Shown here piece by piece: positions 1 through 64,000 of a stretch of 64,000 bases of DNA. The notes beneath the pieces are model-generated. The model was given only the letters and a program-made list of their open reading frames with translations. It had not been told where the DNA came from and did no database searches. The position numbers and the translations under genes were made by a program. This DNA comes from an uncultured Acidimicrobiaceae bacterium (lineage in GTDB: Bacteria > Actinomycetota > Acidimicrobiia > Acidimicrobiales > SZUA-35). Location: contig CAZKEM010000092.1 in NCBI GenBank assembly GCA_964551835.1, forward strand, positions 1,598 to 65,597, given 5' to 3'. The stretch's first letter is position 1. Each line of letters begins with the position of its first letter.

Positions 1-2
1 TC

Positions 3-1604
3 ATGGCCGACGAGACCTCAAGCGATGAACCAGATCTGCCTACTGCGATTGCCGGGACGCCCCAAGAACAAGCAGCGCCACTTAGTCCGACCGCTTCGGC
101 CGCTGTTGCCGATCAGGCGAAACCACAGGTCCAACCGCCTGCCAGCGCGGATTCGGCACTTCAGACCAGCGCTGCGCAGACTCCTCCAATGCCAACGAGC
201 CAACCTTTTAGCACCGACCCTCCGGCCAGCGCGCCGCCCCCAGCGGGAGCGGGTAAAGGACTTCCGGTCACGAGTCCTTTTGATGCTGCTCAGAAACCAC
301 CCCAGCCTGCCGTCAGCCAACCTGCGGCCGGAGGAGGCCATTGGGCGTCTCAGCCGTCGGAGACAGTCATCCAGGACCATTCGCTTCGGATCGAAGTCGA
401 TAATGAGCATCATGTCTTTCATCCCAATCAAGAAGTAACCATCGGGCGCGATCAAGAATGCAGCATCGTTTTAGACAAGCGGCACTCACTCGCCTCGAGG
501 AGACATGTTCGAGCCGCATTTCGTGATGGTTCCTGGTGGTTGGAAGACTTTTCCAGCAAAGGAACCTTTGTCGACGGCACCCAGATCAAGAACCCGTACG
601 AAGCCACTGGGGGTTTTATTGCCTTTCTTGGCAACAAACAAGCGGGAACCGAGCTGAAGATTGTCGCTCCTGGCGAACACAAATCTAACACTGCCCGTCG
701 ATGGCCCCTCTTTGCAGGTATTGCGGCGGCCGCGATCTTGCTCATCGGCGTAGTGGCTGTAGGGATAGTCGCAACCCGCGGCGAGGAAGAAGTCGCACCT
801 ACAACAATTTCAGAAGCCGAAATGGAAGCCGCATTTCTCGACTTGGCGAAACGATCGACCGTGTTGATTATCGAAGGCGACAGCAGAGATGTCTCCAGTG
901 GCAGCGGGTTCTTTGTCAGCGAGACCTTGGTCGTGACCAATCAGCACGTCGTAGCAGGTGATGACCTTGTCGAAGTGGCTGTGTCGAAGGGCAACGACGA
1001 CCCGGTCGAGCTGACCTACGTCGCCGAAATCGTCGAGCTACATCCCTTTCTCGATATAGCGGTACTTGAGTTGACGGGGGAGCTGGTTCCCGCCCCAGAA
1101 TTCGAGGACGACCCGGATGTCGCGTTCCCAGGCTACGCGATCGAGCCGCTCGAATCGGGCAGCGAATCGTTCGTCGAAGTTGGAGAATCAGAGGGTCTGG
1201 TTCTAGGAACGACAGTCTTCAGCACCGGGTTCCCTGGCAGCTTCAACTCGATTTCGACTAATGACGAAGGCAATGTCCTCCTTCCACCTGTTGGAACTGA
1301 TTCTGGAAACGCAGCAAGTCTCGCTATTTGGCCTGGCTGCGACAACCCGACCGGCGACCTGGAAATACCGAGGGGCAGCCCGCCTGGCGTGAAATGCAAC
1401 GATGACGGGGATGTCAAGAACGCCGTGGTAACGACTTCGCTCACCAGTGGGCCCGGGGCGTCGGGAAGTCCCGTGTACCAAGACGAGAAAGTCATTGCCG
1501 TCGTCTATGCTGGCGCAGCTGGCGCAGACGAAACCAACACGGGCCGATCGATTACGTCATCCTCGTTCAAGGCGTGGCTAGACCCGATTATCGCCGCTAA
1601 CTAG
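3..1604 (+). CDS. FHA domain / single TM / trypsin-like (S1) serine protease fusion protein
   Basis: 533-aa ORF. Pro/Ala-rich N-terminus, then an FHA-like block (VTIGRDQECSIVLDKRHSLASRRHV...WWLEDFSSKGTFVDG) and one TM helix (WPLFAGIAAAAILLIGVVAVGIVA). S1 triad motifs follow: TNQHV, DIAVLEL, GPGASGSPVY. The ATG at 3 is at the window edge, so the true start could lie upstream. Confidence 0.8.
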   Translation: MADETSSDEPDLPTAIAGTPQEQAAPLSPTASAAVADQAKPQVQPPASADSALQTSAAQTPPMPTSQPFSTDPPASAPPPAGAGKGLPVTSPFDAAQKPPQPAVSQPAAGGGHWASQPSETVIQDHSLRIEVDNEHHVFHPNQEVTIGRDQECSIVLDKRHSLASRRHVRAAFRDGSWWLEDFSSKGTFVDGTQIKNPYEATGGFIAFLGNKQAGTELKIVAPGEHKSNTARRWPLFAGIAAAAILLIGVVAVGIVATRGEEEVAPTTISEAEMEAAFLDLAKRSTVLIIEGDSRDVSSGSGFFVSETLVVTNQHVVAGDDLVEVAVSKGNDDPVELTYVAEIVELHPFLDIAVLELTGELVPAPEFEDDPDVAFPGYAIEPLESGSESFVEVGESEGLVLGTTVFSTGFPGSFNSISTNDEGNVLLPPVGTDSGNAASLAIWPGCDNPTGDLEIPRGSPPGVKCNDDGDVKNAVVTTSLTSGPGASGSPVYQDEKVIAVVYAGAAGADETNTGRSITSSSFKAWLDPIIAAN

Positions 1605-1613
1605 CGACCTCGC

Positions 1614-1619
1614 TAGAAT
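1614..1619 (+). promoter_or_regulatory. candidate -10 hexamer (TAGAAT) placed for a leaderless transcript starting at ATG 1626
   Basis: CTAGAATC followed 7 nt later by the ATG. No Shine-Dalgarno sequence is visible between them. The same 8-mer is found in front of ATG 3127. Confidence 0.3.
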
Positions 1620-1625
1620 CTGTCT

Positions 1626-2162
1626 ATGGGAATATTTGGGGTCTCTGATAAACACCGTCAAAAACAAGCCGAGAAAGCATCGGCGATAACGAACATGCAA
1701 CAGACAACCACCGCTTTCGGACAACGAAAGTTTGCTATGACTCCAGGAGCCTGGACGCTCATTGCAGTCATTGTCGTCGCTATGATCGCAATCGCCGTCG
1801 TATTCAAAGTTATTCCAATCCCGGCTGCGCTTCCGATAGTCGTTTTTATTACGATGACGAAGCCGCGACGCGTGATCGCGGTCGGCCCGGCAGGCTACAC
1901 CAACCTAACCACCTCGCATTGGACCGGCCGGCCAAAATCGGTCATCGGAACGTTCCCCAGTGTCACCATGCTCAATAACGGAGTTTCGATCGGCAACGAA
2001 ACAGTTATGCTGCCGAAAAAAGAGCTACAGGCCCTCAGGGCGGTGACGCCAAGCGTCGGATTCGGTGCGACGACCCCAGCCGGGGAAGCGCCACCATTTA
2101 GGGCTACGGGACCGACAGGGCATCCACCTGGCGGCACCCCGGCGCCCCCACAACCACAGTAG
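1626..2162 (+). CDS. hypothetical membrane protein (two predicted TM helices, Pro-rich C-terminus)
   Basis: 178-aa ORF. Hydrophobic stretches WTLIAVIVVAMIAIAVVF and IPAALPIVVFITM. No recognisable catalytic motif. Confidence 0.5.
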   Translation: MGIFGVSDKHRQKQAEKASAITNMQQTTTAFGQRKFAMTPGAWTLIAVIVVAMIAIAVVFKVIPIPAALPIVVFITMTKPRRVIAVGPAGYTNLTTSHWTGRPKSVIGTFPSVTMLNNGVSIGNETVMLPKKELQALRAVTPSVGFGATTPAGEAPPFRATGPTGHPPGGTPAPPQPQ

Positions 2163-2249
2163 GCGTCTCCCTCGTCACATATTGAACCTTTTTAACTCTA
2201 TTTATTATTGTTTGTAGTATTTAGGCGTTGTTTAAAGTATTTTAAGAGA

Positions 2250-3101
2250 GTGAAGTCTGACCCGCAGCATGACCACCTTCCGAACAGACTTCCGAAAGAG
2301 TTTGTCGCTGCTGCTTCCACGGCGGCCCGCACAGTCTTCGGCCCGCGAAGTAAACTCAACCCAAGATTTCAGGCAATCGACTTTGACGGACGGTTCGTGC
2401 CGCTTGTTCAGCTGTACCGCAACCTCAGCTCAACTGACCCAGACAATTGGATGGAGGCGATTTGCTCCCGGCTTGAGCAAATGCTGGAGGTAACAGAACG
2501 ACTTGCAGAAGACACCAGTGATTGGCATCACGCCAGACCGAGACTGCATGTTTGTGTCCGAAAGTCGGGCACCGTAAACGGAATCAGCAAGCCGATCTCG
2601 CCCAACCTTTGCTACACGCTAGTAATCAACACCGAAGACTACTGCGTTCGCGTCACATCTGCAGACCTTCGGTCTTGGCCCGTCGGCAACAACACCGCAT
2701 GGCAAACCGGGCTCGATAACAACACTCGAAATATCGACGTTCAACGAACACTACTGCGCCATGGTGGTGCCGACCTTGAGATCTTCTCCGGAGATCTAAA
2801 CGCCTCGGGGATCGTGACCAACATAGGCAACTATTTCGATCCAAGACTTCCAATGCCCTCGTTGCTCGCCCTGCCGACACACGAAACGGTCGTCCTTATC
2901 CGTCCCAAGAGATCTGTTGCTGGAATGCAGGGGCAGCAACTTAGGGCACTATTGTCGATGTGGTCGACGCAGTCGGAACACCCCCTGACTTCAGAGCTGT
3001 TTACACTCAACAACCAAGGAGATCTGACCATGAGCTGTCCAAACTCAGCCCTTCCGGCGGACGCGACCAGAAAAAGGCTCGGGTTCGAAATACAAATCTG
3101 A
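2250..3101 (+). CDS. hypothetical protein
   Basis: The ORF is open from 2208, but the first 14 codons lie in a very AT-rich tract. GTG at 2250 (VKSDPQHD...) preceded by AAGAGA is the more plausible start. No motif recognised. Confidence 0.5.
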   Translation: MKSDPQHDHLPNRLPKEFVAAASTAARTVFGPRSKLNPRFQAIDFDGRFVPLVQLYRNLSSTDPDNWMEAICSRLEQMLEVTERLAEDTSDWHHARPRLHVCVRKSGTVNGISKPISPNLCYTLVINTEDYCVRVTSADLRSWPVGNNTAWQTGLDNNTRNIDVQRTLLRHGGADLEIFSGDLNASGIVTNIGNYFDPRLPMPSLLALPTHETVVLIRPKRSVAGMQGQQLRALLSMWSTQSEHPLTSELFTLNNQGDLTMSCPNSALPADATRKRLGFEIQI

Positions 3102-3113
3102 GCTGGAAGCGTC

Positions 3114-3119
3114 TAGAAT
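3114..3119 (+). promoter_or_regulatory. candidate -10 hexamer (TAGAAT) 8 nt upstream of ATG 3127
   Basis: TCTAGAATC then gatggg then ATG. Same 8-mer and spacing class as at 1614. Confidence 0.25.
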
Positions 3120-3126
3120 CGATGGG

Positions 3127-6006
3127 ATGCCACTCCGCCCGTCACCCAATTCGATCTTGGAGTCTGGTATTGAAGCAACCTTTATTCCCGCTGACCCCCC
3201 AAGAGAGTCTTGGCTTGCTCTTTGGTCAGGCGATACCAATACCACTAAGCTTCTCGCCCGGTCATCACTGGCAACGGAGCAGGTCGAACTGGTCACACCT
3301 TCCGGCGACGGAGTTTCAAGATCAAAAGTAATGGTCAAGAAGCTACCGCTTAGGGCCGCGATCGACCCGCTCGTCGAGTTGGACAACCAGCACGAAAACA
3401 TCTCGGAGTCTGTTAGAGCCTGGTCCGAAACAACAGTGTTTAGCCTCGGGATGATAGGCAAAGGAAGTTTACAGCCTGCACTCTCGGCTACCGGGCTCGA
3501 CATGTGGCGTCTTGGCCCCTTTGAGCAGAGCGACACCGTTTGGCAGACCTCCATGGCCCAAGCCCTCCCCCCGGCGGCCCGAGCAACCCCGGCCGACGAT
3601 TCAATTGATGACGAAGGGCCGACACTCAGCGCAGCAGCTCCGCTCGTACACGCCTTCGGCGATGCCGTCGCCGACACTTTTGTCCGTACCGCCGCTGCAC
3701 ATATAGCCAGCGGACACGACGCATTCTCATCGAACCGGCAAACCATCGTCGACCCCGGCTCACAGGTCCCAAAACTTCTCGAATTCTTTGCAGACTCTGG
3801 GGTTCCGCTTCTGACTCTCAGAATTGATTGGCTTCCGCTCGAGCGTCGTACAAACTCAGAACAGGTGCTTGGGACACTCACCTTTCAAGACCGATCGGAT
3901 CCGAGTCGACAAGTTCCAGCAACCGCACTATGGGCGGCGTCACAATCGGACCGCAAAAAACTCCACATGGCCGAGAGTATGCTCATACGGAACCTGAGGC
4001 GTGCGGTCCGCGTCGAGCCAAACCTCAAACGACTCTTAGATCAGCAGCTCCCTTCAGAAATCACCTTAAACGAAGAACAAGTCGCCGACCTCCTAAAGCC
4101 GGAAACCAGCCAGCGTCTCGCTATGGCCGGGCTACCACCGGTCATACCTGACAACCTTTTCAAATCGGTTAGTCTCAAGCCGATTCTCGGCTCAACCACA
4201 GACGACTACCTCGAGTATGCTCAGCTCAACGAAAATCAACCATCGTTGGGACTCCCAAACCGTATTGACCTCAACGAACTGGTCGAACTTCACTGGCAGG
4301 GATCATTTGACGGGAGTGATTTAACGGACCAAGAACTTGCCGACCTTGTCGCGTCAAAACGAAACCTTGTACGCCTCCGCGGGGAATGGGTGCAACTCAA
4401 CGACATCGACCGAACTCGTTTAACAGAACGTCGAGAGTTAGAGAAATCAACCGCTCTCGCAGCTTCTCTCGGTGGCCCGGTCTCCTTAGACGGCGAAGTC
4501 ATCGATATCGAAGTTGTAGGCCCACTCGCCGCTCTCGGTGATCGTCTTCGGAACCGCGACACGACGATCACCCTCGAAGCTCCAGACGACCTAAAAGCGA
4601 CATTGCGCCCATACCAGCGACGCGGCTTGGCTTGGCTGCGCGAGATGGACCAACTAGGGCTTGGAGGCATCCTGGCCGACGACATGGGGTTGGGCAAGAC
4701 CGTCCAAGTTTTAGCATTACACCTTCAACGCCAAGCAGACGAACCCGGACCAACCCTCGTTGTCTGCCCGGCATCTGTCGTAGGAAACTGGGAACGGGAA
4801 ACGAACAAATTTTCCCCATTGACCAAGGTCTACCGGTACCACAGCTCTTCTCGGTCCATAGACGAGGTCAAAGATGGAGACATCGTCGTGACGACCTACG
4901 GCATCGTACGACAAGATGCCGAAACATTAGCGTCAATACGCTGGGGCCTCGTCGTAGCCGACGAAGCGCAGGCCATCAAAAATCCGTATTCTCGTTCCGC
5001 CCAGGCCATTCGCAAAGTTCCAGCACAGACAAGGCTCGCTCTGACGGGAACCCCTGTCCAGAATCAACTCTCAGACCTCTGGGCCCTACTCGACTGGACG
5101 ACACCCGGACTACTCGGAAACCTGACTCGGTTTAGACGTGAAATCGCAGCCCCGATAGAGAAACAAGGCGACGAAGATGCGGCCCGACGGCTCAACCGCC
5201 AACTCCGCCCGTTCCTGCTCCGCCGACAAAAATCGGATCCCGATATCGCGCCTGAACTGCCACCGAAGACCCAAACCGACGAAATCGTTCCGCTCACATC
5301 AGAGCAGGCAGCGCTTTATCAGGCGGTTGTGTCAGAAACGATGGCCGAGATCCGTTCGACCAAAGGGATAGAACGCAAAGGTCTCGTTCTTAGACTACTT
5401 ACCCATCTCAAGCAGATCTGCAATCACCCAGCTCAGTTTTTAAAGGAATCAGACAACCTGGCTGGACGATCCGGAAAACTCCGAGCTACAACTGAGCTGT
5501 TACGAGTGATAAAGGAAGAAGGCCAGGCGGCGTTGGTGTTCACCCAGTATGTGTCTATGGGAAACCTTCTCGTCCAGCACCTGGAGTCGGAGAACATCAG
5601 CACCAGCTTCCTAAATGGATCTCTTTCCCTCACCGAACGTGACCGCCTCGTAAATGATTTTCAAAGCGGCAACACCGATGTCTTCATTGTTTCGCTGCGG
5701 GCCGGAGGGGTTGGACTTAACTTGACCCATGCGAGCCATGTTATTCACTTCGACCGCTGGTGGAACCCAGCTGTCGAAGACCAAGCATCAGACAGGGCCT
5801 GGCGGATCGGTCAAACCAAACCGGTACAGGTCCATCGACTGATCTCGGAAGGAACCGTCGAAGATCGTATTGCTGCGTTGTTGCAGAGCAAACGTCAGCT
5901 AGCAGAATCGGTCGTTGGCTCAGGTGAAAGCTGGCTATCAGACCTCACCGACGAAGACCTAGCTGAGCTCGTAACGTTATCTGGGGAGAGTGTCGACCGG
6001 TGGTGA
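3127..6006 (+). CDS. SNF2-family DNA/RNA helicase (HelZ-like) with long N-terminal SNF2-associated region
   Basis: 959 aa. Motif I ILADDMGLGKTVQ, motif II VVADEAQAIKN, LTGTPVQN, and the C-terminal helicase block LRAGGVGLNLTHASHVIHFDRWWNPAVEDQASDRAWRIGQ. Confidence 0.9.
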   Translation: MPLRPSPNSILESGIEATFIPADPPRESWLALWSGDTNTTKLLARSSLATEQVELVTPSGDGVSRSKVMVKKLPLRAAIDPLVELDNQHENISESVRAWSETTVFSLGMIGKGSLQPALSATGLDMWRLGPFEQSDTVWQTSMAQALPPAARATPADDSIDDEGPTLSAAAPLVHAFGDAVADTFVRTAAAHIASGHDAFSSNRQTIVDPGSQVPKLLEFFADSGVPLLTLRIDWLPLERRTNSEQVLGTLTFQDRSDPSRQVPATALWAASQSDRKKLHMAESMLIRNLRRAVRVEPNLKRLLDQQLPSEITLNEEQVADLLKPETSQRLAMAGLPPVIPDNLFKSVSLKPILGSTTDDYLEYAQLNENQPSLGLPNRIDLNELVELHWQGSFDGSDLTDQELADLVASKRNLVRLRGEWVQLNDIDRTRLTERRELEKSTALAASLGGPVSLDGEVIDIEVVGPLAALGDRLRNRDTTITLEAPDDLKATLRPYQRRGLAWLREMDQLGLGGILADDMGLGKTVQVLALHLQRQADEPGPTLVVCPASVVGNWERETNKFSPLTKVYRYHSSSRSIDEVKDGDIVVTTYGIVRQDAETLASIRWGLVVADEAQAIKNPYSRSAQAIRKVPAQTRLALTGTPVQNQLSDLWALLDWTTPGLLGNLTRFRREIAAPIEKQGDEDAARRLNRQLRPFLLRRQKSDPDIAPELPPKTQTDEIVPLTSEQAALYQAVVSETMAEIRSTKGIERKGLVLRLLTHLKQICNHPAQFLKESDNLAGRSGKLRATTELLRVIKEEGQAALVFTQYVSMGNLLVQHLESENISTSFLNGSLSLTERDRLVNDFQSGNTDVFIVSLRAGGVGLNLTHASHVIHFDRWWNPAVEDQASDRAWRIGQTKPVQVHRLISEGTVEDRIAALLQSKRQLAESVVGSGESWLSDLTDEDLAELVTLSGESVDRW

Positions 6007-7028
6007 GCAGCGGCATTTCCACCTGGCGGCAACTGTGGTTTGATCATTTGGCCGCATCATCAATCGATGACGCCAAACTTAGACCAGGCAAAATGTTCGT
6101 TGAGCGCAACGATGAACTCGAGATCGACATTTCCCCGGGACGTATTGAGATGGAGATTCGTTCTGGCCCCAGAATGGTCTACGACGTTTCGATCCACGCT
6201 CCCAAAGCAACCCAACAAGGTTGGGAACTATTCGACAAAAACATCGAAAGTAATCCGGCCTTACTCAGTGAAGTCAGCCTGGGGGAACTCCCAATCGAAG
6301 CTGGCATTTACGCTCAGTCGGAGTCGATCGGAATTATTCCACACTGGTCAGATTTCGAATCGTCCTGTTCATGCCCAAACCCCGATCGTTGCAAACATAT
6401 TTATGCCTTGCTCTACTATCTGGGAGAACACTTCGATGAGGACCCGTTCGAACTGATGCGTTTCTTGGGTCGCACCCGTGAACAGTTCCTGGCATCAATC
6501 ACCTCGTCGACAACATCGTTTGAATATCGCCCACAGCTCGCAGTCGATGCATGGACGAACGACCTCCCTGAACTACCAATGGCGCCCGAACTCGCCATCG
6601 AAAACTACCAACTGACTAGCTGGCCCACGGACCCCCCTCACACTCCCCTCTTCGACGCCGAGGGTCTTCGTTCGATCGGTGAAGACGCACTGAAACGGGC
6701 TACCGAGATGCTATTGAATCAGACGAAGAGTTATCTTCAACTCGACGAGAAGCCGGACCTAATTCGACGAGCAGCTTATGCCGAAGACACCAAACAGTTC
6801 ATTCAGAACTCCGACTTCTCCTCCGAGGACCTCGCCGCCTATGTGGAGACGTGGAACAGAGCTGGTGACGACGGCGTCGACGCCCATATCTCGCCGTCGA
6901 TGGTTGTGCCTATCGATGAACGATCAGCGTTCCATCGGAGTCAGAGCAATTCGTGGTACACGTTTACTCAGGATGGGAATGTCCTACGATTCGACCGCGG
7001 CCCTGTAGATCCACCTGAAACAAGCTGA
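6000..7028 (+). CDS. SWIM zinc-finger protein, partner of the SNF2 helicase
   Basis: 342 aa. CxCxnCxH signature CSCPNPDRCKHIYALLYYL. The start (GTG 6000/6003) overlaps the helicase stop at 6004-6006. Confidence 0.8.
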   Translation: MVSSGISTWRQLWFDHLAASSIDDAKLRPGKMFVERNDELEIDISPGRIEMEIRSGPRMVYDVSIHAPKATQQGWELFDKNIESNPALLSEVSLGELPIEAGIYAQSESIGIIPHWSDFESSCSCPNPDRCKHIYALLYYLGEHFDEDPFELMRFLGRTREQFLASITSSTTSFEYRPQLAVDAWTNDLPELPMAPELAIENYQLTSWPTDPPHTPLFDAEGLRSIGEDALKRATEMLLNQTKSYLQLDEKPDLIRRAAYAEDTKQFIQNSDFSSEDLAAYVETWNRAGDDGVDAHISPSMVVPIDERSAFHRSQSNSWYTFTQDGNVLRFDRGPVDPPETS

Positions 7029-7242
7029 CGGCAACCATGGGTTTAGAAGACCTTCAGGGCTCCGACAAAACCGTTACCTAGTCCTGTCGCTGATGGGCGC
7101 CTGAAGCCGGTTGAAACGAATGCTTGTTACGAAAGTCGTCTTAGCTAGCCATTTGCCGGCGGGTGAAAATATTTCTGGCTCTGGTTGGCTATGCTTGTTT
7201 GTGCATCTACCAGCAAAGAGGCTAAGAACCTAAGGTATTCCG

Positions 7243-9213
7243 ATGTCCGCGAACTTGCATAAAGATTTAGGAATAGCGGGTATCGACGACATCAAGCCGT
7301 TGGACGAGAACCGGAATCCTGTCTTTTCTGGTCGCCAAAGTGTCATCGGACGAACCGTCGCCTTAAAGATACTTAACCCCCACAATGAGCCGCTGCTGCC
7401 TCGACGGTTCGACAGACGCCGGAAAGACTTCACCAAATACACCAGCAGCTCCCATGTCGTTCCGCTTTACGACAGCGGTGAGACGACAAATGGCAAGCCG
7501 TATATCGTGATGCCATATTTCAGGATTGGCTCCCTGCAAGATCAAATAAATCACGGAAAAATGCCTTGGCATCTTTCTGCCAGAATTATACAGCGAGCGA
7601 CCGAATCGGTCGCCTTAGCCCACGGCTTTGACATTGCCCTAGGCGATATCAAGCCTTCGTCGATCCTACTTAGCGACCCCGAGACACCTCGAATAGCCGT
7701 TTATGGAATGGCGACGCGCCACTTTGACGATGGCGGCCCTTCTTTCGTTGCCCCAGAAGTCGAGAAAGATCGTAGGCCTGAACTCGCAAGCGACGTCTAC
7801 AGCCTTTCGATGACACTAGGCGCATTGATCACCGGCGAGATGCCTTCTCGGTCGACGCCAACCGAGAAGTATCTCGAAAAAATTGAACCCTTGGTACCGC
7901 CGAGAATCTACGAGGTTATCGAACATGGATCGGCGACCGCTCTTTCTAATCGGTACGGCTCGGCTAAACATCTAGCGAACGTACTTGCTAGAGCAATCGC
8001 CGCCGAGACGACTTCGCAAATCAAGACGAAGTCGTCTACCCTAGTCAAACCTCCGAATCCAGAATCTAAGGTTTCCGAAAAAACCGAAGAGTTAAGAAAC
8101 GATCACGGCCCAATTTCCGTCGACGAACTGCTCGGGCCACCTGAACTGGCAAAAGACGCCGAAGCGCTGGAGCCTGAGCCGAAAATCGGAGCCAGCCACG
8201 CAAGCCAGGCCGACGATCCCGAGCAGGTAAACTCGCCCAAGCGGGCAGATATCGGTATGGACGTGTTGGTACAGTTAGGACAAGGCGATGCCTCGCAGGC
8301 GGCGAGTCAATTCAGAACGACAGCTTCTATCGGTGAATCCGACATAAATCCGGAACCAGCGGTGAGCGAATCCAAACTTCCCGACGAGGATTTTGAGGTC
8401 GAAGGGGAGTCAAAAGTTGATTCGGCTAAAGAATCGAGGTCAAAGATTTCTACTTCAGAAGAGTCAATGAGGGGCCGTAATTCCTCTTTCCTATCGCTGC
8501 CAGACGATTCGATTGGTTCAACTGAGCAGGTGGACATCACTTCGCTCAACGCCCCGATTGAGAAGCCAAGGCCTCCAAAAGACAAGTCGGATTCAGACCT
8601 GTTCCGCCAAACTCGTGTCTTTAGCGCGTCCGAGACTGACCCCCCTTGGGAAGAGCCCAGCCAACCCGGCCGGCAACAACCCCCGCTGGACGCTCAGCCT
8701 GCCCTTCGAGAAGCCAGATCCGAGCCCTATCGAAGCGGCCCACGTATGCGGGCCTCAGACAACCGACTGCACCACAAGGCCGAGTCAGATGGGATCTTAC
8801 TGTCGATTCAGGACAGTTGGCAGTCGAATAGGCAATGGTTAACTCTCGCCCTCGCAGGGTGCATCATGGTCGCTATCTCGTTGATAACGCTTAGCGTTAT
8901 CAACGGCAATGGCGGTGATTCAACGAACAATGGGGCTGACCTACCTCCGCGGACCACCGAACCTTCGGAAGCATCAGCTCCAGTGTTGAACCCGCCCCCC
9001 GCTATAAGCACAGACGATTCCGAACCCGCTCCCAATGCCACAAGCCCCCAGGGAACAAGGCGTCCGGCCAGACCAACGACCAGACCAGGTGTGAATCCGC
9101 CACCGACGACCGTCGCACCGCCGACCACAGTCGCACCACCAACCACAGTCGCACCACCTCCGCCCACAGAAAAGCCTCCGCCCACAGAAGTGCCTCCTCC
9201 AGCGGCACCTTAG
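7243..9213 (+). CDS. membrane-anchored Hanks-type Ser/Thr kinase-like protein, predicted pseudokinase
   Basis: 656 aa. Kinase fold landmarks VALKIL, YIVMPY, VAPEV and DVYSLS are present. There is no Gly-rich loop. HRDLKPSN is replaced by LGDIKPSS and DFG by VYGM. One TM helix (LTLALAGCIMVAISLITLSVI) and a Pro-rich tail. Confidence 0.75.
   Translation: MSANLHKDLGIAGIDDIKPLDENRNPVFSGRQSVIGRTVALKILNPHNEPLLPRRFDRRRKDFTKYTSSSHVVPLYDSGETTNGKPYIVMPYFRIGSLQDQINHGKMPWHLSARIIQRATESVALAHGFDIALGDIKPSSILLSDPETPRIAVYGMATRHFDDGGPSFVAPEVEKDRRPELASDVYSLSMTLGALITGEMPSRSTPTEKYLEKIEPLVPPRIYEVIEHGSATALSNRYGSAKHLANVLARAIAAETTSQIKTKSSTLVKPPNPESKVSEKTEELRNDHGPISVDELLGPPELAKDAEALEPEPKIGASHASQADDPEQVNSPKRADIGMDVLVQLGQGDASQAASQFRTTASIGESDINPEPAVSESKLPDEDFEVEGESKVDSAKESRSKISTSEESMRGRNSSFLSLPDDSIGSTEQVDITSLNAPIEKPRPPKDKSDSDLFRQTRVFSASETDPPWEEPSQPGRQQPPLDAQPALREARSEPYRSGPRMRASDNRLHHKAESDGILLSIQDSWQSNRQWLTLALAGCIMVAISLITLSVINGNGGDSTNNGADLPPRTTEPSEASAPVLNPPPAISTDDSEPAPNATSPQGTRRPARPTTRPGVNPPPTTVAPPTTVAPPTTVAPPPPTEKPPPTEVPPPAAP
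9100..9153 (+). repeat. 3 x 18-bp in-frame tandem repeat encoding (PPTTVA)3
   Basis: Direct reading: ccaccgacgaccgtcgca / ccgccgaccacagtcgca / ccaccaaccacagtcgca. Confidence 0.9.
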
Positions 9214-9905
9214 TCGACCTCCGACGCCGGTCTACTCGTTTCAGGTAAAGCCCCTGGGGTTTGGTTTGCGGCTGGAGCCGGCCGACTTGGCTGGGCTTTG
9301 GTCGTCGCAGGCAAACGCTTAGTTGTAGCCGGCTTAACCTTGGTCGTCGCAGGCAAACGCGTAGTTGTAGCCGGCTTGACCTTGGTCGTCGCAGGCAAAC
9401 GCGTAGTTGTAGCCGGCTTAACCTTAGTCGTCGCAGGCAAACGCGTAGTTGTTGCAGTCGTCGTCGTTGTTGCACCAGACTCACCAACCGTCGGCTGTTG
9501 TAGACCACCGACCTGAAGCTCGTCAGGCTGTTGAACTAAGGTAGTTGTTTTAGCCGTACTTCCGGGTTGGCTCTCCCGGCTAAGTTCGCCCTTCGAAGGA
9601 CCTTGCGGGCTTCGCCGATCTGAAGCGGTACGATCTTCGTCTACGCGCTCGACATCAGAATTGCGAGGAGTCGTTTCACTAGTACCCTGCTCGCGTTCTG
9701 TCACCCCGGTCCGAAGTTCCAATTCGGGGTGCGAAAGCTGGCGATACGCAACTGTCACAACTGGAACGCTCACGATTGCCCCGAGAAGGACTAGACCCAG
9801 TTTCGGGCGAACACGATCATAGAAGGCCAGGGCCATCTCGAGGTTAACGGGCACGACTATTTCCGCCCGTTCGAGACAGTCAAACAAGCGACTCTTGAGG
9901 TACAT
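9210..9905 (-). CDS. hypothetical membrane-anchored Thr/Pro-rich repeat protein
   Basis: 231 aa. N-terminal TM (LGLVLLGAIVSVPVVTVAY), then a disordered region and about 4 copies of PATTTRLPATTKVK. The repeat unit of 42 bp keeps the frame. The stop overlaps the stop of the convergent gene (cTTAg). Confidence 0.55.
   Translation of the reverse strand: MYLKSRLFDCLERAEIVVPVNLEMALAFYDRVRPKLGLVLLGAIVSVPVVTVAYRQLSHPELELRTGVTEREQGTSETTPRNSDVERVDEDRTASDRRSPQGPSKGELSRESQPGSTAKTTTLVQQPDELQVGGLQQPTVGESGATTTTTATTTRLPATTKVKPATTTRLPATTKVKPATTTRLPATTKVKPATTKRLPATTKAQPSRPAPAANQTPGALPETSRPASEVD
9300..9452. repeat. about 3.6 copies of a 42-bp tandem repeat
   Basis: Units at 9300-9341, 9342-9383 and 9384-9425, plus a partial fourth. 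Units differ by 1-3 substitutions (ggtcgtcgcaggcaaacgcKtagttgtagccggcttRacctt). Confidence 0.9.
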
Positions 9906-10149
9906 AAATGCGCTTTTTTAGACATTGATCATCCGGGAGACGCCTTTCCGCCAACAATCCTCCTCGACATGAATCCGCGCGCGGGGTAATTGGAGCATTT
10001 TTACCCAGACGCGAACTTCACCAACTGGTAACAGTCAGAACCAAACGGCTCGAGTACGATGCTTGTAGGGACATTAGATCGAGAGACCCGCAGCAACACA
10101 AGCACGTGAATTTCGTTTACGTCTCATTTGTTGCTCAGTCACCTAGGTC

Positions 10150-10186
10150 GGGACGTGGCTAATGCGCGGCGGCATAGCCACGTCCC
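10150..10186 (+). promoter_or_regulatory. perfect 12-bp stem hairpin in the fumC upstream/leader region
   Basis: gggacgtggcta - 13 nt loop - tagccacgtccc, about 140 nt upstream of the proposed fumC start. Confidence 0.4.
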
Positions 10187-10325
10187 TCCGCCGAACCATC
10201 GATTCGCAGACAGAAATCTCCATCATATTTCTTGCAGCTCGACCCGCCCTTCGGCACGACTCGGGGGTATCGTCTCGGTGTGGCTTAAGGGCGCGTCGCG
10301 CCGGAAACTTGAATGGAGCATACAG

Positions 10326-11732
10326 TTGTCTAACGTTGGCGCATTTCGGACTGAAACGGACTCGATGGGACCAATCGAGGTTCCCAGCGACCGCTATTGG
10401 GGAGCGCAGACCCAGCGAAGTATCGCGAACTTTCCGATTGGCAGAGATCGCTTTGTTTGGGGTCGCGCTGTAATCGAGGGCCTTGGTCTGCTCAAGTCCT
10501 GCGCTGCAACCGCCAACGGTGAGCTAGACCAGCTCCCCGAAGATGTCGTCGCGCTAGCCGTCGAAGCAGCTGACGAAGTCGCCGCCGGCAACCACGATGA
10601 TCACTTCCCTCTAGTCGTGTTCCAAACCGGATCAGGAACGCAGTCGAACATGAACTCCAACGAGGTAATTGCGAATCGGGCGATCGAGATCTCTGGCGGC
10701 ACCCTTGGGTCAAAGACTCCAGTTCACCCAAACGATCACGTCAACCGCGGTCAATCATCGAACGACACATTTCCTACCGCTATGCATGTCGCAACCCGCC
10801 TAGAACTCGAACGAGAACTCTTCCCAAAAGTTGGGAAACTTCGAGAGACCTTAAACGCCAAGGCCGAAGAGTACGCCGACCTTGTCAAAGTCGGTCGAAC
10901 GCACCTGCAAGACGCTACCCCAATCACCCTCGGTCAAGAAATAGGCTCATGGGTAGCACAGATCGACCAAGCTTTAGTCGGCGTCCACCAGGCCTCCGAA
11001 GGGCTATGCGAACTGGCGATCGGCGGCACGGCGGTTGGCACTGGACTCAACGCGCACCCGGAATTCGGTGATCGCGTGGCAGCCCTATTAGCTGAACGAA
11101 CCGGCCATCCGTTTACATCAGCCGAAAACAAATTCGCTGCCCTCGCGGCACACGACGCCATCGTTGCTACATCGGCATCGCTACGGACCTTAGCTGGAGT
11201 CCTTCTCAAGATGGCGAACGATGTTCGGTGGCTTGCTAGCGGGCCCCGAAATGGTATCGGGGAACTCGTTATCCCCGCTAACGAACCGGGGTCATCGATC
11301 ATGCCCGGAAAGGTAAACCCCACGCAGTGCGAGGCCATGACGATGGTTGCCGCTCAGGTGTTCGGTAATGATACTGCGGTCGCCTTTGCCGGCAGCCAAG
11401 GTAACTTCCAACTAAATGTCTTTAAACCCGTAATGGTTCACAACGTGATCGAAAGTATCCGTCTGCTCGGCGATACCTGCGTGGCCTTCAACGACAACAC
11501 AGCTGTCGGTATCGAACCTAACAGAGAGCGAATCCAACAAAACCTGGATCAGAACCTAATGCTGGTTACTGCCCTGAACCGGGCGATCGGTTACGACAAG
11601 GCCGCTGAGATCGCCAAATTTGCCCACAAGAACGGACTCAGCCTTAGAGACGCCGCTCTTAAGTTAGGGGTCACGGCAGCCGAATACGACGAGCTCGTCG
11701 TACCAATCAAGATGACAACTCCGACCAGCTAA
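10326..11732 (+). CDS. fumC: class II fumarate hydratase
   Basis: [16 protein letters not shown] signature. The N-terminus [24 protein letters not shown] matches the canonical FumC start. TTG at 10326 is preceded by GGAG 8 nt upstream. The ORF is open from 10128, but that extension looks non-coding. Confidence 0.9.
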
Positions 11733-11737
11733 GCGAG

Positions 11738-13555
11738 ATGGTGGTGCCAATACCTGGCGCCACCTCTAACAAATGGATTCATGTTACTAACAAATGGATT
11801 CGTGTGACCGATTGGTATGGCGTGAGTGTCAAAGCGCCTCCCGTAGAGGGCCAACAATGGTTCAACGCCGAACCCATCGTCTGGGATGAACTCCTCGGGC
11901 GTGTCGTCGTCTTGGTGTTTTGGGGCGCCGCTGACGAGGCTTCGTTGGCCAGAATCGCGCAAGTCCAAGAGCTATCCGCTTTGTATCCGAACTTGGCATC
12001 TATCGGGATTCACACTCCACGTCTTCCCTATGAGGACGATGCCGACAATGTTGCGTCAATTATCGGCCAGTACAACATCACTATCCCAATTGTCCATGAC
12101 CCTGAATATGTCACGTGGAACCGCTACAACCCTGATGGCTGGCCGACCACACTGGTCATCGATGACCGCCTGAACGCTATTGGCGTCCAGGCAGGCGTCG
12201 ACTACTTTGAAACGCTCAAGGAGGCAGTCTGGCTCGCTGTAAGCGTCGCAGACAAACGTCAAGTAGGCCAGGCTCGGCTTCCGCTCGGAACTCCTCAACT
12301 TCAGCCAGTCGACGAGTCCGGTTCACCTCTCCGTTATCCAAGCTGTGTTCGGGCGATATCTGACAACGAGCTAGTAGTCGTCGATTCGGGCCATGACCGG
12401 CTCCTAATCGCCGAGGTGAATACTGAGAACTCCACCGCTCGAGTCACTGCCACGATCGACGGGTTTGATAGTCCGGGGGCTATTGCGGTCCCCGATGACC
12501 CAAAGCATAAGGACAAACTTTTCGTTAGCGAGCCAGCAAACGGGTCGATTATAAGATACGACCGTTCGTTCGGAACGCGCTTTGTTCTCACCGACCAGCT
12601 CATACGACCGACTGGACTGTCCATGGATTATGACGGATCCTTGGTCGTGGCTGACTCCGCGTCTGAACAGTTGCTACGGATACCGAACCCCTACGCAGAC
12701 CAAGACATCCAGCTAGGCTTGATAGCCGGAAATGGGATGTCGGGAAGTGAAGACGGAACATCGACCAACGCCTCGCTGGCCCAACCAACAGCATTCGCAA
12801 GGACCGAGGTTGGTATGGTATTTTGCGACGCTGCAGCTAGCAGTCTGCGCCTCCTGACAGACAGCGGAAAAATTACAACCATTATCGGAGATGAATTTGA
12901 ATGGGGCCATGTTGACGGCCCCGCTCATCAAGCTAGATTGCAACGCCCAAGCGACTTGGCAATTTTGGGTGATGGTTCGATCATCATCGTCGATACGGGC
13001 AACGGCCGACTGAGGCGACTCTCCAAACGCCGTGTCGCTACGGTTGGACCAGAACAGCTCAACAGAGCAACCAGCGTTTGCGTGATGCCATCAGGGCACG
13101 TCATCGTCGCCGAAACAGGTTCAGACCAGCTAATTTTCATGAATTCAACGTTGAAGTCGGCCACACCGCTAGAACTCGAAGGACTAGCTGATGCCACCTC
13201 CGTTTCAATGGAGAATCCGGCAAGCTCAGAGTCGTCTTCAAACGGGCAAACGCCTCCTGGCACATCTCTCAGAGGTCTGGAAGGCGAACAGTTGGCCGTT
13301 AGCTATCCCTCGCCGTCGACGGGTCCATGGAATGTTTCGGTCCACTCAGAACCATCTACACTGCTGACCGGACCAATTTCGGTTACCAGAAACAGCTCCG
13401 CTGGCAAGGTTCAGGTCACCCTCGGTTCCGTTGGTAACGGCCAACTCATCGTCCGTTCAGACCTGATTCGCGACTCGACTGTCGCCGTATCAAAAAAATG
13501 GCAACTCGCCGTTACCGACGCCGAACAATCGGAATCATCTAACCTGAACAGTTAG
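11738..13555 (+). CDS. thioredoxin-fold (redoxin-like) domain fused to NHL-repeat beta-propeller protein
   Basis: 605 aa. The N-terminal block LLGRVVVLVFWGAADEASLARIAQVQEL...WPTTLVIDDRLNAIG resembles TlpA/AhpC-like redoxins but lacks the CxxC. It is followed by repeated NHL-like units (VVDSGHDRLL, VADSASEQLLRI, IVDTGNGRLRRL, VAETGSDQLIF). The start is uncertain; an in-frame GTG at 11804 is an alternative. Confidence 0.75.
   Translation: MVVPIPGATSNKWIHVTNKWIRVTDWYGVSVKAPPVEGQQWFNAEPIVWDELLGRVVVLVFWGAADEASLARIAQVQELSALYPNLASIGIHTPRLPYEDDADNVASIIGQYNITIPIVHDPEYVTWNRYNPDGWPTTLVIDDRLNAIGVQAGVDYFETLKEAVWLAVSVADKRQVGQARLPLGTPQLQPVDESGSPLRYPSCVRAISDNELVVVDSGHDRLLIAEVNTENSTARVTATIDGFDSPGAIAVPDDPKHKDKLFVSEPANGSIIRYDRSFGTRFVLTDQLIRPTGLSMDYDGSLVVADSASEQLLRIPNPYADQDIQLGLIAGNGMSGSEDGTSTNASLAQPTAFARTEVGMVFCDAAASSLRLLTDSGKITTIIGDEFEWGHVDGPAHQARLQRPSDLAILGDGSIIIVDTGNGRLRRLSKRRVATVGPEQLNRATSVCVMPSGHVIVAETGSDQLIFMNSTLKSATPLELEGLADATSVSMENPASSESSSNGQTPPGTSLRGLEGEQLAVSYPSPSTGPWNVSVHSEPSTLLTGPISVTRNSSAGKVQVTLGSVGNGQLIVRSDLIRDSTVAVSKKWQLAVTDAEQSESSNLNS
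11768..11809 (+). repeat. 21-bp tandem duplication (2 copies, 4 mismatches)
   Basis: aacaaatggattcatgttact / aacaaatggattcgtgtgacc, directly after the fumC stop. If translated it reads NKWIHVT-NKWIRVT. Confidence 0.85.
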
Positions 13556-14855
13556 TAAATTCGACTCCGAAGACTCCTGGTTCTGCAACTGGGCTCGACG
13601 AACGTTCTGGTTCCTCAGCCACCCAGCCGTCTACGGCAGCCGACAGTTGGGTCAAGTCTTGCTCTGATTCGACCAGCACTTGTGCTGCGACGCAGGCCCG
13701 TCCAGCATCAGACCACACGACATATGAGTCGCCTTCCCATCCGGTTGCCGCTTCAGCTCCAAACATATAGCGGACCACTATTTCGCCCAGTTTCCCGTCG
13801 TCGACAACGTCGGGACGGTCCAGGGGTTCGACAGTCACCTGTGGATCGTCTGCGTCCGACGTGTCGGGGTGGAGAATCCGTTCGGACGTTGCTGGGGGGT
13901 TCTCGAGCAACGCATCGATGTCCGCTTCTGAAGACGTCGCTTCAGTAAGAAATTTGGAGCCGTCGACATACGGGGAACTCTGAAGTTCTATTATCGCTTG
14001 TGGAAGAGCCAGGAATTTGGTGGCGTCCTCAGGGCTGAACAGGGCGCCTTGAGCCGCAAGAAATTCACCGTATTCGTCGGAGCTTAGTTCTTCAGTCCAT
14101 GCCTCGTCGACTCTGGTGGCGTTACCTTCGATGATTGCCGTGTACCCATAAGACGCCTCATCGTCTTCAAATTCTCGGCTGAGGTCGAACCACTGATCAT
14201 CCAAGGCGTGGACCAATTCATGCACGAGTACCGACTGGACGTAGACGTTCAGGTCCTCGCCGCGGAGGACGAGCCGACCATCCTCGGGATCGTAGAACCC
14301 GACAACACCCAGCGACAGAACTTCCCTGAACTCTTCATAGAGATCTGCGTCTTGATCGATCAATCCAAGACCCTTAAACGCCAACTCTGCTTCCTCCAGC
14401 TCCTCGCGCGCCTCGTCGTAGTCTTCTAGAAGCGTTGCGCTAAAGGCTTCTGACTCCATAAGCTCGACTTCGGGAAACGTCTTGAACGGTTTCTCTCTTG
14501 TGAGTTGAACGTACTCGGCAGCATCACAAATGACCTCGTTGGTCCCCTCAGGGCAGGCGAGCAATTCGAAGTCCACAGATCCTTCAGGCTCCGAAGTTGG
14601 CGGTTCGGTGCCGCCTGAAAAATCGCCGGTTACTCGAGTTGACTCGGCCACGCTCGCAGCGTCGGATTCTCGACCCCGGTACCAGGTGAACCCTACCGCG
14701 GCACCTGCGACGAGTAAGACGGCCGAAGCAATCGCTAGCCCGATAAGCACCCCATCAGGAACCCACGGTTTGTTTGAGTTTTCTTCCGGGCCAATCAAAC
14801 CCGGTGGCGGGTAATTTGGTTGGGTCGGCTGCTCGAAGGGGCCGTTTCTATCCAT
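13539..14855 (-). CDS. membrane-anchored putative zinc metallopeptidase (HExxH)
   Basis: 438 aa. N-terminal cytoplasmic Pro-rich tail, one TM (VLIGLAIASAVLLVAGAAVGF) and an acidic ectodomain with LVHELVHALDDQ. The 3' end overlaps the convergent gene by 17 nt. Confidence 0.65.
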   Translation of the reverse strand: MDRNGPFEQPTQPNYPPPGLIGPEENSNKPWVPDGVLIGLAIASAVLLVAGAAVGFTWYRGRESDAASVAESTRVTGDFSGGTEPPTSEPEGSVDFELLACPEGTNEVICDAAEYVQLTREKPFKTFPEVELMESEAFSATLLEDYDEAREELEEAELAFKGLGLIDQDADLYEEFREVLSLGVVGFYDPEDGRLVLRGEDLNVYVQSVLVHELVHALDDQWFDLSREFEDDEASYGYTAIIEGNATRVDEAWTEELSSDEYGEFLAAQGALFSPEDATKFLALPQAIIELQSSPYVDGSKFLTEATSSEADIDALLENPPATSERILHPDTSDADDPQVTVEPLDRPDVVDDGKLGEIVVRYMFGAEAATGWEGDSYVVWSDAGRACVAAQVLVESEQDLTQLSAAVDGWVAEEPERSSSPVAEPGVFGVEFTNCSG

Positions 14856-15008
14856 AAGGAACTACGGTAGCCATCATTCTACACCAATAACTAGTCAGGC
14901 TTGTTACAACCAAACATAAATCGAGAGGTCCAATCGGATTGGGAAGGTTTAAGATAGCCTTCGAAAAACATGGAACTTCTTATTCCGAACAAGGTCTGGT
15001 GAAACTCG

Positions 15009-17549
15009 ATGACAAGCGGAAACTTAGGCAACTTGGGCGATCACATTCGCCAACTTTCTCGGACGCCAAACCTTTTGGTCGCCTGCGACTACGACGGAAC
15101 CCTGGCCCCGCTCGTCGATGACCCGATGAAGGCTCATCCCAATCGTGACTCTGTTGCCGCGCTGCGGCAGCTCGCCGAGCTTTCAAACTCCCATGTCGCT
15201 GTCATATCTGGACGCAGCCTTCGGGATCTTGCGACGCTATCGCGCTTCCCAGAGGAGATCCGTCTCGTCGGCAGCCACGGTAGCGAGTTCGAGCTTGGCT
15301 TTGCATCAAAGCTAAACCCCGATCTGATCCGGCTACGAACCCAAATCACGCAGGCCATCGATGAAATCGCGAGCCGGTACGGTGCTGTCTCTGAAGAGAA
15401 GCCGACCGGGGTAACGTTCCACACGAGGAACTTCGACCAAGAAACCACCGATGCCGCAATAGCCGAAGTCCACTCTGTGGTTTCCCAATTTGACCAAATC
15501 CACACCCGAACGGGCCACGATGTAATCGAGATGTCGGTCATCGAGACCAACAAGGGCACAGCCATCGAGACCATTCGGTCACAGGTAGGGGCTTCGGCGG
15601 TACTTTTTATTGGCGACGATGTTACCGACGAAGACGGTTTCGCAGTACTAACGGGTCCGGACATTGGTGTGAAAGTAGGGCCTGCTCCAACGGCTGCCCC
15701 GTTCCGTGTAACGAGCACCGAAACGGTCGCAGAAATTCTGGCGCTTATTGCAGAGCTTCGAGGCTCCTGGCTACGTGGCGCAGGTTTAACGCCGATCGAA
15801 GATCACTCGGTTCTGTCTGACCTACGAACCGCGGCGGTACTAGCTCCCGACACCAACGTAACCTGGATGTGCGCCCCGAGGATTGATTCGGCCTCCATTT
15901 TCGCCGAACTATTGGGCGGTCCAGCGGCCGGCCACTTCAGGATCAAGCCGTCAGATGGTTCCGATGCTTTACGTCAGCGATACATCGCCAATACGATGCA
16001 TACGAAGACCGATTTCGACAAGTTCTCAGTAATAGACTTCCTTGATGTCTCTAGCGGACGTACCCGCCGCAAGGCTGGGCGCACCGACCTAATCCGGACA
16101 ATTCGAGGGTCGGGGGAAGTCCAAATCGAGTTTGCGCCACGAGTTAACTTTGGGCGGACTCCAACGCTACTAGAGGTCCGCCCTGATGGCATCGTGGTCA
16201 ACGGTGGCGCCGACCTGATGGTTCTACGCTCCGAAGGCGTCAACTGGACCGTCACGAAAGACGGCGTTCACGAGACGGCGGTTGGCACCGCTACGTTGGG
16301 CGACGACGCGCTAGTCCTTGAGCTTCGCTGCGGAAGTGGGACCCTTAAGCCTGGAGCAAAACTTGCCGTCGATCGCCAAAGTGACAGCGAAGAGTACTGG
16401 GCTAGTTGGGTCAAAAAGCTCACCCTTCCCAAGCTTCAACAAGCTCGGGTTTCGAGAAGCGCATTGGTGTTGAAGTCTCTCTGCCATGGACCGACGGGCG
16501 CTATTTTGGCGGCGGCTACAACCAGCCTGCCGGAACATATCGGCGGTGTCCGCAACTGGGACTACCGTTATTGCTGGCTTCGTGATGCCGCTCTGACCGC
16601 GGCGAGTCTGGTGCGTCTTGGTTCGAATGGCGAAGCAATGAGCTATCTCGACTGGGTCTTGCGGATCCTGGAAACAGGTAAGGAACCAGAACGACTTTCA
16701 CCTCTCTACAACGTGGCCGGCCACCATCTACCGCCAGAGGCCGAAATAGCAGAACTCCCGGGGTACGGAAGTTCCCGACCAGTCCGAATCGGAAATGCTG
16801 CCGACGGTCAGGTCCAACTCGACGTGTTCGGGCCGATAGTCGATTTAGTTCACGTGTTGCTCAACAGCGGCGAAGAACTTTCGACTGAACATTGGCGACT
16901 TGTCGAGGCCATGGTGCTGGCCGTTTCTCGTCGTTGGAAAGAGCCGGATCATGGGATTTGGGAAATCCGCAAACCGGCACGCCATCATGTGTACACCAAA
17001 GTAATGTGTTGGGTCACGGTCGATCGGGCCATCGCAATCGCCCGGGAGTTTCTTGACCGCGAACCCAAAGCATGGATTGCTTTACGTGAAGAGATCGCAA
17101 ACGACGTAACAGCTAACGGCTGGAAACCAGGCCTGAATAGCTTTACAGCAGCATACGTCGGTGACGATCTCGACGCATCGGTCTTAGCAATCGGCATGTG
17201 GGGGCTTCTCGATCCGAAAGACCCAAGGTTCGTGGCCACGGTCGAGGCGGTAGTCAAAGGTCTGCAAGACGGACCAACCGTGTACCGTTACCTCGACGAT
17301 GACGGCCTTCCGGGCAAAGAAGGCGGCTTTCACCTGATGACTACATGGCTGATCGAGTCCTTAGCGCTTATCGGCCGCACCGACGACGCAAACATGTTGT
17401 TTCAAGAATTCTGTGATCTTACTGGGGCGACCGGCTTGCTCAGCGAGGAGTTCGACCCCGAGAGCGGTCAGGCGTTGGGCAACTTGCCGCAGGCCTATTC
17501 CCATCTTGGGCTAATCAACAATGCAATCTTGCTCGAGAAACTATCGTAG
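15009..17549 (+). CDS. otsB: trehalose-6-phosphate phosphatase (HAD) fused to glycoside hydrolase family 15 (trehalase/glucoamylase-like) domain
   Basis: 846 aa. HAD motifs LLVACDYDGTL and FIGDDVTDEDGF. The GH15 N-domain reads DLRTAAVLAPDTNVTWMCAPRIDSASIFAELLG. The catalytic domain has VRNWDYRYCWLRDAA and LSEEFDPESGQALGNLPQAYSHLGLINNA. Confidence 0.85.
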   Translation: MTSGNLGNLGDHIRQLSRTPNLLVACDYDGTLAPLVDDPMKAHPNRDSVAALRQLAELSNSHVAVISGRSLRDLATLSRFPEEIRLVGSHGSEFELGFASKLNPDLIRLRTQITQAIDEIASRYGAVSEEKPTGVTFHTRNFDQETTDAAIAEVHSVVSQFDQIHTRTGHDVIEMSVIETNKGTAIETIRSQVGASAVLFIGDDVTDEDGFAVLTGPDIGVKVGPAPTAAPFRVTSTETVAEILALIAELRGSWLRGAGLTPIEDHSVLSDLRTAAVLAPDTNVTWMCAPRIDSASIFAELLGGPAAGHFRIKPSDGSDALRQRYIANTMHTKTDFDKFSVIDFLDVSSGRTRRKAGRTDLIRTIRGSGEVQIEFAPRVNFGRTPTLLEVRPDGIVVNGGADLMVLRSEGVNWTVTKDGVHETAVGTATLGDDALVLELRCGSGTLKPGAKLAVDRQSDSEEYWASWVKKLTLPKLQQARVSRSALVLKSLCHGPTGAILAAATTSLPEHIGGVRNWDYRYCWLRDAALTAASLVRLGSNGEAMSYLDWVLRILETGKEPERLSPLYNVAGHHLPPEAEIAELPGYGSSRPVRIGNAADGQVQLDVFGPIVDLVHVLLNSGEELSTEHWRLVEAMVLAVSRRWKEPDHGIWEIRKPARHHVYTKVMCWVTVDRAIAIAREFLDREPKAWIALREEIANDVTANGWKPGLNSFTAAYVGDDLDASVLAIGMWGLLDPKDPRFVATVEAVVKGLQDGPTVYRYLDDDGLPGKEGGFHLMTTWLIESLALIGRTDDANMLFQEFCDLTGATGLLSEEFDPESGQALGNLPQAYSHLGLINNAILLEKLS

Positions 17550-19475
17550 TTAGCGTTCGAGTTTCTCTACCGCAGCTTCCCATGCTGACAATAAGGTCTC
17601 GGCCTTCTTCTTTGCTACTGCATGTTGGTTGAGAAGCTCGTTCATCCGGTCGACATCTTGGTAAACGTCAGGGTCGGCTAGCTCGACCGCCAGTTCGTTG
17701 GCGTGAGCTTCGGCCTGGTCAGCCTTTCGTTCGAGTTTGTCCGCTTCTTTCTGGAGCGAGCGCAGTTCTTGGCTGGATGGTTTTGACTTCGATGTTTGTC
17801 TGGACTCGTTGGATTTCGACTCAGATTTTTTGGGTGAGCTTTGGGTCGGCTGTTTCCCACTTCTAGTCGGCTTATGATCACGATTGGGGAACATCGCTTG
17901 TTCGACGTCGGATCGGGCGTTGACTTGGCCATCGCGAACCTCGAAGACTCGATCAACCGTGTTGCGAACCAGGTATCGGTCGTGGCTAACGAGCAAAATA
18001 GTGCCCGGGTATGCCAGGAGGGCATCTTCCAAGACGTCGCAGCTTGGTATATCGAGGTGATTTGTCGGCTCGTCCAGGATGAGCAGATTGACAGGATTAC
18101 ACATGACTTCGGCCAACGAGAGTCTGGTGCGTTCTCCCCCCGAGAGATCACGAACCTTGCGATCCACGGCGTCACCAGAGAACCCGAACGACCCCAAAAC
18201 GGATCTAATGTTTCTGTTCTTCGGCTGGTCGCCTATCGCGTGGCGAAATTCTTGCTCAACCGTCTTGTCCAGATCGAGTGCGTCGACCTGATGCTGAGCA
18301 AAGTAGGCGACGTCGACATTCGAACCTATTTCGACGGTTCCTACGAGGGGGACCAGCTCACCCAAAACCAGTTTGAGCAACGTCGACTTTCCGGCTCCGT
18401 TTGGTCCGACTAGGCCAATCTTGTCGCCGCGCTCAACCACAAGGCTGATCCCGGAAAGGAGAGCTTCATCGTCGTAGCCGACTGACACATTCGCCATATC
18501 GAGTACGGTTCGAGCCGAACGGGGCGGGTCAGGGAAGCTAAATTTGACCTTTAGATCGGCGATCTTGGGTACTTCGATCGTCTCCAATTTTTCCAACGCC
18601 TTTATTCGGGACTGGACCTGCTTGGCCTTGGTTGCCTTGTACCGAAACCGGTCGACAAACCGTTCTACCCGTTCGACCTCTTTAGCCTGGCGACGAGCTG
18701 TTGCCTCAAGGATCGCTATACGTTCTTGGCGGGCGACGATGAATTCGACAAAACCTCCAACGTACTCAGATGCGGTACCCCATGCGATTTCCACCACTCG
18801 TTCCGCTACAGCATCGATGAAATCGCGGTCGTGAGACACAAACAAGACCGCACCAGACCAGCTGCTGAGCTGAGCCTCGAGCCACGCCACCGAGTCGACA
18901 TCCAGATGGTTTGTCGGTTCGTCGAGAACCAACACATCAGGCTTTTGGAGCAGGAGGCGGGCGAGAACCGCCCGCATTTGCCAGCCACCCGACATCTCCT
19001 TCAGTGGTCGGTCCATATCTTGGGATGTAAAACCTAGTCCTCCGAGGATGCGTCGGGCATCTGCTTCGAGCTGGTAACCACCTAGTGTTTCGTACCGGCT
19101 CTGCACGTCACCGTATGCTTGAATGAGAGCGTCATCGGTCTCGGTACCAGCTGCCGATATCTTGTCGCCTAAGACCTCCAGTTCGTTCTGAAGGGCCATG
19201 ATCTCGGCCGCTCCCGACATCACTTCATCGAGAACCGTGCCATCCCATGCTTCTAGAAGTTCTTGAGGTAGATATCCAATCCGATAGTCCGTCGGGGTCG
19301 AGACCTGACCTTGGTCGGCTTCTTGAACACCGACGACTATTTCCAGCAGGGTTGATTTCCCAACGCCGTTGCCACCAACCAGCGCTATTCGTCTGCCTGG
19401 TGACAACCGAAAAGTGACATCGGAGAAAAGCGTTCGACCTCCGAAAGACTTCGAGAGTGATGAGACGGTAAGCAC
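17550..19475 (-). CDS. ABC-F family ATPase (two ABC domains, no TMD) with Lys/Ser-rich coiled-coil C-terminal extension
   Basis: Walker A GGNGVGKST and GPNGAGKST. Signatures LSGGWQMR and LSGGERTR. GTG at 19475 gives (M)LTVSSLSKSFGG, has AGGA upstream, and lies 7 nt after the sodX stop. An ATG at 19526 (and the ORF maximum at 19658) would overlap sodX. Confidence 0.9.
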   Translation of the reverse strand: MLTVSSLSKSFGGRTLFSDVTFRLSPGRRIALVGGNGVGKSTLLEIVVGVQEADQGQVSTPTDYRIGYLPQELLEAWDGTVLDEVMSGAAEIMALQNELEVLGDKISAAGTETDDALIQAYGDVQSRYETLGGYQLEADARRILGGLGFTSQDMDRPLKEMSGGWQMRAVLARLLLQKPDVLVLDEPTNHLDVDSVAWLEAQLSSWSGAVLFVSHDRDFIDAVAERVVEIAWGTASEYVGGFVEFIVARQERIAILEATARRQAKEVERVERFVDRFRYKATKAKQVQSRIKALEKLETIEVPKIADLKVKFSFPDPPRSARTVLDMANVSVGYDDEALLSGISLVVERGDKIGLVGPNGAGKSTLLKLVLGELVPLVGTVEIGSNVDVAYFAQHQVDALDLDKTVEQEFRHAIGDQPKNRNIRSVLGSFGFSGDAVDRKVRDLSGGERTRLSLAEVMCNPVNLLILDEPTNHLDIPSCDVLEDALLAYPGTILLVSHDRYLVRNTVDRVFEVRDGQVNARSDVEQAMFPNRDHKPTRSGKQPTQSSPKKSESKSNESRQTSKSKPSSQELRSLQKEADKLERKADQAEAHANELAVELADPDVYQDVDRMNELLNQHAVAKKKAETLLSAWEAAVEKLER

Positions 19476-19482
19476 AAGTTTC

Positions 19483-19881
19483 CTATCGTTGAAGCCGTCG
19501 AGCGGTGTTGGAAGGCGCATCATCATGGAACGCCCGGTTAACGTGAAGGGTGACGACTCCTTCGATGCTGGCCGACGGAACCGGCCCCCATACAGAACTG
19601 TCGGTTCCGTGTTCTGGGTTATCGCTCCGCAGTTCGACAGTCCGGTCTGGATGAACAATCCCGAGCCGTTTTATTACTGTCAGGTCTGGTCGCGACGGAT
19701 GCCTGGTGACAACGATGTCATCGACTCCTGGAAGCATTTCGTCGTCGACCAGTACGTAGTCGCCGTCGAATAAAGTCGGCTCCATCGAACGGCCCACGAC
19801 GCGCACACGCCTCCGGCGTCGAACAGCCCAAAGAGCTATCTGGCCGAAGGCGTGAACCTGACTTTTTGAGAAACGAATCAT
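19483..19881 (-). CDS. sodX: S26-type peptidase, nickel-SOD maturation protease
   Basis: 132 aa. Signal-peptidase-like motif VVGRSMEPTLFDGDYVLVD. Located immediately downstream of sodN. Confidence 0.8.
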   Translation of the reverse strand: MIRFSKSQVHAFGQIALWAVRRRRRVRVVGRSMEPTLFDGDYVLVDDEMLPGVDDIVVTRHPSRPDLTVIKRLGIVHPDRTVELRSDNPEHGTDSSVWGPVPSASIEGVVTLHVNRAFHDDAPSNTARRLQR

Positions 19882-19920
19882 CTTTTCGCTCCTCCGATCA
19901 CAACGAGCTTGGTGTGTCGG

Positions 19921-20379
19921 CTAACTAGCCGTGTACCAAGGAATATCACGACCTTTGCTCTTCCAGAACATGGTGTGAATGGCCTCAATCTGACTCATCA
20001 GCTCTTCACCAGCGGCCACATCGACGGTAGTTTTACATTTCGACGCTTGTTTGGCTGCGTTCCAAAAGGTCGAGTGAAGTTCTGGGAACGTTTCAAGATG
20101 GTCGGGCTTGAAGTAATCGTGCCACAAGATATTGAGTTCTCGCTTTACGTCCTCAGCTTGTTCTTCCTTAATCGCCACGAAACGGGCGTAGGTGTTTTGA
20201 GCGCCCGGCGTTTGCATGTCGAGCGCCACCAATTTCTTGGTCATCGATAGAACAGCTTCACCAGCGATCCGGGCGCTGGCTGGGTCATATACGCCACAAG
20301 GGCCATCACAGTGTGCAGAAGCTACAGGAGCTGGACTACAAAGATCAACTACGTCAAACAGGCGGGCAAGAAAGTTCAT
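19921..20379 (-). CDS. sodN: nickel-containing superoxide dismutase precursor
   Basis: 152 aa. A propeptide is followed by the Ni-hook HCDGPCGVYDP. Strong SD (GGAGGAA) upstream of ATG 20379. Confidence 0.9.
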   Translation of the reverse strand: MNFLARLFDVVDLCSPAPVASAHCDGPCGVYDPASARIAGEAVLSMTKKLVALDMQTPGAQNTYARFVAIKEEQAEDVKRELNILWHDYFKPDHLETFPELHSTFWNAAKQASKCKTTVDVAAGEELMSQIEAIHTMFWKSKGRDIPWYTAS

Positions 20380-20514
20380 TTAGCATTCCTCCAACAATGA
20401 ACGCCAATAGATATGGGGCATTCGGTCCACAGTTACTGAGAATCGTACCCGAAAGTGGGACCAAATTTATCGTTAGACGGTGGTTAGTCGCCATAGTTAT
20501 GGTGTACTCAGAGA

Positions 20515-21846
20515 GTGGAACGACAAATATCATACGTGCTCAGAACAGTCGAAGAGCGAAAAATAAAACTGATCCGTTTTTGGTTCACCGACGTTCAAGG
20601 CCAACTCAAGTCAATGGCCATATCGCCGGTCGAACTCGAAGTGGCGCTATTTGAGGGTGTTCACTTCGATGGTTCAGCGATCGATGGCTTTAGCCGCGTC
20701 CAAGAATCCGACGTTCTCGCGAGACCTGACCCAGCGACGTTCCAGATTCTGCCGTGGGCCGATGGCGGCACGACAGCGCGAATGTTCTGCAATATCTATG
20801 ACCCCTCTGGCGAACCATTTAAAGGCGATCCCCGAAACATACTTCGACGCAACTTACTTGAAGCCCAAGACAAAGGTCAATCATTTTACGTCGCACCCGA
20901 AATGGAGTTTTTCTATTTCAAAGACGGCGACTCGCCTCGGCCTGAACCCATCGATTCAGGTGGCTACTTCGACCTGACTACCGCCGACGTCGCGTCGGAC
21001 CTTAGGCGAAAGACAATCTCTGTTCTCGAATCGATGGGGATTCCGGTTGAATATTCCTTTCACGAAGATGCTCCAAGCCAACACGAAATCGACCTTCGCT
21101 ACACAGATGCGATGGCGATGGCTGACAAGATCATGACGTTTCGGCTTGTCGTTAGGGAGTTGGCTCTCGAACAAGGGCTCCTGGCAAGCTTTCTGCCAAA
21201 GCCTATTGAAGATGTCCAAGGCTCTGGAATGCATTTACATCTGTCGTTGTTCAACGGCGGGGACAAGAACCTATTTCATGACCCTGAGGCTAAGTACGGG
21301 CTCTCAAAAACAGGGCAACAATTCATGGCTGGTCTTTTGCATCATGCGCCCGAAATCACAGCGGTCACTAACCCCTTAGTCAACTCGTATAAACGCCTCG
21401 TCCCAGGATTTGAAGCGCCGGGGTGGGTCACCTGGGCCCGGAACAACCGATCGTCTTTGATTCGGGTTCCGATTACAAAGCCGGACAAAGAGACGTCGAC
21501 TCGGATCGAGTACCGCTCCCCCGACCCCACCTGTAACCCATACTTGGCTTTCTCGGTCCTGCTGGCAGCTGGGACAAAAGGAATCGCCGAAGGTTACGAA
21601 CTATCTGAAGAAGTGGCACAGAACACATCCAAACTCTCGGAACAAGAAATCGATAGACTTGGTATCGCGCCGCTACCTCGCTCACTCAACGAAGCCTTAG
21701 AGGCAATGGAACAATCTGAATTAGTTCACAACGCGTTGGGGGAACATGTTTTCGAGTGGTTCTTACGTAACAAGCGAAGCGAATGGCGCGCCTACAAGTC
21801 TCACGTGACTCAATGGGAACTCGACACGTACCTTCCAAACTGGTAG
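20515..21846 (+). CDS. glnA: type I glutamine synthetase, GlnA2-like (443 aa form)
   Basis: The N-terminus ERQISYVLRTVEERKIKLIRFWFTDVQGQLKSMAISP..FDGSAIDGF closely follows actinobacterial GlnA2. Catalytic-domain blocks include HEDAPSQHEIDL and GSGMHLHLSLF. GTG start. Confidence 0.9.
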   Translation: MERQISYVLRTVEERKIKLIRFWFTDVQGQLKSMAISPVELEVALFEGVHFDGSAIDGFSRVQESDVLARPDPATFQILPWADGGTTARMFCNIYDPSGEPFKGDPRNILRRNLLEAQDKGQSFYVAPEMEFFYFKDGDSPRPEPIDSGGYFDLTTADVASDLRRKTISVLESMGIPVEYSFHEDAPSQHEIDLRYTDAMAMADKIMTFRLVVRELALEQGLLASFLPKPIEDVQGSGMHLHLSLFNGGDKNLFHDPEAKYGLSKTGQQFMAGLLHHAPEITAVTNPLVNSYKRLVPGFEAPGWVTWARNNRSSLIRVPITKPDKETSTRIEYRSPDPTCNPYLAFSVLLAAGTKGIAEGYELSEEVAQNTSKLSEQEIDRLGIAPLPRSLNEALEAMEQSELVHNALGEHVFEWFLRNKRSEWRAYKSHVTQWELDTYLPNW

Positions 21847-21850
21847 CCCC

Positions 21851-22516
21851 ATGACCGAGTCGTTTCTGCTATTCCCCGACCCTGCCCCGCCTGAAGTTGT
21901 CCGCTGCCTAGATCTCGCCGACTACGAGTGGAAAACCGCTGAGCTTGCGAGTCCAGCTCAGCACGATGAGGACTGGACTGGAGCAATCATCGACTTAAGC
22001 ACCGAGCCAACTGAAGGCTGGCAACTCTGCAAGCGACTCAAGCGGGGCGATTTGCCAGTCGAACCGTTGCTTGTGCTGGTTGCAGGCAATCAGCTTCCGG
22101 ACATGCAGCTCCGAGATGACCTCTTCGATGACTTCATGATTACTCCGTTCCACCCGTTAGAACTCGAGGCGAGGCTCCGACATCTGCTTTGGAAGGCTGG
22201 CAGAGGTGCCCGACCTGAGGTGCTCTCCTATGGGCCTCTGACAATCAATATCGATACCTATCAGGCTGAGGTTGACAGCCGCAAGATGGACCTTACCTTC
22301 ATGGAGTACGAGCTTCTGAAGTTTCTGACGTCAAACCCAGGGCGAGTATTCGACCGAGAAACTCTTCTCAGCAGAGTCTGGGGTTACGAATACTATGGTG
22401 GAGCGAGAACGGTCGACGTCCACATCCGGCGGCTCCGAACCAAGCTTGGAGAAGAACACGCTCACCTTATCCAAACCGTCCGCAGCGTCGGCTACAAGCT
22501 TGGGCAGGCTCGTTAA
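21851..22516 (+). CDS. glnR: GlnR-type OmpR-family nitrogen regulator with atypical receiver domain
   Basis: 221 aa. The C-terminal wHTH MDLTFMEYELLKFLTSNPGRVFDRETLLSRVWGYEYYGGARTVDVHIRRLRTKLG..VRSVGYKL closely resembles actinobacterial GlnR. The receiver-like N-domain is degenerate. Confidence 0.75.
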   Translation: MTESFLLFPDPAPPEVVRCLDLADYEWKTAELASPAQHDEDWTGAIIDLSTEPTEGWQLCKRLKRGDLPVEPLLVLVAGNQLPDMQLRDDLFDDFMITPFHPLELEARLRHLLWKAGRGARPEVLSYGPLTINIDTYQAEVDSRKMDLTFMEYELLKFLTSNPGRVFDRETLLSRVWGYEYYGGARTVDVHIRRLRTKLGEEHAHLIQTVRSVGYKLGQAR

Positions 22517-25500
22517 GACTCGTACTGTTCAGATGCCCGCAACGCAATCGTCGAGATGCGGTACCCGGCATCGGTTTCGACCAGCCAGAGGTCGCTTCGG
22601 CGTCGTTCGAACGGATGTGATTCGAGCTGGCTTCCATCAGCGTCGAGTAGAACATACGGTGGGTGTGCGACTTCGACTTCCAACCGGACTGGCGCATCGG
22701 TGTTTATTACATTCACGGTAAGCACCATTGGTTTCTCCGCAATAATTTTATGCCCGGCTTCGAGGTAGTGTGAACGCATCTCCTGGGCCATTTCGTAGAC
22801 TTCGGTGCCCGGGGCATAGACCTCGTCGACGGAGTGGTCGCCAGGCGACGACGCAAGTTGAAAGTCAGCTAGAATCAACCGACTAGCCTCGGCCGACCAG
22901 TCGACGTTCGATCGAGTCCTCGATGGGAAAGGCTTCGGTCGCTCGGGACTGGGGTTACGACCGTCCGATGACCGACGTGCGAAGAGTCCAATGAACCCGG
23001 CCTTCGATGTCCGACGAACTTTGCTTGATCGACTCTGACCGGCTTGCATCTCTGGGACTGGTTTTTGAGGACCTTCCAGAAGCGACCGTTTGACGAGTGC
23101 TGTATGCATCTCGGCCACTGACCCAAATCGTCTCGACGCTCGTTTATCTACCGCCTTTTCGACGACATCTCTAAACCAGTTCGGCACGCCGGTCAGCGGT
23201 GCAAGTTCTTCGGTTGCCACCCGGTTAAAAATCGTTGGAATCTCGTCGCTATCCGAATCGTCAGAAACGAACGGACGACGCCCAGCGACCATCGACCATA
23301 ACAGGACGCCAAGTCCGTAAACATCGACCAGCCCCCCGTCAGAGCCCTTATTGCCAACCGCTAGAACTTCGGGCGGAGAGTAATTGGGGGTGAAGGCCGG
23401 CCGGGACGATAACGAACGTCCATCTACTATCTCGGTTGACCCGAAGTCGAGCAGGTGAGGTTGACCATCAGCGTCGAGCAACACATTGCTGGGCTTTAGA
23501 TCTCGGTGGAAAACCCCTCTGCGGTGACACGCAGCTAAGGTCTCGGCCAACTTACAGCCTAATTCGTAGGCCTCATGCCAGTTATACGGTTGGTTTCGGA
23601 TTCCGTTCGCGATTGTCCCACCCTCGAGGTAGCTCAAGACCAAATATGGCGAGCCTCCCTCCGTCACGCCTGAGCCCAAAAGCTCCACGACGCCATCTAC
23701 TTCTGACAATGCCTCCAAGGCATCTTTCTCCCGATCGAACCGACGCCGCCCGCTTTCGCTATTGGTGGTGGTTAGGACTTTCAGAGCTACGACAGAACCA
23801 GCCGAATCGACTGCTCGATAAACGACAGCGAATCCACCCTCTCCTACGATCGTCAAGTCAGAAAATCCATCTATTGGTTCAGGCGTGGAATCGGTTTGTC
23901 GGTCGTCCTCGATTTGGTCGTCAGAAGATTCAGGCGACTCGGTCACTTCTGAGGTCGAGGGAGCAACTTCGTCAATGTCTTCGTCAATTTCGAGATCCGA
24001 ACCGTCAGGCACGGCGTCGATAGGACTCTCTTCTCGGTCATTGGTCAGAGAAGGTTCGAAGCCAGTCGATCGAGCTAGCGGGCGCAGCCTGGACGGTTTC
24101 GCCGGCCGAGCACGCTGCCGGGCCAGAGGCTGCGTGGCAAACGCAAGCATCGACGGACCCACCGAAGTTAACTTGTTCGGAGTGAGTGACGACAACGACC
24201 ACTCCGATCCGAACGTCGAGCCATACCGAAGAACTGCAGGTAGTAACACGTTGATGGCTGCAGTAACGACCGCCGGCACAACGACGAACGCCATTCCTAT
24301 CGGCCTGATAAACGGGGCGTCAGCGAACATCCATGCTGACCCAATGGCTGCGAGCGAACAAAACCCGGCACTCGATGACCTCATCGGGGTTCGCATTCGA
24401 TAAGCCACCGACCCATACCGAGGACTTGATACCGAACGATGTTCAAACGTACCGCGTTCCTTAGACGTCCAATATGAAACCTCGAACCATCCCAGAGCTA
24501 TCGAAACCACAAGAACCACTAACACCAGCTCGTCTACCGAGCCAGCCGAAACAAGTGCTGAACCGATACCGATCGAACCCAATAGGAGAAACAGCCGAGT
24601 AGCAAAAAACAGCAGCACGGTCGAAGGGCTCCCGCCAACCGCAAGAGCTGCCACTAGCGCAGCGAGACAACTGATGAGCACGAGAGACATAAGCAGCGAC
24701 CCACTCCGCCGTTCCAGGTCAACTTCGTCAAGCCGGGTACCGTCGACTCTGAAGCCCAACGTTTCTTCCCGCTCTTGGAGATCTAAGACTAGTTGCTGGG
24801 TAGATCGAGATCGCTCGCCACCGTTCGGCACCACCAAAACCATTTGAGAGTCATCCGTGTCCAGGCCAACAAACGGACGACTCCGCCCAATCTCGGCATT
24901 GTCGACACTGAGACCTTGTCGTACCAAAGCAGACGACGTTTGCACCATTTGCACTGCTGGCCAGTTTGATACTTCGACGACAAACCGATCGACTAATTCG
25001 GTTTCGGGTTTCGGTGAAGCTGTGAGCACGATCGCCTCAGTCAGATCACCTGCACTCGCTAGTTCGGCCGCCAAGGAAGAACGAACCTCTAAGGAACTTT
25101 GGTCCAGAGAACCAGCAGACGGGCGGCCGAAGGAGTTCAGGACACCCACTACCGTTACGAACACGATCACGCCAGCCACGCTGAGCTTAATAATCTTGGC
25201 CAGTTCTTGTTCACGAAGGACATCCAGAAGCCGCGGCGAAGGTCGACCAAAACTAACTCCACCAACCTCAACCAGCAACGAACCTAACGCCACGCCAACA
25301 ATCGCCCCAGCACAAGCACCAATCAAGATACTGAGCGTCGGGTTGCTCGGTGGAAAAAACAGCTCGACAAACAACCAAACAAGGAATAGTTGGCCGATGA
25401 CAACGGCCATTGGAAAAGCTTGCCCACGGACTACGTCGAAGCTACGAACCATGGTCGACCGCCGATCGCCTGATGCTGAAGGGGTGCGGGTCGCGTGGTA

Positions 25501-26205
25501 GCCGATCACTGCCACAACAATTTGGCTAGCGGCGATTGCCGGCAGGTTCGTCGAGAGTACTGACCCGTTAAAGCCCGGGTTCAATAGTGAACCCAGGATC
25601 GTGGCTAACGTAGCGGAAGCGCCAAGTCCGCAAGCAACCCCAATGCCAACCCGCCACCCATAGGTGAGCGCTAGAATGGCGCCAGCGACAACCGACACCA
25701 AGCCAACGGCGAGCAACGCTTCTCGTTCGATCGATTGACGCAGCCGAACATCCGCTGAGCCGGATCCTAGTACGAATGTCGAAGAGGCCGTCGTATTGGT
25801 CTCGACGATGTTTTCGACCTGGTCTAAAAGTTCTGGGTCGGCGTGTTGGTCAGAGTTGATGTAAATGACAGAGGTGTCCACCGAAGTTGGCACAACAGCA
25901 AAATTCGATGTTTCGGTTGTCTTGAGGAGAGCCAAAGAAATAGCCTCGACGTCGCCTTGGAGAGCTGCCGCATCTCCCTGTACCACAATTGCCAAGTCTG
26001 GCGTCTTCCCCTCAGACCACATAGTCACGTTTGACTGGGCAGACGCCGAACTGAAGATTGCTGTGATACAGAACAGCACAAGACCGAATCCAACCAAGGC
26101 CTGACACAAATATTCTCGATGAGTTAAGAAGTCGTTAAAGCGGCTGTCTGAACGCCCATCGGAATTGGGTCTTCCCATACTGCGTCTCACTGGTCTACCC
26201 TGCAT
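22513..26205 (-). CDS. RND/MMPL-like 12-TM membrane domain fused to Ser/Thr protein kinase domain and a C-terminal unknown domain
   Basis: 1230 aa. Topology is TM1, about 100-aa loop, TM2-6, TM7, about 145-aa loop, TM8-12. An acidic linker is followed by an intact Hanks kinase: GEGGFAVVYRA, VALKVL, HRDLKPSNVLL, DFGS, SPPEVL, DVYGLGVLLW. The last 140 aa or so are unassigned. Confidence 0.8.
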   Translation of the reverse strand: MQGRPVRRSMGRPNSDGRSDSRFNDFLTHREYLCQALVGFGLVLFCITAIFSSASAQSNVTMWSEGKTPDLAIVVQGDAAALQGDVEAISLALLKTTETSNFAVVPTSVDTSVIYINSDQHADPELLDQVENIVETNTTASSTFVLGSGSADVRLRQSIEREALLAVGLVSVVAGAILALTYGWRVGIGVACGLGASATLATILGSLLNPGFNGSVLSTNLPAIAASQIVVAVIGYHATRTPSASGDRRSTMVRSFDVVRGQAFPMAVVIGQLFLVWLFVELFFPPSNPTLSILIGACAGAIVGVALGSLLVEVGGVSFGRPSPRLLDVLREQELAKIIKLSVAGVIVFVTVVGVLNSFGRPSAGSLDQSSLEVRSSLAAELASAGDLTEAIVLTASPKPETELVDRFVVEVSNWPAVQMVQTSSALVRQGLSVDNAEIGRSRPFVGLDTDDSQMVLVVPNGGERSRSTQQLVLDLQEREETLGFRVDGTRLDEVDLERRSGSLLMSLVLISCLAALVAALAVGGSPSTVLLFFATRLFLLLGSIGIGSALVSAGSVDELVLVVLVVSIALGWFEVSYWTSKERGTFEHRSVSSPRYGSVAYRMRTPMRSSSAGFCSLAAIGSAWMFADAPFIRPIGMAFVVVPAVVTAAINVLLPAVLRYGSTFGSEWSLSSLTPNKLTSVGPSMLAFATQPLARQRARPAKPSRLRPLARSTGFEPSLTNDREESPIDAVPDGSDLEIDEDIDEVAPSTSEVTESPESSDDQIEDDRQTDSTPEPIDGFSDLTIVGEGGFAVVYRAVDSAGSVVALKVLTTTNSESGRRRFDREKDALEALSEVDGVVELLGSGVTEGGSPYLVLSYLEGGTIANGIRNQPYNWHEAYELGCKLAETLAACHRRGVFHRDLKPSNVLLDADGQPHLLDFGSTEIVDGRSLSSRPAFTPNYSPPEVLAVGNKGSDGGLVDVYGLGVLLWSMVAGRRPFVSDDSDSDEIPTIFNRVATEELAPLTGVPNWFRDVVEKAVDKRASRRFGSVAEMHTALVKRSLLEGPQKPVPEMQAGQSRSSKVRRTSKAGFIGLFARRSSDGRNPSPERPKPFPSRTRSNVDWSAEASRLILADFQLASSPGDHSVDEVYAPGTEVYEMAQEMRSHYLEAGHKIIAEKPMVLTVNVINTDAPVRLEVEVAHPPYVLLDADGSQLESHPFERRRSDLWLVETDAGYRISTIALRASEQYES

Positions 26206-26382
26206 CTAGGTTGGTGTGGAACAATCGTAGCTGACAGGTTGCGCCCAGCTTCATCGACAAATCGAATTTATTTGAAGGCACCCGCCCTAGGAGCGGGTGA
26301 TAGTGACGGTGCCTCACGAAATCTACGAGACGAATGGACGACCTCGACCTATCTGTGCGACTGACTCGTCTATGGTGGGAGT

Positions 26383-27807
26383 ATGAAACAACAGGGGATA
26401 CAGAACCTCGTTGTCGCTGCCAACCGCCTACCTGTTCGAAAAGTCACAGACCCAAACGGGGAACAAACTTGGAAAACCAGCCCTGGCGGGCTCGTCTCTG
26501 CTCTAGCGCCTTCGATATCGAACACCGAACGCCTTCAATGGATTGGTTGGGCCGGTGACGTTATAGGCCCTGACGACCCGCCCGACAATGGCATCGAACC
26601 GTTTGTTGTCGATGGCATCGAACTCCAACCTGTCGCATTGACCAAAGAAGAGAAGAGCCTTCACTACGATGGCATGTCAAACGGCACGCTTTGGCCGCTG
26701 TACCATGACAAGGTTGGCCCGGTAGCATTCCACCGCCACTGGTACCTTGGCTACAAGACCGTCAACCAACGATTCGCAGACGCGATATCGAGCGTGGCTC
26801 CCAAGGGAGCAACTGTCTGGATCCACGACTACCAACTTCAACTCGTTCCGGCGATGATCAAGGAGAACCGACCCGATCTTAAAGTCGGCTTCTTCTTACA
26901 TATCCCATTTCCGCCTGAAGAGCTGTTTATGCAGCTCCCCTGGAGGCGGTCCCTGGCAAAGGGAATCCTCGGTAGCGACTTGGTTGGTTTCCAAACACCG
27001 GACGGTGCTGACAATTTTCGACGACTCATTCGGGCCATCGAATTGGTTGAAGGCGACAGCGACGACAATGTTATCTATGAAGGTCGCGAAGTCGCCATCG
27101 GAACCTTCCCGATCGGCATTGTTGGCGAACGATACGAGTCGGTCGCCAGAAGCGAAGCCACGACTATGCGCACTCAGGACTTGCGCGCTCGTCTTGGCCA
27201 ACCCCATGTAGTGTTACTGGGCGTCGATCGTCTCGACTATACAAAAGGCATCGATGTGAGGCTTCGGGCCTTCAAAGAACTTTTGGCTGAAGGTCGGGTT
27301 AGCCCGACTCGCGTTTCTATGGTCCAAGTCGCTGAACCGTCTCGTGACAACGTGAAGGCGTATATCGCCCTTCGGGCCAAGGTCGAACAGTTGGTTGGTG
27401 AAATCAATGGCGACTACGGACGCGTCGGTTTTCCAGTTGTGAACTATATTCACCAAACGCACGGTTTGGAAGAGTTGATCTCGCTGTACCGAGTCGCAGA
27501 CGTGATGGTCGTGACCCCTTTTAGGGATGGTATGAATCTGGTAGCGAAAGAATACGTCTCCTGTCGATACGACAACACTGGCGTGCTCGTTCTCTCCGAA
27601 TTCGCCGGAGCCGCCCATGACCTTGAAGGTGCGCTGCTCGTAAATCCACACGATATCGACGGGCTGAAAGATGCTTTAGTCCAAGCCATCGGCATGGCCT
27701 CAACTGAAGCTGAACAACGTATGGAGAAGATGCGGGAGACAGTTCAAGACAACGATGCGGTCAGTTGGGCAAGTAGTTTCCTACAGGCGATTCCTCAAAT
27801 CGATTAG
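26383..27807 (+). CDS. otsA: alpha,alpha-trehalose-phosphate synthase (GT20)
   Basis: 474 aa. VVAANRLPV, PGGLVSAL, WIGW, FFLHIPFPP, LLGVDRLDYTKGI, PFRDGMNLVAKEY. SD GGGAG upstream of the ATG. Confidence 0.9.
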   Translation: MKQQGIQNLVVAANRLPVRKVTDPNGEQTWKTSPGGLVSALAPSISNTERLQWIGWAGDVIGPDDPPDNGIEPFVVDGIELQPVALTKEEKSLHYDGMSNGTLWPLYHDKVGPVAFHRHWYLGYKTVNQRFADAISSVAPKGATVWIHDYQLQLVPAMIKENRPDLKVGFFLHIPFPPEELFMQLPWRRSLAKGILGSDLVGFQTPDGADNFRRLIRAIELVEGDSDDNVIYEGREVAIGTFPIGIVGERYESVARSEATTMRTQDLRARLGQPHVVLLGVDRLDYTKGIDVRLRAFKELLAEGRVSPTRVSMVQVAEPSRDNVKAYIALRAKVEQLVGEINGDYGRVGFPVVNYIHQTHGLEELISLYRVADVMVVTPFRDGMNLVAKEYVSCRYDNTGVLVLSEFAGAAHDLEGALLVNPHDIDGLKDALVQAIGMASTEAEQRMEKMRETVQDNDAVSWASSFLQAIPQID

Positions 27808-27814
27808 TTCAGAC

Positions 27815-29077
27815 TTACCGCAACTGGTCCAGGGCCTGAAAGTACGTTGGAAATGTTTTGGCGACGCAGCCCGGATCCTCAATTTGAATTCCTGGATGCA
27901 CGAGCCCTAATAGAGCGAAACTCATCGCCATGCGGTGGTCGTCGAAGGTCTCGATCGAACCACCGGTAGACGCACCCGGCCATATCTTCATCGCGTCGTC
28001 GAATTCTTGCGCCCGGATACCCGCCTTTGAGAGCTGGGTCACGACGGCGTTAATCCGGTCCGTTTCTTTGCGCCTAATAAACCCGATACCCGAAATGATG
28101 GTCGGTGTCGACGCAAACGATGCGACGACGGCGAGAGTTTGGGCGGTATCCGATATGTCGGCCATGTCGACTTCCACTCCGACTAACTTTTCGGTGCATG
28201 ACACCTCTGTCCAACCATCCCCATACGTAACCTTGGCGCCCATCTGGGCCAAGACATCGACGAATGCAAGATCGCCTTGAACCGTCGAGTTGTCTAAACC
28301 TAGAACTCGGACGCGACCGCCGCTAACGGCGGCTGCCGCAAAGAAATAGGATGCTGCAGACGCATCCGGCTCGATTTGACAAGTTGCTGCCTGGTATGGC
28401 TGGGGGCGGACTTCGAATCGGTTGTAGTCTTCGTTGTCGACTTCGACCCCAAACGTCGACATTGTCGCCAATGTGAGGTCAATATAGGGTTTGGACACAA
28501 GTTCGCCCGTCACGTCAATCGTCGTTGGACCCGAGAAGGTAGGTGCCGAGAGCAAAAGCCCCGAAAGAAATTGGCTTGACGCGTCGCCTGGTATGGAGAT
28601 CGTGCCCCCACCCATCTGGGCTTGTCGAACGACGACAGGTAGGCTCTCGGAGTCGATGTCGGCGCCAAGGTTTCTGAGCGCCTCGACCAAGGTCTCGAAA
28701 GGGCGCGCTCGTAGTTGCTCGTCGGCATCAAGCGTGTACGGACCGGAACCCGTCGTCAGCAACGGCAGTAAAAAGCGTCCGGCGGTGCCAGCCTGGTTGA
28801 CGTTGACAGTCAGCGGTCCAGACCGGAGGTCCCCACCACTACCCGTCACTCGAATTTCACCACTGTCGGCCGACTCTACGACAACTCCGAGAGACCTCAG
28901 TGCTCCGGCCATAGCCTGGGTGTCCTTAGCGTCGAGGGCGCCCTGTAAGATCGACTCCCCTTCAGCTAAGGCCGCACATGCCAGAGCACGGTTTGTGTGG
29001 CTCTTAGAACCTGGAACGGTGACGATAGCGTCGGGTGGGCGAAGAAGCGGATCTACAACATGGGCCAAACGAGTCAT
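27815..29077 (-). CDS. aroA: 3-phosphoshikimate 1-carboxyvinyltransferase (EPSP synthase)
   Basis: 420 aa. VPGSKSHTNRALACAALAEG, NAGTAGRFL, DHRMAMSFALLGL. Confidence 0.9.
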   Translation of the reverse strand: MTRLAHVVDPLLRPPDAIVTVPGSKSHTNRALACAALAEGESILQGALDAKDTQAMAGALRSLGVVVESADSGEIRVTGSGGDLRSGPLTVNVNQAGTAGRFLLPLLTTGSGPYTLDADEQLRARPFETLVEALRNLGADIDSESLPVVVRQAQMGGGTISIPGDASSQFLSGLLLSAPTFSGPTTIDVTGELVSKPYIDLTLATMSTFGVEVDNEDYNRFEVRPQPYQAATCQIEPDASAASYFFAAAAVSGGRVRVLGLDNSTVQGDLAFVDVLAQMGAKVTYGDGWTEVSCTEKLVGVEVDMADISDTAQTLAVVASFASTPTIISGIGFIRRKETDRINAVVTQLSKAGIRAQEFDDAMKIWPGASTGGSIETFDDHRMAMSFALLGLVHPGIQIEDPGCVAKTFPTYFQALDQLR

Positions 29078-29106
29078 TGCTAACTGAGTTTAGGCTGGCA
29101 AACGAA

Positions 29107-29610
29107 TCATTGCCGCAGGTTTACTTCACTGGTATCAATCGTCGCCAACCGTTCGCCGACCAGTTGAGCTTCGGGCGACGCCGCCTGTTTTTCTGCGGGC
29201 ACCCCGATTGACCCTGACTCTTCGATCTGTTGTCGAATTTCTTTGATAGTGAACCTTGCGACCCTGATGGCTTCGTCTCGTTCGTTGACGCGTTCCCGGG
29301 CTACCGCCAACTCAGCGGTGAGTCGATCAACTTCGGTACGTGCACGTTGAAGATCTACGTCCTTGACGTCGTCAGACGTACCAGCCCTCATACTTGGCTG
29401 GGACGCCATCTGGTATCGCAGCCTGCGGTTTACCATTTTGTCTTCGGTTAGCTCTTGACGGAGCTGCTCCATCGAACGGTCTTTGATGGCGAGCTGTTCG
29501 CGGCACTTGCGCAGCGAAGGCCCGGAGCGGAACTTCGCCACAAGGTAACCTACGGCCGTCGCCAAGACCAGCGCAACAACCAGCAGTCCAGAATTGACCA
29601 CGGCACCCAT
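29107..29610 (-). CDS. hypothetical membrane-anchored coiled-coil protein
   Basis: 167 aa. N-terminal TM (LLVVALVLATAVGYLVA), then charged heptad-like sequence (EQLRQELTEDK, VDRLTAELAVARERVNERDEAIRV). Confidence 0.5.
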   Translation of the reverse strand: MGAVVNSGLLVVALVLATAVGYLVAKFRSGPSLRKCREQLAIKDRSMEQLRQELTEDKMVNRRLRYQMASQPSMRAGTSDDVKDVDLQRARTEVDRLTAELAVARERVNERDEAIRVARFTIKEIRQQIEESGSIGVPAEKQAASPEAQLVGERLATIDTSEVNLRQ

Positions 29611-29748
29611 ACTTTGCCTTCCACCGATGTCAAATTAGACACCGCTTTAGATTCGACGACCAGCTAACACCTACCACATTAACGCTCTTGAGTGTACCTC
29701 AGTAAACAAAGGTCCAGGCATGAGTAACCTACCCCAGGACTTCAGAGG

Positions 29749-29788
29749 CCCGTTAGCGCAGGGTAGGCGGATACCGCGCGCTAACGGG
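29749..29788. other. 40-nt near-perfect hairpin in a 640-bp divergent intergenic region
   Basis: cccgttagcgc ... gcgctaacggg (11 bp) with an inner 4-bp extension ggta/tacc. Confidence 0.5.
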
Positions 29789-30248
29789 ACTTTCTGAGCG
29801 CTAGCCCCCCCATAAAAAGAGCTAGTGAGGCGCCCGCACTCAAGAACTGAAGCTTCCCACCCTGAAATTCAGGAAAGGACGTCTGTTCTCGTCGGCAGGG
29901 TCGTGCCCGCGCTGTCTACAGAACATCTAAACAACAAGCATCCACATTCGTCAACACAAACTCGAAGTTTCGATGAACCGTCGTTAGTCAATCGCTTCTG
30001 ACGATGCAAGTGGCGTTTGGCACTTGGGCTGGTAGTAGGCGTGGTCGACTCAATTCCCTCCATTTTCGGGGAAACCTTGGAGTTGAAACGGCAACCATGT
30101 AGTTTATAAGACAACGAAACATGATCCATATCCATGAATTCGAGCTTTACGTTTGGACAAACATCCTTTCTTCTGTTCGATCCATGCGACTTTAGTGGTA
30201 GTTTCACATAGAGAGTAATTAAGAGGGCTAACGGGGGACTGACGAACG

Positions 30249-32627
30249 GTGTCTGACATGGATGAAACTCCAACTTCGCGATCAAGCTGGTTTGGCTTTG
30301 AAAGAGTACGCGTTGATTACAAGAATCACGCGGTTGATATTACGGTCGGGTCTGAGACGGCTTGGGACCGTTCCCACCTTCGCCGACTCCGCCAGTCGAG
30401 CGATCTACCTGGACTCGTCCCAATCATCGATGCCGATGTCTCTTCTGAGGGACGGCCTTATGCCATAACCTCAGCAGTCGACGAACCAACCCTGGCCGAC
30501 CTTTTAGCGGCCGATGACGGCGTTAGCTGGAATGACAGCACAGGTATCACCGAAGCAGCTGCAAGAGCATGCCACGACGCCCATGAACGAGGTCTCTTTC
30601 ACGGTTCGATAAGCCCTAGCGATATTTATGTAATAGGCGACGAGATTGCAGTCGACGGTCTAGGGCTGACCCGAGGCGGAGGCGTCCCCGCCGACCGTTC
30701 CCAGTGGGTCGCGCCAGAAGTCCTCGCTGGCGACGCACCAACTGCACGATCCGATGTCTACTCCCTCGGCAAGCTTCTCGAAACGGCACTTGGCGACTCG
30801 ATCGAACTCGTACCTCGTTCCGTCAAACGATTGATGATGTGGTCTAGCTCTGATTCGGCTGATACCCGACCCCGCACGGCTTCGGAGTTCGCAGAGATCC
30901 TCAGCGACGGACTAGGAGACGCTAAGAGCTCGTATCGTCCTGCATTTATCCCAACGATACGGGCCAACAACCTTACGGAAGATGCGGAACGGGCGGTCGC
31001 AGACACCCAGACAGATATCGCCCTTGCATCTGTCGTCACGTCTGAAATCGAAGTTGAATCTCAAACAGAAGTTGAATCACAGACACTGACGGACGAAGAC
31101 TCCGTCGAAACGCCTGATGACATCAGCGTGGATGACGACGCGACCGAACAACTCGACACTGTCGACCTTGAGCGGGTCCCTCAAGAAGACGACATAACCG
31201 AAGAAGTCTCGCTGACAACCGACCCAGCCGAGGCCACATCCGATGATGAGGAGAGCTCAGGTTCGTTGACGAAAGCGGCCGGCGCAGCAGCAGCGGTAGG
31301 TGCTGCAGGAGCAGCCTCAAGCAAATTGGGCAGCAACAAGGGGGCTTCAGGCGACGCCGACTCCGACAGTTCGAAGAGCGGCTCTAAATCAAAGGGCTCC
31401 AAGAAAACGAAAACCAGCGCCAAAACTAAGACCAGTAAAGGTTCTCCCAAGAAAGCAGTGGAAGAGACCACCAAGACCGCTGGAATTGCCGCCAGCGAAG
31501 CAGTGACCGTCAAAAGTACCGGCACAAGTAATGCAGACAAATTTTCCTACCAAGACGTGTCACTAACTGAAGATCGTGGGATGTCTCGGTTTTTAATCCC
31601 AGCCCTTATTGTAGTTGCAATACCATTCCTAATCTGGGCTCTCGTTCGTTCAGGCGGCGGCGGCACTGATACTGCTGACTCTTCTCCTAATACGACGTCA
31701 GGAGCCAGTCAAGCAGGTCCAGCTATTACCGAGGGCACTGAACCAGACAGCGTGGAAAACGCCGTTCCTCCAGTTTCCGAAGCACCAGAAACCACACCAG
31801 CACCAGAAACCACACCAGCACCAGAGACCACACCAGCACCAGAACCGGTCAGCGAAGCACCGGCGGCTATCGCTGCTTCCGATGCAGCGATCCAGGTAGT
31901 TCACGCCGTCCCGGAAACACCGGTTGACGTCTATGTCGATGGCGAACTCACCGCACCCGCATTCCAACCTGAGAGCATTGCCGGCCCTGTCGACCTGGAA
32001 GCAGGCGATCACGACATTGCGATATTCGCAGCCGAAACTAATCCTGCGCAGTCCGCCGACGACCGTACCGACGATGCCGTTATAGAGCAGACAGTCACCG
32101 CCTCAGGTGATCCGACAACGTTGGTAGCCCACCTCGATGACAGTGAGAACCCGGTGCTCAGCGCATTTGCAGAGAGCTTAACCGAGCTCGAGGCTGGCGA
32201 AACCCGTGTTGTGGTAAGAAACCTAACCACGACCGCCGGGGACGCTACCGTAGTTGTCGATGGAGTAGAACAGTCTGCCCCTCTAGCAAATGGAGACGAA
32301 CTCGAAATCGTTCTTCCTGCTGGGGAACATACCATCACCATGCTAGGCACAAACGGCGAAGAGGTCTTCAGTTCAGATCTGGACCTAGTCGAAGGTGAAC
32401 TGACAACAGTCGGATTCATCGGATCGTCTAGAATCGGATCGGAAAGCGTCGTTGTTCAACGATATTCTGGCCTTGGTTCCGCTCCTTCAGAAGTACCAAC
32501 TGGCGACTCTGGGCTCTTAGAAGGAGGTCCAAGCTCCGGAGGGGCTCGGACGGTTATTGGCCTTGTCCTTATGATGCTGCTAAGCGGCGCCATGATTGCA
32601 TTCAAGCGTCGCCGCAGCATGGTATGA
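30249..32627 (+). CDS. pseudokinase / TM / tandem DUF4397-like ectodomain protein with C-terminal sorting-signal-like tail
   Basis: 792 aa. The kinase-like core has WVAPEVL and SDVYSLGKLL, but the catalytic loop is FHGSISPSD (no HRD Asp/Lys), and there is no Gly loop and no VAIK Lys. Acidic and Lys/Ser-rich linkers precede a TM (FLIPALIVVAIPFLIWALV). (APETTP)3 is followed by two DUF4397-like units (IQVVHAVPETPVDVYVDG, TRVVVRNLTT..ATVVVDG). The tail is EVPTGDSG...hydrophobic...KRRRSMV. Confidence 0.75.
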   Translation: MSDMDETPTSRSSWFGFERVRVDYKNHAVDITVGSETAWDRSHLRRLRQSSDLPGLVPIIDADVSSEGRPYAITSAVDEPTLADLLAADDGVSWNDSTGITEAAARACHDAHERGLFHGSISPSDIYVIGDEIAVDGLGLTRGGGVPADRSQWVAPEVLAGDAPTARSDVYSLGKLLETALGDSIELVPRSVKRLMMWSSSDSADTRPRTASEFAEILSDGLGDAKSSYRPAFIPTIRANNLTEDAERAVADTQTDIALASVVTSEIEVESQTEVESQTLTDEDSVETPDDISVDDDATEQLDTVDLERVPQEDDITEEVSLTTDPAEATSDDEESSGSLTKAAGAAAAVGAAGAASSKLGSNKGASGDADSDSSKSGSKSKGSKKTKTSAKTKTSKGSPKKAVEETTKTAGIAASEAVTVKSTGTSNADKFSYQDVSLTEDRGMSRFLIPALIVVAIPFLIWALVRSGGGGTDTADSSPNTTSGASQAGPAITEGTEPDSVENAVPPVSEAPETTPAPETTPAPETTPAPEPVSEAPAAIAASDAAIQVVHAVPETPVDVYVDGELTAPAFQPESIAGPVDLEAGDHDIAIFAAETNPAQSADDRTDDAVIEQTVTASGDPTTLVAHLDDSENPVLSAFAESLTELEAGETRVVVRNLTTTAGDATVVVDGVEQSAPLANGDELEIVLPAGEHTITMLGTNGEEVFSSDLDLVEGELTTVGFIGSSRIGSESVVVQRYSGLGSAPSEVPTGDSGLLEGGPSSGGARTVIGLVLMMLLSGAMIAFKRRRSMV
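31782..31847 (+). repeat. 3.6 x 18-bp in-frame tandem repeat encoding (APETTP)n
   Basis: gcaccagaaaccacacca repeated, with one synonymous change in copy 3. Confidence 0.9.
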
Positions 32628-33238
32628 ACCGAAAGTTCCTTTCCGGAACGTTCGGCCTTATAGCCACCGTAGCAATGGTGGCGGCGGCAGGAACCGGGGG
32701 CGCGACAGCCTCCGCTGACCCTGATGCACCCCAACAACCAGCCAACACGGCAGCTGTACCAATTCGCTCGGGTAACCCCTTGGATGTACAACCATCCAAG
32801 GGACCTCGACCGGTAAGCATAAGGGTTGGAGACCTCAACCTCGACGCATCCGTTATCCCAGTCGGCGTCGACGACGAAAAGCGACTCGATGTCCCTTCCG
32901 CGGACTTAGTCGGCTGGTACCAGTACAGCGCGACCCCTGGTGAGACGGGTACAACAGTCCTAGCAGCCCATGTTGACTATGGCGGCGAAGAAGGTGTCTT
33001 CTTCAACCTTGACCAATTGCAAATCAACCAGCGCTTCGAGGTAGAACTCGAGGACGGCAGTATTAGACAATACCAAGTGACGGCAAACTCAACTTATAAC
33101 AAAGTCGACCTTCCTGGTGAAGAGCTATTCCGCAAAGACGGCGAGCCAACACTTCAGCTGGTCACGTGCGGCGGAGAGTTCGATGCGGACGCACGTTCGT
33201 ACGAAGCAAACGTTGTGGTAAGCGCTGTCCCAGTCTAA
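32624..33238 (+). CDS. class F-type sortase
   Basis: 204 aa. N-terminal signal/anchor, active-site His (LAAHVDYGG), the TC motif LQLVTCGG and a downstream Arg. The ATG overlaps the upstream stop (ATGA). Confidence 0.8.
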   Translation: MNRKFLSGTFGLIATVAMVAAAGTGGATASADPDAPQQPANTAAVPIRSGNPLDVQPSKGPRPVSIRVGDLNLDASVIPVGVDDEKRLDVPSADLVGWYQYSATPGETGTTVLAAHVDYGGEEGVFFNLDQLQINQRFEVELEDGSIRQYQVTANSTYNKVDLPGEELFRKDGEPTLQLVTCGGEFDADARSYEANVVVSAVPV

Positions 33239-33259
33239 ACCTAACGCCTTTATAGAGAA

Positions 33260-33301
33260 GGTGCGCTCCCCGAGCCCTCGACCTGCTTGGGGAGTCGCAC
33301 C
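33260..33301 (+). terminator. candidate intrinsic terminator-like hairpin after the sortase gene
   Basis: ggtgcgctcccc - 17 nt - ggggag(t)cgcacc, a 12 bp stem with one bulge, 22 nt after the stop. Only a 2-nt T run follows, so it is not canonical. Confidence 0.35.
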
Positions 33302-33781
33302 TTGAAACAGCCAATGGCTGCTATTAACATTGACCCGAACGCTGGTACTGAACCTGACAACAATAGCCAGCAGGTCAACGGAAAGGGAACTTCTGTTTCG
33401 CCGAGCGCACGTTTACCCGGCAATTAAGAAACTAGGTGATTTTCTCCAGTTTGTGAAATCGAATGCGCGCAATTTATTGATATAGAAGAATATCGATGCT
33501 ATTAATAGCTTGTCGAATGAACCTCCAGAAACGCACTGCTAGAGGCGATTATGTGCTCATATTTTGAAGAAAACTTGCGCCCTCTTATCCCAAAATAAAT
33601 AAGAAAATATTCGGTGGTTAACCTCCCAGAGTACCTAAAGCTCAGAATCTGAGCAAAGAACTCAAGGGTTCCAGAAGTGAAGCCACCCTCCTTCTTTGCA
33701 GTTGTGTCGTCAAGATAACAACGACAGGGAGATTGGAGTCCTATTCGCCGACCCAGTCCACACAGAGGTAGCCTCGACTAC

Positions 33782-36337
33782 GTGACCGAATCATCTCGAC
33801 TGCCGCTCCACACCATCCCAACTCATTATGACCTCGCGCTGCGACCGAACTTGGAAACAGACTCGTTTTCGGGCTCCGTCGTGATAGCGGCAGAAACTAC
33901 AAAGGCCACGAACTCCATAGTTCTGAACAGCGAAGGTCTTGAGATCAGGACTGCCGCCGTATCGAACAACGGCCTGACCCAACAGCCCCGTATCGAAGTC
34001 GACGACGAACAGGGACAAATCGCGCTGCGTATCACCGACACCCTAACTCCCGGTGAGACGACAATCGAGCTCCACTTCTCCGGCCAGTTCAACGACCAAT
34101 TGGTCGGCCTATATGCGAGCACATTCGAAAAGGAAGGAGAAGCGCTTAAGCTGGCAACTACACAATTCGAAGCAACACACGCACGTAAGTGTTTCCCGTG
34201 TTGGGACGAGCCGGCGTTCAAATCTACGTTCTCGTTGTCAATCACTGTCGAGCAGGGTCACGAAGCGGTTGCTAACAGCGCTGAAAGGTCACGAACGGCG
34301 AATGACGACGCAACGACAACAATAGTCTTCGAACCAACTATAAAGATGAGTACCTACCTGGTGGCCTTTGTGGTTGGGCCGCTAGAAATGACCGATCCAG
34401 TCATGGTTAGAGGCGTCCCGTTACGGATCGTTCACGTACCTGGCAAATCCGCCTTGACTCCATTCGCTCTCGAAGTCGGTGCCTTCGCATTGGACTACTT
34501 TACAGAGTACTTTGGCATCGAGTACCCGGGTGACAAACTCGACCTCGTCGCGATCCCAGACTTTGCGTTCGGAGCCATGGAAAACCTCGGCTGTGTGACT
34601 TTTAGAGAAGTCTTGCTTCTAATCGACCCTGGTTCAGCAACCCAACCTGAGCTACAGCGTTCCACAGACGTAATCAACCACGAAATCGCTCATATGTGGT
34701 TCGGTGACTTAGTCACGATGAAATGGTGGAACGGGCTTTGGCTAAACGAGGCGTTCGCCACCTTTATGGAGATGAGGTGTACCGATGCCTTCCGTCCACA
34801 ATGGCAACGGTGGGTCGAGTTCGGTGTATCGAGATCGGATGCCTTTTCTACCGACTCGTTGCAAAACACGAGACCCATCGAATTCGAGGTAATCCATCCA
34901 GAAGACGCCGAAAGCATGTTCGACGTGCTCACATATGAAAAAGGAGCAGCCGTCGTCCGCATGGCTGAACAATTTCTAGGTGAGAAGGCGTTCCAAGCTG
35001 GAATAGCGCGCTATATGCACGAACATTCATATAGCAACGCGGAAACGACTGACCTTTGGGACGCGCTCGAAGCCGAAACCGGCCAGCCTGTTCGAAAGAT
35101 GATGGACACGTGGATTTTCCAAGGCGGCTTCCCCACCATCACCAGCTCGATCAAAGACTCGACCCTCACACTCACGCAGAAACGGGTAACCGTTTCGACG
35201 ATGCCGGCTACGGAGACTTCAGAGCAACTATGGTCTGTTCCGGTCCAGTATCGATGGTTGGCCGAAGGAGAAACCGAACCAACAACAGACTGGGTGTCGC
35301 TCGAAGGCGAGACCGCCTCGGTCGAGCTGGGGGCGACACCGCAATGGGTGGTTCTTAATGCCGAAGCCGCCAGTTTCGTTCGGATCGGATATACGGCTAC
35401 CCAACTGGACCATCTCGCGGACATCGCAGAGTCTCATCTGTCAGCAATTGAGCGGTACAACCTCATCGACGATACGTGGGCGTCTGTTCAGGCGGGCGAT
35501 ATCTCGTCCATCAGCTATTTGACGCTGCTAGAAGCACTCGCTGGTGAATCTGACCGGTCGGTCTGGCTCCGCATCATCAAGGGACTGCACCAAATTCGTC
35601 GGCTAGTGACCGGTGACGCCCGAAACAGGTTCGAAGACATCGCCCACGACATTTTGTCGCCTGCGTTGGCAAACCTAGGACTCGGACCAGTCGACGGTGA
35701 CAGCGATCGCACCAAACAACTTCGAGGGGACCTGATCAGGGCGTTTGGTATTGTCGCCAACAACGACGAAATACAGAAAGAAGCTAAACGGGCCGTCGCT
35801 TCCGAAATCCGCAACGCCGGGCTTGTCGATGCCGCAGTCTTGGCGGCCGCGGTCGACATCTCGGCCCAGCACGGCGACGAAGTTGATTTCGACGAATTCG
35901 TTGCGCAATGGAAGTCCGCCACCAGCCCCCAAATCGAACAACGCTACCTCGGGGCACTCTGCGACTTTCCAGACGATGAACTCGTCGGGCAACTTCGTGA
36001 TCGAGTTCTGTCTGGCGAGGTTCGGTCGCAGAACGGGCCACATTTGTTGCAGCGGGCTCTGACCAATGAATTTGCAGGTCCACAGACATGGGAATTTATT
36101 AAGACCAATTGGGACCAGCTAACAACCCAATTCCCAACTGCGTCAATCGTGCGCATGGTGTCCGGTATTACTGCACTGGTATCGCCAGAACAGGTCGCTG
36201 ACTGCTCACAGTTCTTCGCCGATAACCCGGTGAGCACAGGTCAACTGACGTTGGCCCAGATTTTGGAGCGCCAACAGGTTGAAGCTGAGCTGACTGCGAG
36301 GGAGTCCGATGTTCTCCGCCGATTTCTAACTAACTAA
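33782..36337 (+). CDS. pepN: M1-family aminopeptidase N
   Basis: 851 aa. GAMENLGCVTF exopeptidase motif and HEIAHMWFGDLVTMKWWNGLWLNEAF (HExxH-18-E). ERAP1-like C-terminal domain. GTG start. Confidence 0.9.
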   Translation: MTESSRLPLHTIPTHYDLALRPNLETDSFSGSVVIAAETTKATNSIVLNSEGLEIRTAAVSNNGLTQQPRIEVDDEQGQIALRITDTLTPGETTIELHFSGQFNDQLVGLYASTFEKEGEALKLATTQFEATHARKCFPCWDEPAFKSTFSLSITVEQGHEAVANSAERSRTANDDATTTIVFEPTIKMSTYLVAFVVGPLEMTDPVMVRGVPLRIVHVPGKSALTPFALEVGAFALDYFTEYFGIEYPGDKLDLVAIPDFAFGAMENLGCVTFREVLLLIDPGSATQPELQRSTDVINHEIAHMWFGDLVTMKWWNGLWLNEAFATFMEMRCTDAFRPQWQRWVEFGVSRSDAFSTDSLQNTRPIEFEVIHPEDAESMFDVLTYEKGAAVVRMAEQFLGEKAFQAGIARYMHEHSYSNAETTDLWDALEAETGQPVRKMMDTWIFQGGFPTITSSIKDSTLTLTQKRVTVSTMPATETSEQLWSVPVQYRWLAEGETEPTTDWVSLEGETASVELGATPQWVVLNAEAASFVRIGYTATQLDHLADIAESHLSAIERYNLIDDTWASVQAGDISSISYLTLLEALAGESDRSVWLRIIKGLHQIRRLVTGDARNRFEDIAHDILSPALANLGLGPVDGDSDRTKQLRGDLIRAFGIVANNDEIQKEAKRAVASEIRNAGLVDAAVLAAAVDISAQHGDEVDFDEFVAQWKSATSPQIEQRYLGALCDFPDDELVGQLRDRVLSGEVRSQNGPHLLQRALTNEFAGPQTWEFIKTNWDQLTTQFPTASIVRMVSGITALVSPEQVADCSQFFADNPVSTGQLTLAQILERQQVEAELTARESDVLRRFLTN

Positions 36338-37488
36338 TGAAGCGTCCCCGGAACCGAATATTTCCGGCTTCGCCGCTACAGGTCTTCGCCGTCGAGACAG
36401 ATACCTTACAGCTCGCATGGGGAAATTTGCCGGCTGGAAAAGTCACCGTCACGGCGGCACCAGCTGTCGTGACAATTGAGCACCCCGGAGGGCCAGGCAC
36501 TGTTGAACTGAGAGGGCTTGAGCCCGGGACATCTTATGAACTGGTCATCGACCTTCGCCGCGGGCACTCAAGCGAACGTTTCGAACTTACGGCTACAACG
36601 CTCGCCAAACCAGAAGGTAAACGCCTGTCAAAGTTTGCCACTATTAGTGATCTACATATCGGAGCCCGGAGTTTCGGCGCTCTGAGCACCATGACAGATA
36701 TCGAACCAGGTGGGGAACCCTTTGCCCATCGGTGTGCACGCGCTGCGATCGAGGACGCAATCGATTGGGGCGCCGAATTTCTCGTCATCAAGGGCGACAC
36801 GGTCCACGCTCAGTCAACCGAAAACATGGCCGAGCTTGGAAAGATACTTGACGACTTCAGCGAGCTTCCGATGATGCTGCTCCCGGGCAACCACGACGTC
36901 GATCAACGTGGCGACCTCGACGAGCTTCCCGTAATCGGAAGTCGGGGGCTTCGTTTCGTTGAAGACGTTTCGACCAAGGAACTGCCAGGCCTTCGCCTCG
37001 TTGGGGCCGATACGACCATCAAGGGAAGAGGAGTCGGAACCCTTGGACACGTCTCCGACAAGATTCTGGACGAAATTAGCCGTGACACACCGTCGCTCGT
37101 CTGCATCCACCAACAACTGCAACGCCACACCACAAACCGTTACTGGCCTCCAGGTATCCCCCGCCAAGAATCAGACCTTTTTCTAAACCGGCTCGCAGCG
37201 ATTAGACCCGATTCATTCGTTACTAGCGGGCACACCCATCGTAACCGAGTCCGTATGCATGGCTCAGTCACCATCTCAGAGGTGGCGTCAACAAGGGATT
37301 GGCCTGGTGTGTGGGCTGGGTATTCTGTTTACGAGGGCGGCCTCACACAAACCGTTCGGCGAATATCTGCTCCCACTGCTCTTAGGTGGCATGAATACAG
37401 TCGCCAAGCGGTCGCTGGATTATGGAATTTATGGTCACCTGGCAAACTCGGTGACCGGTGTATCAGCCGGCAATGGAAGACGACATAA
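36337..37488 (+). CDS. calcineurin-like metallophosphoesterase with N-terminal Fn3-like domain
   Basis: 383 aa. ISDLHIG, KGDTVH, LPGNHD, SGHTHRN. The start overlaps the pepN stop (TAATG). Confidence 0.8.
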   Translation: MKRPRNRIFPASPLQVFAVETDTLQLAWGNLPAGKVTVTAAPAVVTIEHPGGPGTVELRGLEPGTSYELVIDLRRGHSSERFELTATTLAKPEGKRLSKFATISDLHIGARSFGALSTMTDIEPGGEPFAHRCARAAIEDAIDWGAEFLVIKGDTVHAQSTENMAELGKILDDFSELPMMLLPGNHDVDQRGDLDELPVIGSRGLRFVEDVSTKELPGLRLVGADTTIKGRGVGTLGHVSDKILDEISRDTPSLVCIHQQLQRHTTNRYWPPGIPRQESDLFLNRLAAIRPDSFVTSGHTHRNRVRMHGSVTISEVASTRDWPGVWAGYSVYEGGLTQTVRRISAPTALRWHEYSRQAVAGLWNLWSPGKLGDRCISRQWKTT

Positions 37489-37579
37489 GCCGCCGACAGG
37501 CGAGACACCTTGGGACTGATGCCGTCGTTTGGATAACAAACGCCAACGATTCAACATGACTCCAAGGTAAGATTCGGAC

Positions 37580-38335
37580 ATGTCAATTGTGGCTGCGACT
37601 TCGCTGACCGATCAAATCGACTCCGTTTCTCAGAACCAACTAAAAGTCGCCTTTGTGGCCGCAGTCGTGATTTCGGTGGTGTTACCCCGCCTCCCCTACG
37701 GCCGAAGACTGCTGTTCCCGTTTGCCCTTCTAGCGACCTGGGCCCACGAGCTAGGCCACGGCGTCGCCGCCATTTTAATGGGAGGACGATTTACCCGACT
37801 AGAGGTCTACTCCAACTTGGGTGGAACCGCTTACTCTTCGGGGGTTAGGAACGGTCTTGGCCGTGCATTCGTTTCAGCCGGGGGGTTGTTAGGTCCAGCG
37901 TTAGTCGGCGGATTGATCATTATCGCAGGCTCGAGGCAGGAGACAGCACCATATGTTCTGGCCGCAGTTGCTGGGTCGGTCCTGGTCTCGGTCGTCCTCG
38001 TCCTTCGAAACCAGTTCGGCCTGATTGCCATGAGCATCATTGGCCTAACCCTGGCCGTTATGGCGTGGAAAGGGCCCGAACTGGTTCGACTGCTGGTCGC
38101 TCAGCTAATCGGTATCCAGTTCTGCCTGGCCAGTTGGGGGACCCTCGACTATATGTTCACCAAAAATTTTGTTCGAGGCGACCAAGTAATCAATTCTGAC
38201 ACCCAAAACATTTCTGACGAACTAATTCTGCCTTACTGGTTCTGGGGTGGGTGTATCGCCGGCGTTTCGGCCCTGATTTTGGCCAGCTCGTTCTATGTTG
38301 CATGGGTCCGCCCGGAGTTCGCTCCGACAGGCTAG
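37580..38335 (+). CDS. M50B-like integral membrane metallopeptidase-family protein
   Basis: 251 aa, polytopic. WAHELGHGVAAILMGG motif in the first TM region. Confidence 0.65.
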   Translation: MSIVAATSLTDQIDSVSQNQLKVAFVAAVVISVVLPRLPYGRRLLFPFALLATWAHELGHGVAAILMGGRFTRLEVYSNLGGTAYSSGVRNGLGRAFVSAGGLLGPALVGGLIIIAGSRQETAPYVLAAVAGSVLVSVVLVLRNQFGLIAMSIIGLTLAVMAWKGPELVRLLVAQLIGIQFCLASWGTLDYMFTKNFVRGDQVINSDTQNISDELILPYWFWGGCIAGVSALILASSFYVAWVRPEFAPTG

Positions 38336-38372
38336 ACCTTTCCTGAGAGCACGGAGCGGCTAGGATTAGGAG

Positions 38373-39743
38373 GTGGAATCGATCGAGACCGTCAGAGCTT
38401 GCTTTGAGTCAGGTAAGACCCGTTCGCTGAGCTGGCGAAAACGGCAGCTATTAAGTCTTGAGTCGCTAATCACCGAGAATAGAGATGAACTGTGTGAGGC
38501 CCTCGCGACCGATGTCGGAAAACCCCTCTCTGAGGCTTGGGCCGCTGACCTCCATCCAGCCTTGAACCACATCCGATTTCTTCACAAGAATTTTTCGTCG
38601 TGGGCAAAGCCACAAAAAGTGGCGCTGCCTCTTATAGGACAGCCCGCTAGAGCGTACACGGTGGCCGAACCCCTCGGTGTCTGCCTCATAATGTCACCCT
38701 GGAACTACCCTGTTTTACTTACTCTGACCCCGCTGGCGTCCGCCTTAGCGGCCGGCAATGCGGCAGTCGTAAAGCCATCGGAGATAGCGCCTGCGACGGC
38801 CAAGTTGTTATCGAGTTTGGCCGGGTCTTACCTAGATTCTGATGCCGTCCAATTCTGCCAAGGCGGCCCAGTGATGGCAGAAGAGTTACTGAGCCATTCT
38901 TTCGATCATATTTTCTTTACCGGCTCGACGAGGGTCGGGCGGCTTGTAGCACAAGCGGCCGCTTCTTCGCTCACCCCCGTCACCCTCGAACTTGGCGGCA
39001 AAAGTCCAGCCATTGTTGACCGGTCGGCGAACATCGCCTCAGCAGCGAAGAGAATCGCATGGGGAAAATTTCTAAACGCAGGACAGAGTTGCATCGCCCC
39101 TGACCACGTTTTAGTACATGGCGACGTTAAGCAGCAGTTCGTTGAAGAGCTCCAAAATTCCGTCGAGGCCTTCTTCGGAGACGATCCAGAGTCGAGTCCA
39201 GACTTTGGTCGAATGGTGTCGGCCAAACATACAAGTCGAGTCGAAGCAATGATCAAGGCAAATGACAGCGGTCAAGTAGTGCTCGGCGGCGAAGTGAACC
39301 ATACATCCCGCTACGTCGCTCCAACCATTTTGGTCGATCCCGAGCCGACATCGGCTGTCATGACCGACGAAATATTCGGACCCGTCCTGCCGGTACTGTC
39401 TGTACCTTCAACCACCCACGCCATCTCCCTCGTAAGGGCGGGGCCAAAGCCATTGGCACTGTATCTTTTTGCGACCGAGCAGTCCGTAAAGGCCGCCGTG
39501 CTAAACCAAACCAGCTCTGGCTCGGTTCTAATCAACCATACGATGTTCCAGTTCGCTATACCCGCATTGCCGTTTGGTGGAGTTGGCGATTCCGGACAAG
39601 GACGTAACCATGGCCACAAAGGGTTCGAGAATTTTTCGAATATCAAATCGGTGATGCATAAGCCTTCCGGCTATGAACTCGATGTGATCTACCCTCCGGC
39701 TACTAAGACAAAGAAATCGATATTGCGAAGGCTGTTGCGATAG
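38373..39743 (+). CDS. NAD(P)-dependent aldehyde dehydrogenase (class 3-like)
   Basis: 456 aa. LELGGKSP, catalytic GQSCIAPDHVLV, EIFGPVLPV. Confidence 0.9.
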   Translation: MESIETVRACFESGKTRSLSWRKRQLLSLESLITENRDELCEALATDVGKPLSEAWAADLHPALNHIRFLHKNFSSWAKPQKVALPLIGQPARAYTVAEPLGVCLIMSPWNYPVLLTLTPLASALAAGNAAVVKPSEIAPATAKLLSSLAGSYLDSDAVQFCQGGPVMAEELLSHSFDHIFFTGSTRVGRLVAQAAASSLTPVTLELGGKSPAIVDRSANIASAAKRIAWGKFLNAGQSCIAPDHVLVHGDVKQQFVEELQNSVEAFFGDDPESSPDFGRMVSAKHTSRVEAMIKANDSGQVVLGGEVNHTSRYVAPTILVDPEPTSAVMTDEIFGPVLPVLSVPSTTHAISLVRAGPKPLALYLFATEQSVKAAVLNQTSSGSVLINHTMFQFAIPALPFGGVGDSGQGRNHGHKGFENFSNIKSVMHKPSGYELDVIYPPATKTKKSILRRLLR

Positions 39744-39758
39744 TCCGAGGGGTCCGCA

Positions 39759-40799
39759 TTAGAGTAACTGGAATCGTGGGTTGCCTTCCGTTACCGTGCC
39801 GACTACCGCCGCTCGGTGCCCGGTTTCTTCCAATTCTTGAACTACGTTCGCAGACTCGCCCGGGTCTACCCCAAAGACAAGTCCGCCTGAAGTCTGAGCA
39901 TCGGAGATCAACAGCTGGTGGGTTTCGGGGTGAGAACCGGGCTCAAATAGCTCGGCGCCCCATGACAGGTTCCGACGACTACCTCCGGGCATCACGCCTT
40001 CGTTCGCCAGCCCGACCGCTCCTTCGAGGAACGGAACCGATTCGAAGGCAACTGAAACCGCTACCTTCGACTCGATGGCCATACGTCCTAAGTGCCCCAA
40101 CAAGCCGAAGCCTGTTACGTCGGTGCATCCCGTCGCGCCAGCGGCCAAAGCGACGCTAGAAGCAGTATCGTTGAGGCGAACCATCGAATCCACGGCACCA
40201 GCCGCTATATCATCGGCAGCCTTGTCGGCCTTTATCGCTGTGGTGATAACACCGACACCCAACGGCTTGGTCAAGATCAGTTCTTGACCTGGCTTTAGAC
40301 CCGTGTTGGTCAAGATTCTTTTTGGATCAACCTCACCGGTAACCGACATTCCGTATTTGGGTTCTGGGTCGTCGATCGTATGGCCGCCCACGATCGCAAA
40401 GCCGCCAGCAGTTGCCACATCCTGACCGCCCGCTAATACTTCACCTAGCAGTGATGTTGGCAACGCTTCGGTGTTCCAGCCGACGAGATTGAGAGCAAAC
40501 ATTGGCTTGGCTCCCATTGCGTAGATGTCAGAGACGCTATTCGCCGCCGCCACACGACCCCACGTTCGGGCGTCATCGACAACCGGCGTGATAAAGTCAG
40601 CCGTCGAAACTAGTGCCCGCCCTTCGTCGAGTTTCCATACCGCCGCGTCGTCGCCCGTTGAAGGTCCGACCAACAACTCTTCTGTGGTGTCCGTCTGCAA
40701 ATCACGCACAACGTGCGCGAGCTCGCCTGGGGCGAGTTTGCAGCCTCAACCGGCTCCGTGGCTGAACTGGGTAAGTCTAAACGATGTTGGTTTGCTCAT
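39759..40799 (-). CDS. selD: selenide, water dikinase (selenophosphate synthetase), selenocysteine-containing form
   Basis: The track ORF (39759..40709) lacks the SelD N-terminus. Reading upstream in the same frame gives MSKPTSFRLTQFSHGAG-TGA-GCKLAPGELAHVV-RDLQ..., where the TGA (40748..40746) sits at the position of the active-site Cys/Sec of GxGC/UGCK. The rest matches SelD (DDAAVWKL, STADFITPVVDD, AANSVSDIYAMGAKP). Confidence 0.85.
40716..40748 (-). promoter_or_regulatory. in-frame UGA plus candidate bacterial SECIS hairpin of selD
   Basis: UGA GGCUGCAAA CUCGC-CCCAG-GCGAG CUCGC. The stem starts 10 nt after the UGA. The alternative self-complementary GCGAGCUCGC adjoins it. Confidence 0.5.
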
Positions 40800-40900
40800 T
40801 GTGCTCTTCCACCCATCCAGATTCATTACGTCGCAACCATACTTTACTGACAAAAGCCAGCCTCGACTGACCATCGAAGGCTACAAACGTTGGCTGTCTC

Positions 40901-42556
40901 CTACCTTAGACTTCTCCTGATCCAAGACGACACCAAGTCGACTAGTACCGTGACGAGCAACAGAGCGACAATAGTGGCCAGAACGCCGTCGTAGTCGAAC
41001 GATGAAGTCTGTTCGCTAAGCCGACGTCCGAGGCCTGCCGCTCCAACGACGACAAGTATCACGGTTTCACGGACAACTACTTCCCAACGGTAAAGGCTCA
41101 ATGCTGTGAAGCGTCCAGCCACCGCAGGCATCGTGGAATACAGCAAGGTGCCCGGAGCGGACGCACCCATTGCACGCAATTCCTCATTAGGGCGTCGATC
41201 ACGGTTTTCAAGAACTTCTGCTTGGAGGCGACCAAGGATACCTGCATTGTAAATACCGAGGGCGACTACCGCAGGCCAAAGCCCGGGAAACAAAACAAAC
41301 ACAACAACGAATGCCCAAACCGGTGGCGGCACAGATCGACTAACAAGCATCGCGAACCGGGTGAGCCTCGAGCACAACCTCCGGAAACGGGCTTTCTGTT
41401 GACCAGGCCCTGGTCGCTGAGCTACAAACGCCAACGGTGAGCCAACGACGACGGCCAAAGCGATCGAAAGGATGGCTAATGCTACGGTGTGCAACGAGTC
41501 TTCAACCAACTCGGCGATGCCACCCGGACCAACTTGTGGGGGCCACGCATCAGCCAACAGTCCCCCGGCCAATGACCGGGCACGAGGCGCCCACAACGTC
41601 GACAGATCCAGATTGAGCCTCCAGATTGCAACCGGGACGCCGACAGCGCAGACCAGAGCACTAAGCCGCAAGAAACGATCGCCGGCAGGCCGCCACGAGT
41701 TCATGCCAACTTCTACCGCAGCCATCCTGCGGCGACGCCGGACCGATGAGGACCACCAGTCTGCGACGCCACTCAAAAAAATTAGCGCCCAAAGGAAGGT
41801 CCACATCTGGTCATAGCGCAACGACTGGAACGAAAGGGCGAGCTGGAAACCTAGACCACCGGCTCCAACAATTCCTAGAACTGCCGCACTTCTCAGACTG
41901 CACTCGAACCTATAGAAGGCATATGAGAGTAAGTCATTCAGCGCGTGGGGTACTGTCGCAACTAGCAGGGCGGTAATCCGGCCGGCGCCGGTGGCCCGCA
42001 AATTCAACTCGGGGCCTTTCGGAACCTCGTCGAGCAACTCGGCAAATACCTTGGCAGTTACAGCACCGAACGGGATACCAATGGAGAACACGGCCACGAG
42101 CGGGTTTAGGCCCAGAATATTCACCAAGATCAGACCAAAAACGATCTCATGCATCGAGCGCGGAACGACGAAGGCCAGCTTCGCCCCGAGCCAACCAATT
42201 CGACCTCGACCCATAGGTCTATGACCTGAACTCCAGAGGCGCTCGCTCAGCAGAATCCCTCCAACAGAACCGATGACTAGTGCCAGCGCCGTTCCGACCA
42301 ACGCATAGCCGATAGTCACCGCCGACTCCCGCACGGTCAGCTCCAGGATGTTCGGACTCAGGTCGGGCCTAAACATCGCTCCGAAGAACGACCGGACTTG
42401 TGACCATCCCCGAGGGTTAACCAGCTCAGTCGGATCGATTCCTGCCACCCAGGCGGAGCAACCCACGGCGACCCCGAGGGCTGCAAGCCAACTAAGGCGA
42501 ACGCGATCGTTTGGCTTTCGCGGCACATCCAGCCCAGCGGAAACGTGGCGTTCCAT
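40901..42556 (-). CDS. phnE: phosphonate/phosphite ABC transporter permease, fused double PhnE
   Basis: 551 aa with two PhnE-like modules. Each ends in the family block YRFECSLRSAAVLGIVGAGGLG / YRWEVVVRETVILVVVGAAGLG. Confidence 0.8.
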   Translation of the reverse strand: MERHVSAGLDVPRKPNDRVRLSWLAALGVAVGCSAWVAGIDPTELVNPRGWSQVRSFFGAMFRPDLSPNILELTVRESAVTIGYALVGTALALVIGSVGGILLSERLWSSGHRPMGRGRIGWLGAKLAFVVPRSMHEIVFGLILVNILGLNPLVAVFSIGIPFGAVTAKVFAELLDEVPKGPELNLRATGAGRITALLVATVPHALNDLLSYAFYRFECSLRSAAVLGIVGAGGLGFQLALSFQSLRYDQMWTFLWALIFLSGVADWWSSSVRRRRRMAAVEVGMNSWRPAGDRFLRLSALVCAVGVPVAIWRLNLDLSTLWAPRARSLAGGLLADAWPPQVGPGGIAELVEDSLHTVALAILSIALAVVVGSPLAFVAQRPGPGQQKARFRRLCSRLTRFAMLVSRSVPPPVWAFVVVFVLFPGLWPAVVALGIYNAGILGRLQAEVLENRDRRPNEELRAMGASAPGTLLYSTMPAVAGRFTALSLYRWEVVVRETVILVVVGAAGLGRRLSEQTSSFDYDGVLATIVALLLVTVLVDLVSSWIRRSLR

Positions 42557-42564
42557 CAGGTACT

Positions 42565-43311
42565 TCAGAGCTCGTCAAGCTTGTAGAGGTCGTCGAGTAG
42601 CTCATCTGTGACGTCGGCCGACGGAAGGTCGAACTGCACGCTACCGGATCGTAAACCCACGATCCGATCGCAGTGTTGAAGCGCCAGAGCGGCGTCGTGC
42701 ATGCTCATGATCACGGTCTTTGTGGACGCAGAGTTGCCCTTCTTAGTCAAGATAGCCATTACTGAGTCGGAACGAGCTGGGTCTAGCGAACTGACTGGCT
42801 CGTCGGCCAACAACAAGTCCGGGCCCTGAAACAGCGTCCGCGCGATCGCCGTGCGTTGTTGCTGGCCACCAGAAAGCTGATCGGTACGGTCCCAAACTTT
42901 GTCGCCGATCCCTACTTGGTCGAGCGCCTGCATTATCTCGTCAATCGGACCGGGGCGAAACAGTGTCGCCACCGCCTGCCGTGCTGACCGGCTGCCCAAG
43001 CGACCGGCGGCCACATTGTTTGCAACCCGAAGACGCCCGACCAACGAAAAATCTTGGCTAATGATGCCAATCCGAGACCGCTGAGATCGATACGCCCGGC
43101 GACCAAGGTCACGCGAATCGACCCCGAAGATCTCAACCTTACCTTGCGTCGCCAACGTCAGTCCAGAGCAAAGACGTAAAATGGTCGACTTACCAGCTCC
43201 CGACGGGCCGACAAGCCCGACGCGCTCTCCGGCTCGAATGTTAACGGTCAGTTGGTCGATGGCAGCGTCGGTGCTCTCAGGGTACCGAACCGTCGCCCCA
43301 TCGATCGACAC
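42565..43311 (-). CDS. phnC: phosphonate ABC transporter ATP-binding protein
   Basis: Walker A GPSGAGKST, signature LSGGQQQR, Walker B LLLADEP. GTG 43311 lies 8 nt after the phnD stop and gives a PhnC-like N-terminal length. Alternatives are ATG 43377 and the ORF maximum at 43428, both overlapping phnD. Confidence 0.85.
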   Translation of the reverse strand: MSIDGATVRYPESTDAAIDQLTVNIRAGERVGLVGPSGAGKSTILRLCSGLTLATQGKVEIFGVDSRDLGRRAYRSQRSRIGIISQDFSLVGRLRVANNVAAGRLGSRSARQAVATLFRPGPIDEIMQALDQVGIGDKVWDRTDQLSGGQQQRTAIARTLFQGPDLLLADEPVSSLDPARSDSVMAILTKKGNSASTKTVIMSMHDAALALQHCDRIVGLRSGSVQFDLPSADVTDELLDDLYKLDEL

Positions 43312-43318
43312 AATTGAC

Positions 43319-44215
43319 TTAGCCGTCGATCTGGCCAGTCTCTCGGCCGACGGTTTCGATGCTGTCGTAGTTTCCATTTTCGGTTTCGATAAAGGACTCC
43401 GCACCAAAGAAATCAAGAATTTCTGCATGTTCTGGGTCGTCTGAATCGAGCTTCATCAATGCGTCGATTATTTCGGTCTGAAGGTCTGCGTCGACCTCGG
43501 GGCGGACGACCCAATGGTAGTCGTAGTACGTTGGCGTCTCGAAAACGACGTCGACTTTAGTGAGGTCAACGTCTCCCGTTTCAACCCTGGCGTCCCAAAC
43601 CTGAGAATTTAAGACACCGACCTCGAACGTGCCTGCTTCAACAAGTTTTATGGTGGCGTCGTGCGATCCGCTGTACACTGGCTCGCCATCAAATTCGTCC
43701 AGAGAAACCCCTGCTTCGCCCAGAAACGATTGTGGCATGAGTCGGCCTGAGGTACTCGATTCGGAACCGAACGTAAGACTTCTTCCGGCAAGCACGCTGA
43801 GTCCCTCCACGTCGGTTATCGGCTCTATTCCAGAATCTGTGGCAGCTATAAAGACCGAAGTAAATTTCTGGTCAATATCACGTTGAGCAATCGCCTCAGC
43901 ACCCTCGACCCGTAAGCGAGCCTGCACCCCGGTTAGACCTCCAAACCAGGCGAGGTCTAGGTCACCTACGCCAAATGCGGTAACCGCTGCTTCATATTCG
44001 GTAACCGGCTCAAACCGCACTTCCATATCTAGTTCTTCAGACAGATAGGCGGCAACGAGCTCGAAGTTGCGAGCTAATACCTCAGGTTCCTGATCGGGAA
44101 TTGCCCCGATGACTAGCGGGCCTTCAAACCCGCCAGCGGCTTCCGCTTGTTCAGCGGAGCCACACGCTGAGGCTAGTAAGACCAGTACAGACAATATTGA
44201 TAACAGGCGACGCAT
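43319..44215 (-). CDS. phnD: phosphate/phosphite/phosphonate ABC transporter substrate-binding lipoprotein
   Basis: 298 aa. Lipobox LLASAC. PhnD-type TFGSESSTSG motif. Confidence 0.85.
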   Translation of the reverse strand: MRRLLSILSVLVLLASACGSAEQAEAAGGFEGPLVIGAIPDQEPEVLARNFELVAAYLSEELDMEVRFEPVTEYEAAVTAFGVGDLDLAWFGGLTGVQARLRVEGAEAIAQRDIDQKFTSVFIAATDSGIEPITDVEGLSVLAGRSLTFGSESSTSGRLMPQSFLGEAGVSLDEFDGEPVYSGSHDATIKLVEAGTFEVGVLNSQVWDARVETGDVDLTKVDVVFETPTYYDYHWVVRPEVDADLQTEIIDALMKLDSDDPEHAEILDFFGAESFIETENGNYDSIETVGRETGQIDG

Positions 44216-44334
44216 TCAGCCGACCCTTTCATTCCTTGATAAGTAATAGTTAAACGAATACAAACTGCCAAACCCAGTGAGGGCATTGGTTTTCGGTAGA
44301 TTCGGACCCCACCTGACCTGGGATTGCATCCGAA

Positions 44335-45483
44335 CTACACAAACGAGTTGCCCCCCTGACGGGGAAGACAAACTCGTACTCGACCCCCAGGACCTTCGAA
44401 CAGTTCGACAAAGCCTCCATGAGCGACCGCTAAGGCGTTCGTGATTGACAGACCCAACCCGGCACGGCCAGTTCGGGAGTCATCTGCTTGGGTAAATCGT
44501 TCAAGCGCAGACGAAATAAACGCCCGCGAAAAGCCTTCACCCTGGTCAAGAACTTCGATCGTTACGTGCCCACCTGGTTCAGAACCTATAACCGAGGATT
44601 CTACCGAGGTTACGAAAATAACCGAATTGTGCGGAGCATGTCGAACTGCGTTGTCGAGGAGGTTCCGCCAGATACGACCTAGGGCGACGTCATCACCATT
44701 GATTACCAAAGGACCCGGAACCTCCGAACGAATTTCGACCACCTTGCCAGAGGCGACCGGGGCGACAGCGTCGATGGCTTCGTCGACCAATTCACCGAGG
44801 TCTAACGGTTCGAATCGAAGCGCCAAACTTCCAGAGTCAGCTCGAGCCAAAAGAAACAGATCGTCGACAAGCCGCTCCAACGCCAGAACATTCTGGCGGA
44901 TTGCCTTAAGGTGAATCCTTGAGGAGCCGACGTCATCCTGCAACGCATCGACGGATGCCAACATTGCCGCAAGCGGCGTTCGAAGATCATGGCTTAACGC
45001 CGTCACGACCGACAGTCGTTCGTTTTCGGCGATCTCACGTTCTGCTTCGGCCTGGGCCAGAGACCATGAGAGGCCATCGACCGAAGAGACGAGACGACCG
45101 ATTTCGCCCTTCCGTTCGATTCCCGTCGTGCCTCGATCGCCAGCTGCGACCTTGTCAATCGAAGCCACGACGCTTTGGAGATCTTTTGCCAACGGTCGAG
45201 AGACCCGCATGCCTACCCACAACATCGCCATGGCCGTTATTCCTGAAACGAACAGCGTGTAGCGGACCTCCCGACCTGACAATGTCATTGCTCCTGCACC
45301 AAGAACCGCTCCGATAATGCCGAGAATTGGGCCGACGAAGCCGATGGCTAACACCGAGGCTGACAGCGAAGACCGACGCAGGAGAGCTGGCAGCACTATG
45401 GCAATGGCGGCGCAGATACCAACCATCATTACGACAAAGAGCGCTACGGATGGCCCTTCATCCATCGGTGCTGCAACGATCAT
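44335..45483 (-). CDS. two-component sensor histidine kinase
   Basis: H-box LSHDLRTPLAAM, N-box LLDNAVRHAP, DQGEGF, GLGLSI. Two N-terminal TM helices plus a HAMP-like linker. ATG 45483 overlaps the regulator stop (ATGA). The ORF upstream extension was rejected. Confidence 0.85.
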   Translation of the reverse strand: MIVAAPMDEGPSVALFVVMMVGICAAIAIVLPALLRRSSLSASVLAIGFVGPILGIIGAVLGAGAMTLSGREVRYTLFVSGITAMAMLWVGMRVSRPLAKDLQSVVASIDKVAAGDRGTTGIERKGEIGRLVSSVDGLSWSLAQAEAEREIAENERLSVVTALSHDLRTPLAAMLASVDALQDDVGSSRIHLKAIRQNVLALERLVDDLFLLARADSGSLALRFEPLDLGELVDEAIDAVAPVASGKVVEIRSEVPGPLVINGDDVALGRIWRNLLDNAVRHAPHNSVIFVTSVESSVIGSEPGGHVTIEVLDQGEGFSRAFISSALERFTQADDSRTGRAGLGLSITNALAVAHGGFVELFEGPGGRVRVCLPRQGGNSFV

Positions 45484-46208
45484 GAATCGAATCTGTAGCC
45501 GACACCGTAGACCGTCATAATATGACGAGGTGCCCCTGGGTCTTGTTCTATGAGTCTTCGCAGCCGGCGAATATGAACCGTAACCGTCCCTGGGTCTTGC
45601 CATTCTGGGCTCGAGCCCCAGACCTGGCGCAACAAATCGGACCTTGTCATGACTTCACTTGGCTTCGAGGCCAACTCGACGAGCAGGTCAAACTCTTTTG
45701 GCCGAAGTGAAATCTGAGAGCCAGCACGACTAACGGTCCGGGCCACAACATCTATTTCGATGTCGGCGAACGTTAGCACCGTCGCAGTTTCGGGTTTTAG
45801 ACGACGCATGACGGCTCGCACACGAGCTGATATCTCTCGAGGAGACGCCGGCTTTGCCACATAGTCATCCGCTCCTAAGTCGAGCCCGGCGACTCGGTCT
45901 GGCTCGCCGCCCCGGGCACTTAGGACGATAACGGGGGTGTCGGCCCCGCCGCTACGGAGTTCAGATAGCACTTCGATGCCGCTTTTTTCTGGCAGCATCA
46001 AGTCGAGCACGATCACATCTGGACGTTCGGCGTAGAACTTTAAGAGCGCCTGCTTCCCATCGCTGGCCGTGATGACATCAAACCCGTCTCGCTCGAGGTA
46101 GCTCGCTATGACCGAACACACCTGCTCCTCGTCATCGACTACAAGCACGCAACGACGTGTTCTGAGATCTCCGGCGTCTTTAACTGTCTCTGGCTCAGCG
46201 GGTTCCAT
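45480..46208 (-). CDS. OmpR-family two-component response regulator
   Basis: Receiver VLVVDDEEQ...VIVLDLMLPEKSG. wHTH KEFDLLVELA...VHIRRLRRLIE...VYGVGYRF. ATG 46208 with AGGAAA upstream. Confidence 0.85.
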   Translation of the reverse strand: MEPAEPETVKDAGDLRTRRCVLVVDDEEQVCSVIASYLERDGFDVITASDGKQALLKFYAERPDVIVLDLMLPEKSGIEVLSELRSGGADTPVIVLSARGGEPDRVAGLDLGADDYVAKPASPREISARVRAVMRRLKPETATVLTFADIEIDVVARTVSRAGSQISLRPKEFDLLVELASKPSEVMTRSDLLRQVWGSSPEWQDPGTVTVHIRRLRRLIEQDPGAPRHIMTVYGVGYRFDS

Positions 46209-46234
46209 TGTTTTCCTAACACCTGTTGCATGTC

Positions 46235-46777
46235 TCACATTTCGTACCTTTGGATTGTTTTCACAAATCCGGGCAGCTTTGGTAGGACCATAGCGACAGA
46301 ATCTGCACAGACAGGCCTCCCGGCGAGCCAAGTAGGCAGATCTTCAACTGACACCCTTTTGCTTTGCTGGACCTCTCGGTCAACAAAACTGAGTGGCCCG
46401 TTGTACCTAACGGCGTAGATCGACCCGACAACGGCCAAATGTGCATCGTAATATGTTTCTTGGCCTAGAAATGTGAGTTCCTGGGCGACGATGCCGGCCT
46501 CTTCAGCCAGTTCTCGCTCAGCGGCTTTTAGGCGATCTTCGCCCACATCGCACACTCCGCCGAACGCCAAGTCCCAAATGCCAGCATTGATATCTTTCGA
46601 GTCAGATCGCTGGTGAACCACTAGCTCTGGTTCGGCTACCGAACCCGCAAGGACCGCCACGTATACCGACCTGTGAGGCAAATTTTGAGTCCTCATCTCC
46701 GAGCGGGTCACAACGCGTAGAACGGACCCATCGGAGTCGGCTACTTCTACTAGCTCCTTCGATACGTCCGTTCCCAC
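46235..46777 (-). CDS. NUDIX hydrolase
   Basis: 180 aa. Nudix box GGVCDVGEDRLKAAERELAEEAGI. GTG start with GAGGAGAGG upstream. Confidence 0.75.
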   Translation of the reverse strand: MGTDVSKELVEVADSDGSVLRVVTRSEMRTQNLPHRSVYVAVLAGSVAEPELVVHQRSDSKDINAGIWDLAFGGVCDVGEDRLKAAERELAEEAGIVAQELTFLGQETYYDAHLAVVGSIYAVRYNGPLSFVDREVQQSKRVSVEDLPTWLAGRPVCADSVAMVLPKLPGFVKTIQRYEM

Positions 46778-46807
46778 TGCCTCTCCTCATTTACTAATGT
46801 TCAGATG

Positions 46808-47434
46808 TCAACCAATCGCCGTCGTTACCGCATCGGCGTCAAACCGGTCCCAGCGTTGGAGTTCTTCTCCAGACGAATCCAGTAGGATCGCCGTGTGCCG
46901 ACCTGTAACCTCATAGGCCTTCCAGATATCTCCTCCTTGGGACCAAACCAGATCTGCCGCCTCGGTTTGTGCTCCCTCTTGGAAGCTGACGGCTAATTCT
47001 TCTGTGTCTTGGGTTCCGACTCCGACCACTCGAACTTTGTCTGCGTTAAGTGAAGCTAACTGCTCCACGTCAGGCGCTTGGGCCTGGCAGCTGGCTCAAT
47101 GTGGGAAGTAGAACCAAAGTAAGACCGGAGTGTCCCCGCCGGAGAGAAATTCGTCAAACTTCACGTTTTGACTGTCGTTCAGGCTTAAGACCTCAACAGC
47201 AGGAAACGAAGACTCCCCAGGCGACTCGGCACCAGAACCGTCATCCGCGCTTGGGCTCGGGCTTGAATTTGGCGCAGGATCTGTGCCCGCATCGGCTGCG
47301 GTTTCAGATCCACCGCAACTGGCAGCGACGAGTGCAGTCGATACGACGAGGGCGGCAAAGACACGGCGCTTCGACTTGGCTGGCTCGCCACGCGGTTGGA
47401 TGCCCTGGGTTTCAGGTTTCATAGAAGAGTCCAT
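46808..47434 (-). CDS. thioredoxin-fold thiol:disulfide oxidoreductase-like lipoprotein, predicted selenoprotein (U-x-x-C)
   Basis: Track ORFs 47096..47434 and 46808..47068 share one frame and are separated only by TGA at 47098..47096. Read-through gives VLLWFYFPH-U-ASC-QAQAPDVEQLASLNADKVRVVGVG...HTAILLDSSGEEL, a TlpA/ResA-like layout with the TGA at the first Cys of CxxC. Lipobox ALVAASC near the N-terminus. Confidence 0.7.
47059..47098 (-). promoter_or_regulatory. in-frame UGA plus candidate SECIS stem-loop of the redoxin-like gene
   Basis: UGA GCCA GCUGC CAGGC [CCAAGC] GCCUG ACGUGGA GCAGU. Two stacked 5-bp stems begin 5 nt after the UGA. Confidence 0.45.
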
Positions 47435-47576
47435 TCGTTAGATAACTACAGTATTGTCTGCCAAATTCCCAAACAGACCAAAAACTTATTAACGTCTAAT
47501 AAATTCGAAAGCTGAATCTAGATTACACAACCCACTCAAGTATTGTTGTCAGTACCTACAGAACGACATTGAGGCA

Positions 47577-49151
47577 ATGGCAAAGAAACCCCCAATATTC
47601 GACTCCCGCCTTGTAGGAGCGGCTGCCGCCGTCGCTTCTATGGGTTCCGCCGAGCTTCTAGCTGCAGCAATGCGCCCCCACCCTGGGCCGGTGGTCGCCG
47701 TCAGCGCTCGGGTGGTCGCCTACGCTCCAACATGGTTTGTTGATCTCGGAAAGACGTTGTTTGGGTTTTCGGACAAGGTGGCGTTGTTGATCGGGACGGC
47801 GATCCTGACCGTTGTGATCGGTTCGCTGCTGGGCAAGCTGGGGCGAGAACGCATGGACTGGGCTCTTGTAGGAATTGGAGTGATGCAAGCAATCGGCTTC
47901 GCGTCAATGGTGAGCGATGACAATGGAACAGCCGGAACATCGATGTTTCTCACCATCGCAGGAACGTTGGCCGGCGTCATCGTCTTTGTGGTTCTGATGG
48001 GCCTAATCACGCCAATCCGTAAGCCTGCCGACGGCCAGGGCTCAGAGATATCCCCGACCAACCCCCCGGTTGGTCGCCGCACGTTTCTGGCTGCCGCCGG
48101 CGTTGTCACTGCGTCGGGCGCAATCATGGGCGTTGGTGGAACCCAGCTCCGAGATCGGGGCTCGGCAAACACGACGGCTACCGGGGCGTCTTTTCCACCA
48201 TCGCCTGACGCCAAAGCGGTCGACTCGCTTGTCGAAGAAGCAAACGGGTCGGTTGTCGGGCTGACCGAGAGTATTACCCCAGCTGTGGTACCCAACGACG
48301 ACTACTATCGGATAGATACTGCGCTGTTCGTCCCGAGTATCAACGCCCGCGACTGGTCGCTGACCATAGATGGTTTGGTCGATAACCCTCTGACGTTATC
48401 TTATGACGAACTCGTAGAACGTTCCACGACAATCAAACCGGTTACCCTGTCGTGCGTATCAAATGAGGTGGGCGGGCCGTTGGTTGGCAACGCTGTTTGG
48501 CAGGGAGTACCGTTACAGGATCTCTTGGAAGAAGTAGGAGTGAAGCCCGAAGCTACCCAAGTCGCTAGCTTTGCCGACAATTGGTCATGTGGGTTTCCGA
48601 CCGCAGCACTCGATGATGATAGGACAGCTCTCGTCGCTGTTGGGATGAACGGCGAGCCGCTGCCCAACCAACATGGTTTCCCGGCTCGATTAGTTGTTTC
48701 TGGGCTCTATGGCTACGTGTCAGCCACCAAGTGGCTCAGGCGGATCGAACTGACTACTCTGGAAGACTTCGATGGGTTTTGGATCGACAAGGGTTGGGCC
48801 AAGATCGCTCCGGTCAAGACCCAGGCCCGGATCGACGTTCCCTTCCCGTCACAAGAGTTCGACGGTTCGAGCCCGATCGATATCGCCGGGGTCGCATGGG
48901 CGCCCAACATCGGCGTCGAACGGGTCGAGATCCAAGTCGACTCCGGACCATGGATTGAGGCAGAACTCGGGACCAGCTTGGGCCCTGACGCATGGCGTCA
49001 ATGGCGGGTGAAATGGGAAGGCGAACCTGGCGAACATGTGGTGCAGGTGCGGGCGACGCGGGCTGACGGCGAAGTTCAAACAGGAGATGTTGCCGAGCCA
49101 GCGCCCGACGGGGCGACAGGGTGGCATTCCCGTAGGTTCATCTCGTTCTAA
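47577..49151 (+). CDS. molybdopterin-dependent oxidoreductase (sulfite-oxidase family) with N-terminal membrane domain
   Basis: 524 aa. About 4 TM helices, then a Moco domain (LTLSCVSNEVGGPLVGNAVWQGVPLQDLL, GFPARLVVSGLYGYVSATKWLRRIEL) and an Ig-like dimerisation-type C-terminus. Confidence 0.8.
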   Translation: MAKKPPIFDSRLVGAAAAVASMGSAELLAAAMRPHPGPVVAVSARVVAYAPTWFVDLGKTLFGFSDKVALLIGTAILTVVIGSLLGKLGRERMDWALVGIGVMQAIGFASMVSDDNGTAGTSMFLTIAGTLAGVIVFVVLMGLITPIRKPADGQGSEISPTNPPVGRRTFLAAAGVVTASGAIMGVGGTQLRDRGSANTTATGASFPPSPDAKAVDSLVEEANGSVVGLTESITPAVVPNDDYYRIDTALFVPSINARDWSLTIDGLVDNPLTLSYDELVERSTTIKPVTLSCVSNEVGGPLVGNAVWQGVPLQDLLEEVGVKPEATQVASFADNWSCGFPTAALDDDRTALVAVGMNGEPLPNQHGFPARLVVSGLYGYVSATKWLRRIELTTLEDFDGFWIDKGWAKIAPVKTQARIDVPFPSQEFDGSSPIDIAGVAWAPNIGVERVEIQVDSGPWIEAELGTSLGPDAWRQWRVKWEGEPGEHVVQVRATRADGEVQTGDVAEPAPDGATGWHSRRFISF

Positions 49152-49427
49152 GTCCTAAATATTTGGCGCAATCAACCACTCACATCCGTAGGCGACTATA
49201 AGCATCCGCCTACATTGCCACAGCATGTTCCAGTTTGACTTTGACGCCTCCAGCGCCTTCTGAAAGAAATTTCTTGGAGCTCATTTCCGCAACAATCCGG
49301 GCAGCCCTCGCTTCAATAGAGGTACAAATTAGGTTGCCAATAGAAGCATATACACGCCCCAGGAACCTCCTCCCAGCAATTCAAAGATCTTTCGATATAA
49401 GATTCACTCAATAAGAAAGGTCACCAA

Positions 49428-50777
49428 ATGAAATCGATCCTATCGCCTGTATTAGCAGGTGTAAGCTTGCTTGTTGTTGGCGCAATAATAGTCAACTCCA
49501 TCATCAATGGAGAACAGCTAGTGATCAAGTTTCTCGTGACCATAGTAGTTGCAGCGCTCGGCCTGTATATCATCAGCGATCTCCGTCTCCGCCGAACAGA
49601 GAATTCGGCGATCCTGGCAAACCAGTCATCATCAGTCGACTCTACTCCGCAGACAGAATCAGGACCAGCCAAAATGCCTATCATCCGATCCAAGATCGCG
49701 GAGACAGTCATGTCTCCTCCATCGAATAGCACCGCCGCCTTTATGGCCGACATGAACAAAACCAAAGAACGCGACCTCGCCTCTTCCAAAGATAGAAGCT
49801 ATTCGACGATGAGTCGGATCGACCAGAAGCGACGGGCATCGTCAGACACCAACAAGGAAAAGGGCGCCCCCCCGACAGCTAACCTGAGGGCCAAACGTTC
49901 GGGCACGCAAGCTAAGGATGTGACCCCACCTCAGGAAGAGGAGATCCTGGTCGTCGAAACCGACCTAGACGCACCCTTGGATACCGTCCGAATCTCGTCG
50001 CCAATTGAGGAACTGCAGCCGAGTGAGGCAGGCGGGTTGGAGAATGCCAAGGCCGAAGTCAACGAAGATCTAACGTCGATTCTTTCAATTCCAACCGACT
50101 TGGAAACAGATGAGGACAACTTCGACGAAGCTGAAAGTTTGGTCTACGGTGACGATCTCAGCGAAGCCAACGTGTCAGACGGCTCAGAAAAGCTCCGCGA
50201 TGGCTACTCTCTCGTAGCGGACAGCCCCGAGGAAGACCCCGGATCCAATATTGACGACGATGACCCAACCGTTGTGGGCCCTCCAAATGATGAGAACCCG
50301 GCCGATGAAACTGTTGAAGCGTCCACTCCTGAACGGCGCCGATTCGCTCCAGAAGACATCCGTATCGAAGATCTACGCTCAGTCGACTTTGAAAAGATCG
50401 GGAAGCCGAGACAGACGGTCGAACAGGCCACCAACACAACACCGACGTCGAAATCTAGCACATCGCTGTCGGCCGTCAATAGCGCTATCGCCGACGGGGA
50501 ACGCTCGATCATCAGTTCGCTGATGGATCGTGGAGTTCTCTCCGTCGAAGGGCCAATTACAAACGAAGACGTGACAACGATGATTTATGTAGCTTTTACG
50601 TCCTCAGAACTCCGATCATTATTGAACAAAGGCGGCACAATCGATGGCGTCAATGGCGAGATAAGCTTGGCTGGGCTAGGTATTTACACAACGGATGACC
50701 TCGAAGAGAACGATCAGTTTTTAGTTGCAGGACCCGACGAGGCAATCAGCCAGCTCAAAACACAAGCTGGCACCTAA
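49428..50777 (+). CDS. hypothetical membrane-anchored acidic protein
   Basis: 449 aa. Two N-terminal TM helices, a long Asp/Glu/Ser-rich disordered region, and a small structured-looking C-terminus. AAGAAAGG upstream of the ATG. Confidence 0.55.
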   Translation: MKSILSPVLAGVSLLVVGAIIVNSIINGEQLVIKFLVTIVVAALGLYIISDLRLRRTENSAILANQSSSVDSTPQTESGPAKMPIIRSKIAETVMSPPSNSTAAFMADMNKTKERDLASSKDRSYSTMSRIDQKRRASSDTNKEKGAPPTANLRAKRSGTQAKDVTPPQEEEILVVETDLDAPLDTVRISSPIEELQPSEAGGLENAKAEVNEDLTSILSIPTDLETDEDNFDEAESLVYGDDLSEANVSDGSEKLRDGYSLVADSPEEDPGSNIDDDDPTVVGPPNDENPADETVEASTPERRRFAPEDIRIEDLRSVDFEKIGKPRQTVEQATNTTPTSKSSTSLSAVNSAIADGERSIISSLMDRGVLSVEGPITNEDVTTMIYVAFTSSELRSLLNKGGTIDGVNGEISLAGLGIYTTDDLEENDQFLVAGPDEAISQLKTQAGT

Positions 50778-50793
50778 ATACTCCGGGTGGAGA

Positions 50794-53700
50794 CTACAAC
50801 ATCACTGGAGCAAGCCAACGTCGCGTTTCGTCGACTGTCGACCCTTTACGTTTCGCGTAGTCAAGCAACTGGTCTTCACCAACTCGACGAACACCGAAGT
50901 AGCGGCTTTCGGGGTGGGAGAAATACAGACCACTAACAGCGGCTGCGGGAAACATGGCAAAGCTCTCGGTAAGGGTGAGGCCAATCCGGTCTTCCGCCTC
51001 GAGCATTTCGAAAATCGTACCTTTCTCGGTATGGTCTGGACACGCCGGGTATCCCGGCGCTGGTCTAATACCCTGGTACTTCTCTTTTATTAGCTCTGCG
51101 TTTGTGAACTGTTCTGATTGATAACCCCAGAGTTCAGTTCGCACCTTATGGTGTAAATATTCAGCGCTAGCTTCAGCCAATCGATCGGCTATCGACTTGA
51201 CCATAATCGACCGATAGTCATCGTCGTCCTCTTCAAACCGTTTGGCTTCGGAGTCGACGCCCTTCCCAGTCGTCACAGCGAAGGCGCCAATGTAGTCTGC
51301 TTCAGGACCTTCCGACGGCGCTACGAAGTCAGCCAAAGCGTAATTCGGCCTGCCGCCTTTTTGTTCGACCTGTTGCCGCAAGGTATGAATCTTCCTGAAC
51401 GGCCTACCAGCGGAATCAAACAGTTGAATATCATCGCCAACAGCAGCGGCCGGCCAGAAGCCTACAACGGCACGCGATTCGAGCCAGTCGCTAGCGAGCA
51501 TGTCATTCAACATGGACTTCCCGTCAGTGAACACACTGGTTGCGGCCTCGCCAACAACTTCGTCTGTCAAGATTTTCGGGTACGAACCAGCTAGATCCCA
51601 TGTCCGGAAGAAGGGTGACCAGTCTATAAAGTCAACCAGCTCGTGAACATCGATCTCAAACGTCTTGACCCCCGTGAACGTCGGCTTAGTAGGGACAAAA
51701 CCATTCCAGTCAATCGGGACTCGGTTGGCTCTAGCTTCGTCGAGCGGAGTGGTCTTTGTGCCGCTGCCATTCTTACGGGCGGTCCGCACGTTTTCGTAGT
51801 CTTCTGAAACGCCTGCTTTGAACTTTTCTTGCTCATCGCCGACCAGGTCCGAAATTACTCCGACCGCGAGGGATGCATCGGAAACGTGAACGACGCTGTT
51901 ACTGTAGGCCTCGTCGATTCGAACCGCGGTGTGAACACGGCTGGTCGTGGCGCCGCCAATCAGGAGCGGCACGGTCATCTCGCGAGATTCCATCTGTTCA
52001 GCGACGTGGACCATCTCGTCCAAGCTTGGCGTAATCAAGCCCGAAACACCGATGATGTCTGCGTCGTGTTCGACCGCCGCGTCCAAGATCTTGTCTGCGG
52101 GTACCATCACGCCGAGGTCGATCACTTCATAGTTGTTACAGCGAAGCACGACACCGACGATATTTTTACCAATGTCGTGCACGTCGCCTTTCGCTGTCGC
52201 CATGATAACCACCGCCGCTGAGTCTGCTGACGAACCCTCTGAGGCCACGAATGGTTCGAGGTGGGCCACCGCCTTTTTCATTACGCGGGCGCTCTTAACG
52301 ACCTGAGGCAAAAACATCTTGCCTGCACCGAACAGTTCGCCGACCTTGTTCATACCGTCCATCAGTGGACCTTCGATCACGTCGAGCGCTCTGGATGCGC
52401 CAACCCTAGCCTCTTCGGTATCTTCGACAACGTAGGTGTCGAGACCTTTGACCAACGCGTGGGCGATCCGTTGTTCTACCGGCTCTTCGCGCCAACTGAG
52501 ATCTTTGGCCTGGGCTTTCGCTGATGACTTAGCCTCGCTTGCGATGTCGATTAGCCGCTCGGTCGCATCATCCCGGCGGTTGAACAGCACGTCTTCAATT
52601 CGTTCTCGAAGTTCTTCTGGAACGTCTTCGTATACGGGGAGCCTGCCAGCGTTTACTATCGCCATCGACATTTTGACCTTGACGGCGTGGTATAGAAATA
52701 CTGCGTTCATCGACTCCCGAAGTGGGTTGTTGCCCCTGAAAGAAAACGAGAGGTTGCTCACTCCACCCGATACCTGGGTAAGCGGCATCTCGGTTCGTAT
52801 TCGCTCGGTGGCATCGAGAAACGCTTTGCCGTAGTTTGCATGTTCTTCAATGCCGGTTGCGACCGCAAAAATGTTCGGGTCGAAGATCATGTCTTCAGGT
52901 GCGAAGTCGAGTCGGTCGACCAGAAGGTCGTGAGACCGTTTACATATCTCGTACTTGTGTTCAGCTGTTTCGGCCTGTCCTGATTCGTCGAACGCCATAA
53001 TGACCACGGCGGCACCGTAGCGCTGAGCTTTCTTCGCATGTTCGAGAAATTGTTCTTCACCTTCTTTGAGGCTGATCGAATTGACGATCCCTTTACCCTG
53101 AACACATTGCAGACCCGCTTCGATCACGGACCATTTAGACGAGTCGATCATGAAGGGGACTCGAGCGATGTCGGGTTCGGTCGCGATCAAGTTGCAGTAG
53201 TGACGCATCGCGGCTTCTGAGTCGAGCAGGCCCTCGTCCATGTTGATGTCAATGACCTGCGCTCCGTTGTCGACTTGGTCGCGGGCGACCTCGACGGCAG
53301 CGTCGTAGTCCTGTTCCTTGATAAGGCGTGCGAACTTTGCCGACCCGGTAACGTTGGTCCGTTCCCCAACGTTTACCAACAACGAATCCGAGTCAATCGT
53401 CATTGGTTCCAGTCCGGACAGCCTGGTTGCCCGGGCGAGCGTCGGAATCGGACGGGCTGGGTATCTGCCAGCTACGTCTGCAATCGCCGCGATGTGGCCA
53501 GGTACAGTGCCACAGCAGCCACCGACCATGTTGAGCACTCCGTTGGCCGCTAACTCATCAATGACCGAGGCCATGTCCTCAGGACCTAGGTCGTAGCCGC
53601 CAAGGTCGTTAGGAAGTCCAGCGTTTGGGTGGCAGCTGATGGGAACGTCGGCGACTCGAGCAAGCTCGGTGATGTGGGCTTTGATTTCGCTTGGCCCCAA

Positions 53701-54456
53701 TGCACAATTGAGTCCGACAGCGATGGGTTTAGCGTGGGCGACGGAATTCCAAAACGCCTCTGGGGTCTGTCCAGACAATAACCGACCAGCTTGATCGGTT
53801 ATGGTTCCCGAGATCATCACGGGGATATCGTTTCCCGATTGCTCAACGAACTCGGCATGGGCGTAAATCGCTGCCTTAGCGTTGAGCGTGTCAAAGACCG
53901 TCTCGATGAGAATCACGTCTGCACCTCCATCGACTAAGGAAGTGATCGCTTCGGCATACGTCACTACCAACTCGGTGAATGTGATATTTCGATTCGCCGG
54001 ATCGTTGACGTCGGGCGAAAGACTGCAGGTGGCGCTGGTCGGACCTACCGCTCCAAGAACCCATCGACATCGACCGTCTTGGGCCGTCAGCTCGTCGGCA
54101 ACCTCTCGGGCGATCCGAGCTGAGTCTCGATTAAGGTCGCTGACGAGGTGTTGCGTCCCGTAGTCGGCTTGAGCAACAGAGTTTGAACTAAAGGTGTTTG
54201 TCGACGCAACGTCTGCGCCCGCGTCAAAAAAGGCTCGATGAATATCCTTGATAACATCTGGCCTGGTCAACGACAACATGTCGTTGTTACCGAACAAGTC
54301 ACTGGGGTGCTCGGCTAGCATGTCTCCGCGAAAATCGTCTTCGGTTAAGTCGCGCAGCTGGATGTTAGTTCCCATTGCACCATCGATGACGAGGATCCGT
54401 TTTGCTAACGCCTCGTGGAGCGCCTCACGTCGCTGCGCTGCGTTGAAAGATGCCAC
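50794..54456 (-). CDS. metH: cobalamin-dependent methionine synthase
   Basis: Hcy-binding and pterin-binding barrels, B12-binding [11 protein letters not shown] (DxHxxG), and a C-terminal AdoMet activation domain. GTG 54456 lies 2 nt after the metF stop. The ORF extension to 54594 overlaps metF and was rejected. Confidence 0.9.
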
Positions 54457-54458
54457 TC

Positions 54459-55331
54459 TTACCTGCCCTTCAACGGGTTCGGGCCACCGGCGAGCTGACG
54501 CCAGACTGCGGTTGTCATTTCGCCACGATTCATCGTGTAGAAGTGAAATTGATTTACGCCATGTTCGATAAGATCCCGGCATTGGTCCACACAAATCGTG
54601 GTACCGATCATATTGGCCACGGTCCCGGCCGGATCAAGGCCTTCGAAGAGTGGAGGAATCCATGGTGGAATTTTCGCTCCACACCGGTCGGCAAAGACCG
54701 TATTTCGTTCCAGGTTTCCGATCGGGAGAATCCCCGGAATCAGCGGCAGGTCGATTCCCGCATTTGTGATGGCTTCCCGAAATCGATAGAAATCATTATT
54801 GTCGAGAAAAAACTGAGTCACTATGGTAGTTGCACCAGCATCAACTTTCTCTTTGAGGCTCTCGATATCGGCTTCGACTGACGCCGCCTTGGGGTGAACC
54901 TCCGGGTATCCGGCTACTGCAATATCCAGGTCAGCTCCCCCGGTCCGTGACCGGAGGCCTGCGACGAGTTCGGCCGCCGTTTCATATCCGCCTTGGAGTT
55001 CTGGCTGGTCAGCTGGTTGGTCGCCCCGGATGGCTACTAGCGACCGAACGCCCGCCTGGATGTAGTTGTCGACTACCTGGTGAACTTCTTCTTTACTTGC
55101 GCCAACACAGGTTATGTGACCGGCAACAGGAGGGTTACCGTCGACAGACAAACGTGTGACAACCGCTTCCGTTCGATTTCGCGTGCTGCCACCAGCGCCA
55201 TACGTGACGGTAAACAGTTCAGGCTTCAGTAACTGCAGGTTGGCGACTGCTTCGTCTAGGTTCTTGAGCCCCTTTGGTCCCTTTGGCGGATAGAACTCGC
55301 AGGAGAATGAAATCTCCGAGTCGATGTTCAT
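54459..55331 (-). CDS. metF: 5,10-methylenetetrahydrofolate reductase
   Basis: 290 aa. [31 protein letters not shown]. The start overlaps the upstream stop (ATGA). Confidence 0.9.
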
Positions 55332-56353
55332 GTGGCTCCTTCTAGCAGGCGGTTGCCGTCGGCTACAAAATCATCTGCGGCCGTATAGGCGGACCACAAG
55401 GTAACGGTTAATTTTTCTTCTATTGGTTCGTCAGGGCTGAAGCTGGTTGTTGTCATCGAAGTAAACCCAGCTTCGGAAAGCAACTGTTCCATTTCGTCGT
55501 TAGCGAAACCGAGTCTACGATGGTTGTAGTCATCACGTAGGCGTTCGATCGCATGACGGCTGAAGTCCACTACGAGCAGTTGGCCCCCTGATCGCAGTAC
55601 CCGGTAAGCTTCGCCGAAAACAGTCGGTACATCCTCAAGGAAATGTAGCACATGGTGGATAACGGCAACATCGACGGAATCGGATTCGACGTCGAGGGCA
55701 TAGGCACTACTCTTTCGGACTGAACAGTGACGCAAACCAGGTTTGTCGAGGTTTGTACGAGCTACGTTGAGCATGTCAGAGTTGTTGTCAACGCCGACTG
55801 CTAGTTTAGCTCGATCGGCGAACAGCTCCATAACTCGTGCTGTGCCGGTACCGATGTCGAGGAGGCTCGAAAACCTCTTGGCGGGAACCGCTGCTAGGAG
55901 GGCCTGCTCGACATCGCTGTCGGCGACATGCAAAGCCCTAATCTGATCCCAGTCGTCGGCCACGGACGAGAAGTAGTCAGCGGCTTGTTCGATTCGCTCA
56001 TGGCGAACCTGCTCGAGTCGAGCTCGGTCGGCTACGATCTGTGGGTCATCGGGGTCGACAAGTCCGAGAACAGCTTGTACAACATCATGGCCTTGACCAA
56101 CGGGAATGCTCTGATAAAATGCCCGGGCGCCGTCCGCGCGTCGGACGACCAGCCCTTGGTCCGCAAGCAACTTCAAATGCCGACTGACCCGTGGCTGAGT
56201 TTGACCGAGAATGTGGCAGATCTCAGTTGTTGTCGCCTCGCAATCGTCGAGGATCACCAAGATTCTGAGGCGTGTAGGTTCACCAACGACCTTCAACGAA
56301 TCAACGAGCGTGAGCACACGACCCACCCTAGCACTTCGCAAACATAAAGACAT
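55328..56353 (-). CDS. ArsR-type wHTH fused to SAM-dependent methyltransferase-like domain (SahR-type architecture)
   Basis: 341 aa. EPTRLRILVILDDCEATTTEICHILGQTQPRVSRHLKLLADQGLV, then LLDIGTGTARVMELF and the following Rossmann-type methyltransferase blocks. First gene of the metF-metH transcription unit. Confidence 0.75.
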   Translation of the reverse strand: MSLCLRSARVGRVLTLVDSLKVVGEPTRLRILVILDDCEATTTEICHILGQTQPRVSRHLKLLADQGLVVRRADGARAFYQSIPVGQGHDVVQAVLGLVDPDDPQIVADRARLEQVRHERIEQAADYFSSVADDWDQIRALHVADSDVEQALLAAVPAKRFSSLLDIGTGTARVMELFADRAKLAVGVDNNSDMLNVARTNLDKPGLRHCSVRKSSAYALDVESDSVDVAVIHHVLHFLEDVPTVFGEAYRVLRSGGQLLVVDFSRHAIERLRDDYNHRRLGFANDEMEQLLSEAGFTSMTTTSFSPDEPIEEKLTVTLWSAYTAADDFVADGNRLLEGAT

Positions 56354-56361
56354 ATTTATGT
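56342..56361. promoter_or_regulatory. 7-6-7 inverted repeat overlapping the start codon of the ArsR/methyltransferase gene
   Basis: ACATAAA gacata TTTATGT. Confidence 0.35.
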
Positions 56362-56389
56362 GTGCATGTGTCTATGAAGTTGTAGTCCT

Positions 56390-57127
56390 TTAGTGGTCGT
56401 TTGCCGCTTGTTCAAGGTGAGACCAGTCCGAGGTCGACAAATCCTGGCTCGCTTCGGGGCGAGAATCCAATCGTGGGCGACGAAATACTATTCGGCGGGA
56501 CGGGTTCTTTAGCGGCCGCTTTCTCCGACGTGACCCTTTTACTTTGAGGGTCGGATCTGCAGTTTCGGTTCCATCACCATCATCTAAGTCGTCCTGCCCT
56601 AAAGCGAGGTGACCCTGCCGGACTCGATCGTGGCCGGCCCGCTGGGCCGCCACAGGTATAGCGACCTGGCCGATATCGGACGCCTTCGGAATGTTCAAGT
56701 TCGGCGGCTCTGCCCGCTTTCGAACGTAACGTTCACGACGAACCAGGCGTCCACCAATTTGGATAGCGACACCCAGGTACAACACAAGCGCCAACGCAAC
56801 TGTGGCGGCCAGAACCAAGAAGGGGCCCCGTAGTACGATCGCTAACGCACAGGATGCGATGGTCATCGCGGCCAACGCTATTAGAAGTTGCCGACGACGA
56901 GCGAATAACCCCTGAGATCTCCAGTTACGAACCGGGCCAAACATCGGTTGGAGCAAAATGAGCCCAAGCGACCTAACCGAAGGACGCCTGTAGTCGATAC
57001 CCCCGTCCGAGGACCTCATGCGGCGCACTAAATAGGATATTTTGGACAGCACTGGTCGGCCTAAAACGTACAGCCAAGCGACGACGAGAATCCCCGCAAC
57101 GACAAGGTTAAAGACCGAGGTGTTCAT
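56390..57127 (-). CDS. hypothetical basic membrane protein
   Basis: 245 aa. About 3 TM helices and an Arg/Lys-rich C-terminal half. The start overlaps the moaC stop (ATGA). Confidence 0.5.
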   Translation of the reverse strand: MNTSVFNLVVAGILVVAWLYVLGRPVLSKISYLVRRMRSSDGGIDYRRPSVRSLGLILLQPMFGPVRNWRSQGLFARRRQLLIALAAMTIASCALAIVLRGPFLVLAATVALALVLYLGVAIQIGGRLVRRERYVRKRAEPPNLNIPKASDIGQVAIPVAAQRAGHDRVRQGHLALGQDDLDDGDGTETADPTLKVKGSRRRKRPLKNPSRRIVFRRPRLDSRPEASQDLSTSDWSHLEQAANDH

Positions 57128-57672
57128 CGAGGGAGAGGCCCGAAGGAGTCTCCACCCGGTTCCTCACCACCTGCCGCTTCGACCCGCTTGTACGGGCCAG
57201 AACGCCCACCTGTCTTTTCCCATAACGCTATGTCTGAAATGACCATCGACTTGTCGGCCGACTTACACATGTCATAGATAGTTAGCGCAGCGACCGAACA
57301 AGCGGTCAGCGCTTCCATCTCAACGCCGGTTCGGTCAACTGTGTCGACTTCTGCTTCAACTTGAATATGGTTGTCGCCAATATTGAAACTCACATTCACA
57401 GCGCCCACCGTTACGTTATGACATAACGGGAGCAGGTCAGACGTCTTCTTAGCTGCCTGGATCGCCGCTATCCGAGCGACAGCCAAAACATCGCCCTTTG
57501 TGACGGTTCCCCTGGCCACAAGATCAGTCGTTTCCGGCCGCATGTAAACGCGCCCACGAGCTACCGCTCGTCGAAAGGTCGGTTCCTTCGGCGTCACGTC
57601 GACCATACGCGCTCGGCCAATAGGATCTAGATGAGTTAATTTGCGATCTCCCACAAGGCCAAGATAGTGCAT
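57124..57672 (-). CDS. moaC: cyclic pyranopterin monophosphate synthase
   Basis: LTHLDPIGRARMVDVTPKEPTFRRAVA, KGDVLAVARIAAIQAAKKTSDLLPLCH, TGVEMEALTA. Confidence 0.85.
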   Translation of the reverse strand: MHYLGLVGDRKLTHLDPIGRARMVDVTPKEPTFRRAVARGRVYMRPETTDLVARGTVTKGDVLAVARIAAIQAAKKTSDLLPLCHNVTVGAVNVSFNIGDNHIQVEAEVDTVDRTGVEMEALTACSVAALTIYDMCKSADKSMVISDIALWEKTGGRSGPYKRVEAAGGEEPGGDSFGPLPR

Positions 57673-57690
57673 TTTGTGGTGACTGGTCGA

Positions 57691-58707
57691 CTACCCGCCT
57701 ACTTGGCTCATAGATTTCGTTGGCCTGACGAAGTAAACCTGCCCGATATTGTGTCCGGCCCGTTTGCGCTCGACCTCGCCGACGATGGCGTCGGCCAATT
57801 CAGAGTCGCTTTTTCCTGCTCGGAGTAACGCTCGTAAATCCAAGTGTTCGAGCGCAAAAAGACAGTTTCGTAACTGACCATCGGCGGTCAGACGAATCCG
57901 GTCACATGATTCGCAGAATGGCTCGCTTACGCTGGCGATGATTCCAAACTCGCCGCCTTGGGCATTTTCACCCAAATCGGGAAAAAGTTCAGGCTTTACT
58001 TCAAATTGGAATCGTTCTGCGGGAGACGACCCTCGAGTAATCTCTTCATAGCGATATCGATTCGAGACCTGTTCCAAGATCTCAGCGGATGTCACAACGC
58101 GATCCTGGGACCACTGCTCGCTTGCATCTAGCGGCATAAATTCGATAAATCGTACCGTCACACCCGTCTTGCGACCGAATTCCAAAAAGTCGATGACTTC
58201 AGAATCATTAATCCCTTTCATCAACATTGCGTTGACTTTCACGGGATCAAATCCGGCCTGTTTAGCAGCGTCAATTCCCGCCAATACCTGTGGCAACTGG
58301 TCGCGTTTAGTCAAGTCCGCAAATGTTTGACGATCGAGTGTATCGAGACTGATGTTTATGCGGGACAGACCAGCGCCGTAAAGATCTTTCGCTTGGTGCT
58401 CCAACGTTGCACCGTTAGTCGTCATCGACAATTCGACACCCAAGCTAGCCAATTGTTCAACCAAGAGATGTAGCTGCTTACGCAGCGTAGGCTCTCCCCC
58501 GGTCAGGCGAATCGATTTGAGGCCGAACCGCTCGACTAAGACGCTGGCCACCCGGTAAATCTCGTCGAAAGACAAGACGTCAGACCGTTTAAGCCAGACC
58601 ATACCTTCCTCCGGCATGCAATATTGACACCGGAAATTACATCGATCGGTCACGGAGATTCTGAGATCTCTATGTACGCGTCCAAAGGTATCGGTCAGAT
58701 CTTCCAC
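57691..58707 (-). CDS. moaA: GTP 3',8-cyclase (radical SAM)
   Basis: LRISVTDRCNFRCQYCMPEEG, RLTGGEPTLR, C-terminal CESCDRIRLTADGQLRNCLF. Confidence 0.9.
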   Translation of the reverse strand: MEDLTDTFGRVHRDLRISVTDRCNFRCQYCMPEEGMVWLKRSDVLSFDEIYRVASVLVERFGLKSIRLTGGEPTLRKQLHLLVEQLASLGVELSMTTNGATLEHQAKDLYGAGLSRINISLDTLDRQTFADLTKRDQLPQVLAGIDAAKQAGFDPVKVNAMLMKGINDSEVIDFLEFGRKTGVTVRFIEFMPLDASEQWSQDRVVTSAEILEQVSNRYRYEEITRGSSPAERFQFEVKPELFPDLGENAQGGEFGIIASVSEPFCESCDRIRLTADGQLRNCLFALEHLDLRALLRAGKSDSELADAIVGEVERKRAGHNIGQVYFVRPTKSMSQVGG

Positions 58708-58716
58708 ATTCTTAGA

Positions 58717-59976
58717 CTACTCGTTCAGGACCGAACTGGAGAATACCGAATCATCGGTTAACAAGACCTTCACTCGACCGCCAGCCGCGGCTTGTGCTCC
58801 GTCGGGTAGAACAGCAAGCGCGTTCGATGCCGCCAACGCACGCAATTGGTGCGACCCCTGGCCTCCCGCATATCGGACGTGCAGAGCCCCGTCGCTCTGG
58901 TTTGAGGCAACCACTCTGACGAAGTGCGTCTTGCCATCCAAGCGTCGCCGCATCGGCTCATCGGCAATCGCCGTGACCAGCCGACGAAATGGCTTTGAGT
59001 CACCGAGCATCATGCGCAAACTAGGGCGGGCGAACAGTTCGAACGAGACCGACGCCGAGACCGGGTTACCGGGCAAACCAAATATAGGTGTGTCGTTCAC
59101 CAGGCCGAACGAGAGCGGCTTTGCTGGCTTAATCGCAATTTGCATCCAGTCATGATCGCCTAGACGACTAAGTACTTCTTTAACCGGGTCGTAGTCCCCC
59201 ATCGAAACTCCACCAGAACTGACAATCGCGTCGCAGTCCGCAGCGCCGGCGACAAAAGCAGCTTCGACTAAGGCTTCGTCGTCGGCCACATGACCGAGGT
59301 CGACGGGCGTACACCCAGCCGCCTCGACTTGGGCAAGAAGCATCGGGCGGTTGGAGTCATAAATTTGACCAGGACCCAACGGAGTTGGCGGCGCCAACAA
59401 TTCGTCTCCGGTCGAAATCACCCCGACGCGGGGACGCTGGTATACCTTGATGGTGGCGAGACCCGTCGATATCAGGAGGCCAATATGGCTTGCATCAAGT
59501 ACGGTGCCAGCGGTTACCACAATGTCGCCTGGCTCGACGTCGCTTCCCGCTGGGCGGAGATGGTTACCAATGTCAATAGCCGCGTGTAGCGACACAGACT
59601 CGGTTCCCGCTTCAGCGTCGAAATGGGCTTCGGTCAATTCCACCTTGATGACCGCATCGGCACCCTCGGGCAACGGGGCGCCAGTCATTATTCTCATCGC
59701 CTCGCCGCGCCTAAGTTCTCGGCTCGCCGTCGTTCCAGCAGGGATGGTTTCAACTACGGGCAGCTCAACCGGCTCTGTGGCAGAAGCAGCCGTGGAGTCG
59801 GCAGCGACAATAGCGAAACCATCCATCGCGACACTGATGAACGGCGGCATCTGAATAGCCGAAGCCACCTCCTGGGCTGGGACGAGTCCCACAGCGTCGC
59901 AAACATCTACCTCGACCACCGGGTTGGGCCTAACGTCTTCAAAAACCCTGGCCTGGGCATCACTGAGCGAAATCAT
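58717..59976 (-). CDS. moeA: molybdopterin molybdotransferase
   Basis: 419 aa. MDGFAI, TGDEL, SSGGVSMGDYD, PGNPVSA. Confidence 0.85.
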   Translation of the reverse strand: MISLSDAQARVFEDVRPNPVVEVDVCDAVGLVPAQEVASAIQMPPFISVAMDGFAIVAADSTAASATEPVELPVVETIPAGTTASRELRRGEAMRIMTGAPLPEGADAVIKVELTEAHFDAEAGTESVSLHAAIDIGNHLRPAGSDVEPGDIVVTAGTVLDASHIGLLISTGLATIKVYQRPRVGVISTGDELLAPPTPLGPGQIYDSNRPMLLAQVEAAGCTPVDLGHVADDEALVEAAFVAGAADCDAIVSSGGVSMGDYDPVKEVLSRLGDHDWMQIAIKPAKPLSFGLVNDTPIFGLPGNPVSASVSFELFARPSLRMMLGDSKPFRRLVTAIADEPMRRRLDGKTHFVRVVASNQSDGALHVRYAGGQGSHQLRALAASNALAVLPDGAQAAAGGRVKVLLTDDSVFSSSVLNE

Positions 59977-60012
59977 GTACGTACCCTAACTCCACCCAGC
60001 TGTAAGTGACGC

Positions 60013-60900
60013 CTACGAAACTAGGCCTTCACGAATTGCAATGTCTCGGAGGATTTCGCGAAACTGGGGCCCGAGGTCTTCGCGTTCCAACGCTAGCTCA
60101 ACCACCGCCCGGAGATAGTCGATCTTCTTCCCGGTGTCGAACCGCCCCTCTGTGAAGGTGTACCCCAGAAGACGTTGGTGGTTCATCAGGCTGGCCATCG
60201 CATCGGTGATTTGAATTTCACCACCAGCCCCCGGCTGGGTCTTGGCGATCTCATCGAAGATCTCGGGGGTAAAGATATATCGGCCCATGACCGCCAAGTT
60301 CGACGGGGCAACTTCGGGTGCAGGTTTTTCGACGAGTTCGGAAACCTGAACAAGCTTGTCCGACAGCGGTGTGGCCGCAGCACAGCCATAGGAGGCTATG
60401 TCTTGCTTGGGGACCTCCATCAGAGCAACAACCGAACTCTTTTCGGCATCGTAAGCGGCGATCATACCTTTCAGTACTGGCGACGAATGGTGCATAATGT
60501 CATCGCCGAGCAAGACCGCAAATGGTTCGCTCCCCACATGGTTTTGGGCCATCCCGATGGCGTGACCCAGTCCAAGAGCCTCACCTTGACGTACGAAGTG
60601 GATTTGCGCCAACTCAGAAATGCGTCGAATCTCACGCGCTTCATCGGTTTTACCCTTCGCCTTTAACGCATCTTCGAGATCAATCAGCCGGTCGAAGTGG
60701 TCTTCCAGACTCTTTTTGTGGCGAGAAGTAACTACCAAAATATCTTCGATACCCGCTTCGACCGCCTCTTCGATGATGTACTGGATAACTGGACGGTCTA
60801 CGACGGGAAGCATTTCTTTGGGGCTTGCCTTGGTAAATGGCAAGAAGCGGGTACCCAGACCAGCTGCGGGGATTACGGCTTTTTTGACGTTGGCGGCCAT
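60013..60900 (-). CDS. galU: UTP--glucose-1-phosphate uridylyltransferase
   Basis: KAVIPAAGLGTRFLPFTKASPKEMLPVVDRPVIQYIIEEA, VEKP. ATG 60900 gives the canonical N-terminus. The ORF extension to 60948 was rejected. Confidence 0.9.
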   Translation of the reverse strand: MAANVKKAVIPAAGLGTRFLPFTKASPKEMLPVVDRPVIQYIIEEAVEAGIEDILVVTSRHKKSLEDHFDRLIDLEDALKAKGKTDEAREIRRISELAQIHFVRQGEALGLGHAIGMAQNHVGSEPFAVLLGDDIMHHSSPVLKGMIAAYDAEKSSVVALMEVPKQDIASYGCAAATPLSDKLVQVSELVEKPAPEVAPSNLAVMGRYIFTPEIFDEIAKTQPGAGGEIQITDAMASLMNHQRLLGYTFTEGRFDTGKKIDYLRAVVELALEREDLGPQFREILRDIAIREGLVS

Positions 60901-61048
60901 CGTAAAATCCTTTGTTCGGCTTCTAATGTAGAGTAACCGATGATTCACGGGGACTGGGTGAGCGATTTACCACAGCCGGTGGTTGCCCGCTTTGGAGTAA
61001 ACAGATGCTACCTTACAATAGGTTAATTGGCGGTCTTCGGGAGTTTCA

Positions 61049-61372
61049 ATGCCAACATATGATTACAAGTGCACGGTCTGCGATAAACGGTTTGAAGTTA
61101 CCCAATCGATCCATGAGGATTCGTTGACCACCATAGACGACTGTCCAGTAAAGAAGGTTTTCGGCGCTGTAAGCATCTCTTTTAAGGGTTCCGGCTTCTA
61201 TCGCAACGACTCTCGGGGGTCAACTTCGTCGACGGCAACGGCTTCGTCATCATCATCTGATTCGAGCTCGAAATCCTCGTCGAATTCATCGAGTTCCGAA
61301 GCGAAGAAAACTACCACAAAAACCGAGTCATCAACCCCAAAAAAGTCGTCGAGCGATAACTCCGCAGCCTAA
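61049..61372 (+). CDS. FmdB-family zinc-ribbon protein with Ser-rich tail
   Basis: MPTYDYKCTVCDKRFEVTQSIHED...KGSGFYRNDSR. The second Cys pair is reduced to one Cys. The C-terminal half is Ser/Thr/Lys low complexity. Confidence 0.7.
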   Translation: MPTYDYKCTVCDKRFEVTQSIHEDSLTTIDDCPVKKVFGAVSISFKGSGFYRNDSRGSTSSTATASSSSSDSSSKSSSNSSSSEAKKTTTKTESSTPKKSSSDNSAA

Positions 61373-61396
61373 GCAAGCGGCGTGAACCGCCTCGCC

Positions 61397-62743
61397 TCAG
61401 TTTCCTGCTAACGCTATTCCAGATAGGACAATAGGCGGAGCCGTCACACCACTAGGAAGGTATGTGACCTCTCCCCCGACAGTCTTGATGTCGAGCATCA
61501 GCCGCTGCAGAGTCGACCCGATAGTGCATTCGCCGATAGGTTCGGCCAGTTCACCGTCTCGTATCATGCGGCCGACAACCCCGACGGAGAAGTCACCCGA
61601 CACTGGGTTTACCCCACTGTGCAACCCGGTAAGGCTAAAGGCGAACAAACCTAACTCGACGTCGGCAATGAGTTCGTCCATCGTTGCAGAACCTGGAGCG
61701 ACCGCTAGAGCCTGGACGCCTGGAGATGGTAACCCGCGGACCCCTCGTGTCGCTGAGCCGGTTGAACCTTCGCCCGAACGGCGACCCGTGTACGAGTCGT
61801 GCAGGTAGCTCTTCAGTTCGCCATTAGTAATTAGTTGATTACGTCGGCAGGCGAGTCCCTCGCCATCGTGCGAGCTGGCGGCCAGCGAACGAACGTCGGT
61901 TGGGTCGTCGACCAATGTCAGCTTGTCAGAAGCTACCTGTTGGCCGAGGCGGCCAACGAACGGCGACCGGCCCTTTAAAATGCGATCCCCGGAAAGCGTC
62001 GATGCGATCAAGCCGTAGACGGTTGCCACCATTCGGGGTTCGAGCACGAGGTCGATCTTGGCGCTATCGGGTTTCGTCGAACCCAACAGGTCGACCGAGC
62101 GACTTATGGCGTCATCGACCACGTTGTCGAGTGAAAGATCCGACGGTCGAATTGCACCGTCATAGCCATACCCGGTTTGGGTGCCGTCTGAGTCTTCGGC
62201 CAAGGCCTGGACCGAGACCCCCGCAGAAGTTGCTCGAGTGGCCGCTTGGATCCCTGAGGTACTGGCCAAGGCGATCGACGACACCGAGTCCCCGTATGTG
62301 GCAGTTCGTACCCCGACGATTTTGTCGTGGCCAGTACGCACTCGTTTTTCGATATCTAACGCCATCTGAACTTTGGTTTCCGACGCCATAGAGTCGACTT
62401 CGTTTGACCACAACTCAATATCGGCCGCATCCACACCATCGGGCTCGGCGATCCCAACAAATTCGTCTCGTTCGGCAAATACTGCGTTACTTCGAGCTTG
62501 GGCAAACGTGTCAGCCACGACGTCACCGTCTAAAGAACCGGCACTGGCGAACCCTTCCTTGCCATCTATGAGGACCCGGACTCCCAGTCCCATACTCTCA
62601 GCGGCCGTCATTGACTCGACTTCACCTTCGTATGCCTTGATGCTCGTCGACCTACCGTGAGAACAGGCGACCTCGATCTGTTCGTTCGCCGCTGCCCCGC
62701 TGAGGACGCCGTTTGCAATTTCCAATAGTTGTTCGGGTGTCAT
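61397..62743 (-). CDS. pmbA: PmbA/TldE-family metalloprotease subunit
   Basis: TldD/PmbA-fold C-terminal block (HSGVNPVSGDFSVG) without the HExxxH motif. ATG 62743 overlaps the tldD stop (ATGA). Confidence 0.8.
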   Translation of the reverse strand: MTPEQLLEIANGVLSGAAANEQIEVACSHGRSTSIKAYEGEVESMTAAESMGLGVRVLIDGKEGFASAGSLDGDVVADTFAQARSNAVFAERDEFVGIAEPDGVDAADIELWSNEVDSMASETKVQMALDIEKRVRTGHDKIVGVRTATYGDSVSSIALASTSGIQAATRATSAGVSVQALAEDSDGTQTGYGYDGAIRPSDLSLDNVVDDAISRSVDLLGSTKPDSAKIDLVLEPRMVATVYGLIASTLSGDRILKGRSPFVGRLGQQVASDKLTLVDDPTDVRSLAASSHDGEGLACRRNQLITNGELKSYLHDSYTGRRSGEGSTGSATRGVRGLPSPGVQALAVAPGSATMDELIADVELGLFAFSLTGLHSGVNPVSGDFSVGVVGRMIRDGELAEPIGECTIGSTLQRLMLDIKTVGGEVTYLPSGVTAPPIVLSGIALAGN

Positions 62744-64000
62744 CCTGCGGTTCCCCCAATGGTCAACTCCGCTACTTTCAGCGTCGGAACACCATCGCCT
62801 ACTGGAACTCCTTGGCCGTCCTTGCCGCATGTCCCGGGAGGGCCCATTTCGAAGTCGTCGCCGACTGCTTCGATTTGTTGAAGAACTTTCGGGCCGTTGC
62901 CAACCAGCTGCCCGTCTCGAAGCGGTGTCGAAATTTTGCCATCTTCGATCATGTACGCTTCTACCATGCCAAAGACAAAGTCGCCCGATGCTGTGTTGAC
63001 CTGACCACCGCCTAGTTGAGCTACGTACACTCCGTGATCGACGCTGGAAATAATGTCAGCGGGAGTGGAATCACCAGCCGAGAGGTAGGTGTTCGTCATC
63101 CGTACCATCGGAAGGTGGCGGTAGCTCTGCCGTCTGCCGTTCCCGGAGCTCGCACGCCCTTCCTTTCGAGCTCGGATCGAGTCCCACATATAGTCGACGA
63201 GGACACCGTTCTCGATGAGCACATTCCGGGCTGGTAGGTTGCCTTCGTCGTCGACGCCGAACTGTCCCCATTCGCCCGCCATTGTGCCATCATCGACCAG
63301 GGTCACCAATGGTGACGCAACCTGTTCGCCGAGACGGCCTGCGAAGGCAGAAGCCCCTTTACGGACCAGGTCGGCCTCTAAACCATGCCCGCAGGCCTCA
63401 TGGAACAACACCCCACCCGAACCGGGTCCGATTACCACCGGCAGTGCGCCCGACGGGGCCGGCCTAGCTCGAAGTTTAATCAACGCACGATGAGCAGCGT
63501 CGCGAGCCAACTCTTCGACGTCAACCGAGTCGAAAAGTTCAAACCCGCCGGATGTTCCTACCGATTCCCGGCCGGTCTGAAGCCCAGTGTCGCCGGTGGC
63601 GATACATGACACCGAGAATCTCGTCTTGGTTTGGTCGTCGTTGGCCAATGTTCCATCCGAGTTGGCGACCATGACTTTACGGCGCTGGTCGGCGTATCCG
63701 ACACTGACCTGGGTGATGGATGGGTCAGCCGATCGAGCGGCGTCTTCGGCTGCCTGCAGCAGCTCGACCTTGCGTTGTTTGTCAACCTCCTCAGGACGAA
63801 CCTTCACCGCGGCGACTTTGACATCCACATCGTTCAAAGCCGATAGTTGCTTGGCGGCTGGCGCAGCTGCTCCTCTGCTCGCTTTTGCGGCTCCAGCCGC
63901 AGTTTCGGCAGTCGAGGAAAGCCCAGCAGGGGTTAGGTTCGACGAGTGGGCAAAACCGATCGCGCCTGTGTCCATTACCCGTATACCGACGCCGCGATCG
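62740..64000 (-). CDS. tldD: TldD metalloprotease, 5' end outside the window
   Basis: FHEACGHGLEAD (HExxxH), GGQVNTASGDFVFG. The reading frame is still open at 64000. Confidence 0.85.
   Translation of the reverse strand, partial: DRGVGIRVMDTGAIGFAHSSNLTPAGLSSTAETAAGAAKASRGAAAPAAKQLSALNDVDVKVAAVKVRPEEVDKQRKVELLQAAEDAARSADPSITQVSVGYADQRRKVMVANSDGTLANDDQTKTRFSVSCIATGDTGLQTGRESVGTSGGFELFDSVDVEELARDAAHRALIKLRARPAPSGALPVVIGPGSGGVLFHEACGHGLEADLVRKGASAFAGRLGEQVASPLVTLVDDGTMAGEWGQFGVDDEGNLPARNVLIENGVLVDYMWDSIRARKEGRASSGNGRRQSYRHLPMVRMTNTYLSAGDSTPADIISSVDHGVYVAQLGGGQVNTASGDFVFGMVEAYMIEDGKISTPLRDGQLVGNGPKVLQQIEAVGDDFEMGPPGTCGKDGQGVPVGDGVPTLKVAELTIGGTAG

What the first reader, a model, noticed from the sequence alone, without database searches (positions are those of the whole stretch)
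46808..47434. Hidden selenoprotein: thioredoxin-fold lipoprotein with U-x-x-C, split in the ORF track by one in-frame TGA
- Two minus-strand track ORFs (47096..47434 and 46808..47068) are in the same frame. The offset is 366 nt, a multiple of 3.
- The only interruption between them is TGA at 47098..47096.
- Read-through yields ...GDTPVLLWFYFPH-U-ASC-QAQAPDVEQLASLNADKVRVVGVG...GRHTAILLDSSGEELQRW.
- The stop therefore falls exactly where TlpA/ResA/DsbE-type redoxins carry the first Cys of W-C-x-x-C. The downstream part supplies the rest of the thioredoxin fold.
- The N-terminus has a lipobox (ALVAASC), so this would be an exported, lipid-anchored Sec enzyme.
- A two-tier stem-loop (47091..47059) follows the UGA at SECIS-like spacing.
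- A Sec-type selD lies 6 kb away.
- Bacterial Sec/Cys redoxin families are known. An extracytoplasmic lipoprotein version in an actinobacterial-type genome would be unusual.
Basis: partly seen in the sequence, partly recalled or inferred. Interest (0 to 1): 0.8.

Follow-up and report, generated by a model that had tools for sequence, protein, structure and literature searches.

The report
Selenocysteine DsbE/DsbF-type lipoprotein redoxin gene
The apparent stop codon that splits this gene very probably encodes selenocysteine in the active site of a membrane-anchored, exported disulfide-exchange enzyme; this is an unannotated but widespread marine actinobacterial branch of an already known kind of selenoprotein.

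Summary
The two minus-strand ORFs are one 208-codon gene (47434..46808), interrupted only by TGA 47098..47096.

- **Conserved TGA:** it sits at the first position of a U-x-x-C redox motif. It is kept in three syntenic Acidimicrobiales species at 38-56% protein identity. It is also kept in 67 of 80 related metagenome loci; the other 13 have TGC (Cys).
- **Coding continues:** protein conservation runs on past the TGA.
- **Family:** a family profile best matches M. tuberculosis DsbF (E 1.7e-24) and DsbE/MPT53 (E 6e-22). A lipobox is found in nearly all complete N-termini.
- **Sec use in this genome:** selD, 6 kb away, carries its own in-frame TGA. TGA also ends 11 of 43 long ORFs, so the genetic code is standard.

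The conserved element is two adjacent hairpins. The second (47068..47050) has an A-G-U-U-N loop 34 nt after the UGA, a compensatory pair and frozen synonymous codons, and meets the published bacterial SECIS consensus. selD has the same layout.

Sec-containing thioredoxin-fold oxidoreductases are long known, so this is a new member of a known kind. selA, selB and tRNA-Sec could not be checked.

The parts
46808..47434 (-). Complete selenoprotein gene: 208 codons plus stop. ATG at 47434; public gene calls use the ATG at 47422. Sec113 at the in-frame TGA; true stop TGA 46810..46808.
   Evidence: Orthologues align end to end across the TGA.
47315..47434 (-). Signal peptide with lipobox (KSKRRVFAALVVSTALVAAS-C40); the Cys40 codon is 47317..47315.
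   Evidence: Read directly from the sequence. A hydrophobic stretch followed by [LVA][AST][AGS]-C-G is found in nearly all complete N-termini of the family. No dedicated signal-peptide predictor was run.
47096..47098 (-). UGA = Sec113, first residue of the U-x-x-C redox motif (FPH-U-ASC).
   Evidence: TGA at this column in L003, L004, L005 and 67 of 80 metagenome loci; TGC in the other 13.
47087..47089 (-). Cys116 (TGC), the resolving cysteine of U-x-x-C.
   Evidence: Invariant column in alignment A5.
47071..47086 (-). SECIS hairpin 1: CAGGC-CCAAGC-GCCUG, -6.6 kcal/mol. Its position is conserved, its register shifts by 1 nt between clades, and its loop holds the Glu codon in most members.
   Evidence: Compensatory changes at alignment pairs 19:27 and 20:26.
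47050..47068 (-). SECIS hairpin 2, the conserved core: GUGGAGC-AGUUA-GCUUCAC, -8.4 kcal/mol, z -3.85. The loop starts 34 nt after the UGA; GUU is at 47060..47058.
   Evidence: This is the RNAalifold consensus. Pair 36:50 is CG 46, UA 12, GC 2, UG 2, CA 1. Synonymous codons are frozen: Ala GCT 65/65 against 12% background. It meets the bSECIS consensus quoted in PMC13188914.
46895..46897 (-). His180, at the position where most family members and DsbE/DsbF have the thioredoxin-fold cis-Pro (Q-P).
   Evidence: Seen in the window, L003, L028, L047 and P0002.
39759..40799 (-). selD (selenophosphate synthetase), itself a selenoprotein: TGA 40748..40746; GUU-capped hairpin 40719..40703.
   Evidence: (TIGR00476, 371 bits).
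47577..49151 (+). Divergently transcribed neighbour: a membrane-anchored molybdopterin oxidoreductase (Oxidored_molyb). It is conserved next to the redoxin in the closest clade only.

Best explanation
**What it is.** The region 47434..46808 (minus strand) is one gene for a 208-residue selenoprotein in an Acidimicrobiales (Actinomycetota) bacterium.

**How the UGA is read (inferred from comparative evidence).**
- UGA 47098..47096 is decoded as selenocysteine by SelB and Sec-tRNA(Sec).
- Decoding is directed by an in-frame bacterial SECIS made of two adjacent hairpins.
- The distal hairpin (47068..47050) is probably the SelB-binding element. It has a 5-7 bp stem and an A-G-U-U-N loop 34 nt after the UGA.

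**What the protein is (shown by homology).** It is an exported, lipid-anchored thioredoxin-fold thiol:disulfide oxidoreductase of the actinobacterial DsbE/DsbF (MPT53) type.

**How it probably works (inferred from established thioredoxin-fold chemistry).**
- Sec113 takes the place of the nucleophilic first Cys of C-x-x-C. It attacks substrate disulfides or oxidised cysteines on the outer face of the membrane.
- Cys116 resolves the intermediate as a selenosulfide.
- In several branches of the family an adjacent CcdA/DsbD-type membrane protein suggests that electrons come from the cytoplasm, so the protein would act as a reductant or isomerase.
- In the window's own clade the conserved neighbour is instead an extracytoplasmic Mo-oxidoreductase. 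The direction of electron flow here is unknown.
For: **Conserved recoding site**
- TGA sits at the same column in three syntenic species at 56%, 42% and 38% identity, whose true stop codons differ.
- TGA is found in 67 of 80 metagenome loci (63 distinct sequences). TGC is found in the other 13.
- An exhaustive HMMER search returns two kinds of hit: full-length Cys forms (WFWAPH-C-PxC) and many 85-100 aa fragments that start just after the U column.

**Coding continues past the TGA**
- Invariant G, G, A, F, W, W columns lie downstream of it.

**SECIS**
- RNAalifold selects hairpin 2. Pair 36:50 changes on both sides in 14 sequences.
- Synonymous codons are frozen: Ala +14 GCT 65/65 (12% background), Glu GAG 65/65, Gln CAG 64/65, Arg CGA 35/49 (19% background).
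- The 12 Cys forms lack both the codons and the E-Q-F-A-R peptide.
- Hairpin 2 meets all four published bSECIS criteria.
- selD in the same window has the same two-hairpin layout, with GUU at +37..39 against +39..41 here.
- A simple rule was applied to both strands of the window: an open frame on both sides of the TGA, plus a stem of at least 6 bp capped by GUU at +28..47. It selects only these two of 103 candidate TGAs.

**Sec trait and genetic code**
- selD is Sec-type.
- TGA terminates 11 of 43 long ORFs.

**Family**
- Profile against PDB: 3IOS DsbF 1.7e-24 and 1LU4 MPT53 6.2e-22; the next hit is 1e-12.
- Pfam Redoxin and AhpC-TSA match 32 of 32 members.
- Lipobox is present family-wide.
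- A DsbD_TM/CcdA gene is adjacent in 16 loci.
Against: - No selA, selB or tRNA-Sec is present in the 64 kb window or in any fetched locus. The rest of the genome could not be scanned.
- There is no experimental evidence of Se incorporation.
- Rfam has no hit, although bacterial SECIS elements are poorly represented there.
The choice of hairpin 2 therefore rests on comparative data.
- Part of hairpin 1 could be a by-product of the R-A-E-A-P codons.
- The window protein is a divergent member: Pfam E-values are only about 1e-7. It lacks the cis-Pro, so its chemistry may differ from DsbE/DsbF.
- The metagenome scan used patterns taken from Sec forms, so the 67:13 ratio is biased.
Confidence: 0.9

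Rival explanations
1. The gene is a genuine selenoprotein gene, but the functional SECIS is the reader's two-tier stem-loop. That is hairpin 1 stacked on a lower stem pairing the Cys codon region (47091..47087) with GCAGU (47063..47059). Hairpin 2 would not be the SECIS.
For: - It is the minimum-energy fold of the window's 52-57 nt segment.
- The loop of hairpin 1 lies 15-17 nt after the UGA, close to the E. coli fdhF spacing.
- The three inner pairs of the lower stem can form in all 63 sequences.
Against: - The lower stem has no pair that changes on both sides. Its columns are fixed by the Cys codon and by hairpin 2 itself.
- It cannot explain the frozen GCT/CGA codons at columns 46-51 or the 36:50 covariation.
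- The selD SECIS in the same genome has the two-hairpin layout.
Confidence: 0.12
2. The gene is a pseudogene, or the TGA is a sequencing or assembly error. On this reading the TGA is a lesion in a former Cys-type redoxin gene.
For: Gene callers split the gene into 108 aa and 86 aa ORFs, and public records leave them unnamed or hypothetical.
Against: - The same TGA appears in three independent assemblies.
- It appears in three other species and in 63 distinct metagenome sequences, with intact frames and conserved protein downstream.
Confidence: 0.01
3. UGA is read through without selenium. This could be by a reassigned code (UGA = Trp, Gly or Cys) or by leaky termination. Alternatively it truly terminates, yielding a 112-residue lipoprotein plus a separate downstream peptide.
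For: No tRNA-Sec, selA or selB was seen in the sequence available.
Against: - TGA ends 11 of 43 long ORFs in the window, including this gene itself.
- The UGA replaces the catalytic Cys exactly, and the homologues carry Cys, not Trp or Gly.
- A Sec-type selD sits in the same window.
- A SECIS under nucleotide-level selection follows the UGA only in the TGA forms.
- The segment after the TGA has no conserved start codon.
Confidence: 0.03

Closest known systems
Mycobacterium tuberculosis DsbF (Rv1677, PDB 3IOS) and DsbE/MPT53 (Rv2878c, PDB 1LU4)
   Same: - These are by far the best solved-structure matches of the family profile: E 1.7e-24 and 6.2e-22 over about 100-110 residues.
- The active-site context is the same: (L)WFWaP-x-[C/U]-P-x-C-x-x-E-A-P.
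- Both are exported or lipid-anchored actinobacterial thioredoxin-fold proteins.
- Many relatives sit next to a CcdA/DsbD-type membrane protein.
   Different: - Sec replaces the first Cys.
- His replaces Trp before the active site.
- The window protein also has His in place of the cis-Pro.
- There is no CcdA neighbour in the window.
- Sequence identity is low: the window protein alone scores only E ~1e-6.
Catalogued Sec-containing thioredoxin-fold oxidoreductases: 'thiol:disulfide interchange protein', 'Trx-like 1/2/3' and 'Prx-like' families (Zhang et al. 2006, PMC1794560; Zhang and Gladyshev 2008, PMC2398784; review PMC13188914)
   Same: - U-x-x-C motif with Sec at the first position.
- Cys-containing homologues exist.
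- The SECIS lies in the coding region directly after the UGA.
- These families are abundant in marine metagenomes.
   Different: - The named genome examples are Deltaproteobacteria (Geobacter, Syntrophus).
- None of the texts read names an actinobacterial DsbE/DsbF-type lipoprotein.
- No NCBIfam selenoprotein model reaches its cut-off here.
- Whether the GOS 'Trx-like' bins already contain this clade could not be tested.
TlpA / ResA / CcmG(DsbE) extracytoplasmic reductants
   Same: Same fold and Pfam families (Redoxin, AhpC-TSA, Thioredoxin_8). All are membrane-tethered and extracytoplasmic, and are paired with CcdA/DsbD in part of the family.
   Different: - Profile matches are much weaker, E 1e-11 to 1e-10.
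- No cytochrome c maturation genes were noticed among the annotated neighbours; ResB/ResC/Ccm genes were not specifically searched for.
- The first active-site residue is Sec.
Consensus bacterial SECIS (bSECISearch model; E. coli fdhF type)
   Same: Hairpin 2 has a 5 nt loop with G at the second position followed by U (N1-G-U-N-N2). Its stem is at least 5 bp, the spacing is 34 nt (allowed range 16-37) and the MFE is -8.4 kcal/mol.
   Different: - The spacing is near the upper limit.
- An extra hairpin fills the spacer.
- The sequence does not resemble fdhF.
- No Rfam hit.

Membership tests
Bacterial selenoprotein gene (Sec-decoded UGA) | In-frame UGA aligned with Cys in homologues (a Sec/Cys pair) | tested here: met
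   TGA against TGC at one column. The Cys forms are P0005, P0007, P0012 and others, plus 13 metagenome loci.
Bacterial selenoprotein gene (Sec-decoded UGA) | UGA conserved in orthologues of other species, with protein conservation on both sides | tested here: met
   L003, L004 and L005, plus 63 distinct metagenome sequences.
Bacterial selenoprotein gene (Sec-decoded UGA) | bSECIS stem-loop after the UGA: loop 3-9 nt, stem at least 4 bp, G in the first two loop positions, spacing 16-37 nt, MFE at most -7.5 kcal/mol | tested here: met
   Hairpin 2 at 47068..47050 has loop AGUUA, a 7 bp stem, 34 nt spacing and -8.4 kcal/mol. It is supported by covariation and frozen synonymous codons.
Bacterial selenoprotein gene (Sec-decoded UGA) | Genome encodes selD, selA, selB and tRNA-Sec | tested here: inconclusive
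   selD is present and is itself Sec-type. selA, selB and selC are absent from the window and the loci.
Bacterial selenoprotein gene (Sec-decoded UGA) | Selenium demonstrably incorporated (75Se labelling or mass spectrometry) | not testable with these tools
   This needs an experiment.
Thioredoxin-fold TlpA/ResA/DsbE-type redoxin | Match to Pfam Redoxin, AhpC-TSA or Thioredoxin_8 above the gathering score | tested here: met
   The window protein scores 33, 28.1 and 26.6 bits, all just above the cut-offs. All 32 family members match, with best E 1e-17.
Thioredoxin-fold TlpA/ResA/DsbE-type redoxin | W/H-C-x-x-C active site at the start of helix 1 | tested here: met
   FPH-U-ASC in the window. 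The U/C and C columns are invariant.
Thioredoxin-fold TlpA/ResA/DsbE-type redoxin | Conserved cis-proline loop facing the active site | tested here: not met
   The window protein has G-R-H180-T where most members and DsbE/DsbF have Q-P-(T/A). The feature is met in most other family members.
Actinobacterial DsbE/DsbF (MPT53) family | Closest sequence relationship to DsbF/DsbE rather than to other redoxins | tested here: met
   Profile E-values are 1.7e-24 and 6.2e-22, against 1e-12 or weaker for all others.
Actinobacterial DsbE/DsbF (MPT53) family | Secretion signal or lipoprotein anchor | tested here: met
   A lipobox Cys follows a hydrophobic segment in the window and in nearly all complete homologues. 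This is a pattern match only.
Selenoprotein family 'thiol:disulfide interchange protein' (PF13098, Geobacter type; PMC13188914) | Orthology to the named Geobacter/Syntrophus proteins | tested here: inconclusive
   PF13098 matches 22 of 32 family members weakly but does not match the window protein.

The most novel reading that the evidence does not exclude
The window's subclade has three distinguishing features: Sec113-x-x-Cys116, a His replacing the active-site cis-Pro, and a conserved divergent pairing with a membrane-anchored extracytoplasmic molybdopterin oxidoreductase instead of CcdA. On the most novel reading, it is not a generic disulfide exchanger. It would be the dedicated selenium-based redox partner of that Mo enzyme, forming an unrecognised envelope repair or detoxification module in marine Acidimicrobiia.
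Probability: 0.12. Interest if true: 0.6.

Novelty: new member of a known kind. Interest (0 to 1): 0.38.

Why it matters
- **Annotation.** It adds a well-supported, widespread selenoprotein clade (63 distinct Sec-form sequences found here) to the Acidimicrobiia, a major marine and sediment actinobacterial lineage. Public gene calls currently split the gene into two nameless fragments, so annotation pipelines could correct it.
- **SECIS example.** The E-Q-F-A-R peptide and its frozen codons exist only in the Sec forms. This shows a SECIS dictating protein sequence.
- **Lineage SECIS pattern.** The redoxin and selD share a two-hairpin, GUU-capped layout. This gives a usable lineage-specific pattern for finding other selenoproteins in these genomes.
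- **Limits.** It does not change the understanding of Sec biology. Sec-for-Cys replacement in thioredoxin-fold oxidoreductases is the commonest kind of bacterial selenoprotein.

Tried and rejected
- The word-indexed protein search with the U-to-C read-through found nothing.
I therefore searched with the 95 residues after the TGA.
The four-orthologue alignment A3 worked.
- Rfam and ARAGORN found nothing in the window.
- Motif and ARAGORN scans found no SelA, SelB or tRNA-Sec in any locus.
- The BSepDB and deep-Sep papers do not mention this family or lineage.
- Cluster look-up gave no informative names.

**Analyses with limited value**
- A fixed-register model of hairpin 1 underestimates it, because the register shifts by 1 nt between clades.
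- Stop-to-stop ORF clustering of the flanks was noisy in this GC-rich DNA. Only the NUDIX, Mo-oxidoreductase, CcdA and flavoprotein clusters were usable.

**Steps not attempted**
- A covariance model: the strong primary-sequence conservation of hairpin 2 would make hits circular.

Full report
**1. Observation**

On the minus strand, ORFs 47434..47096 and 47068..46808 share a frame. The only interruption is TGA 47098..47096. Read-through gives a 208-residue protein:
- a basic and hydrophobic N-terminus ending in a lipobox (…ALVAAS-C40);
- a low-complexity linker;
- …PVLLWFYFPH-U113-AS-C116-QAQAPDVEQLASL…;
- a true stop at TGA 46810..46808.

With U replaced by C, Pfam gives Thioredoxin_8, Thioredoxin, Redoxin and AhpC-TSA, all just above their gathering scores.

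Two other assemblies carry the same contig at 99.9% identity with the TGA intact: ENA ERZ27295816 and Logan SRR7595258. Their gene callers split the gene into 108 aa and 86 aa ORFs.

**2. Organism and the Sec trait**

The neighbouring Mo-oxidoreductase retrieves Acidimicrobiales MAGs as its nearest relatives.

The selD gene (40799..39759, minus strand) scores 371 bits on TIGR00476. It has its own in-frame TGA at the catalytic position, SHGAG-U-GCK. By established knowledge of the Sec pathway, a Sec-type selD is only functional in an organism that decodes UGA as Sec.

TGA also terminates 11 of 43 long ORFs in the window, so the genetic code is standard.

No tRNA, selA or selB is present in the window or in any fetched locus. 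The rest of the genome could not be scanned.

**3. Comparative test of the TGA**

- *Syntenic genomes.* Three Acidimicrobiales genomes carry the gene in the same place, divergent from the Mo-oxidoreductase. They are 56%, 42% and 38% identical at the protein level. All have TGA at the same column (FPH-U-PSC, APH-U-PTC, APH-U-STC). Their real terminators differ: TAA, TAA and TAG, against TGA in the window.
- *Metagenome scan.* A scan with the four-orthologue alignment returned 80 loci. Of these, 67 have TGA at the column and 13 have TGC. Three loci carry two tandem Sec paralogues. The search patterns came from Sec forms, so this ratio is biased.
- *Exhaustive HMMER search.* The query was the 95 residues after the TGA, searched against 1.84 billion representatives. 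It gave 70 hits of two kinds: full-length 170-270 aa lipoproteins with WFWAPH-C-PxC-(R/N)AEAP, and many 85-100 aa fragments beginning MCNREAP…, VCRAEGP… or VTCNAEAP…. The fragments are the gene-caller halves of TGA-split genes.
- *Downstream conservation.* Invariant G, G, A, F, W and W columns lie after the TGA.

Pseudogene, sequencing error and simple termination are therefore excluded.

**4. The recoding signal**

I aligned 63 distinct Sec-form segments without gaps (alignment A4). Two adjacent hairpins follow the UGA.

*Hairpin 1* (window 47086..47071) is GC-rich.
- Its loop is usually the Glu codon GAR.
- Its register shifts by one nucleotide between clades.
- It shows compensatory changes at two pairs.

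*Hairpin 2* (window 47068..47050) is the structure RNAalifold selects.
- Four pairs are invariant or nearly so (one shows G-U in two sequences).
- The fifth pair (36:50) is C-G in 46 sequences, U-A in 12, G-C in 2, U-G in 2 and broken in 1.
- The loop is A-G-U-U-N.
- In the window the stem carries a double change relative to the consensus (GUGGAGC/GCUUCAC against GUCGAGC/GCUCGAS), although the encoded peptide changes from VEQFAR to VEQLAS.

*Synonymous sites are frozen*.

| Codon position | Observed in Sec forms | Background in the same genes |
|---|---|---|
| Ala +14 | GCT 65/65 | 12% of Ala codons |
| Glu +11 | GAG 65/65 | 68% |
| Gln +12 | CAG 64/65 | 69% |
| Phe +13 | TTT 29/60 | 15% |
| Arg +15 | CGA 35/49 | 19% |

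The 12 Cys forms have neither these codons, nor the E-Q-F-A-R peptide, nor a consistent hairpin.

*Fit to the published consensus.* Hairpin 2 alone folds at -8.4 kcal/mol (z -3.85). It satisfies the published bacterial SECIS model: loop 3-9 nt, stem at least 4 bp, the N1-G-[G/U]-N-N2 pattern, spacing 16-37 nt (here 34), and MFE at most -7.5 kcal/mol (PMC13188914).

*Independent support from selD.* The selD UGA in this window, and in L003, is followed by the same layout. Its second hairpin is CGCGCAC-GUU-GUGCGUG, with GUU at +37..39 against +39..41 in the redoxin.

*Specificity check.* I applied one rule to both strands of the window. It requires an in-frame TGA with 40 open codons on each side, plus a stem of at least 6 bp capped by GUU or NGUUN at +28..47. 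It selects exactly these two sites out of 103 candidate TGAs, from 1913 TGAs in all.

That hairpin 2 is the SelB-binding part is an inference. It has not been shown.

**5. What the protein is**

A profile of 32 family members matches M. tuberculosis DsbF (3IOS, E 1.7e-24) and DsbE/MPT53 (1LU4, E 6.2e-22). All other thioredoxin-fold structures score far worse: ResA, CcmG and thioredoxins are at 1e-12 or weaker. The active-site context is shared (WFWAPWCPTCQGEAP in DsbF).

Nearly all complete N-termini in the family have a hydrophobic segment followed by a lipobox Cys.

In 16 loci (10 Cys-form, 6 Sec-form) a DsbD_TM/CcdA gene lies next to the redoxin. This points to electron supply from the cytoplasm in those branches.

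In the window's clade the conserved neighbour is a membrane-anchored Mo-oxidoreductase, transcribed divergently. It is seen in about 15 of the closest loci and in L003-L005.

The window protein and a few close relatives carry His where the cis-Pro of the fold normally sits.

The mechanism is inferred from established thioredoxin-fold chemistry. Sec113 is the exposed nucleophile, and Cys116 resolves the mixed intermediate into a selenosulfide. Whether the protein acts as oxidant, reductant or isomerase is not determined.

**6. Comparison with what is known**

- Several 'Trx-like' and 'Prx-like' U-x-x-C families are among the most abundant marine selenoproteins (PMC2398784).
- A 2026 review lists many more, including exported ones (PMC13188914).
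- A 2026 preprint reports universal Sec machinery and a Sec-type selD in Actinomarina, another Acidimicrobiia lineage.
- No NCBIfam model reaches its cut-off for this protein, and public records of the fragments are unnamed or 'hypothetical'.

The finding is therefore a real, unannotated member of a known kind, not a new kind.

**7. Verdict**

| Question | Verdict |
|---|---|
| Observation | Confirmed |
| Confidence that this is a Sec-decoded gene | About 0.9 |
| Interest | Moderate-low for a specialist (0.38) |

Noticed in passing
window 39759..40799 (-): selD is itself a selenoprotein (TGA 40748..40746, SHGAG-U-GCK). Its UGA is followed by two adjacent hairpins, the second capped by GUU (40719..40703). 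L003 has the same arrangement.
   Followed up: yes
window 47050..47068 (-) and alignment A4 columns 34-52: In Sec forms, the peptide V-E-Q-F-A-R just after U-x-x-C is the SECIS hairpin read as protein. Ala is GCT in 65/65 genes. Cys forms have a variable peptide there.
   Followed up: yes
window 46895..46897 (-): His180 replaces the thioredoxin-fold cis-Pro (GRHTAIL against consensus GQPTAIL) in the window, L003, L028, L047 and P0002. Another subclade has N-S at this position. The consequence for the chemistry is unknown.
   Followed up: partly
L067 ~3111 and ~3944; also L068, L071: Two Sec-containing paralogues of the redoxin lie in tandem on the same strand, each with its own lipobox and SECIS.
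   Followed up: partly
L048, L050, L051, L056, L063, L069 (Sec forms); L049, L052, L053, L055, L073, L075, L077, L079, L080, L094 (Cys forms): A DsbD_TM/CcdA-type membrane protein gene lies next to the redoxin (Pfam PF02683, 32 bits). The window has none.
   Followed up: partly
window 47577..49151 (+) and 57124..59976 (-): The divergent neighbour is a membrane-anchored molybdopterin oxidoreductase with an internal RRTFL twin-arginine-like motif. MoaC, MoaA and MoeA-like genes lie 8-11 kb away; these were named from reading the translations, not by HMM.
   Followed up: partly
L006 ~9200..11500: This Acidimicrobiales genome has the NUDIX and Mo-oxidoreductase genes but no redoxin gene between them.
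   Followed up: no
L063 ~3111, L069, L070: These Sec-form redoxins continue for about 125 residues beyond the usual C-terminus, an Ala/Asp-rich extension with two further Cys.
   Followed up: no
window 11738..13555 (+): A thioredoxin-like (AhpC-TSA, weak) plus NHL-repeat protein has no cysteines in the usual C-x-x-C position (…VFWGAADEASL…).
   Followed up: no
window 19921..20379 (-): A small ORF has the N-terminal motif AHCDGPCGVYDP, typical of nickel superoxide dismutase. This is recognised from memory and was not tested by HMM.
   Followed up: no
L001 9232..9846; L002 93..707: Public gene calls for this gene are two separate ORFs (108 aa and 86 aa) with no Pfam hit. Cluster look-ups of homologous fragments give no name or 'hypothetical protein'.
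   Followed up: yes
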